Shown piece by piece: positions 1 through 64,000 of a DNA stretch of 64,000 bases (positions are counted from its first letter, which is position 1; each line of letters begins with the position of its first letter). Both the position numbers and the translations under genes were made by a program. The DNA comes from Thermoplasmata archaeon (GTDB taxonomy: Archaea > Thermoplasmatota > Thermoplasmata > Lutacidiplasmatales > UBA184), in assembly GCA_021823345.1 (NCBI GenBank), contig JAKAOF010000003.1:23545-87544 (forward strand), written 5' to 3'. The notes under the pieces are model-generated. The model had not been told where the DNA came from and did no database searches. It worked only from the letters and a program-made list of their open reading frames with translations.

Positions 1-374
1 GAGGAATCCCCCAGGTGATGCAACATCAAGTGGGCTGTAACCAGGTCGAACGTGCGGTCCGGGTACGACAAACGAGTGGCATCGGCCTGCTCCGTGAAGA
101 AGGCGGGGGGAATGGTCCCGTACCGCTTCCGCAAGTGGCTCTTCGCCACTTCGACCTGGGACAGATCGTAGTCGGTCACGTGGATCTCGGCCGGGTGGTA
201 TGCCTCGAAGAGCACTTGCGAGAACATAGAGTTCCCGGCCCCCAATTCCAAGACACGGGCCCCGGGAGAAATGGAGAACGAGGCTTCGTCACGCACCTGT
301 TTCAGCAGACGTTCGAACGAGCGGGTCCCCCGTCGATTGACGAAGAACTTGCCGAGCCGGGACATCTCGCTCAT
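1..374 (-). CDS. class I SAM-dependent methyltransferase (N-terminal part; 3' end lies beyond window start)
   Basis: My reverse-complement translation gives MSEMSRLGKFFVNRRG...ARVLELGAGNSMFSQVL...VTDYDLSQVEVAK, which contains the GxGxG SAM-binding motif I. The ATG overlaps the PadR stop as ATGA. It is absent from the ORF track because there is no in-window stop. Confidence 0.55.
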   Translation of the reverse strand, partial: MSEMSRLGKFFVNRRGTRSFERLLKQVRDEASFSISPGARVLELGAGNSMFSQVLFEAYHPAEIHVTDYDLSQVEVAKSHLRKRYGTIPPAFFTEQADATRLSYPDRTFDLVTAHLMLHHLGDS

Positions 375-808
375 GTTCTCCCCGGAGGAAAACGACCCCA
401 TCGAGACCAACGTTCTACGAGCTGCGCTACCCGAGCCGGGTCGACCGTTGCACGACCCGGATCCGCCCTGCGAAGGTCCTCGACATAGTCCGTGAGGCCT
501 TCCATCTCGGTCAGCACTTCGGTGACCGATCCGAGCGGCCCATGACCCATCGGATGCTGTCCGAAACGGACGGTCGAAGTGAGCTCGTATCGCCCATCCG
601 GCCGCTTCCGAATGAGCCCCTCATCGCACATCTCCTTGAGCCGAGGATAGATGGAGCCCGGGGAGGGGCGCCACGGATGATGGCGGTGGCTCCGCTTCTC
701 GATCTGGTCCATGACCTCCATCCCGGAAAGCGGCCCCTGCTCGAGGAGCCGGAGGATCAGCGGACGCAACATCCCCCGCCGGCGATAGAATCCGACCGAA
801 TGCCACAT
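371..808 (-). CDS. PadR-family winged-helix transcriptional regulator
   Basis: 145 aa with a PadR-like core (LILRLLEQGPLSGMEVMDQIEK...WRPSPGSIYPRLKEMCDEGLIRK). It is divergent from the helicase gene and sits upstream of the methyltransferase. Confidence 0.7.
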   Translation of the reverse strand: MWHSVGFYRRRGMLRPLILRLLEQGPLSGMEVMDQIEKRSHRHHPWRPSPGSIYPRLKEMCDEGLIRKRPDGRYELTSTVRFGQHPMGHGPLGSVTEVLTEMEGLTDYVEDLRRADPGRATVDPARVAQLVERWSRWGRFPPGRT

Positions 809-1043
809 GGTATCGCTTACCCGATATCGGATATACGATAACCCTACTTAAGGTTTGACGCCCGAATCCCGCGTGTGGTGACGGTCCTCGGGGGCACCCT
901 CCCCACCCTCGAGGCACGAGGGTGAGGAGGATATTCGGGGGAAGAACGTAGCCCCGAAGACCTTGCGAGAGGAACGCCATGGCCCCGGTTGTCCGGGCGA
1001 CGAGGATTAAACCCCTGCCCCTTGTCGGGATGAAACGAGCTTC

Positions 1044-2675
1044 GTGGGAAGCGCCTCCGTGCAGAGCTTTGTCAAGCATCCTCACATCCGCCCCGGCTCC
1101 CTGGAGGAGCGAGAGTATCAACGCAGCATCGCCCAGCATGTGCTCGAAGAGAATGTGCTCGCGGTGCTACCCACCGGCTTGGGAAAGACGGCGATCGCGC
1201 TCCGGGTGATGGCGCACTATCTCGGATCCGTCCCGGAAAAGGCGGTCCTGTTCCTCGCCCCGACCCGGCCCCTGGTGGAACAGCACGGGGTGTCCGTCGC
1301 CCGGACCTTGACGGGGGACCCTCCCTTGGTGCTCACCGGGCTCGTCGGCCGGGAGCGCCGGCACTGGGACCAGCTCGAGGGACGCGTGGTGGTCGCGACC
1401 CCGCAAGTGATCAACAACGACATTCGGGAAGGGTTGCTGGACCCGGCCCTCTTCTCGCTCGTGGTCTTCGACGAGGTGCACCGCGCCTCCGGAAGTTACC
1501 CCTATGTGCCGCTCGCAAACGCATTCCGTGAGGCAAGTTCTTGCCGACTCCTCGGGATGACCGCCTCCCCCGGGAATGATGCCGCCCGGGTCCGGGAGGT
1601 GATGGACTGCTTGGACGTCCTTCCCAGCGGCCTCGAAGTGCGGGACGGTACGGAGAGCGATGTTCAACCCTACCTTCACGGGATCCGGATCGAGACCGAA
1701 GAGGTCGATGCCCCCCCCAAGCTTCTCGAGGGGGGCCACGAGCTCCGCAAGTCCTTGGAACGATTCGAGGCGCAACTGGAGACTTCGGGCTACCTGCCCC
1801 CCGGGGGCCGGGTCAACCGCCGAGATCTGCTCGAACTCGGGAGCCGGCTCCGGTCCGATATCGAGCGCTATCGGGCCCGCGGCCAGAATCCCCCCGCCTC
1901 CTACTGGCAAGCAGTGTCCCGGCAATCGGTGGCCATGAAGCTCGTTCACGCCATTGAGCTCTTGGAGACCCAGGGACCCGCGGCGCTCGAACGGTACCTC
2001 CACCGGATGGCTTCAGGGGACCGCAAGCGCAGTCCTTCCACCCGGATGTTCTTCGCTGACGAAGCGGTCCAACGCGCGCTCAGTACCGTACAGGGGGACC
2101 GGCCCGAACATCCGAAGCTCGTCAAGGCCGTCGAGCTCATCCGGGGGGAACTTACCCATCGCCCGGGCTCGAAGGTGCTGCTTTTCACCCATTACCGCGA
2201 CATGGCCGACCTTGCGGTGCGGGCGCTGCAGGACCTCCACGACCCGGCGATCCAACCGGCTCGCTTTGTCGGGCAGGCAAGCCGGGGAGCCGAAGACGTG
2301 GGACTCAGTCAGAAAGAGCAGGGGAAGATCTTGCAAGCATTTCGGGAGGGCAGCGTGAACTGTCTCGTCGCGACCTCGGTAGCGGAGGAAGGGCTCGACA
2401 TTCCTGCGACGGACCTCGTCATATTCTATGAACCCGTTCCTTCGGAGATCCGGACGATCCAACGGAGGGGACGGACGGGCCGGTCTCAAGCCGGCAGGGT
2501 CGTGCTGCTCGTGACCCGGGGCACGCAAGACGTAGCGGTCCATCACGCCGCCCGCGGAAAGGAGTTCCGGATGAAGAAGCTGGTCGAGCAGCTCAAGGCG
2601 GGGGACACCCGCTCGACGAAACGGCCTCCGAAGGAACAGAAGACCGTATCCACGAGGATCGATGCGGATTGGTAA
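1044..2675 (+). CDS. Hef/FANCM-like SF2 helicase (helicase core only, no nuclease domain)
   Basis: REYQRSIA...LPTGLGKT (Walker A), FDEVHRA (DEVH box), C-terminal helicase motifs VATSVAEEGLDIP and QRRGRTGR. GTG start. Confidence 0.8.
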   Translation: MGSASVQSFVKHPHIRPGSLEEREYQRSIAQHVLEENVLAVLPTGLGKTAIALRVMAHYLGSVPEKAVLFLAPTRPLVEQHGVSVARTLTGDPPLVLTGLVGRERRHWDQLEGRVVVATPQVINNDIREGLLDPALFSLVVFDEVHRASGSYPYVPLANAFREASSCRLLGMTASPGNDAARVREVMDCLDVLPSGLEVRDGTESDVQPYLHGIRIETEEVDAPPKLLEGGHELRKSLERFEAQLETSGYLPPGGRVNRRDLLELGSRLRSDIERYRARGQNPPASYWQAVSRQSVAMKLVHAIELLETQGPAALERYLHRMASGDRKRSPSTRMFFADEAVQRALSTVQGDRPEHPKLVKAVELIRGELTHRPGSKVLLFTHYRDMADLAVRALQDLHDPAIQPARFVGQASRGAEDVGLSQKEQGKILQAFREGSVNCLVATSVAEEGLDIPATDLVIFYEPVPSEIRTIQRRGRTGRSQAGRVVLLVTRGTQDVAVHHAARGKEFRMKKLVEQLKAGDTRSTKRPPKEQKTVSTRIDADW

Positions 2676-2773
2676 CCCTCCCGGTGGTTTGACCACGGCG
2701 CTCCACCCGAGCGGCTTCCGATGGGCGTGAGAGAATAGCTGAAATACGGCGAGGCTCTCCTGACGAGAGAACC

Positions 2774-3001
2774 ATGAAAACGTACATCAAGGTCCAAATG
2801 GATTCAGAGGGAGCGAGCTTCTCGGACATCACCGATGTTCTCGAGGACCTTGGATTCCGCCCCGTGAAAGGGGAGTATGACTTCGTCTACAACTGGGACA
2901 AGCATGCGTCCGTCAAGGACTCCATTTGGTTCGCGGACAAGGTCCAGCTTGCGCTCAAGGGGCTAGGGGTCTGGTTCCGCGTCGAGACGGTAGACACGTA
3001 G
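2774..3001 (+). CDS. hypothetical small protein (75 aa)
   Basis: Clean ORF with GC3-rich codons and a protein-like sequence (MKTYIKVQMDSEGASFSDITDVLEDLGFRPVKGEYDFVYNWDKH...). No family recognised. Confidence 0.4.
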   Translation: MKTYIKVQMDSEGASFSDITDVLEDLGFRPVKGEYDFVYNWDKHASVKDSIWFADKVQLALKGLGVWFRVETVDT

Positions 3002-3011
3002 CGCCCCAATC

Positions 3012-4694
3012 ATGCCGACAGGGGCTTTGTCCCAACCTAAGGGGGAAAAGCCACTGGCGACCAAGAGAAAACCCATCCGCTTCGGGATCAACACATTTGT
3101 CGGACTGATCTCTGCCGTCCTGATCCAGATCCTTGGGTGGATCGGAACCAAGCTGCTCTTCATCCACCTCGTACCGAGCGGCTCCGCCACGTACTCCTAT
3201 GGTCTGAACCTTCTGGGTACGGTCAGTTTTCTTTCCCTGCTCTTCGCCGTCGTTACGGGCATCGGGGGGTTCCGTATCGGGAATGCCATGGTCTTCTTCG
3301 TGGCGCGCGGAGCGGACCGCCGTCCGCTGGTCGGGACCTACATCATCTGGCATTCGGTCACCTTCTCCATCCTGTCGTCCATCATCGTCATCCTGGCGCT
3401 GCAGTGGGGCTGGGTGCCGGCGGCGTACCTCGTACCGCTGGTCCTCTTTGTCGTTCTCGTTCCGCTCCTGCACGTCCTCCCCTTTGCCTACTCGGCCGAA
3501 CGAACGGCCATGGGTCAGGCCGCGCTCGGGCTCATGCCGAACGTGGTCGAGGCGGTGGTCCGGATGGGCCTCATCGTCTACTTCGTGTTCCCGTACTCTC
3601 CTGGTCAGACTCCGCTGACCCTGTCGCCCACGGCCTTCAGTGTCGCGGTGGTCACGAAGATCGCCATCGCTTACGTGTTCGGTGCGTTCGCGGGATTCCT
3701 ATTCAGCACGCCGATCTTGCGGGACATTTCATTCCGCAACTTTTGGCCCACGCTACGTGACCTGTTCAGCTACGCCACCCCGCTCATGCTGGCCATGCTC
3801 CTCACCTTCAGTGTGACGCTCGTCACCCCGGCGGTCGTCAAGGCGCTGGCAGGCTTCGCGGTATTCCAGGCATATTCGAGTGTGAATGCGTTCCTCATCC
3901 TGCTTATGTTCCTGCCGAACGCGGTCGTGCTTCCGCTGTTTCCTACCCTTGCCCGACTGCATGCCGAGGGTCGAATGGTGGAACTTCGGCAGCGGGTGAC
4001 GAAGGCCATTCGCTACACGTTCCTCATCCTGGCGCCGGGGATCGTCGTCATTTCGGTTTACCGGGTCGATCTCCTGAACCTCATGTACAATGCCTCGCTC
4101 ATTCCGCTCGGCGCCAACGCGATGATCGTCGTGTCGATCGCCACGCTCCCCATGGCCCTCTTCCTCATCACCGGGACGACCCTGGATGCGGTCGGGTTGC
4201 AACGACGGGAGTTCTACGCATCGGCCGTTCAGCTCATCGCGATCTTCACCAGTCTCGTATTCCTGGTCCCCCGTTACAACGTCGTGGGGGCGACCCTGAG
4301 CGTGGTGCTCGGTTCGATGGCGGGTCTTGCCATGAACGTCTGGTATCTGCACCGGAACATGCCGATCCACGTGCCCTACCGTTCGGTCATCACCGTGCTC
4401 GCGGCCTCGGCGGCCACGTTTGCGCTCTTCTCGAACACAATCTATATCACGATCACGGAGGGCGTGGGCCAGTTCCTCCACCTACGGGTGTCCGTCTATC
4501 ACATCCCGGTCCAGTACTGGTACGTCCTCATCCCGGTGATCGCCCTGGGGACCCTCGTCTACGGGTGCCTCCTGCTCGTGATCGGGGAGATCACGAAGGA
4601 GGATGTACTCGAACTGACCCAGTCTGCGGGACTCCCGGATTCCCTAGGTCGTGCCCTCGCCAAGTTCTGCTGGAAGTCCCGTCCATCGAAGTGA
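3012..4694 (+). CDS. polytopic membrane protein, MOP/Wzx-like oligosaccharide flippase family
   Basis: 560 aa with about 12-14 hydrophobic segments and a polysaccharide-biosynthesis/flippase-like layout. This is an inference from the hydropathy pattern. Confidence 0.55.
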   Translation: MPTGALSQPKGEKPLATKRKPIRFGINTFVGLISAVLIQILGWIGTKLLFIHLVPSGSATYSYGLNLLGTVSFLSLLFAVVTGIGGFRIGNAMVFFVARGADRRPLVGTYIIWHSVTFSILSSIIVILALQWGWVPAAYLVPLVLFVVLVPLLHVLPFAYSAERTAMGQAALGLMPNVVEAVVRMGLIVYFVFPYSPGQTPLTLSPTAFSVAVVTKIAIAYVFGAFAGFLFSTPILRDISFRNFWPTLRDLFSYATPLMLAMLLTFSVTLVTPAVVKALAGFAVFQAYSSVNAFLILLMFLPNAVVLPLFPTLARLHAEGRMVELRQRVTKAIRYTFLILAPGIVVISVYRVDLLNLMYNASLIPLGANAMIVVSIATLPMALFLITGTTLDAVGLQRREFYASAVQLIAIFTSLVFLVPRYNVVGATLSVVLGSMAGLAMNVWYLHRNMPIHVPYRSVITVLAASAATFALFSNTIYITITEGVGQFLHLRVSVYHIPVQYWYVLIPVIALGTLVYGCLLLVIGEITKEDVLELTQSAGLPDSLGRALAKFCWKSRPSK

Positions 4695-4733
4695 CGGTGT
4701 GAGCGTTAAGTCCTCGAGGGGATTGGGATAATC

Positions 4734-5750
4734 ATGGCCATCCTGGGGATCGAGACGACGGCCCACACGGCGTCGATCGGGGTCGTGGACGAGCATGCCC
4801 GCGTCCTCGCCCTCGCCTCGGACGTCTACCGACCGACGGCCGGCGGGATCCACCCCCGAGAAGCGGCCAATCACCACGCCGAAGCGTTCCCGGCCTTGCT
4901 CGAAAAGCTCCTCGCCGAGGGCAAGTTCCAGCCCTCGGAGATCGAGGGGATCGCCTTCTCGCAGGGGCCAGGACTGGGCCCGTGCCTGCGGACGGGTGCG
5001 ACCGTGGCCCGCGTCCTCGCCCTGGCCTGGAACCGTCCCCTCATCCCGGTGAACCATTGCATCGCGCACATCGAGATCGCCCGCGTGCTGAGCGGTATGG
5101 ACGATCCCATCCTGCTCTATGCCTCGGGAGGGAACACCCAGATCGTCTCCTTCTCCCACGGGAGGTACCGGGTCCTGGGGGAGACCCTGGACATCGGAGT
5201 GGGGAATTTTCTCGACAAGCTAGCGATCACGCTCGGTGGAACCTTTCCGGGCGGCCCCCTCATCGAGAAGTGGGGGGAGCAGGGAAAGGAGCTCGTCGAC
5301 CTTCCCTATTCCGTCCATGGAATGGACATCAGTTTCTCCGGGCTCTTGACCGCCGCAACGGCCGCCTATCGGGCCGGGGCCACTCGGGAGAACCTCTCCT
5401 ATAGCGTGGAGTTGACCGCCTTCTCGATGCTCTGCGAGGTGCTCGAGCGGGGAGTCGCCCATCTCTCCAAGAAGGAGGTGGTCCTGGGAGGCGGCGTGGC
5501 CGCCAACCGGATGCTCCGATCGATGGTCGAGAAGATGGCGGCCCCGAGAGGGGTGCGGGTCTTCGCTCCTCCTCCGCAGCTCTGTGTCGATAACGGTGCC
5601 ATGATCGCCTGGACAGGGGCGCTCGCCCTCCGGAATGGGCTCGACATCCGGATCGAAGAGAGCCCCGTGCTCCCGCGGCAACGGACGGACCACGTCGATG
5701 TCCCGTGGCGGAGCCCCGTGGCCCCGACCCGGTCGCCGGCCACCGCATGA
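4734..5750 (+). CDS. kae1: tRNA N6-adenosine threonylcarbamoyltransferase Kae1 (KEOPS catalytic subunit)
   Basis: MAILGIETTAHTASIGVV...LIPVNHCIAHIE...LLYASGGNTQIV...VVLGGGVAANRMLR, which is the Kae1/TsaD family signature. Confidence 0.9.
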   Translation: MAILGIETTAHTASIGVVDEHARVLALASDVYRPTAGGIHPREAANHHAEAFPALLEKLLAEGKFQPSEIEGIAFSQGPGLGPCLRTGATVARVLALAWNRPLIPVNHCIAHIEIARVLSGMDDPILLYASGGNTQIVSFSHGRYRVLGETLDIGVGNFLDKLAITLGGTFPGGPLIEKWGEQGKELVDLPYSVHGMDISFSGLLTAATAAYRAGATRENLSYSVELTAFSMLCEVLERGVAHLSKKEVVLGGGVAANRMLRSMVEKMAAPRGVRVFAPPPQLCVDNGAMIAWTGALALRNGLDIRIEESPVLPRQRTDHVDVPWRSPVAPTRSPATA

Positions 5751-6748
5751 GCGTCCGCCCGGCCTCTCCCGTCGATTCCGGAGCCCCGAAATCGTTCAAG
5801 GCACGGGTCGAGGCGCTCCTCGCCGTGGCCCGCGTTCTCCGCACCGGGGTTCCGCTCCCGGAGTTCCTCTCGTTGCTCCCGGCGGGAGGCCCGCAAAACG
5901 TTGCGGAAATGCTCGCTTGGTTCGAAGCCCATCCCCAGAGCGGTTGGGTGCGGGAAGGATACGTCTTCCCCTACGGAATGGATGTGGACCCCGCGGTACT
6001 TCATCGCGCGAGAAAGGAGAGCGCAGAGCGGATCGAGGTCGCCCGGGACATCCTTTCCCGGGACCTCCGGTCGATGGGTCGGCTGCTCCGGTACGTGGCC
6101 GTCACCGGGTCGACCGCCTTCGGGTCCGCACAGCCTGAGGACGATCTGGATTTCTTCGTGGTCACCCGGAAGGGGACCCTGTGGACCTTTCTCCTGGTGA
6201 CCTACATCCTGGGCCGGCTCCGGAGCCGGAAGGGCATCCAGCTCTGCCTCAACTATGTGCTCGATGAGCGATCGGCGTCCCGAGAATTCCTCTCGACCCA
6301 GCACATCATTTTTGCCCGAGAAGCGCTGGTGATGAAGCCGGTCTTCGGCCGGGAGTACGGGGCCCGTCTCTTGGCGCAGGCCCCGTGGATCCATGAAATG
6401 TTCCCGCGGATCGAACGGCTCCACGGGTCGTCGTCCGCTCCCTCGACCGAACGTTCACCGCTGTTCCCCGTCCTGACCGGAGTTGGCATCTTCCCGTTCC
6501 TCGCCACCTACCTCGTGTTGCTGGGACTGTATCGGAGCGGACGATACTCGAAGAGCGGGCAGTTCGAGTCGGCCTTCCGAACGGACTTCGGCTGGCGACG
6601 GTTGAGCTACAAGAGCGAGAAGTACGATCATCTGCTCGCCTTGTACGGAGGATTCGCAGACAGAAACGCTGCGGAGGCGTCCGAATCCACAGTCCCTGGC
6701 CCGGGGTCCGAAAGTGTTCGACCATCAAATCCGGGCAAAGCTGATTAG
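5747..6748 (+). CDS. nucleotidyltransferase-fold domain protein
   Basis: VAVTGSTAFGSAQPEDDLDFFVV matches the G[ST]x9-13DxD polymerase-beta-type NTase motif. The ATG overlaps the kae1 stop (ATGA). There are no kinase (Bud32) motifs. Confidence 0.5.
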   Translation: MSVRPASPVDSGAPKSFKARVEALLAVARVLRTGVPLPEFLSLLPAGGPQNVAEMLAWFEAHPQSGWVREGYVFPYGMDVDPAVLHRARKESAERIEVARDILSRDLRSMGRLLRYVAVTGSTAFGSAQPEDDLDFFVVTRKGTLWTFLLVTYILGRLRSRKGIQLCLNYVLDERSASREFLSTQHIIFAREALVMKPVFGREYGARLLAQAPWIHEMFPRIERLHGSSSAPSTERSPLFPVLTGVGIFPFLATYLVLLGLYRSGRYSKSGQFESAFRTDFGWRRLSYKSEKYDHLLALYGGFADRNAAEASESTVPGPGSESVRPSNPGKAD

Positions 6749-6773
6749 GCCCGTGTCCCATCCTATTTTTACG

Positions 6774-9700
6774 ATGCGATGGCCAGGGTTGACGGTACTC
6801 GTGATCGTCATGGGGTTGGTCGTCACCAACGTGCCTTCCCCGCAGTTCACGGGAGCGGGAACTTCGATCGTTCAGGTCCACGGTGATGAACGATACCTCG
6901 GCACGTCCCCCGCCCTCGTGGGCGCCATGGTTGCGCAGAACCTGACGTGGAATGCCACGACCGCCCGCCCGGCCCCCCTTCCGATCGCCGGGCGCTGTGG
7001 TCGAGGATTGAGCGCCGGGGCGGCTCTGGGCGGCGATCTCATGGTCTTCGTTGCGAACTACACGGGACCCGCCGGATCGTGTACCTCGACGAGCTTCACC
7101 AACGACACGCTCCTTTACAACGAGTCGAACAACACCTGGTGGAGCCTGGCGAGCAAGGTGCAGCCCCCGCCTGTGGCGAACTTCTCGCTTTCGGTCGACC
7201 CCACGTTCGCCGGTGGGGTCGCCATCCTATTCGACGGGGAAAATCCCGTCTCGCACGTGCCCTACAATGGAACTTGGCTCTTTTACTTCAGCAACGAGAC
7301 CTGGCGCCACATCGATCCGGCCGGGGGCCCGTCGGCCCGAGTGTCCGCCGCCGTAGGATTGGACCCGATGACCCATGATCTCCTGGTGTTCGGAGGCATC
7401 AACATCACGGCGCGGGGGTACGACGACGACTGGTGGAGCCTGAACCTTTCGACCAACGCTTGGAGCTACATCGGGGTCGCCCCGGCCCTCGTCGCCGGAG
7501 GTTATGGGGTGTACGGTGCCTCCGTGATTTCGGAGTCCCCGGGCCACCTTCTCGTGTTCGGGGGATGCAGTTCCATCTCCCTTTACACGACCGGGTGCTC
7601 GAACCAGACCGCGACCCTCTACGCCGAAGCGGGGGGAGGCTGGGGGTATGCCCTCAACGCCACGTCGGGCCCGACCGCCCGAGCGTTCTCCGGATGGGCG
7701 TGGGACCCTGCCCAGGGGGTGGCGCTGCTCTTTGGGGGAGAGACGCTCCAGACCACGGTGCCCGGGTTCCTCAATGACACATGGATCTACCATCCCACCA
7801 CGGACCGGTGGATCCGTCAGGCCGTCCCCCCCTGGGCCCCGTCGCCCCGATTCCGCGTGCCGCTCGAATGGCTGAGCTCCCCCACGAACGAGACGGCCGT
7901 TCTCGTCGGGGGGGTAGGCGGAGCGGCGCTCCCCGGAAAGCAGTTGTGGCGACTCTCTCCATCGTCCTCCGCGTTCGTCACCGTGACCAACCAGTCGGGA
8001 GGAGATTTGGCGGGTGCCCGCGTGGACATCGATGCGGGGGGAGGGAGTTGGCAGCGCGTGACCAATGTGACGGGCGTTGCGGAGTTTGTGCACGTGCCCT
8101 CGGGGATCTTGCGGGCGATCGCCAACGCGTCGGGATACTACCAGAACCAGACGGTCCGCTCCGTGCTCCCCAATTCGACCGCTGCGTTCACGATGGTTCT
8201 CGTCCCGCTACCGGTACTGCGGGTCCGGACCTTCACGCAAAGTGCGAACGGACGGATACCACTGGGTGCCGTGGCGCTCCTATGGGATTCCGGGACCGTG
8301 CCAGCGGCCAACACGGATGCCCGCGGATACTACAACTTCACCGCCGGTCATGGAGGGAAGGTGACCATCACCGGTGAAAAGAAGGGCTACGAGACCCAGT
8401 CCAACAACACCACGCTCCCCGTGGTGGGCGTGGCCTACCTCAATCTCACCCTGCCCGTGATCCAGCCGGCGAACCTTACCGTAGAGGTTCGGAACCCACA
8501 GAAGGCCCCTATCGATAAAGTGACCGTCGACGCCGTCAACATCTCCCAGGGGCTCTCCCTGGTCAACACGACGAACACGGCGGGATACGCGAACTTCTCC
8601 AACCTCCCGGGATACATCTGGGTGAGCCTCACGGCGATCCCCACCTCGGGCTACTACAGCAACTCCACGAACGTGGCCCTCAGCGCCGGGAACCGTACGT
8701 GGGTCAATATCACCCTTCAGCCGTGGCCCGAGCTTCACGTCCACGTCCTCGGCACGGTCGACGGGGGCCCGAAGAACGTTGCCGTCAATTCCGCCGCGGT
8801 GTACCGGAACCTCACCTTCCTCGGGGCGACCAAGACCACCGGTTGGTACAATCTCACCTCTTCGCCCGGGCCCGCGAACATCTCCGCGACGGCCACGGGC
8901 TTTTACTCGGGTTACCGAAACGTGGTGCTCAACCGGACGGGCGTGACGAACGTCACCATCGTCCTGACCGCATGGCCGTCGCTTCACGTGCGGGTGTTCG
9001 GCAACCAAACGGCCGGCTTCCCCATCGCACTCGCCGGTGTGGCGGTCGCTAACAATCTGAGCGGCCCCATCGGGGCCACGGGTCCGCTCGGATGGCTCAA
9101 TGTGACGGTGACCCAGGGTCCGGAGCACGTATCGGTCAGCAAGCTGGATTACCACCCGCAGTCCCGGAACGTGGTCCTCAATCGCACGGGCATCCTCAAC
9201 GTGACCTTCTACCTCGCCCCGTTCCTTGCCAACATCTCCGTCCACGTCCTCACCACCTTGGGAGCCAACTACATCAACGGGACCACGCTGCGGGGTCTCG
9301 GAGGCGCCCAGGTCAACATCACGGCCACGACCGGCCGGGTGCTCGTCAACCTCACGAACTTCATCGGGTACCTCAACACAACGATCGTGGAAGGGAACTA
9401 TTCCTTCTCGGCCTGGGAGTTCGGCTACAAGCACGCCCCTTCCCAGGGTCCGTTGTACGCGAACGCGAGCAAGACCACGACCCTCACCTTCGTCCTTTAC
9501 CCCGTCCCGGGCGCCAACGTGAACGTCCTCATCCACGACCGCAACACCACGGCCCCCATCCACAACGCGACGGTGGAGGTCGGCCTGTATCACCAGGGGC
9601 TCACGAACATCGCGGGATGGGCCAATTTCACCGACGTGCTCCCTCCGGCGCGTTACACGATCTTCGCCGTGGCCGCCGGCTATCGCGCGAACGAGACGAA

Positions 9701-9917
9701 CGTGACCCTGACCTACTACCAGGTGATCCCGCGGCTCCTGATGAACCTCACCAAGTTGACGCCGCCGCCGTCCCACGGGACGAGCGGGAACAACAGTTGG
9801 TCGCTCGTCCCCCCGCAGGAACAGTACACCTGGTGGCCGTTCCTCCTCCTCCCGCTGGTCTTTGCCATCGGGGCGTTCGTGGTCATCGTGAGCCAGCGCT
9901 CAGGCCGTCGTAGCTGA
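6774..9917 (+). CDS. large cell-surface glycoprotein: N-terminal signal/TM, beta-propeller-like region, repeated CarboxypepD_reg-like beta-sandwich domains, C-terminal TM anchor
   Basis: N-terminal hydrophobic LTVLVIVMGLVV. Very high NxS/T sequon density (NLTWNATT, NYTGP, NDTLLYNESNNTWW and others). Repeated modules such as VTVTNQSGGDLAGARVDIDAGGGSWQRVTNVTGVAEF. C-terminal WWPFLLLPLVFAIGAFVVIVSQRSGRRS. Confidence 0.7.
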   Translation: MRWPGLTVLVIVMGLVVTNVPSPQFTGAGTSIVQVHGDERYLGTSPALVGAMVAQNLTWNATTARPAPLPIAGRCGRGLSAGAALGGDLMVFVANYTGPAGSCTSTSFTNDTLLYNESNNTWWSLASKVQPPPVANFSLSVDPTFAGGVAILFDGENPVSHVPYNGTWLFYFSNETWRHIDPAGGPSARVSAAVGLDPMTHDLLVFGGINITARGYDDDWWSLNLSTNAWSYIGVAPALVAGGYGVYGASVISESPGHLLVFGGCSSISLYTTGCSNQTATLYAEAGGGWGYALNATSGPTARAFSGWAWDPAQGVALLFGGETLQTTVPGFLNDTWIYHPTTDRWIRQAVPPWAPSPRFRVPLEWLSSPTNETAVLVGGVGGAALPGKQLWRLSPSSSAFVTVTNQSGGDLAGARVDIDAGGGSWQRVTNVTGVAEFVHVPSGILRAIANASGYYQNQTVRSVLPNSTAAFTMVLVPLPVLRVRTFTQSANGRIPLGAVALLWDSGTVPAANTDARGYYNFTAGHGGKVTITGEKKGYETQSNNTTLPVVGVAYLNLTLPVIQPANLTVEVRNPQKAPIDKVTVDAVNISQGLSLVNTTNTAGYANFSNLPGYIWVSLTAIPTSGYYSNSTNVALSAGNRTWVNITLQPWPELHVHVLGTVDGGPKNVAVNSAAVYRNLTFLGATKTTGWYNLTSSPGPANISATATGFYSGYRNVVLNRTGVTNVTIVLTAWPSLHVRVFGNQTAGFPIALAGVAVANNLSGPIGATGPLGWLNVTVTQGPEHVSVSKLDYHPQSRNVVLNRTGILNVTFYLAPFLANISVHVLTTLGANYINGTTLRGLGGAQVNITATTGRVLVNLTNFIGYLNTTIVEGNYSFSAWEFGYKHAPSQGPLYANASKTTTLTFVLYPVPGANVNVLIHDRNTTAPIHNATVEVGLYHQGLTNIAGWANFTDVLPPARYTIFAVAAGYRANETNVTLTYYQVIPRLLMNLTKLTPPPSHGTSGNNSWSLVPPQEQYTWWPFLLLPLVFAIGAFVVIVSQRSGRRS

Positions 9918-10931
9918 CGTGGGGTGCCCGGAAGGTAAGGTGGGCGCCTGGGCCCCCGGGGCCCCGATGGGCCGGGCCCGGCCCGGGGTCGGTGTCCGTA
10001 GGGATCGACGCGTCATCACAATGATCGCGATCACCACGACGGTCAACCCGGCGAGAGCTGGCAGCAACACCTGCTGCGGCCAGTAAAGTGACGCCAGGAT
10101 GAAGACGAACGTGAGGGAAGCGGTCAGGAAGATCGCCCGGATCCCCGGAAGATTCCCGTACGAGGGGGACTTGGACGGGGTCTGCAGCGAGAGCAGGTAG
10201 AGCGGCTTTTCGCCCATGTGCTCGAGGTCCGGGTCGTAGGCCATCCGAGCCCGGTCCACGGCGTCGCTGAAGGGGAGCGCGGAACCCGATCCGGTCTGCG
10301 GCTTCAGCACCGGGGCGAGGGCCCCGACGATCGCGAGCGCACCGAGGACCACGAGGGGTGGGGTCATCGCCGCCTGCAGCGGGAACACGTAGGTGCTCGC
10401 CGTGCAGCTCGCGGGGAACACGGAAGAGAGCGAGAGCCCCAAGAGGTTCGACAGGCTGCACATCTGGGTGATGTTCACCTGGGCGTAGCCCGAGATGAGC
10501 GCGGGGGCGTTCACCGGCACCCCGGTCGACTGCAGCGCCTGCAGGGCCGCCACGATCACGAGCCCGTCCAGGAACGAGAGCTGGAGGGCGGCCATGCGTT
10601 TGCCGGGCGAGCCCTCGGTCTGCCATATCCAGGACTCGATGAGGAAGGGCGAGGCGAGGATGATCCCGGCGGAGATGTCCAGCCCGGGACCCCCCAGGAG
10701 ACTGATGGCGAAGAACCCGAGCACCATGATGAGCACGATGACCCAGAGCCCCGACAAGGTGAGGTACCGTCCCTTCCAGGGGACGAATTGGATGGCGTTG
10801 AGGACGAGCACGGCCCCGAACACTCCGGCGATGAGCGGGTCCCAGGCCGAGTACGAGGTCACCATGAGGAAGCCGAGATAGAGGAAGAGGGGCATGATGA
10901 GCAGGAAGGAAAGGACGCGGTAGCCGTTCAT
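9900..10931 (-). CDS. polytopic integral membrane protein (last gene of the MoxR/DUF58 operon)
   Basis: Multiple TM helices (LSFLLIMPLFLYLGFLMV, VFGAVLVLNAI, LWVIVLIMVLGFFAISLLGG and others). Start chosen at the second Met, giving an ATGA overlap with the DUF58 stop. Confidence 0.5.
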   Translation of the reverse strand: MNGYRVLSFLLIMPLFLYLGFLMVTSYSAWDPLIAGVFGAVLVLNAIQFVPWKGRYLTLSGLWVIVLIMVLGFFAISLLGGPGLDISAGIILASPFLIESWIWQTEGSPGKRMAALQLSFLDGLVIVAALQALQSTGVPVNAPALISGYAQVNITQMCSLSNLLGLSLSSVFPASCTASTYVFPLQAAMTPPLVVLGALAIVGALAPVLKPQTGSGSALPFSDAVDRARMAYDPDLEHMGEKPLYLLSLQTPSKSPSYGNLPGIRAIFLTASLTFVFILASLYWPQQVLLPALAGLTVVVIAIIVMTRRSLRTPTPGRARPIGAPGAQAPTLPSGHPTSATTA

Positions 10932-12259
10932 GCGGCGGCCCCCCAAGCCTTCAGCGTCGAGTAGAGATTCAGGACCTTGACCGTGGCGCCCCGCCGGTCG
11001 TACGGGATCACCGGGATCCCGATGGAACGGATGAGGTGGATCGTTTCACGCGCCCGCAGGGCTTCGGCCGACTGCGCCAGGGCCAGCGTCTGCTGGTCGG
11101 TGGGGCTCGGGAGCGGAGGGTACATCGCGAAGAGTTCCGGGGTAAAGAGGTAAAGCCGGTGGCCGCGGGCGGCGAAGCGGGCGTAGCTGTCGAGGAGCGC
11201 ACGTGAGGGAGGGAGCGCCGAGGCGAACGCGAACACGTGCGTGCGGTCGTCCAGGCGCTTCGTGAGGTAGTCCATCGCCTTGGGCAGGTCGAAGTGGCCG
11301 CGGCCCGCATTGATGAGCGCCATCGCCTCCAAGACCTGGGCCACGTTGCGCGGACCCCGCTTTGGCGGAAGGTAGACGATCGGGTCCGTGGGATAGGCGA
11401 GGAGGCCGATGCGGTCTTCACCGTTGAGGATGTAGCTCGTGAGGAGCGTGGCAGCGTCGACGGCGATATCCATCGCATCCTCCCCCAGGCGCCCGGCGCC
11501 CATGAACGACCCGGTGTCGAGGAGGATGAGGAAGTCCTGTCGCATCTCCTGCTCGAACTCCTTCACGAAGAGCCGCCCTTTCGTGGAATGTTTCCACGCG
11601 ATGGAACGGAAGTCGTCCCCGCCGTTGTATTCTCGGAGGGAACGGAACTCGGTCCCGTACCCGCGTTGACGGAGCACGGTGGTGCCGAGATACTTGGTCC
11701 GGAGTCGCATGGCGAGGTGGCCCGAGGGCATCGAGGGGCTGGAGGGCAGCACGGTCACTTCGTGGCGACTGTCGATGAGGAGGGTGCGGTAGGCGAGACC
11801 GAAGGCGTCGTGCGCCAGGATGTATGTGGGTCCGAGATTGTACGCCCCCCTGCGGTAGGGCCGGAACCCGTAGACGACCCGGAGGTCCTCTCCTGGAGCC
11901 CACCAAGTGAGGACCCGCGGAGAGCCCGCAACCATGCGGAACGTCTGGGGATAGGAGTCCCACACCTCGGCGTAGAACGGCGTGGTGCCGTCATGGATGA
12001 GCCGGAGTCCCATCAGTCCGAGCGCCTTGCGATTGACGCGCTTCGAGGCTTCGAACCGTTCGAGGCGGAACCAGTTCTCCGAAAACCCCCGAGTGGACCA
12101 GGCGAAGGTGAGGTACTCGATGGCGACGAAGGCGATGACCAGGAAGCCCACGGCGAAGAGCAGGAGGTGCAGGGTGTAGAAGGCGAGGAAGAAGGAGATG
12201 ATCCCTCCCGAGATGAGCCCCGTGCCTCGTCCCGACAACGTGGCCAAGCCCGTCGACAT
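10928..12259 (-). CDS. DUF58 family protein (vWA-like partner of MoxR ATPase)
   Basis: N-terminal TM pair (LISGGIISFFLAFYTLHLLLFAVGFLVIAFVAI), then a DUF58-like core (FRSLREYNGGDDFRSIAWKHSTKGRLFVKEFEQE...LILLDTGSFM). Start trimmed to the Met downstream of the MoxR stop. Confidence 0.75.
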   Translation of the reverse strand: MSTGLATLSGRGTGLISGGIISFFLAFYTLHLLLFAVGFLVIAFVAIEYLTFAWSTRGFSENWFRLERFEASKRVNRKALGLMGLRLIHDGTTPFYAEVWDSYPQTFRMVAGSPRVLTWWAPGEDLRVVYGFRPYRRGAYNLGPTYILAHDAFGLAYRTLLIDSRHEVTVLPSSPSMPSGHLAMRLRTKYLGTTVLRQRGYGTEFRSLREYNGGDDFRSIAWKHSTKGRLFVKEFEQEMRQDFLILLDTGSFMGAGRLGEDAMDIAVDAATLLTSYILNGEDRIGLLAYPTDPIVYLPPKRGPRNVAQVLEAMALINAGRGHFDLPKAMDYLTKRLDDRTHVFAFASALPPSRALLDSYARFAARGHRLYLFTPELFAMYPPLPSPTDQQTLALAQSAEALRARETIHLIRSIGIPVIPYDRRGATVKVLNLYSTLKAWGAAA

Positions 12260-12272
12260 GATCGATGCCACT

Positions 12273-13283
12273 TCAACGCGGCGTAGGTACCCGGCTGACG
12301 ATGCTGTTGATGACCCCGGCGTAGAGGGAGGCTCCGTCCTTGAGGGAACTCGACCCCTCCTGCATGGCGAGGACCTCCGGCGAGAGGGTGATCCGGTGAT
12401 TGAGGGCCGGGACCACCATCGAGCGGACGTCATCGGGGACCACGTAGTCCCGTCCCTCGAACAGGGCGAGGGCTTTGACCGCATTGAGGAACTGCACTCC
12501 GGCCCGGGGGGAGGCCCCAATGAGGATGCGGGGGTCCGTTCGTGTCGTACGGATGATGCCGGCGAGGTAGGAGATCACATCGCTGTTGACAAAGACGCCC
12601 TTGCGTAGTTCCTGCATCTGGTCGATGTCGGCGGACTCGACCACGCTCGTGGTCGGTTCCAGCACCGACTCCCCGGCGCGTTGCGACAGGAGCTTCACCT
12701 CGTCCTCCTCCGAGGGGTAGTCGACGATCAGCCGGAAGAGGAACCGGTCCAGCTCGGCTTCGGGCAAGGGGTACGTCCCTTCCTGTTCCACCGGGTTCTG
12801 GGTGGCGATCACGATGAACGGGGAAGGAAGCGGGTAGGTGTGTCCCTCCATGGTGACCTGATGCTCCTGCATGGCCTCGAGCAACGCGGATTGGACCTTC
12901 GGGGGGGCCCGGTTGATTTCATCCGCCAAGATCACGTTGGCGAAGATGGGCCCGGGGCGGAACTCGAACCCCTGCGTCTTCGGGTTGAGGACGATCACTC
13001 CCATGACATCCGCCGGCAGCATGTCCGGGGTGAACTGGATCCGGCGGAACTCAAGGTTGAGTGTCTTGGCGAACGTCCGCACGAGGTAGGTCTTGGCCAG
13101 TCCGGGAACGCCCTCGAGCAGCACATGACCCCCGGCCACCAGGGCGACCGCGAGCGACTTCACCAGACGTTCCTGGCCGACGACCGCTCCTCCGATGGAA
13201 AGTTGTAAGGAATTGAGGGTGCGTCGCGGATCGACCAAGACCGTTTTCGAGGCGTCCTCCACGCTCGCAGGAGTATTCTTCAC
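12273..13283 (-). CDS. MoxR-like AAA+ ATPase
   Basis: LLEGVPGLAKT (Walker A), VILADEINRAPPKVQSALLEAMQE (Walker B/sensor), VIATQNP. GTG start overlapping the upstream stop (GTGA). Confidence 0.9.
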   Translation of the reverse strand: MKNTPASVEDASKTVLVDPRRTLNSLQLSIGGAVVGQERLVKSLAVALVAGGHVLLEGVPGLAKTYLVRTFAKTLNLEFRRIQFTPDMLPADVMGVIVLNPKTQGFEFRPGPIFANVILADEINRAPPKVQSALLEAMQEHQVTMEGHTYPLPSPFIVIATQNPVEQEGTYPLPEAELDRFLFRLIVDYPSEEDEVKLLSQRAGESVLEPTTSVVESADIDQMQELRKGVFVNSDVISYLAGIIRTTRTDPRILIGASPRAGVQFLNAVKALALFEGRDYVVPDDVRSMVVPALNHRITLSPEVLAMQEGSSSLKDGASLYAGVINSIVSRVPTPR

Positions 13284-13795
13284 TGGCCCCAGAGCTCCGG
13301 CACCCTCAGCCGCAGTTTTGACATCGCCATGGAGAGCTTGCGGTCATACGTACCGATCCTCCGTCCCCAGATCAGGTCCCCGGTCATGGAGCCCGCTGAA
13401 CGGTTGTCGAGACGGATGGCTTGGTAGTATAGGTCCAGCAGGGCCTTGTCGATGTTGATGAGCTCCCGGTGGCGGGGAATGCCCAGCTTGGCGGCCTTGC
13501 TCCGGCGCCAGGGGATCTGGTAGGGGTAGCGGTGGTAGCGGCGGTGCACGCCCTCGGACCACCGATGGTAGATGTACTGAGTGACCGTGGTGCGCGAGCC
13601 GCTGGCGATCGACCAGTAGAGCATGGAGACCTGATCGGGGGAAGGGTCGCGCCAGACCGGTCGGGGCCACATCGTGGGCGGGTCGACCTTCGGCATGGTG
13701 AGTGCCCAGGCCAGCGCCGACACCAAGAGCAGGACCAGGGGAAGACCGAAGCTCCAGGAAGTGAGGAGCGCGGTGAGGAAGCTGATCGGGTCCAT
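13280..13795 (-). CDS. single-pass membrane protein, possibly DUF4129-like, upstream of MoxR
   Basis: TM segment ISFLTALLTSWSFGLPLVLLLVSALAWAL followed by a basic/aromatic domain (YHRWSEGVHRRYHRYPYQIPWRRSKAAKLGIPRHRE). Start set at the internal Met to avoid overlap with the upstream gene. The DUF4129 resemblance is from memory only. Confidence 0.4.
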   Translation of the reverse strand: MDPISFLTALLTSWSFGLPLVLLLVSALAWALTMPKVDPPTMWPRPVWRDPSPDQVSMLYWSIASGSRTTVTQYIYHRWSEGVHRRYHRYPYQIPWRRSKAAKLGIPRHRELINIDKALLDLYYQAIRLDNRSAGSMTGDLIWGRRIGTYDRKLSMAMSKLRLRVPELWGQ

Positions 13796-13820
13796 GAGAA
13801 AGTTCGGCCGCTCCCCGGAT

Positions 13821-14392
13821 TCACGGAGGACGCTGGTACGCCTCCTCGGTATGGACGTAGAGATTGGAACTCGCGAGCTTGCGTTCCCCCGGGAGTGGCG
13901 GGCTCTCTCCACTCGGTTGGGTCACGTAGATCTGCGAATCCTTGAGCCGGACCCCGGACCTTCCGCGTCGAGAGGACACCTCCGGGGAACTGGAAGAGAC
14001 CTGCTGGGCGTAGAGCCGCCACATAGGCTCTGCGGAGTAGATGCTCTGGAGCAGACCGACCACATCCCCCTCGTGGGTCTTGTTGCCGGGCTTACCGAAG
14101 CGGACCGGCTCGTAAAGCTCGTAGAACTGTTCGAACAGGGCGGGCAAGTACCCTCCCACATTCTTCAGCTCTCGGAAGAGGATGTCCTTGTTGGTCAACG
14201 TCGTGGAGAAGACCACCTTGAACGCACGCTGGAAGTCATAGAGCGCGGCCTGGAACCCGTAGCGAACCGCCTCCGGATAATTGCTCCGCACCAGACACTG
14301 CTTTACCGCCGTGATGACCGGGATCTCGACGGGGCGCACGGTCTCGACATAGACCTGATTATCTCCCGCCTTCTTCTTGAAGAGGGTCATGC
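13821..14392 (-). CDS. hypothetical protein (first gene of the MoxR operon)
   Basis: MTLFKKKAGDNQVYVETVRPVEIPVITAVKQ...TNKDILFRELKNVGGYLPALFEQFYELY. Coding-like composition. Family not recognised. Confidence 0.4.
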
Positions 14393-14619
14393 CGCACCCA
14401 CAGTATTGCCTCCTTTGGCGCTCAAAGTACAATCATGGAGACATAAAGCTGCGCCCCCGGAGCGATACTACGAGCAGGTTCCGCGTGGGGGGACGGCAGT
14501 TGGACGCAATACTCGGTCCGAAGTAGCGCAACGAACCCCATTAGGTCGACCGGGGCCGTTGCGTGTTGTCGTCCCCCCCAACCTTTTCATCCCCCGGGGG
14601 AGTCCGTGGAAGTGGAAAG

Positions 14620-15351
14620 ATGGGTATCTCACAACTCGCCGCGCAACTCGAGAGGGCCGTGGCGAGGTGTCGCCCCGGTGCGGGGAGCGCCACGCTCCTC
14701 TTCTCGGGGGGGCTGGATTCGTCACTGGTCGCGTACCTGGCGGCACGGCAGGGAACTCCCCTCAATCTCGTGACGATCGGAGTTCCGCCGAGCGGGGACC
14801 TCGAGCGCGCCGCTTCCGCCGCAGAGATCCTGGGGCAGAAGGTTCGCCAATACGAGGTGGGGAAGACGGAGGTGCGGGAATCCTACGACCGGGGGACGCG
14901 GCGACAGCCGACCCTCGGACGGACCGACCGTTCGGTCCAAGTGGCGATGGACCTCGCGCTTTCCCGGGTCGAAGATTCCTGGGTGATCTGTGGGCAAGGG
15001 GCCGATGAGCTCTTTCTGGGCTACCTCCACACGTACCAGCTTTCGGGGGACCCCATGGTCGAGCGGGCAGAGGCGGATCTCCGGAAGCTCACTGAACGGG
15101 ACTGGCCCCTCACCCTCGAGCTGGCGAAATCCTACGGAAAGACGCTGGTCAGCCCCTACCTGGATCCCGGATTCCTTGCGGAGGTCGCCACGGTTCCCTG
15201 GTCCGATCGGAAGGGAGCTGAGCGCAAGTCGATGCTGCGAGCGGTGGCCACGGAGGTCGGTCTTCCCCCCAGTCTGGTCGGGCGTCCCAAGAAGGCGTTC
15301 CAGTACGGGAGCGGGATCGACCGGATCCTTCGGTCGTTCGCTGATCGTTAA
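14620..15351 (+). CDS. PP-loop ATP pyrophosphatase, NadE-like (NAD+ synthetase family?)
   Basis: LLFSGGLDSSLVAYLA (SGGxDS PP-loop), then ICGQGADELFLGYLHTYQLSGDP, which resembles the NadE ...E..LGY.TK.GDG signature. About 244 aa. Confidence 0.55.
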   Translation: MGISQLAAQLERAVARCRPGAGSATLLFSGGLDSSLVAYLAARQGTPLNLVTIGVPPSGDLERAASAAEILGQKVRQYEVGKTEVRESYDRGTRRQPTLGRTDRSVQVAMDLALSRVEDSWVICGQGADELFLGYLHTYQLSGDPMVERAEADLRKLTERDWPLTLELAKSYGKTLVSPYLDPGFLAEVATVPWSDRKGAERKSMLRAVATEVGLPPSLVGRPKKAFQYGSGIDRILRSFADR

Positions 15352-16301
15352 CCTTCGATCACGGTCCCGGCCTTTCCGCGGAGCGCCCGCGGCAGCCCGT
15401 AGGCATCCGTGATGACCGCTCGCTTTCCGCCTTGAGCAAGGAACTGCAGGGCGGCCTCGACCTTGGGCTTCATGCTTCCTTCCCCGAACTCCCCATGGGC
15501 GAGGTGCTGTTGGAGCTCCTCGGGGGCCACCCTACCCAGTTCTCGCTCGTGGGAGGTGCCGAAGCCGATGAGCGCATGGGACACATCCGTCACGATCGCG
15601 AGATACTCGGCGTGCACGGTCGTGGCGAGGAGGGCGGCGGTCCGGTCCTTGTCGATGACCGCATCCACCTCCTCGAGCGCACCGTTGCGTCGACGAACGA
15701 CCGGGATCCCCCCGCCCCCTCCGGCGATGAACACCGTCGAGGAGCCAAACCCGGAATTGAACAGCCGACGGAGGGTCGCCCCTTCGATCACGTCGATCGG
15801 GAGGGGAGAGGGAACCAGCCGGCGCCACCCTCCCCGACGGGGATCATGGCCCATCGCCCATCCGAACTGCTTCTTGAGGAGACGGGCTTCGTTCTCAGAG
15901 TAGAACGGACCGACGGGCTTGCTGGGGTGCCGGAACGAGGGGTCCTGGGCAGAGACGAGCGAACGCGTGACGATCGGGACGACCGAGTGACCCAGTCCTT
16001 CCTTCTCGATCGCCGAGGTAAGCACCTGAGCGATGAGGAACCCGATCCACCCTTCCGTCATTCCTCCGAGCGCACTCATCGGCAGCGGGGCCACCCGGGA
16101 CTTTGCGAGCTCCTGCTGGACGAGGAGCGAGCCCACTTGCGGACCGTTGCCGTGCGTGATGAGCAGCTCGTCGCCCTGGTTCAGCAGCCCGACCAGGGGG
16201 GCCGTCACCGAACGCATGTTGCGCAGGGCCTCCCCCCAGGTTCCCGTCTCCCCGGCCTTGGAAAGGGCGTTCCCCCCGAGGGCGACCACGACGCGCGCCA
16301 T
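15348..16301 (-). CDS. arcC: carbamate kinase
   Basis: MARVVVALGGNAL...ITHGNGPQVG...FIAGGGGGIPVV...KDRTAALLA, the amino-acid-kinase-fold carbamate kinase signature. Confidence 0.85.
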   Translation of the reverse strand: MARVVVALGGNALSKAGETGTWGEALRNMRSVTAPLVGLLNQGDELLITHGNGPQVGSLLVQQELAKSRVAPLPMSALGGMTEGWIGFLIAQVLTSAIEKEGLGHSVVPIVTRSLVSAQDPSFRHPSKPVGPFYSENEARLLKKQFGWAMGHDPRRGGWRRLVPSPLPIDVIEGATLRRLFNSGFGSSTVFIAGGGGGIPVVRRRNGALEEVDAVIDKDRTAALLATTVHAEYLAIVTDVSHALIGFGTSHERELGRVAPEELQQHLAHGEFGEGSMKPKVEAALQFLAQGGKRAVITDAYGLPRALRGKAGTVIEG

Positions 16302-16408
16302 GAACGGGGCACTCTACATCGGGGGACTCTTAACTCTGGCCCCGGGGGGTGTTCGACGGTTCACACGAAACTTATTATGCCGGTTAGGTTGGGCTCCTCA
16401 GGTCGAAC

Positions 16409-16846
16409 GTGGGCGGAGACAGTTCCCTTGAGTATTCGGCGCTGCTGGACCGCGCCCTCTCCCAGCTGAAGCCTTCGGGCGACAAGGGAGAGCGGTTTGT
16501 CATCCCGCAGGCTGAGATCATGTACGATGGCCGCAACACCGTGCTGCGCAACCTCAAGGAGATCTCAGAGAAGCTGCGCCGGGACCCCTCCCACATGATG
16601 AACTACCTTTCTCGCGAGTTCGGATGCCAAGGCGTCATTGACGGCCCCCGGGGGGTCCTCAAGAGCAAGGTGGCGGCGGACCAGGTGAACGGCAAGGTTC
16701 GCAACTACACCACCAAGTTCGTGATGTGCCTCGAGTGCAAGCGACCCGATACCCACATCGATCGGGTCGGCCGCGTGCACATGCTCATCTGTGAGTCCTG
16801 CGGCGCTCAACGACCGGTGCCACAGCTTCGGTCCAAAGAGGCATGA
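16409..16846 (+). CDS. eif2b: translation initiation factor 2 subunit beta (aIF2-beta)
   Basis: LEYSALLDRALSQL...NYLSREFGCQGVIDG...C4 zinc ribbon CLECKRPDT...CESCGA. GTG start. Confidence 0.85.
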   Translation: MGGDSSLEYSALLDRALSQLKPSGDKGERFVIPQAEIMYDGRNTVLRNLKEISEKLRRDPSHMMNYLSREFGCQGVIDGPRGVLKSKVAADQVNGKVRNYTTKFVMCLECKRPDTHIDRVGRVHMLICESCGAQRPVPQLRSKEA

Positions 16847-17808
16847 GCTACCTCAAGCAAGTGGGCCTGCCCTTCATCTACGTCGGGGTGCAAGCGGTCG
16901 CCCTCATCCTCGCTTTCCCCTTCATCCACGCCGGGCTCCAGGCGGCGGCGACGCCGAACTCTCCCTCGAGCATCATCCCGCTCCTCATCGCGATCATTGT
17001 CGCCCCCCTGCTCATCATCCTCTTCGCCAAGAGCGCACCGACCTCGCTCGGATCGATCCGCTTCCTGTTCACCGGGGTGATCTGCCTCTCGATCCTGATC
17101 ACGCTGCAACCCGCCATCGCGCTCGTGTTGCCGACCCCGTGGGGTTTCTCCGACGGTCTCTCCTTCGACATGTCGGTGTACATCGCCGTGCTCGTGGCCT
17201 CCTTGTGCTTCCTCGCCCTCCTCTTGGAACCGCAGTGGTATGTCGTGGACAGCGTGGGTTTCCTCGCAGGAGGGGCGCTCACGGCCCTTCTCGGGATATT
17301 CATCGGGGTCCTATGGGCCCTCGTCTTCTTGGCGATCCTGATGGTGTATGACGCGATCGCGGTCTACTGGACGAAGCACATGATCTCGCTCGCGGACGTG
17401 GTCAGCGACATGAAACTGCCCATCCTCATGGTGATGCCTTCAGAACCGTCTTTCGACTACACGCAGGTCTCCCTCAAGGATCACCGGGACAAGGTGAAGG
17501 CCCGGCCCGAGGAGCGCGAAGCCCTGTTCATGGGCTTGGGAGATGCGGTGATCCCGGGAGTATTGGTGGTCAGCAGTTACGTGTTCCTGCCGCAGACCCA
17601 TATCTTCGGCGGGATCCCGGCGAGCCTCATCACCGCCCTGTGCGTGATGGCGGGTTCCCTCGTCGGATATGTGGTCCTCATGCGGGCCGTTTCGAGCGGC
17701 AATCCCCAGGCGGGACTCCCGTTCCTCAATGGGGGAGCGATCGCGGGCTTCCTCATCAGCTACCCGTTGATCTTCCACTCGTTCACCTACGGCATCACCT
17801 GGCCCTAG
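16843..17808 (+). CDS. presenilin/signal-peptide-peptidase homolog (A22 intramembrane aspartyl protease)
   Basis: 9-TM layout with catalytic motifs MVYDAIAVYW (YD) and FMGLGDAVIPG (GLGD), plus a PAL-like AGLPFL near the C-terminus. Confidence 0.7.
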   Translation: MSYLKQVGLPFIYVGVQAVALILAFPFIHAGLQAAATPNSPSSIIPLLIAIIVAPLLIILFAKSAPTSLGSIRFLFTGVICLSILITLQPAIALVLPTPWGFSDGLSFDMSVYIAVLVASLCFLALLLEPQWYVVDSVGFLAGGALTALLGIFIGVLWALVFLAILMVYDAIAVYWTKHMISLADVVSDMKLPILMVMPSEPSFDYTQVSLKDHRDKVKARPEEREALFMGLGDAVIPGVLVVSSYVFLPQTHIFGGIPASLITALCVMAGSLVGYVVLMRAVSSGNPQAGLPFLNGGAIAGFLISYPLIFHSFTYGITWP

Positions 17809-17835
17809 CGCGGCGCGCACTCGGTCGGACCTAAC

Positions 17836-18303
17836 CTACGGATTCCGGGGCAGGGCGCCTTCCGGTACCATCGGCGGGGTGAAGCGCTCCCCCATCCGGG
17901 CCGTCCCGTGGCTGAGTTCGTCGATCTCCCGCTCGAGCCATTGCCAGAACTGCCGTTCGAACTCGTGGGCCATCAGGATCCCTGCACCGGCTCCCCCCGC
18001 GGCTCCCACGACCCCGAGAAGGATGAACCCCTCGAGGGCGGGGATCGCCACGTCCCGACCCCAGGCGCCGGTGCGAAGCGTGACCTCGAGGTTGTTCTTG
18101 GACTCGATGAGGTCGACCTCCACATCCCTCACGGCCCCGATCGCGGTCCGGACCATCCCGCGCTTGAAACCCCGCAACACCTTGTAGTGGGGGAGGTCTT
18201 CCTCCAGCCGTACTTCCATCCCACGCGACCTGAGGTGGCTCAGGATCGAAGTGGCGAGGGAATCGAATCCGACGTTCTCGAGCACCACTCGCTCGTGCTT
18301 CAT
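17836..18303 (-). CDS. hypothetical protein
   Basis: 155 aa ORF with one Gly/Ala-rich hydrophobic stretch (ILLGVVGAAGGAGAGILMA). No family recognised. Confidence 0.4.
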   Translation of the reverse strand: MKHERVVLENVGFDSLATSILSHLRSRGMEVRLEEDLPHYKVLRGFKRGMVRTAIGAVRDVEVDLIESKNNLEVTLRTGAWGRDVAIPALEGFILLGVVGAAGGAGAGILMAHEFERQFWQWLEREIDELSHGTARMGERFTPPMVPEGALPRNP

Positions 18304-18333
18304 CTGGCCTAACCCTGGAAGCGAACGGTGCCG

Positions 18334-18774
18334 CTAACGGCCGGTGCTCCCAAACCCCCCGGTGCGGTTGCCTCGGGTGGGCACGCGTCCCCAGCGAGCG
18401 GTCGGTGCCGGATTCGGGACGACCCGGACCTGGGCGATCCGGTCCCCGGCGCGGATCGGGTAGCTCTCGCCGAAGAGCAGTGCCAGCGGCACCTTGACCT
18501 CGAGGGCATAGTCGCGGTCGATCGTTCCGGGAGCGTTCACCATGATGACCCCCCGGCTCGAAAGTCCGCTGCGAGGGCGGACTTCCAGGAAGGTGCCCCG
18601 GGGAGGACGCATCTTGAGCCCGGTGCGCACGAGGGTCACTTGGCCCGGAAGGAGCACCGTGTCCTCCGCGGAGTGGAGGTCAAGGCACGCGCTCTCGTCT
18701 GTGGCTCGGATCGGGAGCTGCGCATGGGGTGCATCCTTGACTTTTTCGAACAGGATCTCTCCACGTCGGGGCAT
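18334..18774 (-). CDS. dut: dUTP diphosphatase
   Basis: GTIDRDYALEVKV (motif III GxIDxDYRGE-like) and C-terminal RGNRTGGFGSTGR (motif V). Confidence 0.75.
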   Translation of the reverse strand: MPRRGEILFEKVKDAPHAQLPIRATDESACLDLHSAEDTVLLPGQVTLVRTGLKMRPPRGTFLEVRPRSGLSSRGVIMVNAPGTIDRDYALEVKVPLALLFGESYPIRAGDRIAQVRVVPNPAPTARWGRVPTRGNRTGGFGSTGR

Positions 18775-18882
18775 GTGGGCTCCCATCGGAACCCGGTTAT
18801 TGAGCGTTGCGCCAACGGGGAAGACGCACCGCCCGCTTCCGTTCGGGCCCAGTTATAACCGCCAAGGTCTCTCTCTCCTCGT

Positions 18883-20367
18883 ATGAACCGCTCGTGGAAG
18901 AACCTCGGCGAGTTCCTCCAATTCCTCGAGAGCAAGGGGGAGCTGGTCCGAGTGTCGTCCGAAGTGGACCCCCGCCTCGAAATGGCGGAGATGGCGCTGC
19001 GTTCGGTGAGAACGGGAGGGCCGGCGTTGCTCTTCGAGCGGCCGAAAGGGGGTTCCATGCCCGTGGCCATGAACGTCTTCGGCACCGAACAGCGGACCGC
19101 CTGGGCCCTCGGTGCGGAGTCGTTGAGCGAGCCGCGGCAACGGATCGAAGGACTGCTTCGTCTCAAGCCCCCGGGAGGTCTGGGGGAGATCCTTTCTGAC
19201 CTGCCCGCCGCGTTGGAGAACCTGCAGAACCTCCGGGCCCTGGGCCCCAAGCGGGTGAGCCGCGCGGCGTGTCAGGAGGTCGTGAAGGAAGGGGGAAACC
19301 TGGACGAACTCCCCATCATCACCTGCTGGCCCAAGGACGGGGGACCGACCATCACCTTTCCGCTCGTCATCACGAAGAATCCCGAGACCGGTCAACAGAA
19401 CGCCGGGATCTACCGGTTGCAGCGGTATGGAAAGGACACCCTCGGCATGCACTGGCAGGTCCACCGGGTCGGAGCGGAGAACTACCGCCGCTACGCACGC
19501 CGGAAGGAGGAGATGCCGGTCGCCATCGTCATCGGGGCCGATCCCACCACCGTCTTCAGTGCGCTCGCACCGGTCCCGGAGGGGATCAGCAAGTTCGCGT
19601 TCTCGGGGCTGCTCCAGGGCCGGTCGGTCGAACTGGTCCCGTGCCGCACGGTCGACCTCGAGGTCCCCGCAGAAGCGGAGATCGTCATCGAAGGTACGGT
19701 CACCCCGGGAGAACTCCACGTGGAGGGCCCCTTCGGCGATCACACCGGGTACTACTCCCTTCCCGAGGAATTCCCGGTCATGCATGTACGGTGCGTGACC
19801 CACCGAAAGAATCCCGTCTATCTCACGACCGTCACGGGCAAGCCGCCCACCGAGGACGCGGTCCTCGGGATGGCCGTGACCGACCTGTTCCTTCCGGTCA
19901 TCCGCATGGTGCTGCCCGAGGTGGTGGACATGGCCCTCCCGATGGAGGGGCTCTTCATCAATGTCGGCGTGATCTCCATCCACAAGAGCTTCCCCCAGCA
20001 CGCCCGGAAGGTGATGCACGCCCTATGGGGGCTCGGGCAACTCATGTTCGTCCGATACCTCATCGTCGTGGACCACGACGTGGACCCCCACGACATGCGC
20101 GAGGTCCTCTACCGGGTGGGGCTCCAGGCTGACCCGCAGGAGGACCTCACGATCGTTGAAGGTCCGGTCGACCAATTGTCGATCTCCAACCGGGTGGAGA
20201 ACGTCGGAGGGAAGCTCGGGATCGACGCCACGAAGAAGTGGCCGGAAGAAGCCTACCCGCGCCCGTGGCCGGAAGAGACGAAGATGGACCCGGAAGTAGT
20301 ACGTCGCGTGGATGAACTCCTAGGGAGCCTCCCCCCGCTGAAGAAGGCGCTCTCTCCTCGCCGATGA
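18883..20367 (+). CDS. ubiD: UbiD-family (de)carboxylase (3-polyprenyl-4-hydroxybenzoate decarboxylase-like)
   Basis: 494 aa matching the UbiD family layout (e.g. GPALLFERPKG, ITCWPKDGGPTITFPLVITKNPETG, GDHTGYY). Confidence 0.85.
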   Translation: MNRSWKNLGEFLQFLESKGELVRVSSEVDPRLEMAEMALRSVRTGGPALLFERPKGGSMPVAMNVFGTEQRTAWALGAESLSEPRQRIEGLLRLKPPGGLGEILSDLPAALENLQNLRALGPKRVSRAACQEVVKEGGNLDELPIITCWPKDGGPTITFPLVITKNPETGQQNAGIYRLQRYGKDTLGMHWQVHRVGAENYRRYARRKEEMPVAIVIGADPTTVFSALAPVPEGISKFAFSGLLQGRSVELVPCRTVDLEVPAEAEIVIEGTVTPGELHVEGPFGDHTGYYSLPEEFPVMHVRCVTHRKNPVYLTTVTGKPPTEDAVLGMAVTDLFLPVIRMVLPEVVDMALPMEGLFINVGVISIHKSFPQHARKVMHALWGLGQLMFVRYLIVVDHDVDPHDMREVLYRVGLQADPQEDLTIVEGPVDQLSISNRVENVGGKLGIDATKKWPEEAYPRPWPEETKMDPEVVRRVDELLGSLPPLKKALSPRR

Positions 20368-21200
20368 GACGTGAGCTCAACGAGCTGCTCCTGCCGCAGC
20401 AACTGGGACTGAACCTCTTCCTTTCCCTGGGGTTCATCGGAGTGGCCACCCATTGGAACGCATCGCTCTGGACCGTGCTGCTCATCCTGGTCGCCTTCGT
20501 CTGCGCCCGGAACGCGGGCCACGCGTTCAACCAGATTGCGGACCGCGACTACGATGCCCGAAATCCCCGGACGAAGGACCGACCCATCGTCACGCATCGA
20601 CTGTCCTTACGCGCCGCGTGGGTGGTGGTCTTGGCCAACGTGGCCCTGGTCCTCGTCGCAACGGCCTTGCTCAACCATCTCGTCCTTCTGCTCGCCCCGG
20701 TCGCCCTCGCCCTGGTCATGGGCTATTCGTACACGAAGCGCTACACCGCATGGACCACGGTGCTGCTCGGACTTGTCGAAGGGATGATCCCCATCGGGAT
20801 CTACCTCGCGGTCGAACAGGCCGTCCCCGTCGTGGCGCTGGTGGGAGGTTTTGGAGTGTTGTGCTTCGGGACCGGGTTCGAGACCGTACACAGCCTGCGG
20901 GACATCGCGACGGACCGCGCCCAGGGACTTCACTCGATCCCGGCCCGCCTGGGATGGAACGGGGGGGTGGCCGTCGCCAGCCTTTCGTTCGCCCTTGCCA
21001 TGGTGCTGTTCGGGCTCTTCGGGACCCTTGCGGGGTTGGGGGTTCCCTACCTCATCGCACTGGTCGGGATGGGGGTCGCCCTCGCTGGCGAGATTGGAGG
21101 GTTATCCCGGGGGCAGCTACCGGTGGGAAAGGTGTTCTGGGCCAACTTTGCCTTCGGTGCGCTCTTTCTGGCGGGAGTCTTCTCCGCCCATTTCCTATAG
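20364..21200 (+). CDS. ubiA: UbiA-family aromatic prenyltransferase
   Basis: 9-TM protein with NQIADRDYDARNPRTKDRP (first Asp-rich NxxxDxxxD motif) and YSYTKRYT. Overlaps the ubiD stop. Confidence 0.8.
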   Translation: MRRELNELLLPQQLGLNLFLSLGFIGVATHWNASLWTVLLILVAFVCARNAGHAFNQIADRDYDARNPRTKDRPIVTHRLSLRAAWVVVLANVALVLVATALLNHLVLLLAPVALALVMGYSYTKRYTAWTTVLLGLVEGMIPIGIYLAVEQAVPVVALVGGFGVLCFGTGFETVHSLRDIATDRAQGLHSIPARLGWNGGVAVASLSFALAMVLFGLFGTLAGLGVPYLIALVGMGVALAGEIGGLSRGQLPVGKVFWANFAFGALFLAGVFSAHFL

Positions 21201-21320
21201 GACCGGGGCCCGCAGGGCGGGAGGGCTCCCGCCCGGAAGTTAGCCTGAGGGAGCAGGGAAGATTCCAATCTCCCGCGGTTCGACCGAACATTAATATCCC
21301 TCCGAGGTAGTTGACCGCTG

Positions 21321-22427
21321 ATGGAGCGCTTCGATGTCGTCGTCGTGGGAGCGGGTCCTGCAGGAAGTTCTGCCGCGCTTTTCGCCGCCCGTGGAGGTGC
21401 GCGCACCCTGCTCGTCGACAAGCGGCCCGAGATCGGCTTCCCCGTGCAGTGTGGCGAGTTCCTGCCCACGTTCGAAGAGCTTGTGAGCATTTTCCCCCGG
21501 CACGAAGGCTTCGATGAGGTCTTCCGGATCCCGGAAGAAGCGATCCTTTCTCGGACCAACGTCATCGATTGCATCTCCCCGACCTCCCGGCATTACACCT
21601 TCCCGATGAGCGGGTACTCCGTCACCCGGCGCTCCTTCGACAAGATCCTCGCTTACCGCGCGGAACAGGCCGGTGCCGAACTCCGCCATCCGGCCACGGT
21701 CACGGGCGTGACCGCGGACACGGTCGAGTTCGCCGGTGGGGAACGGGTCGGTGCACGCATCATCGTCGGTGCGGACGGACCGCTGTCCGTGGTGGCCCGA
21801 TCCCGGAAGGCCGTCCTGCCGCGGGAGATGTACAAGATGATCACGACGAGTACCACCGGTCATTTCGATCCGGTCGTAGAGCTCTACTTCGGGAGCATCG
21901 CCCCTGGGGGCTACGCCTGGGTCATCCCCAAGGGGGAAGGGGCAAATGTCGGACTGGGAGTGGCCCGGTTGCCGCCGGGTGAGTCCTTGTCGTCGTTGCT
22001 CGCCAAGTTCGCCGCGGAACGCCACCTGACCCTCACGCCCCCGTTCACCCGCTGGTGGGTCCCGCTCGGGGACCCCCCCTCCACTGCCGTGCACGGAAAC
22101 GCCCTGCTGGCCGGCGATGCCGCCAACATGGTCATGGCCACGAACGGAGGAGGCATTCCCACCGCGATGATCAGCGGGATGTACGCCGGGAAAGTGGCTG
22201 CCGATCACGTTCGATCGGGACGTCCCCTTTCGGAATACGACACCCTGTGGCAACAGAACCTCTCCCAGCCATTGAAGCGCGGCTACTCGATCAAGGCCTT
22301 CGGAGACCGGGTCGTCTATCATGACCTTCTCCTCTCCTTCGGCATGCGCTACATCGGGCACGGCGGGATGGGCAATTTCATCCGCATGCAGTGGCCCCGC
22401 CGGTTGGGTGGGAGGTTGGGTGCATGA
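21321..22427 (+). CDS. geranylgeranyl reductase family FAD-dependent oxidoreductase
   Basis: FDVVVVGAGPAGSSAA (FAD GxGxxG) and LVDKRPEIGFPVQCGEFLP, typical of archaeal GGR/ChlP-like enzymes. Confidence 0.85.
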   Translation: MERFDVVVVGAGPAGSSAALFAARGGARTLLVDKRPEIGFPVQCGEFLPTFEELVSIFPRHEGFDEVFRIPEEAILSRTNVIDCISPTSRHYTFPMSGYSVTRRSFDKILAYRAEQAGAELRHPATVTGVTADTVEFAGGERVGARIIVGADGPLSVVARSRKAVLPREMYKMITTSTTGHFDPVVELYFGSIAPGGYAWVIPKGEGANVGLGVARLPPGESLSSLLAKFAAERHLTLTPPFTRWWVPLGDPPSTAVHGNALLAGDAANMVMATNGGGIPTAMISGMYAGKVAADHVRSGRPLSEYDTLWQQNLSQPLKRGYSIKAFGDRVVYHDLLLSFGMRYIGHGGMGNFIRMQWPRRLGGRLGA

Positions 22428-23470
22428 CCGGGCTCATCGACGGCTCCGCTTCCCTCGGATTGCTCGCCGACCAAATCCTCGGAAAGGAGGGCATGGAGCG
22501 CTTCTCCGAGGTCTTCGCCCCCCTTTCACGGGACCTCCAAGAGGTCGGGAACCGCATCTCCCGAGTCATGCCCTGTGCGTACTCCTACCTCACGGAGGCC
22601 GCGACCTTCGCGACCTCCACGGGGGGCAAGTACCTGCGACCGCTGGTGATCCTCTCGACCTACCGGGCCCTGGGGGCCGAGGACACGAGCCCGGTGTACT
22701 CCCTGGCCGCCTCCTTCCAGCTCATCCACACGGCCTCCCTCGTGCATGACGACCTTATCGACCACGCCACGCTCCGCCGGGGGCGCCCCTCCGTGCACAA
22801 GGCCTTCGGAGAACCGGTCGCCATCGTCACGGGAGACTACCTTTTCGTCCGCGCCTTCCAGTTGGCCGCCGAGTACCCTCGACCCATCATCACCATGTGC
22901 GGCGAGGCGAGCGCGGACCTCGCGCTCGGGGAGGTCATGCAGGAGAACAGCCGCTTCGACCTCAGCATCGGACGGGACCGGTACCTACGCATCGTCTCCA
23001 ACAAGACCGCGAACGCGCTCGCCGCCGGAGCCGAGGCGGCCGCCCGAGTATTCGGTGTCGAAGAGCGGATCGCCCACGCCATGTCCGATTATGGGCGGGC
23101 GATGGGCATCGCGTTCCAGATCAAGGACGATCTCCTCGATGTCTTCGGCGACCCCGAGGTCACGGGAAAACCCCTCCTTTCGGACTTCCGCGAGGGACTG
23201 CCGACCCTACCCAGCCTCGACGCCTACGAGCTGCTCCCCACGAAGGAGCGGGAAGAGTTCGAGCGCCTGTTTACCCTGCGCTCGAAGCGCCAGTCCCAGC
23301 TCCTGCGCATGAAGGAGCTATGCGAGGCGGCCGGGGTCCGTGCACTCAGCGAGCGGCAGGCCGAAGAGTGGTCCCAAACGGCCATCAATTCCCTCCAGAA
23401 CATCCGCCCGGGACCGTACCGGGACCTGCTCGAAAAGGTCGCCGAAGGGGCGATTCGGAGGCGGTACTAG
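22424..23470 (+). CDS. trans-polyprenyl diphosphate synthase
   Basis: First DDxxD (LVHDDLIDH) and second (FQIKDDLLD) motifs. The ATG overlaps the upstream stop (ATGA). Confidence 0.85.
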   Translation: MTGLIDGSASLGLLADQILGKEGMERFSEVFAPLSRDLQEVGNRISRVMPCAYSYLTEAATFATSTGGKYLRPLVILSTYRALGAEDTSPVYSLAASFQLIHTASLVHDDLIDHATLRRGRPSVHKAFGEPVAIVTGDYLFVRAFQLAAEYPRPIITMCGEASADLALGEVMQENSRFDLSIGRDRYLRIVSNKTANALAAGAEAAARVFGVEERIAHAMSDYGRAMGIAFQIKDDLLDVFGDPEVTGKPLLSDFREGLPTLPSLDAYELLPTKEREEFERLFTLRSKRQSQLLRMKELCEAAGVRALSERQAEEWSQTAINSLQNIRPGPYRDLLEKVAEGAIRRRY

Positions 23471-23493
23471 GCGTCCCGCCAGGTTCCAAACGG

Positions 23494-23510
23494 TTATCTT
23501 TATTAATGCA
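23494..23510 (+). promoter_or_regulatory. putative TATA box (ctttattaatg) for the L1-L10-L12 operon
   Basis: AT-rich hexamer about 30 bp upstream of the rpl1 ATG within an otherwise GC-rich spacer. This is an inference. Confidence 0.35.
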
Positions 23511-23536
23511 ACAGAATTCGTGCGCTCGCTTTTACC

Positions 23537-24175
23537 ATGGATGAAAAGACCCCGCTGCAGGCGGTTCAAGAAATCCTCAAGGCAGAATCCCAACGGGGAT
23601 TCAAGGAAACCCTAGAGGTCGCCATCAATCTCAAGGACCTCGATCTCACCCTTCCGAAGAACCGCGTCGAGGAGGAAGTCCCCCTTCCGAAGGGACGCGG
23701 ACGGAACCTCAAGGTCGCCGTGTTCGGTTCCCCGGAACTCGTGGCGAAGATCAAGGGAGCCGCGGACCTCACGATCCTTCCCGACCAGATGGATACCTAC
23801 TTCAAGGACAAGCGCGCCAGCCGCAAGCAGGTCGATGCCATCGACTTCTTCCTGGCCGAAGCCCCGTTCATGCCCACCATCGGTAAGCGGCTCGGAACGG
23901 TCCTCGGTCCCCGGGGAAAGATGCCACGGCCGATTCCCCCCGGAGCTGATCCTTCTTCTCTCATCCAATCCTTGAAGCGGACGGTACGGCTCCGCAACAA
24001 GGGAAAGAGGACCTTCCACGTGGCGGTCGGAACGCGGGACATGTCCGCCGAGGACCTCGCCCAGAATGTCCAGGCGGTCCTCGACCGGCTCGTCGGTAAG
24101 CTCGAGCGGGGTCGCAACAACATTGGCAGCGTCTACGTCAAGACCACGATGGGCAAGTCCGTGAGGCTCTGGTAA
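23537..24175 (+). CDS. rpl1: 50S ribosomal protein L1 (uL1)
   Basis: 212 aa with the L1 signature LKVAVFG...GPRGKMP... Confidence 0.9.
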   Translation: MDEKTPLQAVQEILKAESQRGFKETLEVAINLKDLDLTLPKNRVEEEVPLPKGRGRNLKVAVFGSPELVAKIKGAADLTILPDQMDTYFKDKRASRKQVDAIDFFLAEAPFMPTIGKRLGTVLGPRGKMPRPIPPGADPSSLIQSLKRTVRLRNKGKRTFHVAVGTRDMSAEDLAQNVQAVLDRLVGKLERGRNNIGSVYVKTTMGKSVRLW

Positions 24176-24180
24176 GGACG

Positions 24181-25059
24181 ATGGCGGCCGCTGCGGAATC
24201 CGTAGACTCGCTCTCGATGGCGAAGCAGGAGCGGATCCACGCCTCCGAATCCCTCAGTGACGAGATGCTCTCCCGGCGGGTCGTGTCGCTCGTAGCCTTC
24301 CGCGGAGTGCCGGCAGCGAATCTCCAGGCCATGCGTAAGGGGCTCCGGGACCGGGGCCACATCTTCCATGTGGCGCCGAACAGCCAGATCACCCACGCCC
24401 TCGAGCGCGCGGCCAAGAAGAGCCCGAAGCTCGCCGAGCTCGTTCCGATGGTCACGGACCAGACGGCGGTGCTCATTTCCGATTCCAATCCTTTTGCGCT
24501 CTACCGGGAACTCCTGAAGACGCGCAACCACGTATCTCCTCGGGGCGGCGAGATCGCCCCGCAAGACGTCATGGTGCATGCCGGGAACACTCCCTTCAAG
24601 CCCGGACCGATCGTCGCCGAGCTCCAGCACGCCGGCTTCCCCGCCGCCATCGAGAAGGGCGCCGTTGTGATCAAGAAGGACACGGTCATCGTGAAGAAGG
24701 GGGAAGCGATCCACCGTGAGGTCGCCCAGATGCTCGCTCGGCTCGAGATCAAACCGATCGAGGTGGGCCTCATGCTCCGGGCCGCTGTCGAGGAAGGCAT
24801 GGTCTACGGAAGCTCCGTCCTCGCGGTCGACTTCGATGCCATGCTCGCCAGCATGTCGAGGGCGCGGGCACAAGGGATCGCACTAGCGCTCGCCGGAGGA
24901 TTCGTCACGGCCGAGACCCTCCCGCTGCTCATCGCCAAGTCGTTCCGCCAAGCGCGGGGCCTGGCACTGCACGCTGGGTTCATCTCCTCCGATACCATTG
25001 CTTCGCTGATCGGCCGGGCCGTTCGGGAGGCAAACGCTTTAAAGGGCCTAGCTAAGTGA
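24181..25059 (+). CDS. rplP0: 50S ribosomal protein L10/P0 (uL10)
   Basis: 292 aa in the conserved L1-L10-L12 order, with archaeal P0-like N- and C-terminal domains. Confidence 0.9.
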
Positions 25060-25072
25060 GGAGGTAACGAAA

Positions 25073-25381
25073 ATGCAGTACGTCTACGGAGCCATGCTGT
25101 TGCATGCGGCAGGAAAGAGCATCGACGAAAAAGGGATCACCGCCGTTGTAGCGGCCGCGGGAGTATCCGCGGACGCGACCCAAGTGAAGGCCCTGGTGGC
25201 CTCACTCGAGGGAGTCAACATCGCCGATGTGCTCGCGAAGGCCGAGGCCGCCCCAGTCGCGGTCGCCGCTCCCGCGGCACCCGCCGCTAGTGGCGCTTCC
25301 GAGAAGAAGGAAGAGAAGAAAGAGGAGAAGGGCGTCTCCGAAGAAGAGGCGTCTCAAGGACTCTCCGCTCTCTTCGGATAA
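25073..25381 (+). CDS. rpl12: 50S ribosomal stalk protein L12/P1
   Basis: 102 aa with an Ala-rich hinge, [10 protein letters not shown] and a C-terminal GLSALFG stalk tail. Confidence 0.9.
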
Positions 25382-25397
25382 GCGGACTTCCAAACCC

Positions 25398-25422
25398 GGG
25401 GAAGGGAATTCCTCCCTTCCCC
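25398..25422. terminator. perfect 10-bp stem/5-nt loop hairpin at convergent gene ends (GGGGAAGGGA-ATTCC-TCCCTTCCCC)
   Basis: Seen directly in the sequence between the rpl12 stop and the stop of the convergent 25425..27371 gene. Coordinates are good to ±2 nt. Confidence 0.4.
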
Positions 25423-25424
25423 TC

Positions 25425-27371
25425 CTACCCGGCTACTTCGTCGAACATCCCCTCGATACGCGATTTTCCGGCCGCGTCCGTCGACCCGGGGAGAAGGGTG
25501 GTGATCACCACGATCCGTTTGCTGGCGGCTGCGTCAAGGATCTTCTTCAGGAACTTGACGGTCCGCTCGAGGCCATTTGCGGAGATGAGTTCGCCCAGTC
25601 CGTCGATCATCACGACCGCCGCCTCGGGTTCTTCCATGAAATGGAGCGCCCGGGCCGTGACCTCGTGGTCCATCAACCGGGGATTGTAGGTCTCCGTCCA
25701 TCCGGCGTTCTCGGAGATCCAGACGACGTTCTTGCCCGTCACGCCGTAGTCCTCCATCAGCTTGGGGGGGAAGGTGGAGGTCATGAGCAGTCCGTGACGG
25801 TCGCCCTTGACCTGTCGGAAGGCCTCGATGCCGCGAGTCGGCCGGGAGTCCATGAAGAGGTACGTTCGCCCCGCGCGCATCTCGACCGGAGCGGCCCCCG
25901 CCGCAGGGTGGGACGTTCCCTTCTCGGAGTCGCTCGTCACGGTGGACCGGGTCCGCACCCGGGTTCGAGCGGCTTCCCGCTCATGCGCTTTCTCGGAGTC
26001 GCCGTTGGTCAGGGAATCGGGAAAGATGGTTTCCACACGGGAAAGCAACTGGAGCACCTGGGTGAATCGCCGGGCCCGAAGCGCGATGGTGATCTGCTTC
26101 ACCAGGACGGCGGGCGCACGCACGTCAATCCCCCGGGTGTGCGCCATCTTGAGCCGGTTGCTGATCTCGACGATCCGGCGTTCGAGGAGCGGCTGGAGGA
26201 TCTCGATGGCCTGGGTCACCGCCATGGCCAGCATCGCTTCCCCCTCCTTGCGATGGCCCTTCTCCACGTACCCGTATGCCTTCTCGATCGAGGGGCGGAC
26301 GCGGAATGAGGAATTGCCGAGAGAGACGATCCCGTTCTCGAGCTGGTTGAGCGTGTTGATCATCGGGCCGAAGTTCGCTAGCTGGCGCTCCTGCTCAGCG
26401 GTCTCGGTCTCGAGGGCCTCGAAGTTGCGGAAGTACCCCTCGAGGTCTCGCGCCGCGTGTCGTGCGGCCATCTGCTCCAGGGCTTCGCGCATCTTGGCGG
26501 AAGCGAACGGCCCCATGTTGTCGACGTCCCGGGTGGACTCGGCAAGCAGGCCCGCACCCTTGCTGAGCAGCGCATTCCCGAGCTCCGCCTCGGCGGACCG
26601 CATTTCGGCGATGGCCTCGGACTTTTCCGAGATCTTCCAAAAGTTCGCCGCGCGTTTGAGCATTTGGGCGGCGCTACGGACGTCCACCGAATAACGCACG
26701 GCCAGCTCGACCAGCCGCTTGTTGACCTGGGCCAGCTTTGCGAAGGCGAGGTCCGGGTCCTTCTTGACGACCTCTATCGAGGGGGAGGTGGGGGGAGGAG
26801 TTACTTCGACCGGAACGACGACGGGCTCGGCGGGACGGGTCGGGACCGGAACCTCTTCTTTCTGAACGGGAGGAGAAGGAGTCGGCTCGGGTTGGACGGG
26901 GATCGGGGTCGACGGAGGCTCCACCACGGGGGAGGGAGTCTCGGGCGGTAGGGGTTCCTTCGGCTCCTCCTGAGGGGGCGAGGGGGGTGGCGACTCCGGG
27001 GCCTCCTCTACGGGAGGGGAGGGCGCCGACTGTTCCTTGGGCACTTCTACCGGAGGCGAGGGAGGTGAGGGTTGGGGAGTTTCAGGAGGAGGAGAGGGGG
27101 CCGTTTCCTCCACGGGAGGCGTTGGGGAGGGGGTCGGAGCAACGGCCGGGGGCGAAGGCGCCGGCTCCTCCTTCTCTGGCAGGGTCGGTGCCGGAGCGGG
27201 CTCCGCAGGGGGTGGGGTCGCGGCTACGGTCGCCGCCGGCGTTGGGACGGTCGGAGTCCCCAGATCCACTTGATCTGGCCAGAGTTCCTTAGGTAACCCA
27301 CAGGAGGGACACTCGAGTGCTTCTTCGGCCACTGGAGTGTCACAAACTGGACACTTGCGCTCCCCTTTCAT
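25425..27371 (-). CDS. multidomain protein: N-terminal zinc ribbon, ~180-aa Pro/Thr/Ser/Glu-rich linker, helical/coiled-coil region, C-terminal DUF835-like domain
   Basis: CPVCDTP...CPSCG. PAPSPPAVAPTPSPTPPVEETAPSPPPETPQPSPPSPP low-complexity linker. C-terminal RTYLFMDSRPTRGIEAFRQVKGDRHGLLMTSTFPPKLMEDYGV...VVMIDGLGELISANGLERTVKFLKKILDAA resembles archaeal DUF835, from memory. Confidence 0.6.
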   Translation of the reverse strand: MKGERKCPVCDTPVAEEALECPSCGLPKELWPDQVDLGTPTVPTPAATVAATPPPAEPAPAPTLPEKEEPAPSPPAVAPTPSPTPPVEETAPSPPPETPQPSPPSPPVEVPKEQSAPSPPVEEAPESPPPSPPQEEPKEPLPPETPSPVVEPPSTPIPVQPEPTPSPPVQKEEVPVPTRPAEPVVVPVEVTPPPTSPSIEVVKKDPDLAFAKLAQVNKRLVELAVRYSVDVRSAAQMLKRAANFWKISEKSEAIAEMRSAEAELGNALLSKGAGLLAESTRDVDNMGPFASAKMREALEQMAARHAARDLEGYFRNFEALETETAEQERQLANFGPMINTLNQLENGIVSLGNSSFRVRPSIEKAYGYVEKGHRKEGEAMLAMAVTQAIEILQPLLERRIVEISNRLKMAHTRGIDVRAPAVLVKQITIALRARRFTQVLQLLSRVETIFPDSLTNGDSEKAHEREAARTRVRTRSTVTSDSEKGTSHPAAGAAPVEMRAGRTYLFMDSRPTRGIEAFRQVKGDRHGLLMTSTFPPKLMEDYGVTGKNVVWISENAGWTETYNPRLMDHEVTARALHFMEEPEAAVVMIDGLGELISANGLERTVKFLKKILDAAASKRIVVITTLLPGSTDAAGKSRIEGMFDEVAG

Positions 27372-28228
27372 GATTGACGGTTGACATGAGGGATGTTACC
27401 CTATAACTCTTCTCCGCATCGAAGGGAGCGGCTCGGCGCATTGTCGCACCTCCCCAGTGGAAGGATGCCGCTGATTCTCGGTCCGTGGAATCTAGAGGTG
27501 GATTATCCTACCCCGCCAGATTTACTTTTCGAGAGTGAGCAAATGTCGAAAGTCCGTGCTCCCCACGTGCTGGGGCCGAATCTCTTGGGGCTTTCTGCAT
27601 CCTACCTGCCGTCTCGGGACCCTAGCGGATCTTCGGATCCTCTCGGAGACGCAGCGGCAGAAGATCCGGGCGGAGAACGAACGACGATTGGTTCTTCCCA
27701 CGGCCAGCGTTTCGGCCCGATGGTGCCCTGGTGCCACCTCGCCGGCGAGACCCCCCCCAACGTGTCGACCCCCACCATCTTCACTCGGTCGGTTTCGTCG
27801 GTCGAACGGGGCAGCACGAGGTCGGAGCGGCCCTACCGCACCCGTTACGCCCAGGGAGGTTTCCGTGGCGCCTGAACTACTTTCCGAACGGGACCCCCTT
27901 CGTTCGAGGCAAAGGTTCCGGCACGCATGGCTCCCCGATATCGAGAACGGGAACGATGCCCAGATCTTCCTCAGTGAGGTGAACGAATTGTGGAACCATT
28001 ACTACACGAATCGAGTGCCTAGTCCGCGTGCGTTACCCGACCCACGTCGCGATACGGGTCCTTTCGACCCTGGACGAACGATGCGGGAGCTTGACCGTGA
28101 GCTGGCCGAGTGGGAGCGATGGGTGGCCGACCACCGGGCGCTCCCAAAGCTTGCCTTTCCCCTACCGAAGCGCGGAACCTTTCCCGGCACGGCGGTGACG
28201 ACCAAGGAGAAGAACCCCAAGTCCCGGG

Positions 28229-29605
28229 TCAACCCGAACCATCTGCTCTAAGGCGGTGCGAAGGACGCAGCACCGCGAGCCGGAACCGCGTGTCGCCCGG
28301 CAATGCCGCGAGATGCCGCCGGGCCGACTCCGCGGGGAGATGGATTCCCAACAGGTGGGAACGATCTACCGCGCTCCCTTCGGCCGCTTCGGGGGGGAAC
28401 CGGGTCCGACAGGACCGGCAACGGTACCCCTTGCCCCGCCCCAGGGAGTTCGCCGATCGATGGCAGGTCGGGCACACCGGATTCCTCCGCTTCAACATGT
28501 GCGAGCGGAGGGACCGCACCTGGATCCCTTCCAGACGGAGAACGGGATCCTTCGCCCCCCAGGGGACGCTCCCCCAAACGGAGATCTCATCCCCCGGGAC
28601 GAGCTCTCGGACGACCCCGACAAGCTCCTTGCCCGGTTCGAACGCGAGGCAGGGGATCTCCCCTGTGTCATCCTTGAGCGAGAAACGGACGTGTCCGCCG
28701 CGAAGCGATAGGGGGGCCGAGGCGAGGGCCCCAGAGAGCGCGGGAGTCATCCCGGGTGCCACCTGGGAGACCGGGAGGGACTGAACATGGTCCCCGGTCG
28801 CTTGGTTGCTCACAAAAAGGACCCGCCGGTCCACCGCTTCGGACTCCACACTACACGAGGCGTCGAGCAGACGACGCGGCGCTCGCCCCCGGACACCGAA
28901 GAGGATGGGGCACGGGGTGTGCGGGGTGACGAGGAGTCGATGGTGCTTCTCGTCCCAGGACAAGAAGGTCTCCGGGTATTGGTCGGCCATCTTTTGCACG
29001 CTCTCGGCGCTCACCGACCGAGGGGTTCCCCATCGGGAGCGTTTCCGGTAGCTGATGACCTCCCAGGTACGGCGTTGGCCGGGCCAGGCGATGGCGGCTG
29101 CGGCACCCACGATGCCCGCGCCGCTCCCGTAGCTCACGTATCCGCTGCCGGGAACGTTGCCCAGGCACTCGACGGCCTGTTGGGGAGTCACTTCGGTCCG
29201 CACGGCCGACCAATATAGTTCGCTCGGGAGGAGGCGAGGAGCCCACGCGAGCGCCGGGTCGGTCCCCGGCTCTCCCCATCGGGCCTCCCGCCGCAGGACT
29301 CGCAGGACCCGTCCAAGGAACGCTTGGAACTCTCCCCCCGATAGCGGTCGCCCCCGGAGGAACGCGCGCACGGTCTCCCCGCCCCAGATCCCGACCGGGC
29401 GCCGGGGCCCCGTACCGTGGACCAGATGGAGGGCGAGCGCCGCGTTCCCGCGGGTCTTGAACGGAACGTTCGGGTTCAGCCGAACGAGACGAGGGTACCC
29501 TTGGATATCCAGACCGGCGTCCAGGGCCCCCCGTAGGATCTCGGAGACCACCCAAGTGGTGCACCCCCCCGTGGGGGAGTCCGTATCATCGACGCCGAGC
29601 CACAA
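28229..29605 (-). CDS. tiaS: tRNA(Ile2) 2-agmatinylcytidine synthetase TiaS
   Basis: N-terminal MWLGVDDTDSPTGGCTTWV (the characteristic TiaS kinase-like start) and C-terminal zinc ribbon CPTCHRS...CRSCRT. 458 aa. Confidence 0.8.
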   Translation of the reverse strand: MWLGVDDTDSPTGGCTTWVVSEILRGALDAGLDIQGYPRLVRLNPNVPFKTRGNAALALHLVHGTGPRRPVGIWGGETVRAFLRGRPLSGGEFQAFLGRVLRVLRREARWGEPGTDPALAWAPRLLPSELYWSAVRTEVTPQQAVECLGNVPGSGYVSYGSGAGIVGAAAAIAWPGQRRTWEVISYRKRSRWGTPRSVSAESVQKMADQYPETFLSWDEKHHRLLVTPHTPCPILFGVRGRAPRRLLDASCSVESEAVDRRVLFVSNQATGDHVQSLPVSQVAPGMTPALSGALASAPLSLRGGHVRFSLKDDTGEIPCLAFEPGKELVGVVRELVPGDEISVWGSVPWGAKDPVLRLEGIQVRSLRSHMLKRRNPVCPTCHRSANSLGRGKGYRCRSCRTRFPPEAAEGSAVDRSHLLGIHLPAESARRHLAALPGDTRFRLAVLRPSHRLRADGSG

Positions 29606-29611
29606 GCGGGA

Positions 29612-30484
29612 TCATTCGAGGGCGGCGAGCATCTTCTCGTAGCGAGCGGCGTTCTTGGCCAACGAGATGTCGGCGACCGCCGGGCCCGCGGCGACATCGG
29701 GCATGAGCGCCTTGTCGAGCGACGGGCGGAGCTGGCTGTCGGGGGTGCGGTAGATCGCGCCCACGGGGATCCGGCCCGAGTTCATCACGTCGAGCACGGT
29801 CGAGAAGGCCTTGCCCCGGTCCGCTGGATCGTAGCCCGGGCGTTTCCCGACGTCCTCGATCCGCTCGCGCCAGAGGTCATAGGTATCGTTGTACGTCACG
29901 CAGGGGGAAAGTATCTCGACGAAGGCGAATCCCTTGCGTTCCTGGGTGAAGCGGAGCGCTTCGGTGACCAACGCGGTCGCCTCCTTGGGCGTGCCGGAGA
30001 ATCCCCGCGCGATGAAGGATGCCGCCGGGATCGACAATGCCGTCAGCACCGCATCCACTGGAGGCTCCAAGTTCCCTTCGAATCCGACCAGGCTCGTAGG
30101 GGAAGCTTGTCCCTTGGTGAGACCGTAGGTCTCGTTGTTCATCACCACGTAGACGATCGAGGCGTTCTTCTTCAGCGTGTGGACAAAGTGACCCATCCCG
30201 ATCGCGTAGCCATCCCCGTCGCCTCCCAACGCCACGACCGTGAGCTTCGGGTTCGCGAGCTTGACACCGACCGCGGTGGGCAACAGGCGCCCGTGGAGCG
30301 CGTGGAACCCGTAGGCGTCCATGAAGTTGTGGATACCACCGGAGCATCCGATGCCTCCCACGAGCACGAGATTCTCGGAGGGGATCTTGAGCTCGAGGAC
30401 TCCCTTCTTCACGGCGGCCATCACACCGAAGTCTCCGCATCCCGGGCACCAGGTGGGTTGAATGGGCTTCACGTGTTCGACCAT
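29612..30484 (-). CDS. korB: 2-oxoacid:ferredoxin oxidoreductase beta subunit (TPP-binding)
   Basis: WCPGCGDFG...GIGCSG...GGDGDGYAIGMGHF (TPP-binding GDG), 290 aa. Confidence 0.9.
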   Translation of the reverse strand: MVEHVKPIQPTWCPGCGDFGVMAAVKKGVLELKIPSENLVLVGGIGCSGGIHNFMDAYGFHALHGRLLPTAVGVKLANPKLTVVALGGDGDGYAIGMGHFVHTLKKNASIVYVVMNNETYGLTKGQASPTSLVGFEGNLEPPVDAVLTALSIPAASFIARGFSGTPKEATALVTEALRFTQERKGFAFVEILSPCVTYNDTYDLWRERIEDVGKRPGYDPADRGKAFSTVLDVMNSGRIPVGAIYRTPDSQLRPSLDKALMPDVAAGPAVADISLAKNAARYEKMLAALE

Positions 30485-30486
30485 GT

Positions 30487-32346
30487 TCAGAACCCCCCTC
30501 CTTCGCCCTCATGTACCACGATCGGAGTCTTGGACGGACCGTAGGACACGTGCTCCGTCATCATCTGTTCAACGTGGCCCGCGATCTCCTCGGCCACGAA
30601 CGGATTCCCATCATACTTCACGATGCTCTCGATGTTGGGGGCGGTCACGTAGCCCCGGATCAACCGGGCGAACTGCCCCATGTAGTTATGTTCCACCACG
30701 AAGACCACGTCCACGCTCGAAAGGAACGGAGCCAGGGTCTCGACCGGCACGGGCCACAGGGTCCGGGCCTGGTAGAAGCGACTGGTGATCCCCTTGCGCT
30801 TGAGAAGTGCCTGGGCCTCTCGGATGGGGCCGAAGGTCCCTCCGAAGCCGATGAAGCCTACCCGGGCCTTCTCGTCGCCCCAGTACAGGGGAGGCGGGAG
30901 GTCGGGCTTGGCCAAGCGTAGTCGCGTCATGCGCTTCGCCATCATCATCTTGCGGTTCTCGACGTTGACCGAGACGTGGCCCCACTCATCGTGCTCGTTC
31001 CCGGTGACCTGGGATTGGCCCCCTTTCATGCCGGGAATGGAGCGGGGGGAAACCCCGTCCTTGGTGAACTCGTAGCGCTTGTAGGCGGCCATGGCATCGA
31101 GCTGCTCCTGGGTGAGGAGCTTGCCTCGATCGACCGAGACCCCCTTCAGGTTGAACCGTGGTGCGGATTGCATGTTCTCGCCGTGGGCCTGGTCCATCAG
31201 GAAGATGATGGGCAGTTGCCACTTCTCGGCGAGGTTGAGGGACTGGATCATGAGGTCGTAGGCATCCTGGGGAAACCCGGGAGCGATGACGAACCGGGGA
31301 AACTCCCCATGCGATGCGAACACGGAGTGGAGGAGATCGCTCTGCTCGTTCCGCGTGGGCTCGCCGGTGCTGGGTCCGACCCGCTGGCAGTCGTTGATGA
31401 TGACGGGGATCTCCGCCTCGCCGGCATGTCCCAGGGCCTCGGTCATCAGCGAGAATCCCGGTCCGCTGGTCGCCGTCATGGCTCGAGCCCCGGCATACGC
31501 AGCGCCGAGGGTCATGTTAATGGCCGAAAGCTCGTCCTCGGCCTGTCGAACGATGCCCTGGTATTGCGGCAAGATCTTCATGAGCGTCTCCATGACCGAG
31601 GTGGCCGGAGTGATGGGATATCCGGCGAAGAACCGGCCCCCACCGACGACGAACCCGTAGGCGAGCGCCTGATTTCCGGTGAGCAGCACCTGATCGGTTG
31701 CGGTTCCCCGCTCCACGGTGAACCGGGGCTTCGGGTCCGGGCTCTTTTCGGCCAGTTCGGCGCCGAGATCGAAGGCCGAGAGGTTCTTTACGCGGGCCTC
31801 TTCGCTCCGCCGTCCGAAGCGTTGCTCGACCACCTTTCGGGCCCCCTCGCGGTCCATCCCCATGAGGACGCTGAGCGCCCCGAAGGCGAGGACGTTCTTG
31901 TAGAGCGGGTTTCCCAACTTGCTCGCGGCCGTGATGGACAGGGGGAGCAGGATGGTATTGGGCCCGGGGTTGGTGACGACCTTCTCATCCCCGAGGATGA
32001 ACCCGTCGGGGCTCAATGACTTCTCATCGAAGGTGATGGCATCCTGGTGGAACGCGACGATCACATCCTGGAACGCCTTCTGCGCCAGGGTGGGCTCGAT
32101 GGAGGCGCGGGAGGAGGAGGCGGCGTATCCGCCCCGAATACGGGAGAGCACCTTGCGGGAATTGTAGACGTAGAGCCCCCGGGAGTGGAAGTAGCGAGCG
32201 AGAAGGTCCGAGACGGTGAGGGTGCCGTCCCCGCCCTGGCCACCGATCAACACCGATAGGTCCTTGAGGACCCGATTCGCGGGTGCTTTCGCAGGGGAGG
32301 ATGCCGCCGGATGCTCCGGATGGGTCGCAGGAATGCTTTCGGACAT
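30487..32346 (-). CDS. korA: 2-oxoacid:ferredoxin oxidoreductase alpha subunit (gamma-alpha fusion)
   Basis: N-terminal gamma-like domain (IGGQGGDGTLT), then the alpha domain. 619 aa. Two-subunit OFOR type, as in Sulfolobus/Thermoplasma/Halobacterium. Confidence 0.9.
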   Translation of the reverse strand: MSESIPATHPEHPAASSPAKAPANRVLKDLSVLIGGQGGDGTLTVSDLLARYFHSRGLYVYNSRKVLSRIRGGYAASSSRASIEPTLAQKAFQDVIVAFHQDAITFDEKSLSPDGFILGDEKVVTNPGPNTILLPLSITAASKLGNPLYKNVLAFGALSVLMGMDREGARKVVEQRFGRRSEEARVKNLSAFDLGAELAEKSPDPKPRFTVERGTATDQVLLTGNQALAYGFVVGGGRFFAGYPITPATSVMETLMKILPQYQGIVRQAEDELSAINMTLGAAYAGARAMTATSGPGFSLMTEALGHAGEAEIPVIINDCQRVGPSTGEPTRNEQSDLLHSVFASHGEFPRFVIAPGFPQDAYDLMIQSLNLAEKWQLPIIFLMDQAHGENMQSAPRFNLKGVSVDRGKLLTQEQLDAMAAYKRYEFTKDGVSPRSIPGMKGGQSQVTGNEHDEWGHVSVNVENRKMMMAKRMTRLRLAKPDLPPPLYWGDEKARVGFIGFGGTFGPIREAQALLKRKGITSRFYQARTLWPVPVETLAPFLSSVDVVFVVEHNYMGQFARLIRGYVTAPNIESIVKYDGNPFVAEEIAGHVEQMMTEHVSYGPSKTPIVVHEGEGGGF

Positions 32347-32548
32347 GTTCGTATTTTATTACTAGGCGCAAGATGGCTTTCCCTATTTAATCTCTTTCAA
32401 ACAAAACACGCCGGACCGGGGGAGACTCGGCGGTGATGTCGATGGTCATTTTCGGACGGCAGCGCCGCCCGTTATCCAACGGCGTCCGAAGCGGGGCCCG
32501 GCAAGAACGGCCCCGGCTCCCCTACGCGCCGTCCCGGCCCCGATGTCC

Positions 32549-32575
32549 AGTATATAAGGGCCAACCTTTAAATCT
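32549..32575 (+). promoter_or_regulatory. AT-rich TATA-like elements (gtatataagg / ctttaaatc) upstream of the PRC-barrel gene; a divergent korA promoter (ccctatttaa) lies at ~32381..32392
   Basis: The 257-bp divergent intergenic spacer holds the only AT-rich stretches in this neighbourhood. This is an inference. Confidence 0.35.
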
Positions 32576-32603
32576 CCGAAGACCATCTATTTAAGGGGAA
32601 TCA

Positions 32604-33842
32604 ATGGGGGTCATGAAGAGTCTCAAGGAGAGCGTGTGGCCCACGGGAAAGAAGAACCTCGGTTCTCCGGTCTATGTCGAGGAGGACGGCCCCATCCTGG
32701 GGATCGTGGACGATGTCTTCGTGGACCGTTCCTCGGGCAAACCCCTCGCCTACAAGATCCTCGCCTCGGGCCAATACTTGGAACTTCCGGCCGAAGCGGT
32801 CTCGGAAACCCCCGGAGGCTACATCTACCGTTCGCCGTGGTTCGCCGAGGCGGATGCCCTCCTCCGGAAGCTCGAGGGACAGAACCTCGTCATGCCCGAG
32901 CTTTTCTTCTCGACCCCCGCGACGGCGAGCTCGGACCGCCGGCTGCTCGAGTCCGCCATGCAACGCTCCCCCGCCCTCAAGAAGCTGGTGGATGAGGCGA
33001 AGGACCTCCACAAGGATCTCCTGCCGCGGCTTGAATCGATGGAGCAGGAGAAGGCCCGCCTCGTCGGACAGATCGCGGACCTTACCGAAGGGATGGCGAG
33101 CGGACGGATCGACAAGGAATCCTATCGCGAGGGATTCGTCGCCCTGAAACGCCGGCTCCAAGTTCTTGACGCCTCCGTGCGGCGGGGAGAATCCCTGCGT
33201 TCCCGCCTCGAAGGGGTTCCCTTCGTCCGGCTTTCCTTGAACGGCCATGCGAGCCATGCTCGGGAGCCCACCAACGGGCACACCCCGGCATTCACCGGTA
33301 CGCCCGTGGCGCCCGGCGCCCGCCCCGAGGAATGGCGGCGGGTGAAGAAGCTCCGGGTTCTGCGGTCCGAAAAGGAGATCCGCGAGAAGGAAGAGCACCT
33401 GGCCAAGATGGAGAAGGAGCTTGAGCACTTCGGACTTCCGCTGGACCAAGCGGTCCAGGCCCTGGCCTCGGACTTTGCCACCCTTTCGGAAGCGAGCGAG
33501 CGCGGCCCCGAAGCCCTCAAGGCAGAGCTTCGCCGCCGGCTCGAGGTGGTCCGACCCTCGCCTGCGCCCAGCGCTGCCGCGAAGTCTAGCAAGTCCCTTC
33601 CCGACCTTCCCTCTGAAAATCCGAAAGCCACCTGCGCGTTCTGCGGTGAGCCCTTGAAGGGCGGGGAGCCCACGTGTCCCGCCTGCCACGCGGATCTCGC
33701 CCATGTGGAACGGGCGAAGGAAGGCGCGGGAGCGCCCTCCAAGACGGATGTCTTCTTCAAGGGAGGTGGGGCCACCAAGACCGGGGTCGTCCTCCTCGTC
33801 ATCGGGGCCGCACTGTTCCTGCTCAGTCACTTTTTGCACTGA
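32604..33842 (+). CDS. tail-anchored PRC-barrel protein with long coiled coil and C-terminal zinc ribbon + TM anchor (CdvA/CdpB-like architecture)
   Basis: N-terminus GKKNLGSPVYVEEDGPILGIVDDVFVDRSSGKPLAYKI (PRC-barrel-like). Residues ~130-330 are heptad-rich and charged. CAFCGEPLKGGEPTCPACH zinc ribbon. C-terminal TGVVLLVIGAALFLLSHFLH. Confidence 0.6.
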   Translation: MGVMKSLKESVWPTGKKNLGSPVYVEEDGPILGIVDDVFVDRSSGKPLAYKILASGQYLELPAEAVSETPGGYIYRSPWFAEADALLRKLEGQNLVMPELFFSTPATASSDRRLLESAMQRSPALKKLVDEAKDLHKDLLPRLESMEQEKARLVGQIADLTEGMASGRIDKESYREGFVALKRRLQVLDASVRRGESLRSRLEGVPFVRLSLNGHASHAREPTNGHTPAFTGTPVAPGARPEEWRRVKKLRVLRSEKEIREKEEHLAKMEKELEHFGLPLDQAVQALASDFATLSEASERGPEALKAELRRRLEVVRPSPAPSAAAKSSKSLPDLPSENPKATCAFCGEPLKGGEPTCPACHADLAHVERAKEGAGAPSKTDVFFKGGGATKTGVVLLVIGAALFLLSHFLH

Positions 33843-33880
33843 CGGTGGCAGGAAAGGAGCAGGGAGGTTCGGAGCAGGCG

Positions 33881-35701
33881 ATGGTGGACCCCGAACCGCC
33901 CCAACCCGCCCCCCGCAAAGCCCCATCCAACGAATCCAATTCCACGCTCGACGATATCGCGAGCGACCTCGACTCTATCCTACGCAAGACGGACCAGCAG
34001 ATCGCGAACGGTGCCGCGGAGCAGCCTCCGGCCCTGAAGGAAACGGACTCGGTGCTCGACGAGATCCTCGGCGAGGAGAAGTTCGTCGGGGACGAGTCCC
34101 TTTGCCCGGCGTGCGGTGCGGTGACGAACGTCTATTCGGACCGCTGCGACAATTGCGGGGCCCTCTTCGATGACACCAGTTGCCGGTGCGGTCACTGTGG
34201 GGCGGAGGTTCCCAAGGAGGCGCTCTTCTGCACGGCCTGCAACATGCCCCTCACCGAGAGCGAAGCGCTCTGTCCGGTCTGTTCCACGGCGGTGCCCTAC
34301 CGGGCGGCCAGCTGTCCCTCCTGCGGCTCGGAACTGGCGGAAGGGGATGTCCGATGCGCCAGCTGTGGGAACATCGTGGAACCCAATGCCGTCGCATGTA
34401 CGGCCTGCGGTACCCTGCTCATCGAGGGGGCGAAGACCAAGTCCGAAGCGGTTGCCCAGATGATCAGTCCCCCTTCAGGGACCATCGTGGCGACGGCCGT
34501 CCCGGTCAAGGCGGTCCTCGAGGGAGGAGGAGGGGTCTCCGAGGTGGCGGTCGATAACCGCATCGAGAACAAGCTCACGGTCGAGGCCGTCCTGAAGCCG
34601 GCCCCGGAGCCCGAGGGCCCGCGAAAGCCCAAGGGGGGGAACCTGGTAGACAAGGCGCGGGAGCGGCGCAAGGAATCGCTGTTCCCCTTTACCGCCGTCA
34701 TCGGACAGGAAAAGATGAAGCTCGCCCTCATCCTGAACGTGGTCGATCCCCTCGTCGGCGGGGTGCTCATCACCGGGCAGAAGGGGACGGGCAAGTCGGT
34801 GACCGTCCGGGGTCTCGCTGAGATCACCCCCGAGATCCGGGTCATTGACGGTTGCCGTTTCTCATGCGATCCGGACAAGCAGAGCTACTGGTGCTGGGAG
34901 TGTCACGAGAAGTACGACCAGACCGCGCCCGAATCCTTGCCGGTGAAGAGCCGCCCGCTCCGGGTCGTCGACCTTCCCCTCAATGCGACCGAAGACCGGG
35001 TCGTGGGTACCCTCGACGTGAGCAAGGTCCTCACCGAAGGGGTCTTCCAGTTCGAGTCCGGGGTGCTGGCGGAAGCGAACCGCGGTGTCCTCTACGTGGA
35101 TGAGATCAACCTCCTCGATGACTACGTGGTGGATGTCCTGCTCGACGCGGCCGCCATGGGAGTCGTCACGGTGGAGCGCGAAGGAGTCTCAGTCCGCTAT
35201 CCGGCCCGGTTCGTGATGGTCGGAAGCATGAACCCCGAAGAGGGAGGATTGCGTCCCCAGTTGCTCGACCGGATCGCCCTGGAGGTGTCGGTGACCGGCA
35301 TCGAGGCCCTCGACAAGCGGATGGAAGTGGTCCAGCGCCGCATGGACTTCGAGAGCGATCCCCTCACGTTCCGGGGTCGCTTCGACATGGAACAGCAGTC
35401 GGTGCGCGAGAAGATCCGCCTTGCCCGGGAGATCCTTCCTCGGGTGAAGATCCCCCCCAAGCTCTTTGCGTCGATCCCCAAGGTGACCACCGCGTTCGGA
35501 GTCGATGGGCACCGGGCGGACATTATGATCGAGCGGGGAGCGGCGGCGCTCGCGGCCTACGAGGGCCGGACCGCGGTCGATGCGGAGGACATCTTCCGGG
35601 TGGCCGACATGGTGCTGCCCCACCGTATGCGTCGCAAGCCGTTCGAGCAAAACGAGTTCTCGAGCGACCGGCTCAAGCGGCTCATCGCGGACACCCTTTG
35701 A
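33881..35701 (+). CDS. ChlI/BchI-family AAA+ ATPase with N-terminal multi-zinc-ribbon domain
   Basis: Eight CxxC pairs (CPACGA, CDNCGA, CRCGHCGA, CTACNM, CPVCST, CPSCGS, CASCGN, CTACGT). Then FTAVIGQEKMKLALILNVVDPLVGGVLITGQKGTGKS, GVLYVDEINLLDDYVVDVLLDAAAMGVVTVEREGVSVRYPARFVMVGSMNPEEGGLRPQLLDRI and AAYEGR...LPHR. This is near-canonical ChlI with a Cys-rich insert CRFSCDPDKQSYWCWECH. Confidence 0.8.
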   Translation: MVDPEPPQPAPRKAPSNESNSTLDDIASDLDSILRKTDQQIANGAAEQPPALKETDSVLDEILGEEKFVGDESLCPACGAVTNVYSDRCDNCGALFDDTSCRCGHCGAEVPKEALFCTACNMPLTESEALCPVCSTAVPYRAASCPSCGSELAEGDVRCASCGNIVEPNAVACTACGTLLIEGAKTKSEAVAQMISPPSGTIVATAVPVKAVLEGGGGVSEVAVDNRIENKLTVEAVLKPAPEPEGPRKPKGGNLVDKARERRKESLFPFTAVIGQEKMKLALILNVVDPLVGGVLITGQKGTGKSVTVRGLAEITPEIRVIDGCRFSCDPDKQSYWCWECHEKYDQTAPESLPVKSRPLRVVDLPLNATEDRVVGTLDVSKVLTEGVFQFESGVLAEANRGVLYVDEINLLDDYVVDVLLDAAAMGVVTVEREGVSVRYPARFVMVGSMNPEEGGLRPQLLDRIALEVSVTGIEALDKRMEVVQRRMDFESDPLTFRGRFDMEQQSVREKIRLAREILPRVKIPPKLFASIPKVTTAFGVDGHRADIMIERGAAALAAYEGRTAVDAEDIFRVADMVLPHRMRRKPFEQNEFSSDRLKRLIADTL

Positions 35702-35789
35702 GTCCGGGAAGGCCGAGGCGCCAGGAATCGGGCTCGGAACCCGCCACCGTTAATATCACCGCGTGGTTATCTCAGGGAAGGAGTGGTGA

Positions 35790-37559
35790 TTGACGGTGGC
35801 AAATCCGCAGGACAACTCGAATGAACTGGACGCCGAGATGGCGTTCATCCAGAAGAAGATCAACGAGGGCGTCTCCCGGAAGCAGAAGGAGCTCGACGAT
35901 CAGCATCGCCGGGAAGTCGAGGAACTGCACCGGGGCCATGAAGCTCGGCTGGCCGAGAAGGAACGGGACCACCGTGCCGCCATCGATGCGGCCGACCGGA
36001 ACCATCGCGCCGAGATCGAGAAGCAGGACCGGGACCAGCGCGCGGTCCTAGAGGCGACCGAGCGCAAGCACCATGCCGAGCTGGAGAAGCAGGTCCGGGA
36101 GATGCAGGAGAAGCACGCCGCGGCCCTGGAGGAACGCAGCGAGAAGCTTTCGAGCGAGTTCGCCGTGGAGTTCTCCCAGCAGGAGCAGTCCCTTCGGGCC
36201 AAGTTTGCCGAAGAACGCAAAGCCCTGCAGGAGGACATGCAGCGCCGGGCGGATGCTGATCTCGCCCGCGACAAGCGGGACCTCGAGGAGACCTACCAAT
36301 CCAAGGCGCGAAAGCGAGAGGAAGAGCTCAAGGAACGCTTCGACACCGACCTCAAGAACCGGGAAGCGGAGACCCGCCGGGCGCTCGAGCTCGACTACCG
36401 ACAGAAGCTCACGGAATCCCAGACCAAGCTGGAAGAGGACCTCCGGAACCGTTCGAAGGACCTCCAGCAGGCGGCTGAGAAGGCGGCCCAGCAGAAGATC
36501 GACCTCGAACGGGCCCGGATCGAGAACGAGAATGCCCGCAAGCTCGACACCGAGGTCAGCCGGGTCGAGCATGAACATCGGCAGAAGCTCGCTGAGGCCG
36601 AGGGGTCGCTGAAGGAGAAGTACACGAGCTCCCTGGAGACCGAGCGGCACAAGATCGAGGAAGAGTTCCGCTCGCGGCTCCTGAAGCGGGGCCGGTACGC
36701 CCGGCTCTCGCACTCGCTCAAGCGGCCGCTCTACCCGTTCCCGGCGTTCGTGGGCCTGGAAAAGGCGAAGCGCGCCCTCCTCCTGAACGCGATCAATCCC
36801 AACGTCAACGGTGTCGTGCTCTGGGGTCGGCAGGGGAACGGCAAGTTCTCCATGCTGCTTTCCTTCGCCGAGATGCTGAACTCGATGGACCGCGAGCTGG
36901 TCGGTCGCCCCGAGGATTTCCGACCGTGGAACGACGAGGAACGCTACCTCACGGGAAGGGTCCACTTCGGCAAGGAGATGGCGGTCTATCTGGTCGACAC
37001 GTACCTCCAGTGCGCTACCCTTTCCCTGCCGCCGTCCCACAAGCGAACGGAAGGGCAGGGAGGGGGGGAGATGCCCCAGATGCTCCTGTCGAACCTGAAG
37101 GACGAGGACGAGCACGCATACCACCTCCTCAACGGGTTCACGCTGCATGTCGAAGTGGCGAGCCCGAACACGGTGGAGGAGCGCCTCGAGATCATGCACC
37201 GGAACGCCGAGTTCCGCAAGGAGCCGGCCGCTTTCCGGGAGAAGTACCGTCACACGGTCGAGGAGATCCTCGCGAACGTGCAGGGCGCCCGGGAGAAGGT
37301 CGGGTCCGTGGCGATCTCGACGAAGATCCTCGCCTTGGTGGCACGGATGACGATCCTGGACAAGCAGAGCTCCCGGCTGGATGTGCTCATGGAGCAGCTG
37401 GCCCGGACCAATGCCGCGTTCGAGGGTCGCTCCGAGGTCGACCCGACCGATGTGATGGAAGCGGCGGACCTGGCGTTGATGCACCGCCTTACCCCCCGAG
37501 AGATCGCTGATCTGGAGCGTTCCCTTCCGCACGAGAACGCGCCTCCGCGCCCGAAGTGA
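35790..37559 (+). CDS. ChlI-like AAA+ paralog with degenerate Walker motifs and ~300-aa N-terminal 11-residue-repeat (hendecad) charged helical domain
   Basis: The C-terminal half aligns with ChlI (FPAFVGLEKAKRALLLNAINPNVNGVVLWGRQGNGKF and AAFEGRSEVDPTDVMEAADLALMHR). Walker A is GRQGNGKF (the S/T is lost). Walker B is YLVDTY (the Glu is lost). The N-terminal half is E/R/K/Q-rich with RxHRAEIEKQD-type 11-mers. Confidence 0.7.
   Translation: MTVANPQDNSNELDAEMAFIQKKINEGVSRKQKELDDQHRREVEELHRGHEARLAEKERDHRAAIDAADRNHRAEIEKQDRDQRAVLEATERKHHAELEKQVREMQEKHAAALEERSEKLSSEFAVEFSQQEQSLRAKFAEERKALQEDMQRRADADLARDKRDLEETYQSKARKREEELKERFDTDLKNREAETRRALELDYRQKLTESQTKLEEDLRNRSKDLQQAAEKAAQQKIDLERARIENENARKLDTEVSRVEHEHRQKLAEAEGSLKEKYTSSLETERHKIEEEFRSRLLKRGRYARLSHSLKRPLYPFPAFVGLEKAKRALLLNAINPNVNGVVLWGRQGNGKFSMLLSFAEMLNSMDRELVGRPEDFRPWNDEERYLTGRVHFGKEMAVYLVDTYLQCATLSLPPSHKRTEGQGGGEMPQMLLSNLKDEDEHAYHLLNGFTLHVEVASPNTVEERLEIMHRNAEFRKEPAAFREKYRHTVEEILANVQGAREKVGSVAISTKILALVARMTILDKQSSRLDVLMEQLARTNAAFEGRSEVDPTDVMEAADLALMHRLTPREIADLERSLPHENAPPRPK
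35898..36705 (+). repeat. imperfect 33-bp tandem repeats (coding) giving ~25-28 consecutive 11-residue repeats
   Basis: The DNA period is visible at 35898-36130 (gatcagcatcgccgggaagtcgaggaactgcac / cggggccatgaagctcggctggccgagaaggaa / cgggaccaccgtgccgccatcgatgcggccgac / cggaaccatcgcgccgagatcgagaagcaggac ...). It continues more degenerately to about 36700. Confidence 0.6.
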
Positions 37560-37566
37560 TGTTAGG

Positions 37567-38103
37567 ATGATCCTCTCCGATTCCCGCATCCTCGAGGAGA
37601 TCGAGAAGGGCTCGATCCTCATCCGTCCCTTCCGGCGTGAGTGCCTCGGGTCGAACTCCTATGACGTGCACCTGGGCAACTACCTCGCCACGTACACCGG
37701 GAACGAACTGGACGCCCGGTCGGACAATCCCATCAAGGAGTTCGAGATCCCGACCGGAGGGTTCATCCTCCATCCCCACCAGCTCTACCTCGGAGTCACG
37801 GAGGAATACACGGAGACCCACCGGCACGTGCCGTTCCTGGAAGGGAAGTCCAGCGTGGGCCGCCTGGGGATCGACATCCATTCGACCGCGGGAAAGGGCG
37901 ACGTCGGATACTCCAACTACTGGACGCTCGAGATGTCCTCGAAGATCCCCGTTCGGATCTATCCGGGAATGCCGATCGGGCAGCTCATCTACTTCGAGGT
38001 CGAGGGCGAGATCTTGAAGGACTACTCGAAGAAGGCTTCCGCCAAGTACGCCCAGGTCAACGCGCACCCGGTGCCCTCCCGGATGTACCTCAATTTCAAG
38101 TGA
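37567..38103 (+). CDS. dcd: dCTP deaminase
   Basis: MILSDSRILEEIEKGSILIRPF...SYDVHLG...GKSSVGRLGIDIH...PIGQLIYFEV, the Dcd family signature. 178 aa. Confidence 0.9.
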   Translation: MILSDSRILEEIEKGSILIRPFRRECLGSNSYDVHLGNYLATYTGNELDARSDNPIKEFEIPTGGFILHPHQLYLGVTEEYTETHRHVPFLEGKSSVGRLGIDIHSTAGKGDVGYSNYWTLEMSSKIPVRIYPGMPIGQLIYFEVEGEILKDYSKKASAKYAQVNAHPVPSRMYLNFK

Positions 38104-38188
38104 CCCCCTCCCGCGGCCGGGCGGGACACGGGGAGGGACAATCCTTTTCTGGGCCGGTCCGCTAGTCCCGACGGTAGGAGGGCACGAG

Positions 38189-39346
38189 ATGAGCGACTGC
38201 CGGACCCTGATGAGCTGGGACCCCCGGTACCTCGACTATGATTTTGGAGAGGGACATCCCTTCTCGGAGCGTTCCCGCGGCTCGGCGGTCCGTCTCCTGG
38301 AAGCGATGCGATTCTTCGAGCGGCCGAACATCTCCCGGCAGTCGGAAGTGTCCCAGATCCCCGACCACATGATGCTCAATTTCCACACCCTGCGCCACGT
38401 GGAGCGCGTCCGTCGGGAGAGCGAGAGCCCGGAGCCGGGGCTCCTCGACCATGGCGACACCCCGGCGTTCTCCGGGGTATGGGATGCCTCCCGGAGGGTC
38501 GTGTCGGGGACGGTGCATGCCGTCCAATCGGTCGTCGCCGGGGAGTTCCCGCACGCCACGAACCTTGCCGGCGGACTCCATCACGCGTCCCCCGGGGCGG
38601 CGAGCGGGTTCTGCGTACTGAACGATGTGGGGGTGGCCATCGCCACCGGGCTCAAGAAGGACTGGTTCCAACGCATCGCCTACATCGACATCGACGCCCA
38701 CCATGGGGACGGGGTGATGTACGGGTTCTACGGGGACGGACGGGTGCTCGACATCGACTTCCACCAGGATGGCCGGACGCTCTTCCCGGGGACCGGTTCC
38801 CTGGGGGAGGTGGGGGCGGAGAAGGGAAAGGGGCTCAAGGTCAACGTTCCCTTGCCCCCGGGCACCGGGACGGAGGACTTCCTCTTCCTTTTCGAGCGGA
38901 TCGTGCCTGGGTTGCTCCGGGACTACCGCCCCGAGCTCATCGTCATGCAGTCCGGTGTCGATGCCTTCTCCGGAGACCCCCTGGCCCACCTGGAGTACAC
39001 CCGGAGGGCCTACAGCGGGGCCGTGACCCTCGTGCACGAACTCGCCCATGAGCTCTGCCATGGAAGGATGGTCCTCGTGGGGGGAGGGGGATATTCCCCG
39101 GCCAGCGTGGCGCGGGTCCTCGCACAGGACGCCTTGATCCTGTCGGGCAACGGGGTACCTCAGGACGACGACCCGTTGCCGGACACTTGGAGGGCGGAGT
39201 TCACGAAGGAATTCTCCGAAGCCGCCCCCACGACCTGGGGCAGCGGCCCCCACGACGCTCCACGTGCCTGGCCGGCGGGAGCTCGCGAGAAACTACTCCA
39301 CCAGCTCTCCGAGCATACCGGGCACCCGATGGGAACCGGGCACTAG
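38189..39346 (+). CDS. histone deacetylase/AcuC/acetylpolyamine amidohydrolase family protein
   Basis: GFCVLNDVGVAI, YIDIDAHHGDGV and SGVDAFSGDPL, the arginase/deacetylase-fold HDAC signature motifs. Confidence 0.85.
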   Translation: MSDCRTLMSWDPRYLDYDFGEGHPFSERSRGSAVRLLEAMRFFERPNISRQSEVSQIPDHMMLNFHTLRHVERVRRESESPEPGLLDHGDTPAFSGVWDASRRVVSGTVHAVQSVVAGEFPHATNLAGGLHHASPGAASGFCVLNDVGVAIATGLKKDWFQRIAYIDIDAHHGDGVMYGFYGDGRVLDIDFHQDGRTLFPGTGSLGEVGAEKGKGLKVNVPLPPGTGTEDFLFLFERIVPGLLRDYRPELIVMQSGVDAFSGDPLAHLEYTRRAYSGAVTLVHELAHELCHGRMVLVGGGGYSPASVARVLAQDALILSGNGVPQDDDPLPDTWRAEFTKEFSEAAPTTWGSGPHDAPRAWPAGAREKLLHQLSEHTGHPMGTGH

Positions 39347-39352
39347 TTATCG

Positions 39353-42256
39353 TCACTCAAGGAGCATCGCCGGTTTCCCTGGGTGAGCTCGGTGCCGCCG
39401 ACCCTTGGGGTCCTTCCCCGCGTCCGCATCATCTTCGGTGAGGACCAGGATCTCAGGGATCCGGAAGCGACGAGAGAGGTAGTCCCGGGCTCCGGAGAAC
39501 AAGGCATGTTCCTCGCCGGGGGTCAGTCCGGCGACGGCGGACGCTTCCTCCGCTCGTTTGAACTCGCCCGCGAAGCGGGCGAGGTCGGGCAGATGGGCCT
39601 GGAGCAGGGGGTCTGCGCGGGCTTTCTCAATGAAGGACTTGACGTCGAGCCGGCCCTGGCGGATCGAGGCGGGGACCAGTTCCGCGGCGCGGTACTTCCA
39701 GGGGGAGGCGACGAACAGCGTGAGCTGCCGGGGGGGCGCGTTCCAGACCTTGAGCAGGGCGGCGATGTCCTCCTCCGCTTGTTCCAACGTCCGCTCGAAG
39801 GCAATGGCGGTGGGATGGCGGGGGAAGTCCTCCCCGGTGGGGAACGTGCGCTCCGAGGCCAGGGACCCGCTCTCCCCGAAGGCCGAACTGGCTTCCTCGG
39901 CGGCGTGGGGGGTGATGGGAACGAGCATGCGGCACCAGGCCTCGCCGGCACGACGCAGGAGCGGGAGATGGTTCCCGCCGCGGGCGCGATAGCGTCGGAA
40001 GAGGGCGGGCAGGGTGACGTAGGTCGCTTGGGCCGCGGAGCGGAGATCGTAGCCGTCCCAGGCGTCCCGGACGCCGTGGATCACTTCGGAAAGCTGCGCG
40101 GAAAACCAGCGGTCGACATGCTCGGTCAACGATAACGGGTCGTCGGAAGAGGCCGCTCCCCGAGCCGTCTGCAGGACCAGTTCGAGGGTCTCTTCGACCC
40201 GGGCGTGCGCGTTCTGGCACTGATCCTCTTCCCACTTGACATCCTGGAACGGGGAGGCTCCCAGGGCATAGTACAAGCGGAGACCGTCCGCACCGTAGCG
40301 AGAAAGCGCCACGTCCACCGGGGGGACCGCACCGCCCTTTTGGTCCTTCTTCGACAGCTTCTCGCCGGTGTAGCTTGTGATCCACCAATTGATGAAGATC
40401 CCGCGAGGTTGCAGCGGGGGCGGAAGCAGGGCTGTGTGCATGTAGAGGAAGACGGGAAAGTGGACCCGCTTGTGCTCCTTTCCGCCGAGATTGATGTCCA
40501 CGGGATACCAGTAAAGGAACTCCCGGCGTGCCCGTTCCCACGATTCCTTGCGCTCCGAGGTCGGAGGAGCGCCCTGTCCCAGGTACACGTAGTCGAAGAA
40601 CTCGGGGGTCAGGTCGTCGACCGTGAGGTCTCCCTCGGCCACCAACCGCCGAACGACATAGTACGCGGGATAGAAGGTGGAATCTGCGATCGGCTCGATG
40701 ACCCAACTGGGGTCCGCCGGAAAGGGGGTCCCCAGCCACTTCCCTCGACGTACCGCGGGACGGTCTTCGAACCAGCCGGCAATCCCGCTGAGCTCCTCCC
40801 CATACTCGGGGGGATAGAAGTGCATTCGCTTGGACGCCTCGAGCATCTGGGACTTCCACTCCGGTGAACCATACGCAAGGAACCACTGGTCGGGAACCCT
40901 CCGGATGATCACCTCTCGCCCGCAACGGCAGATCACCTTCTGGGAGAACTCACGGATCTCGAGCCCGCCTTCGGGAAAGAACCGACGGGCGACCTTCTCT
41001 CGGACCGTGGCGACGCTCTCCCCCCGGAACTCGCCGGTGGACATCCGGCCGGACCGAAGCTCGAGGCGATAGAGGTGCCCCGTGGCCTCATCGAGGGCTG
41101 CGTGGTCTTTCAGACCGGAAACCTTGAGCGCGGCAGCGACTTTCTGGGCGGGAAAACCGGTCCCGGCCATCGACTGTCGGTCGGCGGGGTTGAGCGACTC
41201 TTCGGGGACCTCGATGATCGAACGGACCGTGGGTAGGAGGGGGGCTCGTTCGCTCTCCGGGAGCTCCTGGAGCGCGACCCAGTCGGCGGGAGCATGGGCC
41301 GGAACGCTCATGACGACCCCCGTGCCCACCGAGGGCTCGACGAGGGAGCTGGGCAAGATCGGGACGGACTCCCGGGTCAAGGGCACCGTCACGGTCTTCC
41401 CGTGCAACGCCGCGACGTCCACCGCGGGGCCCACGGTACCGCCGGCTTGCTCGCACAATCGGGCCGCTCCGGCGGGGGCCAACAGGTACCTTTGCCCGGA
41501 ATGTTGCCACTCGACCAGGTGGCCGGTGGGGGGAAGCCACACGTTGGTGACCCCGTAGACGGTCTCCGGGCGCAGCGTGGCCGCGAGCAAGACACGACCG
41601 TCCTCCAAGGGGAAGGGTACGAGGGTGTAGGTGACCATTTCGGCGGTCCCTCCCGACGAAAGGTCCGTCTCGGAGGGATCGACGCTCACCGGTCCATCGA
41701 CGGGACAGTACGACGCGTAGTAGGGCTTCTGGACCAGCTTCCCCAGCCGCTGGAGCGTGGAGAACTGCCAGGAGATGAACCGCTGATAGTCCAGGTCGAT
41801 GGTCGTGACGTGGGTGCTCCGGTCCATCAGAAGGCCGAGCCGTTCCCAGAGGTCCCAGTACTCGTTCCCGAGATAGCGGGCGGCCTTCTCGGGTACCTCG
41901 AGGGATGCGATGTCCGCGTCGTTCAGGCCACGGGCATGCAGTTCCTCGACCGTATCCGGGTCCCGACGGGCCACCTTGGCGGCAAATGTGATGGCGGGGA
42001 GACCGCTCGCATGGGTCCCCCCGGGGAAGAATATCGCTTCCCCGCGCATTCGATGGTAGCGGGCGATCATATCGGCGTAGGTGAAGCCACGCATGTGGCC
42101 CACATGCTGGAATCCGGAAGGACCCGGATAGGCAAAGAGGATGTAGAACTTGGAGCGGCCCGGTTGTGCCACGGCCCGTCCCAAGTGGCGGGCCTTCCAC
42201 GCCGCCTGCCAGCGGAGTTCCCGGTCCACGATCGGGTTGGTTGGGTCAGCTGCCAT
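39353..42256 (-). CDS. leuS: leucyl-tRNA synthetase, archaeal type
   Basis: 967 aa with the class I motifs PSGFQHVGHMRG (HIGH-like) and KLSKKDQKG (KMSKS-like). Large CP1 editing insert. Confidence 0.95.
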   Translation of the reverse strand: MAADPTNPIVDRELRWQAAWKARHLGRAVAQPGRSKFYILFAYPGPSGFQHVGHMRGFTYADMIARYHRMRGEAIFFPGGTHASGLPAITFAAKVARRDPDTVEELHARGLNDADIASLEVPEKAARYLGNEYWDLWERLGLLMDRSTHVTTIDLDYQRFISWQFSTLQRLGKLVQKPYYASYCPVDGPVSVDPSETDLSSGGTAEMVTYTLVPFPLEDGRVLLAATLRPETVYGVTNVWLPPTGHLVEWQHSGQRYLLAPAGAARLCEQAGGTVGPAVDVAALHGKTVTVPLTRESVPILPSSLVEPSVGTGVVMSVPAHAPADWVALQELPESERAPLLPTVRSIIEVPEESLNPADRQSMAGTGFPAQKVAAALKVSGLKDHAALDEATGHLYRLELRSGRMSTGEFRGESVATVREKVARRFFPEGGLEIREFSQKVICRCGREVIIRRVPDQWFLAYGSPEWKSQMLEASKRMHFYPPEYGEELSGIAGWFEDRPAVRRGKWLGTPFPADPSWVIEPIADSTFYPAYYVVRRLVAEGDLTVDDLTPEFFDYVYLGQGAPPTSERKESWERARREFLYWYPVDINLGGKEHKRVHFPVFLYMHTALLPPPLQPRGIFINWWITSYTGEKLSKKDQKGGAVPPVDVALSRYGADGLRLYYALGASPFQDVKWEEDQCQNAHARVEETLELVLQTARGAASSDDPLSLTEHVDRWFSAQLSEVIHGVRDAWDGYDLRSAAQATYVTLPALFRRYRARGGNHLPLLRRAGEAWCRMLVPITPHAAEEASSAFGESGSLASERTFPTGEDFPRHPTAIAFERTLEQAEEDIAALLKVWNAPPRQLTLFVASPWKYRAAELVPASIRQGRLDVKSFIEKARADPLLQAHLPDLARFAGEFKRAEEASAVAGLTPGEEHALFSGARDYLSRRFRIPEILVLTEDDADAGKDPKGRRHRAHPGKPAMLLE

Positions 42257-42324
42257 GGAGGTTTCCTTCCGGAGGAACGGGGGAACAGGTCATGCTTATT
42301 TAGCATGGTGGGCGTCGGAAGAGC

Positions 42325-42955
42325 GATGCGGATCATCGAGATCTTTCACTCGTTCCAAGGCGAGGGCCCCCGGACCGGAGTGCGGACGGTCTTCATCCGG
42401 ACCGCTCGGTGCAACCTCCGCTGCGAGTGGTGCGATACGAAGTACTCGTTCGAGGAAGGGAAGGAGGTCCCGATCGAGGAGGTCCTGCGCCTGACCGGCG
42501 AGTACGGGACCAAGGAGGTTTGCCTCACCGGAGGGGAGCCCTTGCTGCAGCAAGAGAGCCCGGAGCTGGTCCGTCGCCTCTCGGGGCAGGGCTATCACAC
42601 GGTCATCGAGACCGGAGGTTCCCTGGACATCGGCCCCTATGTCCTCATTCCCGATGTTACCATCAGCCTCGATGTGAAGTGTCCCACCTCCGGGATGCAG
42701 GACACCTTCCGAGGGGAGAACCTCGGGCTCCTCCGCGCACACGACGTGGTGAAATTCATCATCGCGGACCGTCGGGACTATGATTTCGCCCGCGATTTCC
42801 TTGCGAAGAACCCCCTGGTTTCCCAGGTTGTGTTCCAGCCCGTATGGGGAATGCCCGTGCGAGAGCTCGCAGAGTGGACCCTGGCCGACCGGATGGAGGT
42901 ACGATTGATGTTGCAGGAACACAAGTACATCTGGGGAGACGTCCGGGGGCACTAG
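42325..42955 (+). CDS. queE: 7-carboxy-7-deazaguanine synthase QueE (radical SAM)
   Basis: MRIIEIFHSFQGEGPRTGVRTVFIRTARCNLRCEWCDTKY...CLTGGEPLL, a QueE-like radical-SAM core in the archaeosine/queuosine precursor pathway. Start set at the first in-frame ATG after the leuS-divergent spacer. Confidence 0.8.
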
Positions 42956-43029
42956 GCCCGGACGGAAGTCCTTCGATCGCTCACCAGAAGAAAGGTTTAA
43001 GAGGTCTGAGAAGGTCTCGCACGAGGTCT

Positions 43030-46000
43030 ATGCGCGCGAGTATCCTCGCCTCCGTCGTAATGTGCCTGCTGGTCGTATCGATGTTTCCGGTCTCCTCCGC
43101 GTCTGCGATAGCCCGGAACACGGCAACTCCCTCGAGCGTCAGTCACCAACCGCTGTCGGGAGTGCTCCTCCCAGCGACCCGGTCCCCCATCAAGCACGTG
43201 ATCATCGTCATCCAAGAAAATCACGCGTTCGACAACTACTTTTCCAACTTCTCCGGGGCGTTCGGTCTTCCCCCAGGCGGGGTGCCCCAGCCGGGATCGT
43301 ACTCCAACGTCACGTCCTATCATCCCCAGTATCCGCTTACCTGGAACTACGGGGGAAACGAGAGCTTCTCCAACCCGGAACACGGGGAGGATAGTATCCT
43401 GGGCGAACAGGACAACGGGTCCATGGATGGGTTCTTCTACAAGGATGGGGGCGAGGCCAACGGGCTCTTCCCCTCGTACATCGTGTCGAACTCGCTCGGG
43501 CTCGCCGGGGAATACGGTGTGGCCGACAACTACTACACCGACTTCGCCGGACCCACGCTCCCCAACCGGCTTTACTACTACGGCATTTCCCCCGGGACCG
43601 CCACGAGCGACAGTAACCCCCCGGGAGATGCCATCACCGTCCCGAACCTCCCCCAGGAACTCCAGCAGAACGGGATCTCGTGGGCGTCCTATGACGGCAG
43701 CTACAATCAATACCCGGGCTCCTCGTGCGCCCTGGCGCTCTTCCCGACGGACCCCTGCTGGTACTTCACCTACCTGAACAGCAGCGACCCGGCGGCCCAG
43801 CTTGCGCCGGAGCTCTACTATTCCTGGCTGCAGCAAGAGTACAATTCCACGGGCGCCATCCCCCAGCTCCGGAACTACAACGTCATCTACTCGAACCTTA
43901 CCTCGAACACCCTTCCCAGCGTGTCCTGGTTCACCTCGGACTGGACATGCTGCACGGAGCACCCCTCGGACGCGAACACCTCGTTCATCGGCGGTAACGT
44001 GAGCCAGGGGCAGCAATCGTTCCTGGAACTCGTCCATGCCGTCGAGGACAGTTCGTACTGGAATTCCACGGCGATCTTCCTCACGTATGATGAGGGAGGA
44101 GGATTCTTCGACTCCAGCCCGAGCCCGATGGCCACCCCGATGGGGACCGGACTGCGCGTCCCACTCATCGTCATCTCCCCTTACTCGAAGGAGGGCTACG
44201 TCTCGCACACGTACCTTACCCCATCCTCGCTCCTGCATTTCGTGGAGTGGAACTGGGGATTGCCGTCGCTCGGCTGGCTCGATAACAGCTCGAACCTTCC
44301 GCTCGGTTTCTTCAATTTCTCCGAGACCCCGCGGCAGCCGCTGAACCAGTCGGTCTACGGTTCTGCGAACCTGACGACCACGGTACCGTGGGTGCCTCAA
44401 GTGGTTGCGTCCGGCTACAAGGGCAGTTACGTGCCCTCGCTCTTGACCAACCACGATGTGAACTGGACGTACCAGACGCAGAACGTCCTCACCAATGCCC
44501 CGGTCCTCTCGTCAGGAGCGCTCTACACGTGCGGTCTGGACGGGATCCTGCGCAGCCTCAACCCGACCACGGGGGCCCTGCTATGGCAACGCTCGCTCGG
44601 CTCGGGCTGCCGTTCGTCCCCCACACCACTCCTGGGGGGAGGAGCGATCGCCACCACCCTTCACGGTAGCGTGGTCGCCTACGGCGCGAGCGGGACCCTC
44701 GCCTGGAACATTTCCCTCTCCGCCCCGATCTACAACAACCTCACCCTGGTCGGAAGCACCTACTACGGGGACCTGCAGAATGGTACGGTCTTCGCCATCA
44801 ATGGGACGACCCATGTGGTCCAGTGGGAGAAGCGCGAGAGCGCGACCCCCATCTACGCGTCGCCCGTCTACGATGCGGCGAATCACTATCTGTTGCTGAG
44901 CGCCACCGGGAGCGGGGTCATCGCGATCAATCTCACGGGTAGCCCGGTGTGGACGGCGCACGTCCCGGGTGGGACGTTCGCTCAAGGGGCCGTTTGTGGG
45001 ACCTCCTTCTACGTGACCAGCCCCGCGGGAGGACTTTACCCCATCGCCCTCCCCGCCGGCACGGTGGGGACGCCCGCGGCCCTGAACGACTCCCTGGCGA
45101 CACCCCTGTGTTCCGGCAACGATCTCTTTGTCGGGGACAACACGACCTTCCGAGCGTTCTCGCTCTCCCCGTCGCTGACCCAGCTCTGGAGCAATACGAC
45201 CCACAGCATGCAGGGTGGTTCGGCCGTGGCATCCGGCTCGAGCATCCTCATGGATACGCAGGGAGGGAACATCGAATGGTTCTCGCCCAATTCCAGCGCC
45301 CCCTCGCTCGTCTGGAACAGCGGCACCTCGTTCTTCGGGACCCCGCTCGTCACCCCCTCCTGGCTCTACTTTACGGGCGAGGACGGCAACGTCTACGGGG
45401 CCGTGACCCGCGGTGCGATCCAAGTCCAGGTTCTCCCGACGAACGCGACCGTCTCCATCAGCGGGGTCCCGTTGGCTACCCCCGGTGGGACGGGTACGGC
45501 CCTTGAGTCCCCGGGATCCTACACGGTTTCGGCCAGCGCACCGGGATATGCCACGGCCTCGAAGACGACGAGCGTGTCGCTCGGGAGGACGTCCTACGTT
45601 AACCTGACCCTCGCCCAGAACGTCTCCAAGGTCGTGATCTCGAGCTTCGTGGCGAACCCCTCGTCCTTCACGCTGGGCAACTCGACAGCCCTCACCGTGG
45701 TTGCCTCGGGCGGGAAGCTCCCCTACACCTACGCCTATTCGGGCCTGCCGAAGGGTTGCGGGGGAAGCAACGCCGCGAACATCTCCTGTGCTCCGACAGT
45801 CACGGGAACCTTCACCGTGGGGGTCAACGTTACCGACTCCCTCGGCAGTTGGGCCGTTCAGTCGACCACGTTCACCGTGAATCCCGTGGCCGTGGGAGCT
45901 CCCACGATCACCTCATTCACCGCCAATCCCAGCACGATCACTTTGGGCAGCTCGACCGTCCTCACCCTCACCGTCACGGGGGGGACTCCGCCGTACACTG

Positions 46001-46902
46001 AGTCCTACAGCGGGCTCCCGGGCGGCTGTCTGAGCTCGAACACCACCACCCTCTCGTGCAAGCCCACCACGTCGGGAAAGTTCACCGTGGTCGCGACCGT
46101 GGTGGATGCGCGCGGAAAATCGACCACCGACTCCGTGGTCCTCATGGTCTCGGCCCCGGCAGGTTATCCGACGGTGTCGCTGGCCGCCAGCCCGGCCAGT
46201 CTGGTGTTGGGGAACTCCACCACGTTCCAAGTAACCGTCACCGGAGGAACGGCGCCCTTCACGTACGCCTACACCGGCCTTCCCACCGGATGTACGAACT
46301 CAAACGCCGCAACATTGGCTTGCACGCCGACCGCGGTCGGAAACTACGACACCTACGTGAACGTCACGGACGCGAACGGTCACTCCGGTTCGGGAACCGC
46401 CCCGGTGACCGTTACGGCACCGCCCACCGTGTCGAAGCCCCAGATCACGTCGTTCACGGCCTCGAGCAATCCGGTCACTGTGGGAAGTACCACCCAGTTT
46501 AGCGTGAAGGTCACGGGCGGTGTGACCCCCTATTCCTTCGCCTACTCGGGCCTCCCCACGGGTTGCGCGAGCGTGAACACCAGTGCGTTCACATGCTCCC
46601 CGACCGCCACGGGAACCTTCAACGTCACGGTCGTGGTGACCGACGCGCACAAGCAGGTCGCCCGCGATTCGCTGTCGTTGAGCGTGCAGAATTCCCCTAC
46701 GAAAGGGGGGAGCTCCGGGAACAGCTTGGGTGGAGATACGCTGTACCTCATCCTGGCGGTCGTGGTCGCTGCGGTCGTCGTGACGGCACTCCTGCTCCAC
46801 CGCCGTAGGAAGTCCAAAGGGGAGCCCGCTCCCGCACCGGAGCCTGCCGCCCCGGCCACCGAGGCGCCGAGCCCCAGCGGCGAGGCATGGACCGGGCAAT
46901 AG
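43030..46902 (+). CDS. giant membrane-anchored ecto-protein: signal peptide, phosphoesterase (PLC/AcpA family) domain, PQQ-like beta-propeller, 4 tandem Ig-like (He_PIG/PKD-like) repeats, C-terminal TM anchor
   Basis: MRASILASVVMCLLVVSMFPVSSASA signal. VIIVIQENHAFDNYF (phosphoesterase family hallmark). Repeated LYTCGLDGILRSLNPTTGALLWQ-type PQQ blades. Four ~88-aa repeats containing PYTxAYSGLPxGC...TGTFTVxVxVTD. LYLILAVVVAAVVVTALLLHRRRKSKGE anchor. Very many NxS/T sequons. Confidence 0.75.
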   Translation: MRASILASVVMCLLVVSMFPVSSASAIARNTATPSSVSHQPLSGVLLPATRSPIKHVIIVIQENHAFDNYFSNFSGAFGLPPGGVPQPGSYSNVTSYHPQYPLTWNYGGNESFSNPEHGEDSILGEQDNGSMDGFFYKDGGEANGLFPSYIVSNSLGLAGEYGVADNYYTDFAGPTLPNRLYYYGISPGTATSDSNPPGDAITVPNLPQELQQNGISWASYDGSYNQYPGSSCALALFPTDPCWYFTYLNSSDPAAQLAPELYYSWLQQEYNSTGAIPQLRNYNVIYSNLTSNTLPSVSWFTSDWTCCTEHPSDANTSFIGGNVSQGQQSFLELVHAVEDSSYWNSTAIFLTYDEGGGFFDSSPSPMATPMGTGLRVPLIVISPYSKEGYVSHTYLTPSSLLHFVEWNWGLPSLGWLDNSSNLPLGFFNFSETPRQPLNQSVYGSANLTTTVPWVPQVVASGYKGSYVPSLLTNHDVNWTYQTQNVLTNAPVLSSGALYTCGLDGILRSLNPTTGALLWQRSLGSGCRSSPTPLLGGGAIATTLHGSVVAYGASGTLAWNISLSAPIYNNLTLVGSTYYGDLQNGTVFAINGTTHVVQWEKRESATPIYASPVYDAANHYLLLSATGSGVIAINLTGSPVWTAHVPGGTFAQGAVCGTSFYVTSPAGGLYPIALPAGTVGTPAALNDSLATPLCSGNDLFVGDNTTFRAFSLSPSLTQLWSNTTHSMQGGSAVASGSSILMDTQGGNIEWFSPNSSAPSLVWNSGTSFFGTPLVTPSWLYFTGEDGNVYGAVTRGAIQVQVLPTNATVSISGVPLATPGGTGTALESPGSYTVSASAPGYATASKTTSVSLGRTSYVNLTLAQNVSKVVISSFVANPSSFTLGNSTALTVVASGGKLPYTYAYSGLPKGCGGSNAANISCAPTVTGTFTVGVNVTDSLGSWAVQSTTFTVNPVAVGAPTITSFTANPSTITLGSSTVLTLTVTGGTPPYTESYSGLPGGCLSSNTTTLSCKPTTSGKFTVVATVVDARGKSTTDSVVLMVSAPAGYPTVSLAASPASLVLGNSTTFQVTVTGGTAPFTYAYTGLPTGCTNSNAATLACTPTAVGNYDTYVNVTDANGHSGSGTAPVTVTAPPTVSKPQITSFTASSNPVTVGSTTQFSVKVTGGVTPYSFAYSGLPTGCASVNTSAFTCSPTATGTFNVTVVVTDAHKQVARDSLSLSVQNSPTKGGSSGNSLGGDTLYLILAVVVAAVVVTALLLHRRRKSKGEPAPAPEPAAPATEAPSPSGEAWTGQ
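45621..46700 (+). repeat. four tandem ~265-bp coding repeats (Ig-like domain repeats) inside the giant ecto-protein gene
   Basis: The protein-level repeats ITSFTANPSTITLGSSTVLTLTVTGGTPPYTESYSGLPGGC..., VISSFVANPSSFTLGNSTALTVVASGGKLPYTYAYSGLPKGC..., SLAASPASLVLGNSTTFQVTVTGGTAPFTYAYTGLPTGC... and ITSFTASSNPVTVGSTTQFSVKVTGGVTPYSFAYSGLPTGC... are visible directly in the ORF translation. Confidence 0.6.
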
Positions 46903-47306
46903 TCCATTTTGACGGGGCGTCGGTCCTCGCCCGCGGGCGGTACATCGGCGGGTGGGGCTTCACGGTCGAAGCACCCTCGATCCACCGGGAAGAGTTCGGT
47001 CACCTCGATCTCGCGGAAAGCGGGGCCACGAACAACGTAGCCGAGTACACCGCGGCGGTCCGGTCGCTCGAATACCTCGTGCAAGCCGGGTACCACGGAC
47101 CGGTCGAGGTGTACGGAGATAGCCAGCTGGTCGTCCGCCAGTTTACCGGAGAATACCGCGTGCGGGCCGAACACCTCCGACCGTACCACGAACGCCTCCA
47201 GGCCCTGGGCCGCTCCTTCGAGAGTGTACGATTCATCTGGATCCCCCGAGAGGAGAACCAACGGGCCGATACCCTGAGCAAGCAGGGGCTTTCTGGCGAA
47301 GGCTAG
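46887..47306 (+). CDS. rnhA: ribonuclease HI
   Basis: FDGAS...NNVAEYTA...YGDSQLVVRQ...EENQRADTLSK, the RNase H catalytic D-E-D-D context. The start overlaps the giant gene's end. Confidence 0.85.
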   Translation: MDRAIVHFDGASVLARGRYIGGWGFTVEAPSIHREEFGHLDLAESGATNNVAEYTAAVRSLEYLVQAGYHGPVEVYGDSQLVVRQFTGEYRVRAEHLRPYHERLQALGRSFESVRFIWIPREENQRADTLSKQGLSGEG

Positions 47307-48073
47307 CTCAGGGGGCGCAGGGCCTCGACCAGCGCCTCGACCGAAGGCTCTTGCGGGACCAGCACCCGTTCGACCCCGGAGCGCACGAGCGCCTGGAGCG
47401 TCGACGGGCCGATGGCCCCGAATCGCATGTTGGGGTACTGGCGCTGGAAGTCGCGGCCCGTCTCCGCCAGCCAAGCATGGAAGGCCCGGACGGTGTTCTC
47501 CGAGGTGAAACCGAGGGCCTCCACGACGCCCGAGTCGAGCAGCTCGGAGAGCTCGCGTTCCGCCGTCGGGCTACGCTCCTCGGCGTAGATCGACACCTCC
47601 TCCAACGAGAATCCACCTTCTCGGAGGGCATCCCCCAGTTCCTTCCGTCGGGAGAGATTGTTCGGCCAGAGGATCCGCTGGGCACCGTGGGAACGCAGGG
47701 ACTGGGCAAGGGTTGCGCCATCGGCGGAGGACGGGATGAGCCCCACGGAGATCCCGTGCCGACCGAGCTCTTCGGCGGTCTTCGCCCCGATGGCCGAGAC
47801 GTTCCAAGGAGCGAACTGCTGCCCGGGAGATGATGCTCGCACCCGGCCCTCCATGAAAGCGAGCGTGAACCGGACGGCGTTCGCGCTGGTGAAGACGAGC
47901 CATCCCGTGCCATCCGTGGGGGCGGTCTCGAGGGCACGAAGCAGGTTCACCCGCCGCTCCAAGATGGGCACGAGCTCGAGCAGGAAGACCTCTCGCCAGT
48001 CCCCGGCCTCCATCCGGGCAAACTCCGCAGGATCCAGGTCCGTGATGGAGCCGATGCGGAGGATGACGATCAT
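47303..48073 (-). CDS. hemD: uroporphyrinogen-III synthase
   Basis: HEM4-like (LVFTSANAVRF...RILWPNNLSRR...AIGPSTLQAL). Start trimmed to the internal Met that forms an ATGA overlap with the upstream stop. Confidence 0.75.
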   Translation of the reverse strand: MIVILRIGSITDLDPAEFARMEAGDWREVFLLELVPILERRVNLLRALETAPTDGTGWLVFTSANAVRFTLAFMEGRVRASSPGQQFAPWNVSAIGAKTAEELGRHGISVGLIPSSADGATLAQSLRSHGAQRILWPNNLSRRKELGDALREGGFSLEEVSIYAEERSPTAERELSELLDSGVVEALGFTSENTVRAFHAWLAETGRDFQRQYPNMRFGAIGPSTLQALVRSGVERVLVPQEPSVEALVEALRPLS

Positions 48074-48465
48074 CGCACCAGGGGGCCGATCACGAAGAAA
48101 CCCACGAGCAGCAAGATGAGCACGGTGAGGGCGAGCCACGTGAGGGGTCGGTCCCCGACCTTGCGGAAGTACCACATTCCGGAGAACACCCGTACGACGG
48201 GAGTGGCGGCGAGCACGATGACCCCGAGGGTCATGAACGCCTCGGTGTGCAAGGTCAGCAGGCCCTGCAGCAATCCGCTGGGGGTCAGATAACCGACGAT
48301 CGGATTGTTCGACACCAACTGTCCCGGGGTGATCGACGGATACCGGCTCACGTAGGCCGCCAGCGACACGAAGATGATGGCGAGGGCCAACGCGAGTCCG
48401 ACCCGGAGGACGAGGGCCATCCGGGAGTACGCTTCCGGCGGCAGGAGGGGCTCATCCGACTTCAA
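48070..48465 (-). CDS. small membrane protein, DUF1634-like (partner of TauE/SafE)
   Basis: 131 aa with three TM helices, immediately downstream of and overlapping a TSUP/TauE gene. That pairing is typical of DUF1634. Confidence 0.5.
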   Translation of the reverse strand: MKSDEPLLPPEAYSRMALVLRVGLALALAIIFVSLAAYVSRYPSITPGQLVSNNPIVGYLTPSGLLQGLLTLHTEAFMTLGVIVLAATPVVRVFSGMWYFRKVGDRPLTWLALTVLILLLVGFFVIGPLVR

Positions 48466-49325
48466 TGCAGCACCCCCACGCCCCGCAAGATCACTTCCAC
48501 GGCCAGCACCACGAGGATCGGTATGAAGATCAGCCGGACAAACCGGTTGGTGAGCTTCGGCAGGAGATGGCTCCCACCCCAGGAGCCAAGGGCGGTGCCC
48601 AGGGCCACCGGCGCGGCCAAAGCCGGGTTGATGTACCCTCCGGCAAAGAGGACCGACACCCCTGCCGCCACGGTCACCCCGATCATGAAGTTGCTGGTGG
48701 CCGTCGCCACTTTCATGGGAAGACGTAGGTAGTGTTCGAGGGCGAGCACCTTGAGCACTCCGCTACCGATCCCGAACATGCCGGAGATGATTCCCGCAAA
48801 GAACATCGTGCCGAGCCCTCGGCGCGTGTCCTCCGCTTGATACGAGACCGTACGCTGGAGTCGGGCATCAAAGTACGATCCCCGCAGTCTGAACCGTCGG
48901 GAAAGGTCGTCGGGCTTCTGACCTGTCGGAAGTTCTTCCCCCAGGCGTTTCAGGGTGCTGGGAAGCGTGGTCAGCAGCACCACCCCCAGAAGGACCAGCA
49001 GCAGGGAGTTGAATCCCGACTTGGCGAGCAGGATGGTGGCGATGATCCCGACGAAGGCCCCGGGGACGGTCGCGATCTCGAGGAACATCCCGATCCGGAT
49101 GTCGGTGAGATGGTCATGCACGTAGGAGGAACCGCTGGTGATCGATGTGGCGAGCACGCTCACGGCGCTCGCACCGACCGCCTCGACGAAGGGGACGTTG
49201 AAGAAGATGAGGAGCACCGGCATCACCAGGAAACCGCCTCCCAATCCCCCGAGTGCACCCAGCAGCCCGGCGGCGACCGCCACCAAGAATAGGATGGCCA
49301 GGAAGGTGATGATGTCGAGGGTCAT
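48462..49325 (-). CDS. TSUP family (TauE/SafE) anion exporter
   Basis: 287 aa, 8 TM, duplicated 4-TM halves with Gly-rich motifs (GALGGLGGGFLVMPVLL and GIGSGVLKVLALEHYLRLPMKVATATS). Confidence 0.8.
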   Translation of the reverse strand: MTLDIITFLAILFLVAVAAGLLGALGGLGGGFLVMPVLLIFFNVPFVEAVGASAVSVLATSITSGSSYVHDHLTDIRIGMFLEIATVPGAFVGIIATILLAKSGFNSLLLVLLGVVLLTTLPSTLKRLGEELPTGQKPDDLSRRFRLRGSYFDARLQRTVSYQAEDTRRGLGTMFFAGIISGMFGIGSGVLKVLALEHYLRLPMKVATATSNFMIGVTVAAGVSVLFAGGYINPALAAPVALGTALGSWGGSHLLPKLTNRFVRLIFIPILVVLAVEVILRGVGVLH

Positions 49326-49357
49326 CTTTCGACCTACCTCCCGGGGAACGAAAGGGA

Positions 49358-49747
49358 CTAACCTTTCTTCTTCGCCAGGAGCTTGAGAATAGCTTCGGCG
49401 GGTTCGCCGTGGGATTCCTTGAGGGCGGCGATCGCGCTCGGTCGATCAGCGCCGGATTGGCTCATCACGAGCTCGATATCCTCTTCCGGGGGACCGGCCG
49501 GAGGAGTGGCCGCCTTCGGAGCCGCAGAGGCGGTCCCGACCGGGCGCGTGTGGACCTCGCCCATCACCTGAAAGGTCTTCATCCCCTGGACGGTCACCAT
49601 GGTCACCTCGGCATGCTCGATGACGATCTCCTCTTTCGCCCGCCGGATGATCACCTCTTGGACATCGTCCAAGTTCTCGGTGGTCATGCCCATCTTGCGC
49701 ATGGCGAGGCGCATGTTGCGCTCGTTCATTCGGCCAGAGGGCATCAT
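49358..49747 (-). CDS. nac: nascent polypeptide-associated complex protein (archaeal NAC alpha)
   Basis: NAC domain (VTMVTVQGMKTFQVMGEV) and a C-terminal UBA-like tail (DIELVMSQSGADRPSAIAALKESHGEPAEAI). The ATG overlaps the CBS gene stop. Confidence 0.85.
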   Translation of the reverse strand: MMPSGRMNERNMRLAMRKMGMTTENLDDVQEVIIRRAKEEIVIEHAEVTMVTVQGMKTFQVMGEVHTRPVGTASAAPKAATPPAGPPEEDIELVMSQSGADRPSAIAALKESHGEPAEAILKLLAKKKG

Positions 49748-51009
49748 CGTCTGCGATTATTGACCGTGGAGCCCAACTTGCTCCGGGCTTCCCCGAAGGT
49801 GGACCGGATGCGATCCTCGACATCGGCGGTGGCGGGCACGTCCTGGACGGTCGAGGCGATGACCTTCCGGGAACCCTCGCGCCGCTTGGTGCGGGTGTAG
49901 TCCTTCGCCTCCCGGACCTGGCGCTCCAACTCGTCCATGAGCGCCGACACGGCCGCCTGGAGGCTCCAGTCGGTCCGAGCGGCATGGAAGGTCCGAGAAT
50001 TCTCGGTGATGAGCCGACCCTCGAGCGTCACATCGGCGATCCGGTGCGAAGCGTGGGGGGCGACATGGATGCTGAGCATCGCGGGCTTCTCGGCATGGGC
50101 GATCCGCTTGAGACCCCGGCCGATCACCCGGTCCAGATCGGACAAGAGGTACGGATCGGTCGCGGGTCCCAGTCCGGAGAGCTGCACGTAGGCTCCCTCG
50201 ACCGACTTGCGCTGGCTGACCACGTAGGACAGGATATCGGACTGGGAGAGCACCCCCATGGGCTGCTCGCCATCCACCACGAACACGCTCGAGACCCGGT
50301 AGCGGCTCATCTGACGGACGGCCTCCTTGAGGGTCGACTTCTCCTCGACGGTGGGGGGGTGAGGGCTCATGATGCTGCGGATCAAGGTCCCGGAGGCCGC
50401 CTGGGTCTCCCCGATGTCCCGGTGACCCTTTTGAACGGGCCGCCAGAGGGCTTCGCCCAGTTCGCTCAGACCCACGATCCCGATGAGATGGTTCTTCGAG
50501 TCCACGATCGCCGCGGGCCGGTGGTCCAAGGTGGCGGCGACGCGCAACAATGAGGCACAGGTATCCTTCTCGTGAAAGACGTTCGAGATGGGGTTCACGA
50601 GTTCCCGCACGGGTTGGGCCCCCAGTTCGGGGATGGCCCCCACGGCCTTCACGATGTCCGTGCTGGAAACGATCCCGATGAGCCGGCCCTGACGGGGATC
50701 CACCACGCAGGCCGCCCGGCATTCGGTGGCCAGGAGGCGTTCCGCCACCTCCGGGAGCAGCGCCCGGGGAGGCACCGTCGGGGGGACGGACATGAGATGT
50801 CCCACCTTGGTGGTCAGGGTGATCTTGTGACGGCGGCCGATCGCATCGTACGGGAGGAGCCCTACGAGCTTCCCCTTGGTAGTGACAGGAAGCTCATGGA
50901 TCCCGTGGGTCCGCATGAGTCCGAGCGCCGTTGAAAGTGTCTCCTCAGAATCTATTGTGATCGGCTCGGGCGTCATCGCCTCCATCGCCGTGGGCCAGTT
51001 ATCCGCCAT
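49744..51009 (-). CDS. CBS-domain (four tandem CBS) protein with C-terminal helical domain
   Basis: Four repeats of the CBS pattern (e.g. GIHELPVTTKGKLVGLL, RAACVVDPRQGRLIGIVSSTDIV, PAAIVDSKNHLIGIVGL, SSVFVVDGEQPMGVLSQSDIL). Start set at MADNWPT. Confidence 0.7.
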   Translation of the reverse strand: MADNWPTAMEAMTPEPITIDSEETLSTALGLMRTHGIHELPVTTKGKLVGLLPYDAIGRRHKITLTTKVGHLMSVPPTVPPRALLPEVAERLLATECRAACVVDPRQGRLIGIVSSTDIVKAVGAIPELGAQPVRELVNPISNVFHEKDTCASLLRVAATLDHRPAAIVDSKNHLIGIVGLSELGEALWRPVQKGHRDIGETQAASGTLIRSIMSPHPPTVEEKSTLKEAVRQMSRYRVSSVFVVDGEQPMGVLSQSDILSYVVSQRKSVEGAYVQLSGLGPATDPYLLSDLDRVIGRGLKRIAHAEKPAMLSIHVAPHASHRIADVTLEGRLITENSRTFHAARTDWSLQAAVSALMDELERQVREAKDYTRTKRREGSRKVIASTVQDVPATADVEDRIRSTFGEARSKLGSTVNNRRR

Positions 51010-51931
51010 GTTCCCTCTGCTTCGACCGAGAGTCGATTGGTAAAAAAAGGGAGCGCCTGTGCCGGGCGACCGTGGCGCCGGCAGCACACCCCTCCGCGAG
51101 GCACTGCGGGAGGGCCCTTCCCCCGAGCCACGCCGAGTAGAAACCTGCCCGGAACGCATCCCCGGCTCCGGTCACCGCCTGAGGGTTCCGGACCCGTACC
51201 GGGGGACATGTCTCGGTTCCGCGCCGAGAGTGGGCCTGGGCGCCTTGGGCGCCGAGGGTCTCGACGACCAGCGGAACGCGCTCGACCAAGGCGGGAACCG
51301 AGCCGGTCTCGAGGAGACGGGCCGCCCGGTCGAGCTCATGATGGTTCCCGAAAAGAATCTCGGAAAGCGACAGCAGCTCGGCGAGGTCCTTGGCGCTCCA
51401 CCGATAGTGGATCTCCTGGGCGGGGTCGGAGGAAACGTGGATTCCGAGCGCCACCGCCGCGCGGGCCACCCGGAGCTGGAACCGGGGGTCTCCCGTGGCC
51501 AAATGGACCCATTTCACGCCTTGGAGAGGGGGGAGCGGCAAATCGGCCGTGTTGCCCATCGCGCCCTGGTCGATGAAGGTCACCTGCCGGTTCCTTTGGT
51601 CCCGGGCGATCCAGCAAGTGGGAGTGAGCTGCCCGGGACGCACGACCACCCCGCGGACGTCCACCCCATCGCTTCGAAGGAGCTCCCAGAACTCCGCCGG
51701 AAAGTCCTCCCCGATGAAAGAGGAGAGGCCCGAGTGGAGGCCGCTCCGGGCGCTCCAGCGGGCGATGTTCGATGCCGTTCCTCCCAGGTAGAGCGCGTGG
51801 TGCTGCACCGGAACCGTGCGGTCCGACTTGGGAAGTTCCTGCACGGTCACTTCATGGTCCAGGTTCGTGTGTCCCACGCAGAGAAGGTCCACGCGAGCGG
51901 ACGTTCGAGAGGACGAGCGGGAAAGGCTCAT
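50999..51931 (-). CDS. PfkB-family carbohydrate/nucleoside kinase
   Basis: Ribokinase-fold motifs including a C-terminal TGAGDAFRAGF anion hole. 310 aa. Confidence 0.8.
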   Translation of the reverse strand: MSLSRSSSRTSARVDLLCVGHTNLDHEVTVQELPKSDRTVPVQHHALYLGGTASNIARWSARSGLHSGLSSFIGEDFPAEFWELLRSDGVDVRGVVVRPGQLTPTCWIARDQRNRQVTFIDQGAMGNTADLPLPPLQGVKWVHLATGDPRFQLRVARAAVALGIHVSSDPAQEIHYRWSAKDLAELLSLSEILFGNHHELDRAARLLETGSVPALVERVPLVVETLGAQGAQAHSRRGTETCPPVRVRNPQAVTGAGDAFRAGFYSAWLGGRALPQCLAEGCAAGATVARHRRSLFLPIDSRSKQREHGG

Positions 51932-52791
51932 CGGGCCGGCCCCCGCCGGGCCAGGACAAGATGGAAAGGAAGTGCCTTCGCCGAATGGGTGATGTATCCG
52001 ACCGAGGCGAGATCCGCGCCCGAACGGGCATACGCCTCCACGTTATCGATCCCGATCGAGCCGGTGGCCTCCAGTTCCACCTTCGCCCGTACACCCGCCC
52101 GGATAAGGTGTTGATGGATGCCGGCCACCTGGGAGGGGGAGAGATTGTCCAGCAGGAGGCGGGGGACGCCGGCCCGGGCGGCCTCGAGCGCTTCGTTCCG
52201 GTCGTGCACCTCGACCATGAGAGGTATCCGGTGGGCCCGGGCATAGCGAAGCGCCGACTCGAGACTCGGCTCGAAACCGACCAGTCGCTGATGATTTCCC
52301 TTGACGAGAACCGCATCCGAAAGGTCGCGCCGGTGCGGCTCGCCTCCGCCGTGGGTGACAGCGGACTTTTCTAGGTCGCGGAGTCCGGGCAACGTCTTCC
52401 GGGTGGCGGCCACGCGGAAGCGGGGGTTGGCGCGCCGTGCGCGCACGACCACGGAATGCGTCGCGGTCGCCACCCCGGAGAGGTGCATGACGAGGTTGAC
52501 CAGGGTCCGCTCGACGGCCAGGACCTTCCGGGCTGGACCCGTCAGGGTCAGCACGAGGGTTCCCGGGGAGACCCGGTCTCCATCCCGGGCGTGAAGCCGG
52601 ACCGTGAGGCCCACCGAGCGGGCGAGCGCTCGCGCGACGGCGACCCCGCTGAGGATACCCGTCCCCTGCGCGACCAGTCGGGCGGACGCACCCATTCGGA
52701 TCGGGATGCTCGCGAGGGAGGTCACATCCTTTGCGAAGTGGTCCTCTCGAAGGAACGCTTCGAGCCCGCGCCCGGGTTCGCTACTTCCCAT
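51928..52791 (-). CDS. nadC: nicotinate-nucleotide pyrophosphorylase (quinolinate phosphoribosyltransferase)
   Basis: QPRTase-like (TRKTLPGLR...AVTHGGGEPHRRDLSDAVLVKGNH...LLDNLS). 287 aa. Confidence 0.85.
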   Translation of the reverse strand: MGSSEPGRGLEAFLREDHFAKDVTSLASIPIRMGASARLVAQGTGILSGVAVARALARSVGLTVRLHARDGDRVSPGTLVLTLTGPARKVLAVERTLVNLVMHLSGVATATHSVVVRARRANPRFRVAATRKTLPGLRDLEKSAVTHGGGEPHRRDLSDAVLVKGNHQRLVGFEPSLESALRYARAHRIPLMVEVHDRNEALEAARAGVPRLLLDNLSPSQVAGIHQHLIRAGVRAKVELEATGSIGIDNVEAYARSGADLASVGYITHSAKALPFHLVLARRGPAR

Positions 52792-55153
52792 CGCGGACCG
52801 CCTTCCGGAACCGTTCGATGTCGCTCTTCAAGTCCGGACGCAGCTCCTCGAAACGATGGGCTTCGATCTCCTCTAACCGCTTGAGGGCCCCTTCCCGGTC
52901 CCCCTTCAGCAAGTAGAGCTCGCCCTGTCGGAACAGGACCTCCATCTGATCCGGTTCGAAGCCGACATCCTTGGCCAGCCGGAAGGCCTCCAAGACCTCG
53001 AGCTCCCCTTTGGCAAATTCGGCCCTCTGGCCGTGCAGCCGACCCTGGACCAGATGGACCTGGATGAGCCCGAGCTTGTCCCCGACCCGGGTGAGTTGAT
53101 CGCGTGCCTGTTGGTTCAGGTCCTGCGCCCGCTCCGAGTCCCCGACGGATACCAGCACATCGGCAAGATTGAAGAGTGCCCACCCCGTAAGTCGCGCATC
53201 GTGGGCCGACTGCGCCTCGTGGAGCGCCTCTTCGAGATATCGCAGGGCGTCCCCCATGAGCCCGCGCTCCGTGAACCAAAGCCCGAAGTTCATGAGGGCG
53301 GTCGCAAGCAGGGCAGGGTTCTCAAGGTCCCGTAGCACCGAGATCGCCTCGAGGTAGGTGGAGGAGATGCTCTCCTCGTCGGTCGCATCGAGCACCCGCT
53401 TCTTGTCGGCCAGCATGAGACGGGCGATCGCGGCATCGGCCTTCATCCCGGCCTGGGTGAGGAAGGGGATGGCCTGACCATAGTGCTCGGCGGCCTGGGC
53501 GAACTGCCCCCGATAGGTGGCAATGCTGCCCATCATCCGATGGGCCATGCCGATGATCGCCGGGTCCTGCCCCCCCCGGTTCGTGGAGAGCGTGCTCTGC
53601 ACCACTTCCTCGGCCTCCTTCCAACGTCCGGCATGCATGAGGAGCCGGCCGTAGTAGAGGGTGATCAGCCCGGGCGCCAGATTCGACTTGAGGAGCGCCA
53701 GGCCGCGTTCCACTTCCCCGATGACATCGAGGGAAAGCGCCAGATCGATGAGCATGGCCTCCTCCGCCTTCCGGTCCTTCGTGGGCAGTTCCCGCAACGC
53801 CTGCAGGGCCTGTTCGAGGTAGTGCACCTGGGCATCCCCATCTCGAGACTTCTTGGCGAGGTCCGCCGCGAGCCGATTGTACTGAAGGGACTTGTTGGGG
53901 TTCCGAGCGGCGTGATAATGATTGGCGAGCTCGAAGGCCACGAGGGGATTGCTGCCCTCCAAGGCCTCGGTCGCGGCGGCGATCTTCCCATGCAGGATCC
54001 GGCGATGTCGCTCGGTGAGGTAATTGAAGGACTCCATCCAGAGATCGTCGCTCGCAAACTCGTAGACCTCGGTGGAGCGCTCCTTGAGGACCCCCTTCTG
54101 GATGAAGGCATCCACGAGCTCGGTCAGCTTCTCCTCGTCACCGCCGATGGAGTGGTAGAGGGTGTGGAACTTGAACGTACGGCCCGCCACGGTCGCGTAG
54201 GCGAGCACCTTGCGCTCGGATGCATTGAGACCGGTCAGCACGGACTCGGTCCGCGCCTGGGCCGGGGTCTCTCCCGAGCGGGCGACCGGCACGCCCCCGA
54301 TGCGCGCGAGTTGCTCGAGGATGAGGGGGTTGCCGCCCGAGACGGCATACCACTCCCGGACGGTCGCTTCGGTCGGACGAAGTCCCCGGCGGGTGTGCGA
54401 GAGGAACTCCTTGGTCTCGACCTCGGTAAGATTGCGCACCGTCAGTTTTCGGACGAGCCCTTCTCGGCTCATCGTGTTGATCGCGGAGGAAAGCCGCTCG
54501 GGGACCTCCTCCTCCGGGCGAGAAGTGGCGAGGATCTTGATGTTCCGTCCCTTGGCCCGCCGGGCGTAGTACTCCAAGAACTCGATGGAAGCCCGGTCGG
54601 CGTAGTGCAGGTCGTCCAGCAGGAGCAGGAACTTCTTGTCCCCAGCGGCTTCCTCCAGGTGGTCCGCCAGTCGGTCGAAGAGGGCCATCTGCTCCTCTTC
54701 CTCATCGGTCTCCCGTCCCGAGAGCGTGGCAAGCAGACGGGACTCCCGCTCCTCGGGAGACTCCGCCGAGAGGCCCAGCGGAAGGAGGAGCATGGGAATG
54801 GACTTGCGGTCCCGGGCATAGGCTCCGACCAATCCCACCGATGCAGGGGTACCGGTCGTCGAAGGCGCCACGACGTCCCCCGCGGTAATGTCCATGAGCG
54901 AGTGAAGGACCCGTTGGAGGAGGTAGAAAGGCTGCGGGATCTCCGAGGCCTGGGTTTGACCGGAGAGGACGAAGAGGCCGTTGCCCCGAGCCTCCTGCCC
55001 CACGTGACGAAGGAGGTAGGACTTGCCCACCCCCTCTCCCCCCAGCAGGAGCATCACCGGGGGTCCCCCGAGGATGGGAGCGTAGAGGAACCGGCGGAGT
55101 TCCTCCACCTGCTCGGTTCTTCCGATCACTCCAGGGTGCTGTCTCGCAGACAT
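52781..55153 (-). CDS. STAND-like P-loop NTPase fused to C-terminal TPR repeats (MalT-N-terminal-like, no HTH)
   Basis: LLLGGEGVGKSYLL (Walker A), LLLLDDLHYAD (Walker B), then about 400 aa of TPR-like helical repeats (ALRYLEEALHEAQSAHDARLTGWALFNLADVL...). Confidence 0.65.
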   Translation of the reverse strand: MSARQHPGVIGRTEQVEELRRFLYAPILGGPPVMLLLGGEGVGKSYLLRHVGQEARGNGLFVLSGQTQASEIPQPFYLLQRVLHSLMDITAGDVVAPSTTGTPASVGLVGAYARDRKSIPMLLLPLGLSAESPEERESRLLATLSGRETDEEEEQMALFDRLADHLEEAAGDKKFLLLLDDLHYADRASIEFLEYYARRAKGRNIKILATSRPEEEVPERLSSAINTMSREGLVRKLTVRNLTEVETKEFLSHTRRGLRPTEATVREWYAVSGGNPLILEQLARIGGVPVARSGETPAQARTESVLTGLNASERKVLAYATVAGRTFKFHTLYHSIGGDEEKLTELVDAFIQKGVLKERSTEVYEFASDDLWMESFNYLTERHRRILHGKIAAATEALEGSNPLVAFELANHYHAARNPNKSLQYNRLAADLAKKSRDGDAQVHYLEQALQALRELPTKDRKAEEAMLIDLALSLDVIGEVERGLALLKSNLAPGLITLYYGRLLMHAGRWKEAEEVVQSTLSTNRGGQDPAIIGMAHRMMGSIATYRGQFAQAAEHYGQAIPFLTQAGMKADAAIARLMLADKKRVLDATDEESISSTYLEAISVLRDLENPALLATALMNFGLWFTERGLMGDALRYLEEALHEAQSAHDARLTGWALFNLADVLVSVGDSERAQDLNQQARDQLTRVGDKLGLIQVHLVQGRLHGQRAEFAKGELEVLEAFRLAKDVGFEPDQMEVLFRQGELYLLKGDREGALKRLEEIEAHRFEELRPDLKSDIERFRKAVRDGK

Positions 55154-55160
55154 GGACCTC

Positions 55161-56321
55161 TTACACGAAGGGAAGGCGCACCACGCCCGCTGGGACGGTC
55201 TTTCCGCGGATCTCGAGTCCGAGCTGGCGTCCCGGTTCGCGGTACTCGGGGTTGAGATAGGCGAGGGCGATGCCCTGACCCAGGGTGGGGGAAAGCCCGC
55301 CGGAAGTCACGGTTCCGATCCGAGTACCCGCATAGACCACCGGGGTGCCCGTCCGCGGGACCACGCCCTTCTCGGTGACCTTGAGGCCGGTCCATACGGG
55401 GTAATCCCCGGCCTTCTTCTGCTTCTCCAGTGCCTCGCGGCCGACGAAGGGATGGTCGAACGCAAGGAACCGGTCCAAACCGCCCTCCAGCGGCGTGCGG
55501 TCCCGCTGGAAGTCCGTGCCGGAAAGAAGGTAGCCCTTCTCCATCCGGAGGGTGTCTCGGGCGCCCAACCCGCACGGGACCCCGCCCACCTCCACGAGGC
55601 GGTTCCAGACCTCGGCGATCCGTCGGGCCGGGAGGAAGAGCTCGTAGCCCAATTCCCCGGTGTAACCGGTACGGCTGATGAGATTGTTCTCGGTGGCCGC
55701 ATCCGAGAGGGTACCCTCGTACGGGACCGGGGTCCCGTTCACGGCCGAGAACAGGGCACCGGTGTAAAATGAGAGCGAGGAGACCTCGGCCCCCAGCACG
55801 GTGTGCACCATGTCCCGGGACCCGGGACCTTGCACGGCGATGATCCCGAAATCACCGTTCCACAGCTGGATGTCGGTCCCCTTCGGCCGGTGCTGCATCA
55901 GGATCTCGAGGATGCGGGGCGCCATCGAGGCGTTCACCACCAGGAGGAACTCCCGGGGGTCGGATCCCCGGTCGAGCCGCGTGAGCACGGCATCATCCAC
56001 GATGACGCCCGAAGTGTCTAGGAAGAACGAATACTTGCACTGCCCCGTCTTCTGGACGGCGGCGTTGGTGGGGAGCCTCCGGGAAAGGAGCTCCTTCGCC
56101 GTCTCCCCCCGGAGGGTGATGATCCCCATGTGCGACACATCGAAGAGTCCCACCGAGGTCCGAACCGCACGGTGCTCGGCAAGGATCCCGGTCGATTGGT
56201 AGTACAGGGGCATCCTCCAGCCGTGGAAGTCCACCATGTGCCCCCCTCGGAGGACGTGCTCGGATTCGAGCAACGTGCCCTGAGGCGGTGGGGCAGGGGA
56301 GGGCACGCTTTCGCTCGCCAT
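55161..56321 (-). CDS. gcvT: glycine cleavage system T protein (aminomethyltransferase)
   Basis: MVDFHGWRMPLYYQS...GLFDVSHMG...GYTGELGYELF. Start trimmed to the Met 7 bp downstream of the purP stop. Confidence 0.85.
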   Translation of the reverse strand: MASESVPSPAPPPQGTLLESEHVLRGGHMVDFHGWRMPLYYQSTGILAEHRAVRTSVGLFDVSHMGIITLRGETAKELLSRRLPTNAAVQKTGQCKYSFFLDTSGVIVDDAVLTRLDRGSDPREFLLVVNASMAPRILEILMQHRPKGTDIQLWNGDFGIIAVQGPGSRDMVHTVLGAEVSSLSFYTGALFSAVNGTPVPYEGTLSDAATENNLISRTGYTGELGYELFLPARRIAEVWNRLVEVGGVPCGLGARDTLRMEKGYLLSGTDFQRDRTPLEGGLDRFLAFDHPFVGREALEKQKKAGDYPVWTGLKVTEKGVVPRTGTPVVYAGTRIGTVTSGGLSPTLGQGIALAYLNPEYREPGRQLGLEIRGKTVPAGVVRLPFV

Positions 56322-56328
56322 TTTCCCC

Positions 56329-57486
56329 TCAGGTGACGACCTTGGCGAGGGCACCATCGGCGATGGCGGTCCGGACCTCCAGAGCGATCCGACGTCCAGT
56401 GGACATTGGGACGCGCCAGAGGGTGTTGCCGTAGGGATGGCCGAGGGCCATGTGGATGTTCGTGCCTCCACCGATCCGGAGACTGACATCGAAGATGGAG
56501 AACTTCCCGTCCCGGTCGACGGCGGTCTGCAGGCAGAAGGGACCGATGATCCCAGGGTCATAGTTCTCCCGGGCAGCGTCCACGAACTTTTCTCCCATCC
56601 GGAAGGCCTCCTCCAGCAAGGATTCCCGGAGGGTGAGCGAGCCATGTCCGACGACCCGGAACCCGGGGATCCGTTCCTTGTCGGGGAGGGAGAGCTGTTG
56701 GTCCGAAGGCAGTCGGACCAGACCGTCGAGGGAGCTTTCCCGGCGTTCATCGATCCCAAGGAGCTCGAGTCCCTCGAACCGTGGAGCGAGGGGACTGAAG
56801 AAGAAGTTGAGGTTGAAAACGGGGCCGATCACGTACTTCTCGATGCGGGCCTTGGGGAGGTCGCTCTCTCGCACGACCTTCTGCGCCACGAGCGCCCGGG
56901 ACTTCTTTTGGAACTCCTCCGGGGTAGCGCAGGTGAAGAATCCCCGCTCGAGGGGCTTGTCGGCATGGGGGACCTTGACCACGCACAGTCCGTCAATGGC
57001 CGAAGGATCCGGGACCTGGGCCGGGAAGGGGAGACCCGCCTTCTGGAGCAGGCCGTAGTAGTTCTCCTTCTCCTGCCGCTCCTCGAGCTTGAGCATGGCG
57101 CGGGAGCCCAAGATCGGGACCTCAAGGTCCTTCTCGATCGACGAGGCTTCCACGTAGGAAGAAAGGGCACGGTTCGGGACGAGGAGCGCACCCAACTCTC
57201 GCAGCTTGGACTGGGCGTCCTTCTTCAGGATATCTCCGAAGGCGTCATAGACGAGCGCCTGATCGACGCATCCACGGATCGGAACCCCGCTGGGATCCCG
57301 CTCAGACCGAAAGTAATGGGAGTACGTCCGCTCCCGCCCTCGCTGGCAGATCGCGAGCGTTCCGAACCCTTCGGTGACTGCCCCGTCGAAGACGTCCAGT
57401 GCCGAATGCGAGGCCACGGCCGCGATCACGGGCATCTCGGGGTATTCCTTGAGCAACGCCTGTATCTTCGTCCGATCGACAACCAT
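56329..57486 (-). CDS. purP: 5-formaminoimidazole-4-carboxamide ribonucleotide synthetase PurP (archaeal ATP-grasp)
   Basis: MVVDRTKIQALLKEY...IAAVASHSALDV, a PurP-type N-terminus plus an ATP-grasp body. Start trimmed to MVVDR. Confidence 0.8.
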   Translation of the reverse strand: MVVDRTKIQALLKEYPEMPVIAAVASHSALDVFDGAVTEGFGTLAICQRGRERTYSHYFRSERDPSGVPIRGCVDQALVYDAFGDILKKDAQSKLRELGALLVPNRALSSYVEASSIEKDLEVPILGSRAMLKLEERQEKENYYGLLQKAGLPFPAQVPDPSAIDGLCVVKVPHADKPLERGFFTCATPEEFQKKSRALVAQKVVRESDLPKARIEKYVIGPVFNLNFFFSPLAPRFEGLELLGIDERRESSLDGLVRLPSDQQLSLPDKERIPGFRVVGHGSLTLRESLLEEAFRMGEKFVDAARENYDPGIIGPFCLQTAVDRDGKFSIFDVSLRIGGGTNIHMALGHPYGNTLWRVPMSTGRRIALEVRTAIADGALAKVVT

Positions 57487-57575
57487 GACAATCCGAGGGA
57501 TGAGGGAGCAGCATAAAACAATGCCCCAACCCAATCCGAAGACCTCATCTCTTCCGCCCGATTGTCCAGCGCCCG

Positions 57576-58031
57576 ATGCCCTTCGAGATCCAGCTGCGCT
57601 ACACTCCTCCCTTCGCGGCCTACGCCGACCCGGACGAGGCACTTCGGGAGTTCTTGCATTTGGTCGGATACCTGCGCGAGGACGACTCCTCCCCCGGGTC
57701 CGTGGCGTATCGCCTGGTCCGGGAATGCTTCCTGCGGACCCCGGACCGGCCCTGGACCGTGGAAGAGCTGCTCGCCACCCTGCGGACCACCCGTCCCACC
57801 CTGTACCGGCACCTGAACCGGCTCAAGGACCTCGACGTCATCGAGGAATCCTCCCTGGGGAAGGAGGCGGGAACTGCCCGCAAGGGGTACAAGCTGCGCT
57901 ACGGTAACCTGGCGAGGGCCTGGGACTTCACCGAGGCCAACATCGAGAACGTGCTCAAGCGCTACCGGGAGGCGGTGGACCGGATCCAATTCCTCTTGGA
58001 GAACCCGAAGGCCGGACCCGGTCGAAAGTAG
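57576..58031 (+). CDS. winged-helix DNA-binding protein (transcription regulator)
   Basis: TRPTLYRHLNRLKDLDVIEE, a helix-turn-helix recognition-helix pattern. 151 aa. Confidence 0.5.
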   Translation: MPFEIQLRYTPPFAAYADPDEALREFLHLVGYLREDDSSPGSVAYRLVRECFLRTPDRPWTVEELLATLRTTRPTLYRHLNRLKDLDVIEESSLGKEAGTARKGYKLRYGNLARAWDFTEANIENVLKRYREAVDRIQFLLENPKAGPGRK

Positions 58032-58046
58032 CGCACGCGGCGCAAT

Positions 58047-58241
58047 TCACGGCCGGTTGTAGAGCGTCGTCTTGCCGAGGGTCTTCTTGAGCTCCGCCAC
58101 GGTCGGATGTTTGGAGATGTCGCAGGCGTCATTCCCGTAAGTTGCCCCGCAGATGGGACAGGACTTCCGTTTGGACCCCGGGTGGCTCATGATCGACTCG
58201 ACGTCGACCTGCGCAGCGGGGGTGCCCGTCTTCTCGACCAT
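58047..58241 (-). CDS. small putative zinc-ribbon protein
   Basis: KRKSCPICGATYGNDAC. A short ORF, so this is a weak call. Confidence 0.3.
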   Translation of the reverse strand: MVEKTGTPAAQVDVESIMSHPGSKRKSCPICGATYGNDACDISKHPTVAELKKTLGKTTLYNRP

Positions 58242-58535
58242 GGAACACTTGCCCCATCCCCCACGGGAAATCACACTTCAACCTAGCGGACAGCGGGAAG
58301 CGACACGCCATGTCCCGCCCGGGGTGGGTCCGGGAAGTACGCTCGGTCGCCCTGATTCCCGAAAATGGGGGGTAACGACCCGCGGGTCCGCTTCCCGTGG
58401 CCGGGAGGAGGTGATAAGGACCCTTGGGCTATTCTTACCTTTGTGCCGCCTCGAAAAGCGCCGGGGAATCAGGGCAGGATTCTGGCATTGGGGGGAAACC
58501 TTCGGAGCCTGCGACTCCCGATCTCCACGGCGCGG

Positions 58536-59042
58536 ATGACGCTCCGGATACCGGAACCCTCCGATGCCGAAGCGGTGTACCGTGCGTTGCACGATGCGAA
58601 GATGGGCCGGTTCGTCCGGCGCCCTTCCCCCTACCGGCGGCTCGACGCGGATGCGTTCGTTCGCGTGACCCGGCGGAAGATGCAGAAGGGGGAATTCCTC
58701 AGCCTTCTGGGCTTCGAGAGAGCGTCCTCGGAGCTCCGGGTCGCGGTAGGGTTGCACAGCATCGATTGGGCGAATCGCCACGCCGAAATCGGTTACTGGG
58801 TACCCCGAGCCCACTGGGGGAAAGGGTGGGCCACGGAGGCGGTCACCGCCGTCTGCCAGGAGGCCTTCCGTCGCCTCCCCATCCATCGGATCGAGGCGAC
58901 GGTATCCTCAGGGAACGTGGCGTCCGCCCGGGTGCTCGCACACGTGGGGTTCGTGAAGGAAGGCACCCGGAGAGAATCCAAGCTCCGGGGTACTTCCTGG
59001 TGTGACTCCGACCTCTACGGACTCCTGAAGCGAGAACTCTGA
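58536..59042 (+). CDS. GNAT-family N-acetyltransferase (RimL/RimJ-like)
   Basis: RIGYWVPRAHWGKGWATEAV...HRIEATVSSGNVASARVLAHVGFVKEG, the acetyl-CoA-binding motifs A/B. Confidence 0.8.
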   Translation: MTLRIPEPSDAEAVYRALHDAKMGRFVRRPSPYRRLDADAFVRVTRRKMQKGEFLSLLGFERASSELRVAVGLHSIDWANRHAEIGYWVPRAHWGKGWATEAVTAVCQEAFRRLPIHRIEATVSSGNVASARVLAHVGFVKEGTRRESKLRGTSWCDSDLYGLLKREL

Positions 59043-59210
59043 ACGGTCGCCATCCGGGAGCGCGACCCCCCACGGAGGGTGGGTCCTCCGGGGGCCCCGG
59101 GTGGCCGGACCCGGGTCGGACAAAAGTGAAACCTCGGAAAGGGTTCTTTGAGAGGTACGGCGGGACCCCAGTCTGTCGGAGGGGAGGAACGGTCGAGAAG
59201 ATCTGGGCGC

Positions 59211-59413
59211 TCAGTGGAAGATGAATACTTCCCGAGTGTACTTGACCTCGAGCTCGTTGAGGATCGACTGGACCCGGTCGGCCCAAAGCGGGTCCGTGAT
59301 GACGGACGGGCCGTCGAACGCAACGTGGCGTCGCACCCAGACGTCGTGCGCGACACGTTCCGTGGCTTCGCTCAGTTTCGGATCACGTCGGTCCATCGTG
59401 AACCAGACAGACA
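59211..59413 (-). CDS. hypothetical small protein (67 aa)
   Basis: GC3-rich ORF (MSVWFTMDRRDPKLSEATERVAHDVWVRRHVAFDGPSVITDPLWADRVQSILNELEVKYTREVFIFH). It looks more protein-like than the overlapping plus-strand ORF. Confidence 0.35.
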
Positions 59414-59537
59414 TGTTTGCTGACCTCAATAGGAGAACTCCCGGGCAGGGCTTGAACCCTTGGCATCTTCCAACGGCTTGGAACGACCGAGAAAGGGAGG
59501 GATAGCAACCGGGCGTATACCCGGCGCCGGAAGAGTC

Positions 59538-60269
59538 CTATGCCCCGACTACTTCGAACCGACCGCGGCTGACGATGAGCGGGTGGAAGGAGCGTTTGTG
59601 GGAGGTCTTCCGCATCTTGACCACGCCCAACTGCATGTTCACGATGTCCTGGACCCGGTTCGCTTCCATCCGAACGATCCCGTCGACGAGGTAGTCCAAC
59701 GTGGAGCGTCCGAGACCGAAGTCGCTCCCTTCTCCCAGTTCGGAGATGAGGAGGGAGGTCATGCCCAGCTCCTTGAGCTCGCGCATGAAGTGGAACAGGT
59801 CGACCCGGGGGTTCTCCTTGTTGTTGAGAGAGAGCAAGGCATTGACCGAATCGAGGACGAAGATCCCGACGGGGAACTCGTTCTTGTAGCTCCGGAGCTG
59901 GCGAAGGACGCTCTTGAACCAGTCGGTGCTGAGGTCGCTCTCGCCGGACTCGGCAAGGAAGTGCCGGAGTTCGCCGAGGTCGACGATGGCGAGCTTGTCC
60001 TGCAGGTCGACCTGGCCCGTGCGGGACATCCCGAGCTCGGTCATCTGCTCCTCGAGGTCCGGCCGGGACTGTTCGAGGGTCATGTAGAGCGCGTGGGTGC
60101 CGCGGCGCACGGCGTTCTGATAGAGGATGGCGTAGGTGAGGGTGCTCTTCATCGTACCCGCGGTCCCCTCGACGACGACCGTCGCTCCCCGGGGGATTCC
60201 CCCGTTAAGGATGTTGTCGAGCCCGGAGATGTAGGTGGGTATGCGCTGGACCCCTTCCTGTCCCGTCAT
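59538..60269 (-). CDS. KaiC-like RecA-superfamily ATPase (single domain)
   Basis: IPTYISGLDNILNGGIPRGATVVVEGTAGTMKSTL (Walker A) and GIFVLDSVNAL (Walker B). 243 aa. Confidence 0.85.
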   Translation of the reverse strand: MTGQEGVQRIPTYISGLDNILNGGIPRGATVVVEGTAGTMKSTLTYAILYQNAVRRGTHALYMTLEQSRPDLEEQMTELGMSRTGQVDLQDKLAIVDLGELRHFLAESGESDLSTDWFKSVLRQLRSYKNEFPVGIFVLDSVNALLSLNNKENPRVDLFHFMRELKELGMTSLLISELGEGSDFGLGRSTLDYLVDGIVRMEANRVQDIVNMQLGVVKMRKTSHKRSFHPLIVSRGRFEVVGA

Positions 60270-60529
60270 CTCTTCGGGGTCCTCTTTTCGGAGAGTGAGG
60301 TCAAGACCGCATCGTACACCCGGTTAGCGAGCTCTGGTCCGGCCATCCGGAGGGAAAGCTCCTTGAGATCTTCCGCCAAAATACTGATCTCCTGGCTCGA
60401 GAGTTTCTCGAGCGGGGTCCCGAACTTCTTCTCTTCGGTGCGCAGGATCGTCTCGGCGACATCGCCAAAGACCCAACGGACCCGGTCGGCCACGGAATTC
60501 TGTACTTGCTTTGCTTTCGCCATGGTCAT
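60266..60529 (-). CDS. small hypothetical protein co-transcribed upstream of the KaiC-like gene
   Basis: 87 aa with overlapping stops/starts on both sides (operon of U32 peptidase, small protein and KaiC-like gene). Confidence 0.45.
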   Translation of the reverse strand: MTMAKAKQVQNSVADRVRWVFGDVAETILRTEEKKFGTPLEKLSSQEISILAEDLKELSLRMAGPELANRVYDAVLTSLSEKRTPKR

Positions 60530-61746
60530 GGAGTGCAGGGGGCTTCCGTCTTCATGCTCGGCTCGTAGCGTCGGGCAGAAGGGGTGCTACTTGAGTGGCC
60601 CAGATGAGGAAGGAGCATCGCCACCGGGGGCAGGTTTGCCACGGCAGGGTGGTAGTCGGACAAGGGGACGCCGTTAACCTTGACGACCTTTTGGGCCACG
60701 CCACCACAGTACCCGCACACCTTGCAGGACATGTTCTCGCAGTCGGTGTTGCCGACCCGCTTGAGGAACCCTGCGGGGTACGCCTTGTTATCCATGGACA
60801 CCCCGGCCAATGGGTCCAGGGCCTCCTTGAACTGGTTGATGACGGGGAGAGCCCCTTGTTCCGCGATGCGGGAAACAGCGCTCATCGGCCCCTTGAACTG
60901 CACGTAACTCAGGATGTCGAGCAGGTTCCCCTCCCAGGACTTCTGTTCGTAGGCCCGGGCGACCTTGACCAGCCACTCGGTCGGGCGGTTCCTTCCAGAG
61001 AGCTTGAAACGATGGACTCCGAGGGCCTCGTACGCTTCAAGGTCTTCCGGACGGACGGCGATCGAGTTCACGAGCCGGCCCGGGTCCCGAGCGACCTCGA
61101 CCCCGCACTCCATGATGGGGGCCTCGAACCAGAACTTCGCGTTCCCGGGCTGCGAGCCCAGGGAACTGTTCTGCAGGTGCTGGGCCCGGAAAGGACAGTC
61201 CTTGATGCAGGTCTGGTTCGCAAGGATCTCGACATTGATGTCGGCGGCGACAAGGTTGCGGATCAGCCGGAAGTTCTTGTTCGCCTCCTCGAGGACGATC
61301 ACGGACGCGCCCAGATCCCGGAAGTACTCCGCCTGCCCCACGGTCGTGATGCGGGCGAAGGTCGAAGCGGAAAGGTGCACATCGGGGTATTCTCGGTGCA
61401 GAGCTTCCATGAGGATCGGGATAGCCACGATGAAGCCGTCCACGCCGAGGTCAAGGAGGCGCTGGGCCTCCGCCAAGAACTCCGGGATGAAGTTCGGAGA
61501 ATATTCCTTGAGGCCAAGGTCGTTGCTGTTGAGCGTCACCAGGAACTTTCGGTGCTGGGCGTGGATCTTGGCGATGTGGTCCCGGAACTTCTCATTCGTG
61601 ACGTCCGGCAGGATGTAGGGAGGGCGGCCCCCTCCGGTCAGGCTGACCGGGAACCCGCCAAAAAAGGTCGAAACCGGAAGATTCCGGGTCTGCTCGAGGA
61701 GCGCATCGTCGAAGTTGGTCGCCAAGACGAACTCGTTGGCCGGCAC
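60526..61746 (-). CDS. peptidase U32 family protein
   Basis: TIM-barrel U32 layout (VDGFIVAIPILMEAL, IKDCPFRAQHLQNSS near-signature) with a C-terminal Cys cluster CKVCGYCGG. Confidence 0.7.
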   Translation of the reverse strand: MPANEFVLATNFDDALLEQTRNLPVSTFFGGFPVSLTGGGRPPYILPDVTNEKFRDHIAKIHAQHRKFLVTLNSNDLGLKEYSPNFIPEFLAEAQRLLDLGVDGFIVAIPILMEALHREYPDVHLSASTFARITTVGQAEYFRDLGASVIVLEEANKNFRLIRNLVAADINVEILANQTCIKDCPFRAQHLQNSSLGSQPGNAKFWFEAPIMECGVEVARDPGRLVNSIAVRPEDLEAYEALGVHRFKLSGRNRPTEWLVKVARAYEQKSWEGNLLDILSYVQFKGPMSAVSRIAEQGALPVINQFKEALDPLAGVSMDNKAYPAGFLKRVGNTDCENMSCKVCGYCGGVAQKVVKVNGVPLSDYHPAVANLPPVAMLLPHLGHSSSTPSARRYEPSMKTEAPCTP

Positions 61747-61767
61747 GCCGCAGGGAACAAGTCGGGG

Positions 61768-61776
61768 CTATATAAC
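61768..61776. promoter_or_regulatory. shared TATA element (ctatataac) for divergent U32-operon and PCNA promoters
   Basis: The only AT-rich element in the 72-bp divergent spacer. It lies ~25-45 bp from both start codons. Confidence 0.4.
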
Positions 61777-61818
61777 ATGTGGGAACCGTTTTAACCGCGC
61801 CGGTTCTCCGGCGGAAGG

Positions 61819-62565
61819 GTGATACGATTGTTCAAGGCGCGTGTCAAGATGGAGGTGCTGCGGGAGCTCCTGGAGGTCATCTCCGCCATCGTCAACGAGG
61901 TGAAGTTGTCGGTGACCCCCGAAGGGATCGATGTGAAGGCCGTGGACACTTCCCACGTGGCCATGCTGATCCTGAGCCTGAAGAAGACGGCATTCGAGGA
62001 CTTCTCCGGCGAGCCGGTCGAGATCGGTGTCGATGTGGAGAAGCTCAAGGGCGTCCTGAGGCTGGCGAAGCCCGGGGACGTCATCGACCTCGCCTACGAC
62101 GCCGGAAAGGGGCGCCTGGTCGTAGCCGTTGGGAAGCTTACCCGCCACATGTCGGTCATGGACGTCGCGGGGATCAGCGACCCCAAGGTACCGAGCGTCA
62201 ACCCCCCCTGCAAGGTCGTCATCAAGACCGAGGAACTGCGCCAGGGGATCCGAGGTTCCGAGTCGATCAGCGATCACGTGACCTTGACCCTCGAGCCCGA
62301 TGCGTTCATCATGCATTCCGAGGGCGAGAACGACAAGGTGGACCTCAAGATCAGCAAGGACGCCCTGACCCACCTCGAAGCGAAGGAGGTGGCGAAGAGC
62401 ATGTACCCCCTCGACTTCTTTTCCAGCATGGTCAAGGCCCTCACCTCTGCGGACGAGGTGACGATGTCGATCGGGAATGCCTATCCCCTGAAGCTCGAGT
62501 TCGGCTTTGCCGGCGGGAACGGGGATGGCCGGTTCCTGCTCGCACCCCGGGTCGAAGAAGGCTAA
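61819..62565 (+). CDS. pcn: DNA polymerase sliding clamp PCNA
   Basis: 248 aa with PCNA fold repeats and a PIP-interacting interdomain loop. MIRLFKARV... Confidence 0.9.
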   Translation: MIRLFKARVKMEVLRELLEVISAIVNEVKLSVTPEGIDVKAVDTSHVAMLILSLKKTAFEDFSGEPVEIGVDVEKLKGVLRLAKPGDVIDLAYDAGKGRLVVAVGKLTRHMSVMDVAGISDPKVPSVNPPCKVVIKTEELRQGIRGSESISDHVTLTLEPDAFIMHSEGENDKVDLKISKDALTHLEAKEVAKSMYPLDFFSSMVKALTSADEVTMSIGNAYPLKLEFGFAGGNGDGRFLLAPRVEEG

Positions 62566-62587
62566 CGCGGTTCCTCTTTCCGAGGAA

Positions 62588-64000
62588 CTACTCGGTCGCG
62601 TCCGGGGACGCACTCGGCGCCGTCGATTCTTGGTTCCCTGAGCGTTCGCCCCCGGCAGGTTCGATGGGTTCCGCCGCGGGCTCGGACGATGGTCCTTCTG
62701 CCGGCGGAACCTCCGTGGTCGCCGGTGCGGGGCCCGAGTCCTCGTTCGAGGGAGGTGGCGAAGTCGCATCCGGGGGAGAGGCTTCCTTCTCGCTGGGCGA
62801 AGGAGCGTCCTTACCCTCCGGTGAATCCGTGGATGGCGCGGGAGGAGGTTCTGGCGCGGAAGGTGCCTCCGCGGGCGCTGGGGTCGTACTTGCCTCCCCC
62901 GAAGGTGGAGGTACGATGGGTTTTCGCGCGGGGGTGGTTTCCGAACGGCGCGCGCTCCGAGCGATGAGGACCACGGCTATCACGACGAGGAGGAGATCGA
63001 CCAGCAGGAGCAGGTAGTCGAGGAACCACGGTTCCTGCCAGAACGCGGGAGAGGGCGGTGGGGCTTGGATGGTCACGTTGAGCGTGGTCGAGACGGTGGT
63101 CCCGTCCGAATCGCTCACATAGACCTGGAGTGCGTACGAGCCGGTCGAGTTGTACTGTTCGGACAGCCGGAAGTCCGGGCCCGACCCATGCAATACCTGG
63201 GTGATCCCGTTGCCGTACGAGATGGCCACGGAGAAGGGCATCACGCCACCCGACAGCATGAGGGTCCACCGGAGCGGTGCAGAGGTAGTCCCGTTCGACG
63301 GTCCGATCAGGACCCGTGCCAGGTATTGGGGATAGCTCACGTAGATCGTCCCATTTTGAACGACCGAGATGCCGAACCCGTTGTTGAGGATCGACACCCC
63401 TCCGGAGCCGGTAGTGATCGGGTTTTCCCGTCCCGGGCACGGCCGGACCCCCAAGGGGTAGTTGCCTGCGAATAGACGAACGGTCGACCCGTTCCCGAAG
63501 AGCGTATTGTTCACGCTGACCTCGGGACACCCCGAAGGGTCGATCTCGACCGAGACCGCAAAGTGCGTGGGGTGGATGGCCGCGAAACGGGCAGTGACGG
63601 TCCCATTCCCCGCCACATCGAGGAGGCTACTAGCGGAAGTGGACGAACTAAGGGACAGTCCGGCCCCCGTAATGTTCCAACCCGTGAAGATCATCCCGGA
63701 ACAGCTCCCGACCGAGACCGGATAGATCCCACCCTGCAAAGTTACGGACGTCCCGTTCGCGAAGTTGACCCCATTGATCTGTACCGGCCCGCACGTGGAG
63801 GGGGTAACGTAGACCTTTACCGTGTACGGGACCGTGGCGTTCTTGGCAAAGGTGGCGTAGAGCGTCCCGTTGCCTCCCAGGGTGAGCGTGGCGGGGGAAG
63901 AGGTGGTGGGAGCGATGGTGACGGCAGAACCTAAGGTGGACCAAGCAGCGAAGTGGTACCCCGCGCACGAGCCGACCTGGGCGGTGTACGTACCATCCGG
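62588..64000 (-). CDS. single-pass membrane glycoprotein with repeated extracellular beta-sandwich units and an acidic Pro/Ser/Thr/Glu-rich cytoplasmic tail (N-terminus beyond window end)
   Basis: The ORF stays open through the window end. My reverse-complement translation of 63740-64000 is in frame (...DGTYTAQVGSCAGYHFAAWS...TLQGGIYPVSVGSCSGMIFTGWN...). TM helix WFLDYLLLLVDLLLVVIAVVLIA. Tail PPPSGEASTTPAPAEAPSAPEPPPAPSTDSPEGKDAPSPSEKE... Confidence 0.55.
   Translation of the reverse strand, partial: PDGTYTAQVGSCAGYHFAAWSTLGSAVTIAPTTSSPATLTLGGNGTLYATFAKNATVPYTVKVYVTPSTCGPVQINGVNFANGTSVTLQGGIYPVSVGSCSGMIFTGWNITGAGLSLSSSTSASSLLDVAGNGTVTARFAAIHPTHFAVSVEIDPSGCPEVSVNNTLFGNGSTVRLFAGNYPLGVRPCPGRENPITTGSGGVSILNNGFGISVVQNGTIYVSYPQYLARVLIGPSNGTTSAPLRWTLMLSGGVMPFSVAISYGNGITQVLHGSGPDFRLSEQYNSTGSYALQVYVSDSDGTTVSTTLNVTIQAPPPSPAFWQEPWFLDYLLLLVDLLLVVIAVVLIARSARRSETTPARKPIVPPPSGEASTTPAPAEAPSAPEPPPAPSTDSPEGKDAPSPSEKEASPPDATSPPPSNEDSGPAPATTEVPPAEGPSSEPAAEPIEPAGGERSGNQESTAPSASPDATE

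Follow-up and report, generated by a model that had tools for sequence, protein, structure and literature searches.

A conserved archaeal fusion of four predicted zinc ribbons with a ChlI-type AAA+ motor, encoded beside a degenerate ChlI copy and a membrane-anchored neighbour

The fusion gene and its conservation

The window analysed here, a 64-kb stretch of DNA from a Thermoplasmata archaeon, encodes a ChlI-type AAA+ motor that carries four tandem predicted zinc ribbons at its N-terminus (hereafter ZnR-ChlI), flanked by a dead copy of ChlI and by a membrane-anchored partner. This arrangement is conserved and previously undescribed; our literature search found nothing relevant on archaeal ChlI with a zinc ribbon, on AAPxQ, or on the combination of a double zinc ribbon with AAA+. 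The public names of such proteins, 'magnesium chelatase subunit I' or 'zinc ribbon domain-containing protein', both fail to capture the architecture. The features of the gene are as follows.

33881..35701, + strand: ZnR-ChlI fusion gene, 606 aa plus stop (from the ORF list, the sequence and Pfam)
33881..34096, + strand: N-terminal acidic region, aa 1-72 (AF2 secondary structure, charge)
34097..34414, + strand: array of four tandem Cys4 zinc ribbons, predicted, aa 73-178 (Pfam DZR, Cys invariance, AF2)
34103-34156, 34187-34240, 34271-34324 and 34355-34408, + strand: the four ribbons of the array
34415..34666, + strand: flexible linker, aa 179-262 (pLDDT, alignment A1)
34667..35698, + strand: complete ChlI/BchI-type AAA+ module, aa 263-606 (phmmer, Foldseek, alignment A1, AF2)
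34775-34798, + strand: Walker A, GQKGTGKS, aa 299-306, invariant in A1
34853..34903, + strand: Cys4 motif C325-x3-C329-x8-C338-x2-C341, in insertion i1, after helix alpha1 and before strand beta2
35087-35104, + strand: Walker B, VLYVDE, aa 403-408, invariant in A1
Further motif residues invariant in A1: sensor-1 N451, arginine fingers R458/R464 and sensor-2 R545, followed by the lid domain

The start codon, ATG 33881, is preceded by GGAGG at a distance of about 10-14 nt. The identical 606-aa product is found in independent gene calls of public assemblies. A longer ORF beginning with GTG at 33674 was rejected because it overlaps the upstream gene and because the public calls take ATG 33881. Pfam recognises DZR, Zn_Ribbon_1, Mg_chelatase and AAA_lid_2 in the protein.

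A reading of the sequence alone had proposed that zinc ribbons are fused to a ChlI-type ATPase, that canonical ChlI/BchI has no such domain, and that the proposal would fall if the N-terminal extension were not conserved in orthologues. The fusion is real and survives this test, since 56 of the 120 best homologues keep the full array upstream of the ChlI core with all 16 of its cysteines invariant, and photosynthetic ChlI/BchI proteins possess no comparable N-terminal domain. Compared with the solved ChlI/BchI structures (1G8P, 6L8D, 8OSF), ZnR-ChlI shares the full AAA+ module with all the ATPase motifs, the displaced lid and the insertions i1, i2 (H2) and i3 (PS1), but adds a 262-aa N-terminal extension with the four ribbons, plus four cysteines within i1. 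It also differs in its setting: the archaeal host is not phototrophic, and neither ChlD nor ChlH is encoded in the vicinity.

The array is set between two less ordered segments. The first 72 residues, in which Pfam finds no match, are acidic (net charge -11), contain predicted helices at 20-44 and 51-62 (AF2), and are closed by the conserved motif LDEILGEEKFVGDE (alignment A1). The linker that follows the array is predicted to be disordered (pLDDT below 50 over residues 182-253); among homologues it can be as short as 1 aa or as long as 105 aa (median 63), and its sequence also varies, apart from one short conserved motif, NRIENKLTVEAVLK (alignment A1).

The zinc-ribbon array

Eight CxxC knuckles, as the sequence-only reading had reported, are indeed present (CPAC75, CDNC89, CGHC103, CTAC117, CPVC131, CPSC145, CASC159 and CTAC173) and recur with a period of exactly 14 residues (C75 to C176; nt 34103-34408). 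They do not, however, constitute eight zinc-ribbon pairs or a run of 4-8 ribbons: they make up four predicted Cys4 ribbons, or two Pfam DZR units, each ribbon having the spacing C-x2-C-x10-C-x2-C. The count of four rests on the Pfam registers, which join knuckles 3+4 and 7+8, on the alternation of two knuckle types with a period of 28 aa, and on the AF2 secondary structure, where a hairpin pattern is repeated four times with the same 28-aa period (pLDDT 60-79). The profile scores are well above their cutoffs, with 53.6 bits against 27.3 for DZR (PF12773, in two stretches) and 42.6 bits against 25 for Zn_Ribbon_1 (PF13240). Cysteines account for 17 of the 106 residues at aa 73-178, whereas 20 other ORFs from the window have a Cys content of 0.7%. 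None of 200,000 shuffled versions of the protein contained as many as seven CxxC motifs, while the actual protein contains nine. No tandem repeat was found under the array at the DNA level, and the array is therefore neither a recent duplication nor an assembly artefact.

The array has the same knuckle motif and the same spacing as DZR/zinc_ribbon arrays and the archaeal C(P)XCG proteins (PMC11241148). Similar tandem arrays occur in stand-alone proteins of 120-200 aa, whereas in ZnR-ChlI a fixed four-ribbon unit is joined to an AAA+ motor. A profile search with the array only returned small stand-alone multi-ribbon proteins and no informative fusions. Foldseek gave no significant match of the array model in the PDB (best E 0.026); its weak matches, LIM, RING and PolD among them, were all zinc modules, and the N-terminal 253 aa produced just chance-level zinc-finger matches when compared with the PDB by sequence (E at least 0.2). 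The moderate confidence of the array model, together with the lack of a significant fold match, counts against the explanation that we favour below. So does the fact that C(P)XCG motifs may be metal-free or may bind Co or Ni, AF2 being unable to decide on metal binding (PMC11241148); the modules are predicted Cys4 ribbons that may hold zinc.

The sequence-only reading had offered nucleic-acid binding or protein-partner binding as the role of the ribbons, and the charge of the array bears on this choice. All the arrays in the 56 homologues are net acidic, with a median charge of -10 and a pI of 4.4, which argues against nucleic-acid binding. In principle, N-terminal zinc modules on an ATPase of the H2-insert clade recall MCM, and ZnR-ChlI might be a motor directed to nucleic acids: zinc ribbons often bind them, in a sister clade the same array is preceded by a fused helix-hairpin-helix domain (HHH_5), and weak Pfam and Foldseek matches to MCM are found on the ATPase core. 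The latter, however, reflect the shared P-loop core only (TM 0.35, compared with 0.9 for ChlI), there is no OB-fold N-terminal domain, and the locus shows no consistent linkage to genes for replication, repair or RNA processing. The acidic charge and the weakness of the MCM similarity make this reading very improbable in our judgement. Assignment as an MCM helicase proper was likewise rejected, the Pfam MCM match being confined to residues 380-456 (29.7 bits) and overlapping a much stronger ChlI assignment. Binding of a protein partner is the role that our analysis favours, and the array may be considered a candidate protein adaptor.

The ATPase core and its Cys4 motif

The core belongs to the ChlI/BchI family within clade 7 of AAA+ proteins by both motifs and fold. 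Searches with phmmer against the PDB retrieved ChlI (8osf, 8e-104; 6l8d, 2e-100) and BchI (1g8p, 4.5e-89), the identity to these solved proteins being about 45-50%, and the best Foldseek matches were 1g8p, 8osg, 8osf and 6l8d (TM 0.89-0.93) for a model with a pLDDT of about 90.

A Cys-rich insert in the AAA+ core had also been singled out by the sequence-only reading as atypical. The Cys4 motif is real, but nothing is inserted relative to canonical ChlI. It lies in i1, a ChlI-specific insertion present in all ChlI/BchI proteins, which folds on the top of the ring in the ATP state and was proposed to contact partners (bioRxiv 10.1101/2023.04.15.537025). The solved ChlI structures 8osf and 6l8d span the region with only a 2-residue gap, so the length of the loop is nearly the same. 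Nor is the motif unusual in itself, since it occurs in 115 of the 120 best matches. Of the 150 nearest representatives of clusters at 50% identity, 123 carry it; these are mostly ChlI-ChlD 'putative cobaltochelatase' fusions, along with stand-alone ChlI proteins of methanogens and Firmicutes. The i1 Cys4 is therefore a normal trait of the cobaltochelatase-like subfamily to which ZnR-ChlI belongs, probably a structural metal site. For annotation, it marks this large subfamily and gives no reason to flag a protein as unusual.

The two Cys-rich modules together could alternatively act as a sensor or buffer of metal or redox state, as the first reading had also suggested for the ribbons, with metal loading or disulfides in the 16+4 cysteines gating the ATPase. 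The 20 conserved cysteines, the membership of the motor in a metal-chelatase family and the capacity of C(P)XCG proteins to bind Zn, Co, Ni or no metal (PMC11241148) are compatible with such a role, and in one locus (L003) a thioredoxin/glutaredoxin-like gene directly follows the orthologue. This neighbour, however, is seen in one lineage only, the i1 Cys4 is common to hundreds of ordinary ChlI relatives, and structural zinc ribbons typically show just such absolute invariance together with a regular C-x2-C-x10-C-x2-C spacing. We regard the sensor reading as improbable.

The neighbouring genes

Two genes adjoin ZnR-ChlI on the same strand.

32604..33842, + strand: tail-anchored neighbour, 412 aa, with a PRC-barrel-like N-terminus, a coiled coil, a zinc ribbon and a TM helix
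35790..37559, + strand: coiled-coil pseudo-ChlI, 589 aa, with a highly charged coiled coil (about 300 aa) followed by an eroded ChlI paralogue

The downstream product shares 24% identity with the ChlI core and has a deletion of about 80 aa. Its Walker A has become GNGKF, the beta2/H2-insert/Walker B segment has been deleted and the arginine finger lost, while the lid domain is retained; the profiles matched are Pfam AAA_lid_2 and, in part, the ChlI/ChlD models of NCBIfam. The Walker B/H2-insert deletion is common to all the pseudo-ChlI copies compared. The gene adjoins ZnR-ChlI in 10 loci (L001, L002, L005-L010, L024 and L025) and stands one gene further away in another (L023). A word-index search suggested a family of only 14 members, which direct comparison with the sister loci proved to be an underestimate.

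This protein resembles ChlD/BchD, an adaptor subunit whose AAA+ domain is catalytically dispensable. Both have an inactive or degenerate ChlI-derived AAA+ domain and pair with an active motor, pseudo-ChlI presumably so, and ChlD-like proteins are the next-best database matches of pseudo-ChlI. The domain order is nevertheless reversed, with the extension of pseudo-ChlI at the N-terminus; this extension consists of a coiled coil, where ChlD/BchD has a Pro-rich linker and VWA; and the Walker B/H2-insert segment is physically missing.

The upstream product has a single zinc ribbon (C344-x2-C347-x10-C358-x2-C361), and we call it tail-anchored because of its C-terminal transmembrane helix (388-412). 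The PRC profile matches it weakly, at 17.9 bits (E 0.003) where the cutoff is 21.2. The gene adjoins ZnR-ChlI in L001, L002 and L005-L010, even where it is inverted, and a homologue is present in L021 (E 4e-27).

In sister loci the set of neighbours is larger. They encode a VWA (+ zinc ribbon) protein, homologous to the VWA protein that follows the stand-alone Cys4 ChlI in Methanococcoides, and a conserved single-pass surface protein of about 790 aa that has a C-terminal TM helix as well as a signal peptide, and whose gene lies directly upstream with a 4-8 nt gap or an overlap. Both these genes are absent from the 64-kb window, where the only VWA protein is of the DUF58 type, 21 kb away. The genes for 2-oxoacid:ferredoxin oxidoreductase, TiaS, dCTP deaminase and HDAC near the fusion gene were left out of the system because their synteny is limited to close relatives. 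PADLOC defence models gave no match at E <= 0.001 for the four proteins tested.

Is ZnR-ChlI the motor of a chelatase?

To our knowledge, ChlI/BchI motors are known only as the engines of tetrapyrrole chelatases, and ZnR-ChlI could still be the motor of a class I (CobN/ChlH-type) chelatase of Co, Ni or Mg, with CobN and the VWA subunit encoded elsewhere and the array serving as a regulatory or assembly add-on. The similarity of the core to bona fide ChlI/BchI speaks for this possibility, as do the best NCBIfam models, which are those of cobaltochelatase (468 bits, N-terminal half) and BchI-ChlI (411 bits). Both scores, however, fall under the curated cutoffs: TIGR02030, the equivalog of Mg chelatase subunit I, gives 411.5 bits against 466.95, and TIGR02442, the ChlI-ChlD fusion, gives 467.9 bits against 779.45, the match to the latter being limited to profile positions 1-322 of 641 with the C-terminal VWA half unmatched.

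The genomic context can be read in both directions as well. The nearest relatives lacking the extension are TIGR02442-type ChlI-ChlD fusions, or ChlI proteins with full ChlD neighbours, and in Haloferax the chlID gene adjoins cobN (PMC8305020). HemD is encoded in the window, 11.6 kb away, and tetrapyrroles are therefore made; the VWA partner is kept in sister loci; and, with 64 kb of the genome examined, CobN could be encoded elsewhere. On the other hand, no CobN/ChlH was found in the 64-kb window, where all ORFs of at least 900 aa were scanned, or in about 12 related neighbourhoods, and the window holds no VWA/MIDAS partner of the D/T type, but only the DUF58-type VWA. In all class I chelatases known to us a VWA/MIDAS domain forms the bridge to CobN/ChlH, yet the conserved partner of ZnR-ChlI has no such domain, and what recurs beside it are genes of membrane and surface proteins rather than tetrapyrrole genes.

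The same contrast appears when ZnR-ChlI is compared with its own subfamily. The TIGR02442-type fusions and the stand-alone archaeal and Firmicute ChlI proteins (Methanococcoides, Terrisporobacter) share the i1 Cys4 and are 50-60% identical in the core, but they have no N-terminal array and either carry the VWA/MIDAS domain or have it next door (ChlD or AAPxQ-VWA), whereas the neighbour of ZnR-ChlI is instead the coiled-coil pseudo-ChlI without VWA. Taking both sides together, we consider a chelatase role unlikely, though well short of far-fetched.

A proposed membrane-linked remodelling motor

The reading that we favour, with evenly balanced confidence, is that of a ChlI/ChlD-derived, membrane-linked remodelling motor in which the acidic zinc-ribbon array acts as a protein adaptor and pseudo-ChlI as an inactive partner tier. 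The starting point would be an ATP-hydrolysing ring motor of the non-photosynthetic, cobaltochelatase-like ChlI subfamily, with its Cys4 on the top-face insertion i1, which in a Thermoplasmata lineage gained the N-terminal module of four tandem Cys4 ribbons. With flexible segments on either side of this module, some 24 tethered ribbons would be presented by a hexamer. The array may then serve as a multivalent protein-binding adaptor and not as a nucleic-acid binder, and the motor may work in a ChlI/ChlD-like assembly with the adjacent pseudo-ChlI as its inactive tier. The tail-anchored PRC-like/coiled-coil/zinc-ribbon protein would recruit this assembly to the membrane, and in sister lineages the VWA (+ zinc ribbon) protein and the surface protein of about 790 aa would be added to it. 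All these interactions are read from gene order and are put forward as such.

Taking the adaptor array, the pseudo-ChlI tier and the membrane recruitment together, the most likely client is a membrane-associated protein substrate that is remodelled or assembled, rather than a locally encoded tetrapyrrole chelatase. More tentatively, and as a possibility to which we give rather less weight, ZnR-ChlI, pseudo-ChlI and the tail-anchored protein, along with the VWA and surface proteins of the sister loci, may make up an undescribed non-chelatase archaeal machine. A ChlI motor would in this case have been turned to a new task in Thermoplasmata, the assembly, anchoring or remodelling of a protein complex of the membrane or cell surface, by means of the roughly 24 tethered ribbons of each ring.

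The scheme has parallels in the MoxR/ChlI-VWA pairs CbbQ/CbbO, NorQ/NorD and CobS/CobT, where clade 7 AAA+ rings work with a ring-engaging adaptor that delivers force to a client, and in class I chelatase motors, too, the ring is engaged by adaptor subunits. The sister loci do include a VWA protein, but none is adjacent in the present lineage, and these pairs have no counterpart to the zinc-ribbon array or to the pseudo-ATPase partner. The transfer of force from ChlI/BchI motors to their partners is a subject of continuing work. The ZnR-ChlI lineage may show, as a natural experiment, which other processes a ChlI ring can power and how adaptors engage it, as the same motor is found here with a conserved putative zinc-ribbon adaptor, a dedicated pseudo-ATPase and membrane-protein neighbours, and with no chelatase subunit nearby.

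One more gene of the window deserves mention in this connection.

25425..27371, - strand: DUF835 gene, 648 aa, with an N-terminal zinc ribbon, a Pro-rich linker of about 190 aa and a C-terminal DUF835 domain (Pfam)

The single ribbon of its product has the same C-x2-C-x10-C-x2-C spacing as those of the ZnR-ChlI array. The synteny of the gene extends to close relatives only, and its participation in the system is only suggested; in P0042 and P0059 a DUF835 domain is fused to ChlI of the same clade.

The zinc-ribbon array

ZnR-ChlI, in which a zinc-ribbon array is fused N-terminally to a ChlI-type AAA+ core, is encoded between the genes of a tail-anchored protein and of a degenerate ChlI paralogue (pseudo-ChlI):

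32604..33842, + strand: tail-anchored protein, 412 aa, upstream of ZnR-ChlI
33881..35701, + strand: ZnR-ChlI, ORF with a 606-aa product
35790..37559, + strand: pseudo-ChlI, 589 aa, downstream of ZnR-ChlI, a coiled coil followed by the ChlI paralogue

The ATG at 33881 has a GGAGG-type motif ~10–14 nt upstream, and the gene calls of public assemblies give the identical 606-aa product. A longer ORF opening with GTG at 33674 was rejected: the gene upstream stops only at 33842, so the two would overlap.

The protein contains 21 Cys residues: 16 in eight CxxC motifs, C101, and four in the ATPase core (C325, C329, C338 and C341), with none elsewhere. The motifs (residues 75, 89, 103, 117, 131, 145, 159 and 173) keep an exact 14-residue period, residues 73–178 are 16% Cys versus 0.7% across 20 further ORFs of the window, and at least seven CxxC motifs were reached in none of 200,000 shuffles of the ZnR-ChlI sequence; the CxxC array is therefore real and not a chance pattern. 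No tandem repeat was found at the nucleotide level in the DNA of the array.

The eight CxxC pairs noticed in the sequence-only reading are thus all present, but they make up four ribbons and not eight, as the Pfam registers, the alternation of the knuckles and the AF2 repeat agree. Pfam finds DZR (double zinc ribbon) in two stretches, at 53.6 bits against the 27.3 required, and Zn_Ribbon_1 at 42.6 bits, in registers that couple knuckles 3+4 and 7+8. Odd knuckles ("CPxC") alternate with even ones ("CxxCG..F/L"), which gives the array a 28-residue super-period, and AF2 repeats a beta-hairpin pattern four times with this period in both the full-length model (pLDDT 60–72 in the array region) and the array-only model (32 sequences, mean pLDDT 71). 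Foldseek comparison of the array model with the PDB gave no significant match (best E 0.026), the weak matches all being zinc modules. Archaeal C(P)XCG motifs may bind Zn, Co/Ni or nothing, between which AF2 cannot decide (PMC11241148); for the ZnR-ChlI array we infer metal binding.

An HMM of residues 66–184, run against the best 120 ZnR-ChlI homologues, found the complete four-ribbon unit in 56, each time upstream of the ChlI core. All 16 knuckle Cys are invariant in these 56/56 proteins, and C101 is retained in only 17/56. The N-terminal extension, whose lack of conservation in orthologs would have refuted the sequence-only reading, is therefore maintained. Its flanks are not conserved: the segment preceding the array spans 0–413 aa, with HHH_5, DUF835 or extra ribbons in sister clades, and the array-to-core linker 1–105 aa. 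In ZnR-ChlI itself, whose nearest relatives come from Thermoplasmata MAGs, linker residues 182–253 are predicted to be disordered (AF2 pLDDT <50). The linker, otherwise variable, carries one short conserved motif, which could be a docking peptide:

34511-34585 (aa 211–235): V-x-E-V-x-V-x-N-R-I-E-N-K-L-T-V-E-A-V-L-K

The ATPase core and its i1 insertion

Residues 263–606 match solved cyanobacterial ChlI (8osf, E 8e-104; 6l8d, E 2e-100) and Rhodobacter BchI (1g8p, E 4.5e-89), and the AF2 core (pLDDT ~90) superposes on ChlI/BchI structures with TM 0.89–0.93. Walker A (GQKGTGKS), Walker B (VLYVDE), sensor 1 (N451), the arginine fingers (R458/R464) and sensor 2 (R545) are invariant in the alignment, and an active ATPase ring is expected. 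ZnR-ChlI thus joins an intact ChlI motor to a four-ribbon unit rigidly conserved between variable, disordered tethers. The NCBIfam BchI-ChlI model scores 411.5, below its equivalog cutoff of 466.95, and the "putative cobaltochelatase" model reaches 467.9 of the 779.45 required, with only the N-terminal half matched. The automatic names in public databases are "magnesium chelatase subunit I" and "zinc ribbon domain-containing protein".

The Cys-rich segment of the core, initially taken for an atypical insertion, lies within i1, an element specific to ChlI/BchI and situated between helix alpha1 and strand beta2. In the ATP state i1 is folded onto the top of the ring, and contacts between it and partner subunits have been proposed (bioRxiv 10.1101/2023.04.15.537025). 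Since GCRFSCDPDKQSYWCWECH aligns nearly gaplessly with "ANDPFNSDPSDPDLMSDEVRQK" of solved ChlI, with a single 2-residue gap just downstream, it is not an extra insertion. Its C-x3-C-x8-C-x2-C pattern recurs in 115 of the best 120 matches, some of which are stand-alone proteins of 374 aa from Methanococcoides and Methanolobus, and is found in the Firmicute Terrisporobacter muris and a horse-gut archaeon, where the gene next door encodes a full ChlD (AAA+ and VWA). Among the best 150 representatives of 50%-identity clusters 123 possess the pattern, 96 of them ChlI-ChlD fusions of the TIGR02442 "putative cobaltochelatase" type. Judged by this wide distribution among related sequences, the Cys4 site is an ordinary hallmark of the subfamily; it is probably a structural metal site stiffening i1.

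Neighbouring genes and sister loci

Pseudo-ChlI begins with a highly charged coiled coil of ~300 aa (141/300 residues K/R/D/E), which also contains His-rich E-x-x-HR repeats. The paralogous part, 24% identical to the ZnR-ChlI core, keeps the N-terminal helix and the lid; its Walker A reads GNGKF, and it has lost the arginine finger and, by deletion, a segment of ~80 residues (beta2/H2-insert/Walker B). The same deletion is common to all pseudo-ChlI partners, including those of the distant lineages L023, L024 and L025. The tail-anchored protein combines coiled coils, a single zinc ribbon that shares the x10 spacing of the array, and a C-terminal transmembrane helix; a PRC-barrel match at its N-terminus is weak (E 0.003, below the Pfam cutoff). 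Its architecture presumably bears a loose resemblance to the PRC-barrel cell-division factors CdvA/CdpB. The trio is kept in eight related loci, with the upstream gene inverted in two.

In four sister lineages a conserved ~790-aa surface protein (signal peptide, CarboxypepD_reg/Ig-like domains, C-terminal TM helix) is encoded immediately upstream of ZnR-ChlI, 4–8 nt apart or with a 1–8 nt overlap:

L003, 5633-7996
L021, 3594-5993, in a locus that also encodes a VWA protein and a tail-anchored-protein homologue (E 4e-27)
L023, 2651-5008, with pseudo-ChlI one gene beyond ZnR-ChlI
L025, 2602-5001 (799 aa, signal peptide and C-terminal TM), then ZnR-ChlI, coiled-coil pseudo-ChlI (E 1e-68 to that of the window) and a VWA protein carrying a zinc ribbon at its C-terminus

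In L024 pseudo-ChlI lies directly 3' of ZnR-ChlI. An eroded ChlI paralogue is thus a fixed neighbour, and membrane-protein neighbours recur. The AAPxQ-VWA protein encoded after the stand-alone Cys4 ChlI in Methanococcoides is a homologue of the sister-locus VWA partner; the window holds no homologue of the sister-locus VWA or surface proteins. After the L024 pair (3330-7118, in a MAG labelled Omnitrophica) come a small GTPase of the TPR + Ras/Roc type, an AAA_16 protein and a protein combining AAA_16 with VWA.

Possible function

By analogy with ChlI, ZnR-ChlI would form a ring, beside which pseudo-ChlI may fill the place of the ChlD AAA+ module, itself catalytically dispensable; its coiled coil could serve for output or as an adaptor. 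The CobT adaptor of cobalt chelatase reaches into the ring of CobS with a shaft (bioRxiv 10.64898/2026.07.21.739949). The Cys4-stiffened i1 may help partner docking, and the ~24 tethered ribbons of a hexamer would act as a multivalent protein-binding adaptor. The sequence-only reading had proposed nucleic-acid or protein-partner binding; because the arrays are net acidic in 56/56 homologues (median charge -10, pI 4.4), the protein part is favoured and the nucleic-acid part disfavoured, and a nucleic-acid motor appears very improbable. The rest of the locus has no such acid shift (TiaS pI 10.1, tail-anchored protein pI 8.2). Zinc ribbons of array-like spacing also occur on the tail-anchored protein, the L025 VWA partner and the nearby DUF835 protein:

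25425-27371, - strand: DUF835 protein, 648 aa, with a zinc ribbon at the N-terminus, a low-complexity linker of ~190 aa rich in Pro/Ser/Glu, then a helical region and DUF835 at the C-terminus

Two database proteins, P0042 and P0059, are direct fusions of DUF835 with ChlI of the ZnR-ChlI clade, which possibly links the two window proteins in Rosetta-stone style. Ribbons of the same spacing on neighbours, together with these fusions, hint at a common docking mode.

A metal or redox sensor seems unlikely. In one lineage, L003, the gene next after that of the ZnR-ChlI orthologue is thioredoxin/glutaredoxin-like (9979-10236, 85 aa), which may hint that the Cys-rich protein is under redox control. 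That the motor serves a conventional chelatase whose CobN lies elsewhere in the genome is a rather doubtful reading. CobN/ChlH is absent from the 64 kb (all three ORFs of at least 900 aa are other proteins) and from the neighbour lists of related loci; the organism makes tetrapyrroles, as the window encodes HemD.

47306-48175, - strand: HemD (uroporphyrinogen-III synthase), 11.6 kb from ZnR-ChlI and outside its operon

We tentatively consider a chelatase-independent membrane machine possible, which if true would raise the interest of the finding. What is new is the N-terminal array with its pseudo-ChlI partner and membrane-linked setting, the i1 Cys4 being ordinary, and a literature search found no paper describing the ZnR-ChlI fusion or its partners. 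PADLOC returned no match for the four proteins compared (E ≤ 0.001).

Other genes of the window

DUF58 + VWA_2 proteins usually reside in MoxR/Bat-like operons; the one in the window is unrelated to the sister-locus VWA partners. TiaS confirms the archaeal host.

10931-12520, - strand: DUF58 + VWA_2 protein
28232-29605, - strand: TiaS (tRNA-Ile2 agmatidine synthetase), whose C-terminus carries a zinc ribbon of its own
42844-46899, + strand: phosphoesterase + PQQ-type beta-propeller + PKD/PEGA multidomain protein, 1352 aa
52784-55153, - strand: AAA_16 + TPR (STAND-like) protein, 790 aa

Follow-up and report, generated by a model that had tools for sequence, protein, structure and literature searches.

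A long non-heptad stalk, probably a coiled coil, joined to a degenerate ChlI/BchD-type AAA+ module in uncultured Thermoplasmata

Helices with hydrophobic periods above 3.6 residues per turn pack as right-handed, not left-handed, coiled coils. Solved examples include the tetrabrachion RHCC, which is built from 11-mers, and the VASP tetramerisation domain and YadA stalk, which are built from 15-mers. The peripheral stalk of A/V-type ATPases is likewise a right-handed coiled coil built on non-heptad repeats. To our knowledge, long natural pentadecad coiled coils are rare. Among AAA+ proteins, BchD/ChlD is the inactive partner of the ATPase BchI/ChlI in Mg-chelatase, and in the Cdv system of the Sulfolobales CdvA is accompanied by the ESCRT-III protein CdvB and the Vps4-type ATPase CdvC. 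Here, we describe a locus that resembles each of these systems in part and departs from all of them.

The DNA analysed (the window, 64 kb) comes from an uncultured Thermoplasmata archaeon. At positions 35790-37559 of the forward strand it carries a gene for a 589-aa protein, which consists of a helical N-terminal stalk followed by a degenerate ChlI/BchD-like AAA+ module. The product is identical (100%) to database protein P0001 and has 13 full-length homologues besides; the gene is also called on contigs L001 and L002. A genome scan returned two true relatives, both Thermoplasmata MAGs, and a scan of metagenome contigs confirmed at least two loci of the family. An antisense ORF (36048-37622, reverse strand, 524 aa) was rejected as a by-product of the 64% G+C content, the forward frame being the one conserved in homologues. 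The helical N-terminal region of the protein comprises ~290 residues. A preliminary description had singled out the span 35898-36705, which lies in frame within the ORF, covers aa 37-306 and is strongly periodic, helical and charged. It had called such a region unusual as an extension of a ChlI-like ATPase, and this judgement was borne out: a Pfam search with aa 1-307 at E <= 10 returned no family, and the architecture of the clade (stalk plus degenerate AAA+) is common to only ~14 clusters at 90% identity. PADLOC defence models found nothing relevant on the stalk, and a PDB sequence search with the stalk at E <= 10 gave a single chance match.

The span had been described as about 25 consecutive 11-residue repeats, which is accurate for its beginning only. 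In aa 37-113, BLOSUM autocorrelation reached z = 5.7 at lag 11 and z = 7.5 at lag 22, against a threshold of z = 3.4 (in shuffled sequences, 95% of the maxima taken across lags lie below this value). Period 11 is restricted to this segment, where it amounts to ~6-7 units; in aa 114-306, lag 11 gave z = 0.4, while lags 15, 30, 45 and 60 gave z = 6.3, 6.1, 4.5 and 4.6. Autocorrelation and a listing of the units place six 11-residue units at aa 37-102 (the hendecad zone; 35898-36095, forward strand). These are followed by thirteen 15-residue units at aa 104-298 (the pentadecad zone; 36099-36683, forward strand), supported by autocorrelation, Fourier analysis and the alignment profile.

Hendecads follow the consensus R-x-H-R-A-x-[IL]-E-x-x-[DE], and the true unit is a 22-residue double unit. 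Their seam presents His, then I/L/V, then a variable residue at a spacing of 4-3-4 (3.67 residues per turn); His accounts for 10% of the zone, and His, Lys and Gln all occur in the seam. The zone has about one strong hydrophobic residue per 11, and its Fourier signal at 3.67 was not significant on the Kyte-Doolittle scale (p = 0.14), becoming so only when strong hydrophobics were scored as present or absent. In the pentadecads, hydrophobic residues occupy positions 2, 6, 10 and 14, a 4-4-4-3 spacing equal to 3.75 residues per turn. The hydrophobic Fourier spectrum of aa 114-300 peaks at 3.75-3.76 (p < 0.0005; power 92-99 against a 95% shuffle maximum of ~60), and the pentadecad zone gave no signal at the heptad period of 3.5 (p ~0.28) or at 3.67 (p ~0.67). 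The register holds in the family: the hydrophobic profile averaged over 13 aligned homologues peaks at 3.76, and the mean Kyte-Doolittle values at positions 2, 6, 10 and 14 are +1.7, +2.7, +1.2 and -0.2, compared with -1.3 to -3.4 at the other positions. The hydrophobic seam runs unbroken across the junction of the two zones. Comparison with the heptad period, the check that the preliminary description had proposed, thus shows a non-heptad region. Of 17 more distant representatives tested, 5 share the 3.75 period of the close clade; most of the others have periods of ~3.6-3.67 (repeats of 11, 18 or 36 residues), and the heptad period reached p < 0.05 in one weak case only (P0054), where 3.67 is stronger.

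The lengths of the two zones evolve differently. In a set of 14 Thermoplasmata homologues, hendecad zones are 34 to 125 aa long and differ mostly by 11, 22 or 33 residues, which makes this zone the indel hot spot of the family; P0002, for example, is without exactly 33 residues (i.e., three hendecads). The interval corresponding to aa 103-300, by comparison, is exactly 197 aa in 12 of the 14. Repeat number therefore does vary between homologues, but it is constant within clusters at >=90% identity, where the members read from five clusters showed no length polymorphism besides start-codon calls.

Conservation is concentrated in short motifs as well. The stalk end distal to the AAA+ module carries a conserved N-terminal motif (aa 12-30, ELDAEMAFIQKKINEGVSR; 35823-35879, forward strand), in which alignment A1 shows A18 to be invariant and F19, Q21, K22, K23 and G27 to be at least 90% conserved; the motif is probably a docking peptide. 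The best-conserved motif within the stalk (aa 158-170, LARDKRDLEETYQ; 36261-36299, forward strand) has L158, A159, R160, D161, D164, L165, E166, T168 and Q170 at least 90% conserved. In the AlphaFold2 monomer, helices span aa 9-160 and 170-310 with pLDDT ~80, and the sole helix break (aa 161-169, pLDDT ~45) falls within this motif, a candidate hinge, hairpin tip or binding site. The pTM of the monomer model is 0.21, and it carries no information on packing or handedness. The full-length model consists of long helices and a low-confidence AAA+ part; a Foldseek search with it against the PDB gave nothing at E <= 0.001 and returned only spurious histone-fold fragments. In composition, 48-49% of stalk residues are charged, ~27% of positions are hydrophobic and 13-19% are strong hydrophobics, and the seam is a single residue in width. 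Between residues i and i+4, pairs of opposite charge are far commoner than pairs of like charge (40:7 in the pentadecads, 19:2 in the hendecads).

Several explanations of such a region can be weighed against these data. The preliminary description had proposed 33-bp tandem DNA repeats and a locus prone to repeat-number variation; neither proposal held at the DNA level. Tandem Repeats Finder reported no array, either in 35000-38000 (minimum score 30) or over the window as a whole. In 35898-36128, identity was 48% at a lag of 33 nt (z = 3.7 against codon shuffles) and 59% at 66 nt (z = 6.6); the remaining 577 nt of the span gave only weak signals, at lags of 45 and 90 nt. Identity between neighbouring 33-nt units is 27-67%; of the repeats spaced as a tandem array would require, the longest covers 19 nt (84% identity, copies separated by 66 nt), and a direct-repeat search found only short, chance-like matches. 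Lacking near-identical units, the DNA is not prone to slippage; and because it shows no real tandem repeat, the periodicity, although well above chance, is a property of the protein, mostly with period 15. A tandem repeat in the strict sense has head-to-tail units at least ~70% identical and a copy number that varies among close strains, and this locus has neither. The differences of 11, 22 or 33 residues between species in the hendecad zone are what a contingency locus (i.e., a variable-number tandem repeat with slippage-driven copy number) might produce, but given the divergence of the units, and identical lengths in all members read from the five clusters once start-codon calls are discounted, we give that explanation almost no credence. 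It is also very improbable that the stalk lies on a membrane or lipid surface like the amphipathic 11-mers of apolipoproteins, alpha-synuclein, perilipins and LEA proteins, to which it had been likened. The genuine 11/22-residue periodicity is shared with exchangeable apolipoproteins and alpha-synuclein, the whole-segment hydrophobic moment at 3.67 is 0.28 (0.26 in alpha-synuclein), three distant proteins with hendecad stalks (P0026, P0032 and P0033) match Pfam Apolipoprotein below threshold (at most 48 bits; cutoff 90), and a membrane-anchored protein is encoded next door. Yet this periodicity is confined to the 6-7 units of aa 37-113 in a stalk that is mostly of period 15, and the apolar face, a single residue wide, is much narrower than in those proteins and includes His, Lys and Gln. 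Strong hydrophobics make up 13-19% of residues, compared with 27-28% in reference sequences, and mean hydrophobicity is negative (-0.13 or -0.10, compared with +0.24 or +0.20 in the same references). The stalk has neither the broad apolar face nor the positive or near-neutral hydrophobicity over tandem 11-mers that characterise class A amphipathic helices, and it matches no curated profile of apolipoprotein-type families (Pfam, E <= 10) and no PDB sequence beyond chance. With nearly half of its residues charged, the likeness was not upheld.

A monomeric salt-bridge rod, i.e. a single alpha-helix (SAH or ER/K-type) spacer, accounts for more of the evidence. The high charge content and the enrichment of opposite-charge i/i+4 pairs in both zones are what such a rod would show, and in the hendecad zone the sparse strong hydrophobics, the insignificant Kyte-Doolittle signal and the freely variable length agree with it. 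SAH domains, however, do not have a hydrophobic seam like that of the pentadecads, which is conserved and in register at four positions per 15 (p < 0.0005), is kept when averaged over 13 homologues, and sits in a stalk segment whose length is exactly conserved. We therefore regard an SAH spacer, whether over the whole region or in the hendecad zone alone, as possible but on balance unlikely. Still less probable, in our estimation, is an intramolecular antiparallel hairpin in which the helix turns back at LARDKRDLEETYQ and returns the N-terminal peptide towards the AAA+ module. The only AlphaFold2 break falls on the most conserved motif and separates arms of similar length, but confidence is low both at the break and for the model as a whole, and the 15-residue register continues through the supposed turn. 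Moreover, homologues differ by as many as 91 residues in the N-terminal arm but keep the C-terminal arm at a fixed length, and therefore a matched hairpin cannot be conserved.

The explanation that we favour, and consider reasonably likely, is that the stalk is a non-heptad coiled-coil spacer tied to a dead ChlI/BchD-type module and partnered with the adjacent ATPase. Residues ~9-310 would form one very long, highly charged helical region with a single narrow hydrophobic seam, made of two modules: variable-length hendecads (aa 37-102), then fixed-length pentadecads (aa 104-298). Because both periods (3.67 and 3.75) are longer than one turn of an undistorted helix (3.6 residues), right-handed packing is predicted, and the stalk is probably a non-heptad, right-handed coiled coil. 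A right-handed coiled coil had been the second option in the preliminary description, and it fits the data, with 3.75 residues per turn in aa 114-300 and nothing at 3.5. In its 4-4-4-3 and 4-3-4 spacings, its lack of a heptad signal, its long rod and the charged flanks of its narrow seam, the stalk is like VASP, YadA, the tetrabrachion RHCC and the peripheral stalk of A/V-type ATPases. Pfam and PDB searches showed no sequence homology to any of them, and it differs from them in its 13 uninterrupted pentadecads of exactly conserved length, in its fusion to a pseudo-AAA+ module and in the histidine ladder of its hendecad seam; its right-handedness, furthermore, is a prediction. The stalk may oligomerise, most likely as parallel dimers or trimers, and could act as a rigid spacer or ruler, with a straight-helix length of ~29 nm for the pentadecad module and ~40 nm for the whole helical region. 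Such a spacer would fix how far the N-terminal peptide (aa 12-30) stands from the C-terminal module.

That module, a degenerate ChlI/BchD-type AAA+ core with an AAA lid (aa 305-578; 36702-37523, forward strand), is recognised by Pfam, NCBIfam and PDB profiles and supported by invariant columns in the alignment of homologues. Pfam AAA_lid_2 matches at 2.6e-9, NCBIfam BchI (TIGR02030) reaches 100 bits (cutoff 467), and BchD (TIGR02031) reaches 79 bits (cutoff 499.55; E 4e-22). The PDB profiles matched are those of ChlI (6l8d, 4e-32) and BchI (1g8p), with ChlI/BchI matches ranging from 1e-31 to 4e-32, and pairwise alignment with the neighbouring ChlI-like protein gave 24% identity (E = 4e-22). 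The lysine of Walker A is kept but is followed by Phe (GNGKF), no recognisable Walker B was found in the module, and the arginine of the 'LLDR' motif is replaced (LLNG). Most of the ChlI core between the Walker A helix and the post-Walker B helix is absent (~31 residues, aa 363-393, compared with ~92 in ChlI 6l8d). On these motifs, the module is a degenerate pseudo-ATPase, presumably catalytically dead. The ChlI-type homology noticed earlier is thus real, but the protein is not a working ChlI; its identity as a BchI/ChlI Mg-chelatase ATPase was rejected on the score below the equivalog cutoff, the altered motifs and the shortened core. Like BchD/ChlD, the protein has a degenerate AAA+ module homologous to ChlI and is encoded beside an intact ATPase. 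Unlike BchD/ChlD, it has no VWA/MIDAS domain (Pfam) and no proline-rich acidic linker, its extra domain is N-terminal and a predicted coiled coil, and its scores are far under the equivalog cutoffs. In distant relatives, a separate VWA protein is encoded directly downstream, in effect a 'split ChlD'.

Directly upstream of the stalk gene lies a gene for a 606-aa protein (33881-35701, forward strand) in which four zinc ribbons (CxxC...CxxC) precede a ChlI-type AAA+ ATPase that is intact (Walker A GTGKS, Walker B YVDE). It matches Pfam DZR, Mg_chelatase and AAA_lid_2, as well as NCBIfam BchI-ChlI (411 bits) and Cob-chelat-sub (468 bits), and a Zn-ribbon ChlI-like gene occupies the same position in L001-L008, L014 and L015. 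By analogy with BchI-BchD, and from gene adjacency, we suggest that the dead module may co-assemble with this ATPase. Farther upstream, a 412-aa protein (32604-33842, forward strand) comprises a PRC-barrel, a helical hairpin, further helices, one Zn ribbon and a C-terminal transmembrane helix. Its AlphaFold2 model matches S. islandicus CdvA (9s9i/9s9g) by Foldseek at E = 1.7e-6 to 5e-5 over ~185 columns, with target-normalised TM-scores of 0.5-0.63, and like CdvA it has an N-terminal PRC barrel followed by a helical hairpin/coiled coil. Weak Pfam PRC matches occur in 13 of the 14 members of this CdvA-like family, and Pfam CdvA in 2 of 14. The CdvA-like gene is adjacent in all eight close loci and in one of two informative distant loci (the L015 homologue, E = 6e-18). 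Two source annotations are probably wrong: a homologue is labelled 'CheA' in one source, and the CdvA-like protein 'rubrerythrin' in another.

As in the Cdv system, a CdvA-like protein is here genomically coupled to an AAA+ machine, but the ATPase is ChlI-type rather than Vps4, and no ESCRT-III or Vps4 gene was found within +/-10 kb. Linkage to cdvB or cdvC is likewise lacking, and where CdvA has its ESCRT-III-binding peptide, the protein described here has its own Zn ribbon and transmembrane anchor. A metal-chelatase operon was ruled out, as no CobN/ChlH-like ORF was found in the window; because no chelatase catalytic subunit is encoded nearby, metal insertion is probably not the role of these chelatase-type AAA+ proteins. 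The complex would probably act on, or be anchored by, the adjacent membrane-anchored CdvA-like protein. We found no association of CdvA-like proteins with ChlI-type AAA+ proteins in two comparative papers, and in the literature no description of the stalk family or of its gene association. The three genes thus look like an undescribed module, the function of which we can only suggest.

One speculative suggestion, which we consider rather unlikely as it stands, is that the three genes encode a so far undescribed archaeal machine that remodels membranes or divides cells in these uncultured Thermoplasmata. Its chelatase-type AAA+ motor would stand in for the Vps4 of the Cdv system, the 197-residue coiled coil would serve as a ruler coupling this motor to a CdvA-like polymer, and the hendecad histidine ladder would be a pH- or metal-sensitive switch. 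Whatever its function, a stalk of 13 fixed-length pentadecads joined in phase to variable hendecads would be a useful natural model of how non-heptad, right-handed coiled coils are built and how their length evolves. The practical use of these findings is to correct the 'CheA' and 'rubrerythrin' annotations. ChlD-like pseudo-ATPases with this stalk form an uncharacterised family; in Thermoplasmata, a Zn-ribbon ChlI-type ATPase always accompanies them, and every close locus examined has a membrane-anchored CdvA-like neighbour. The division machinery of these archaea is poorly understood, and through its link to a CdvA-like protein the family points to a new, testable system associated with the membrane or with division.

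The repeat-bearing stretch, 35898-36705, lies in frame within an ORF at 35790..37559(+), where it encodes aa 37-306 of a 589-aa product. This ORF (hereafter the stalk gene) is a genuine gene: its product is identical to a database protein, P0001, and 13 further full-length homologues share 43-77% identity with it. Most of it is also covered by a 524-aa antisense ORF at 36048-37622(-). Since it is the plus frame that homologues conserve, this and other long overlapping ORFs were rejected as genes and are apparently artefacts of 64% G+C.

The preliminary description had read the region as ~25 consecutive 11-residue repeats. We measured periodicity by BLOSUM autocorrelation against 1000 residue shuffles. 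Period 11 was confirmed for aa 37-113 (z = 5.7 at lag 11 and 7.5 at lag 22, where the shuffle 95th percentile of the maximum z across all lags was 3.4) but was absent from aa 114-306 (z = 0.4), which instead showed a strong period of 15 (z = 6.3, 6.1, 4.5 and 4.6 at lags 15, 30, 45 and 60). Autocorrelation found no periodicity in the C-terminal half of the protein. In place of ~25 hendecads, the register gives six to seven (aa 37-102/113; consensus R-x-H-R-A-x-[IL]-E-x-x-[DE]) followed by thirteen 15-residue units, or pentadecads (aa 104-298), and together these cover the same ~270 residues.

At the DNA level the repeat is weak. Tandem Repeats Finder reported no array at the locus, where the minimum score was set to 30, and none across the whole window, and neighbouring 33-nt units share 27-67% identity, which does not bear out a 33-bp tandem DNA repeat. 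Set against codon shuffles, bases 35898-36128 matched themselves at 48% of positions when offset by 33 nt (z = 3.7) and at 59% when offset by 66 nt (z = 6.6). In the remainder, offsets of 45 and 90 nt gave no more than weak signals, and the best match with tandem spacing in a direct-repeat search was 19 nt at 84% identity. The periodicity, which is far above chance and mostly of period 15, is therefore a property of the protein.

Comparison of repeat number among relatives, as had been proposed, revealed that the hendecad zone varies between species. Measured from the conserved N-terminal motif to the stalk in an alignment of 14 homologues, it spans 34, 34, 56, 56, 67, 92 and 114 residues in the closer clade and 65, 65, 76, 76, 76 and 125 in the other. 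The array in the window grew in part when a 22-residue double unit was duplicated long ago, and the duplicated 33-nt units are 73-76% identical in DNA. P0002, which at 77% identity is the nearest relative, is missing exactly three hendecads (33 residues). One source names P0002 'chemotaxis protein histidine kinase CheA', for which domain analyses give no support. Within five clusters at >= 90% identity (2, 8, 2, 8 and 3 sequences), members were equal in length once alternative start-codon calls, which explain both differences seen (541 vs 555 aa and 598 vs 612 aa), were set aside. Copy number therefore shifts over species-level time and not via ongoing slippage, at odds with the suggestion that the locus is prone to repeat-number change. 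A DNA-level variable repeat has almost no chance of being correct. A 589-aa strain variant (P0170) carries H61N and Q83H (35970-35972 and 36036-36038), both at the hendecad His position, and this position therefore toggles between units at constant length.

Fourier analysis of hydrophobicity over aa 114-300 gave a peak at 3.75-3.76 residues (power 92-99 against a 95% shuffle maximum of ~60; reached in 0/2000 shuffles) and a second at 2.14, the 15/7 harmonic. The heptad period of 3.5 was not significant (p about 0.28), nor was 3.67 (p about 0.67). Mean hydrophobicity over 13 homologues likewise peaked at 3.76. In these homologues, apolar positions 2, 6, 10 and 14 of the 15-mer (mean Kyte-Doolittle +1.7, +2.7, +1.2 and -0.2; remaining positions, -1.3 to -3.4) form a seam with the 4-4-4-3 spacing of the pentadecad pattern, flanked by alternating acidic and basic positions. 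Walking the seam showed that it is unbroken across the hendecad-pentadecad junction. In the hendecad zone, which has one I/L/V per unit, the Kyte-Doolittle signal at 3.67 was not significant (p = 0.14) and emerged only when strong hydrophobics were scored by presence or absence. The hendecad seam runs in the order His, I/L/V, variable residue, and the histidines at aa 39, 50, 61, 72 and 94 form a ladder along it; His content is 10% in this zone and about 2% in the pentadecad stalk. Of the 14 aligned homologues, 12 have exactly 197 residues in the aa 103-300 interval, and the best-conserved elements of the helical region are an N-terminal peptide, ELDAE[ML]AFIQKKIxEGV, and the motif LARDKRDLEETYQ (aa 158-170).

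What the stalk forms was weighed against these data. An undistorted helix has 3.6 residues per turn, and periods of 3.67 and 3.75 are larger; solved proteins with such periods (tetrabrachion, the VASP tetramerisation domain and the YadA stalk) form right-handed coiled coils. The 3.75 period without a heptad signal fits this option, already raised in the preliminary description, and the region is probably a long, charged, non-heptad stalk that most likely forms a right-handed coiled coil, a handedness that we infer. A spacer built of a single alpha-helix has a modest chance overall, chiefly for the hendecads, where it is a serious alternative: the seam is weak there, and the ratio of opposite-charge to same-charge i/i+4 pairs is 19:2. 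The conserved seam of the pentadecads lowers its likelihood in their zone. An AlphaFold2 model built on the 14-sequence alignment, in which the AAA+ part is poorly modelled, predicted helices at aa 9-160 and 170-310 (pLDDT about 80), and their sole predicted break (aa 161-169) coincides with LARDKRDLEETYQ; an intramolecular hairpin is nevertheless quite improbable.

A helix lying on a lipid surface, as in apolipoproteins or alpha-synuclein, is very unlikely. The in-register hydrophobic moment (0.25-0.28) is near that of alpha-synuclein, but the stripe behind it is just one residue wide. Measured against alpha-synuclein and ApoA-I reference sequences, the stalk has fewer strong hydrophobic residues (13-19% vs 27-28%), more charged residues (48-49% vs 22-35%) and a lower mean hydrophobicity (-0.13 / -0.10 vs +0.24 / +0.20), a composition that argues against a membrane-surface helix. 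Residues 1-307 matched nothing in Pfam even at E <= 10 and no PDB sequence. Three distant relatives with hendecad-type stalks (P0026, P0032 and P0033) gave sub-threshold matches to Pfam Apolipoprotein A1/A4/E (<= 47.9 bits vs a cutoff of 90), unlike the window protein, so the resemblance noticed earlier is a real periodicity effect elsewhere in the family but does not extend to this protein.

The stalk leads into a C-terminal AAA+ module that is homologous to ChlI/BchI (PDB profiles 6l8d, 4e-32, and 1g8p, 1e-31). NCBIfam scores (BchI 100 bits, BchD 79, Cob-chelat-sub 122) were all far under cutoffs, and Pfam detected the AAA lid alone. The module described earlier as ChlI-like is degenerate: its Walker A (GNGKF) retains the lysine but has lost the Ser/Thr, no recognisable Walker B is present, and LLNG replaces the 'LLDR' arginine motif. 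The Walker A helix is separated from the post-Walker B helix by about 31 residues (aa 363-393) vs about 92 in 6l8d ChlI, and most of the intervening core is missing. These losses make it a pseudo-ATPase in the BchD/ChlD sense, except that the VWA domain of BchD/ChlD is lacking. A profile search of 1.84 billion representatives showed that the family extends to roughly 20 representatives at the 50% identity level, with genome matches in Thermoplasmata MAGs. In these proteins a pseudo-ChlI module likewise follows a long, charged helical stretch; an N-terminal Zn ribbon is added in some, and some distant ones retain a canonical GKT/GKS Walker A. Among the stalks tested, period 3.75 reached significance in the close clade and in 5 of 17 more distant representatives, and most other distant stalks peaked at about 3.6-3.67 (11-, 18- or 36-residue repeats). 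The heptad period reached significance solely in P0054, weakly (p = 0.033), where 3.67 was stronger. Stalks of the wider family are thus mostly non-heptad.

At every locus that extends far enough to include the upstream gene (L001-L008, L014 and L015), the stalk gene follows an intact ChlI-type ATPase gene. In the window this partner (33881..35701(+)) has four N-terminal CxxC...CxxC zinc ribbons, Walker A GTGKS, Walker B YVDE and a Cys-rich insert, CRFSCDPDKQSYWCWEC, within its AAA+ core. It scored 411 bits against NCBIfam BchI, and since it reaches neither the BchI nor the cobaltochelatase cutoff, it does not qualify as a bona fide chelatase subunit. The 64-kb window contains no CobN/ChlH-like gene, which makes a metal-chelatase role unlikely. 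Beside the pair, 32604..33842(+) encodes a 412-aa protein that has no significant Pfam match and carries a Zn ribbon as well as a transmembrane helix at its C-terminus. AlphaFold2 models its N-terminal part as a beta-barrel, which leads into a confident helical hairpin; the best PDB matches by Foldseek were S. islandicus CdvA (9s9i and 9s9g; E = 1.7e-6 to 5e-5, about 185 columns), followed by PRC-barrel proteins and CdpB1/CdpB2, and 13 of 14 family members gave weak PRC matches. The protein is therefore predicted to be CdvA-like (i.e., a PRC barrel plus helical hairpin). A different source names the CdvA-like protein (P0190/P0195) 'rubrerythrin', again without support from domain analyses. An HMM of this family placed the gene next to the pair, co-directional or divergent by locus, in 8/8 close loci and found a homologue in distant locus L015 (E = 6e-18).

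In two distant loci, L014 and L015, a separate VWA protein is encoded directly downstream of the stalk gene (7767-9011 and 7926-9023, respectively), which amounts to a 'split ChlD', and a CarboxypepD_reg-like protein of about 800 aa is encoded upstream of the ChlI-like gene (795-3194 and 1292-3715). This arrangement suggests an ancestral five-gene module. The window also encodes a 1067-aa protein with Kelch beta-propeller and CarboxypepD_reg domains (6714-9917(+)), the latter of the type found directly upstream of the pair in L014/L015, which may be coincidence. A 790-aa STAND-like protein (AAA_16 / NB-ARC + TPR; 52781-55153(-)), about 15 kb downstream, is unrelated to the stalk.

Non-heptad coiled coils and ChlD-type pseudo-ATPases are each already known. 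Their combination appears to be undescribed, as do a thirteen-pentadecad run of exactly conserved length, a histidine ladder within hendecads, and the conserved linkage of a stalk pseudo-ATPase to a CdvA-like membrane protein; a 2024 ESCRT survey and a 2023 PRC-barrel paper mention no chelatase-type partner. We propose that the stalk, as a presumed oligomer, would combine a length-variable hendecad module with a length-fixed pentadecad module and would keep the conserved N-terminal peptide at a distance of about 30-40 nm from a mixed ring, in which the pseudo-ATPase may co-assemble with the active ChlI-type ATPase encoded next to it. The probable anchor or substrate would be the membrane-anchored, CdvA-like protein beside this pair. 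More speculatively, and in our view unlikely, a chelatase-type AAA+ motor may here drive a new membrane or division machine associated with the CdvA-like protein.
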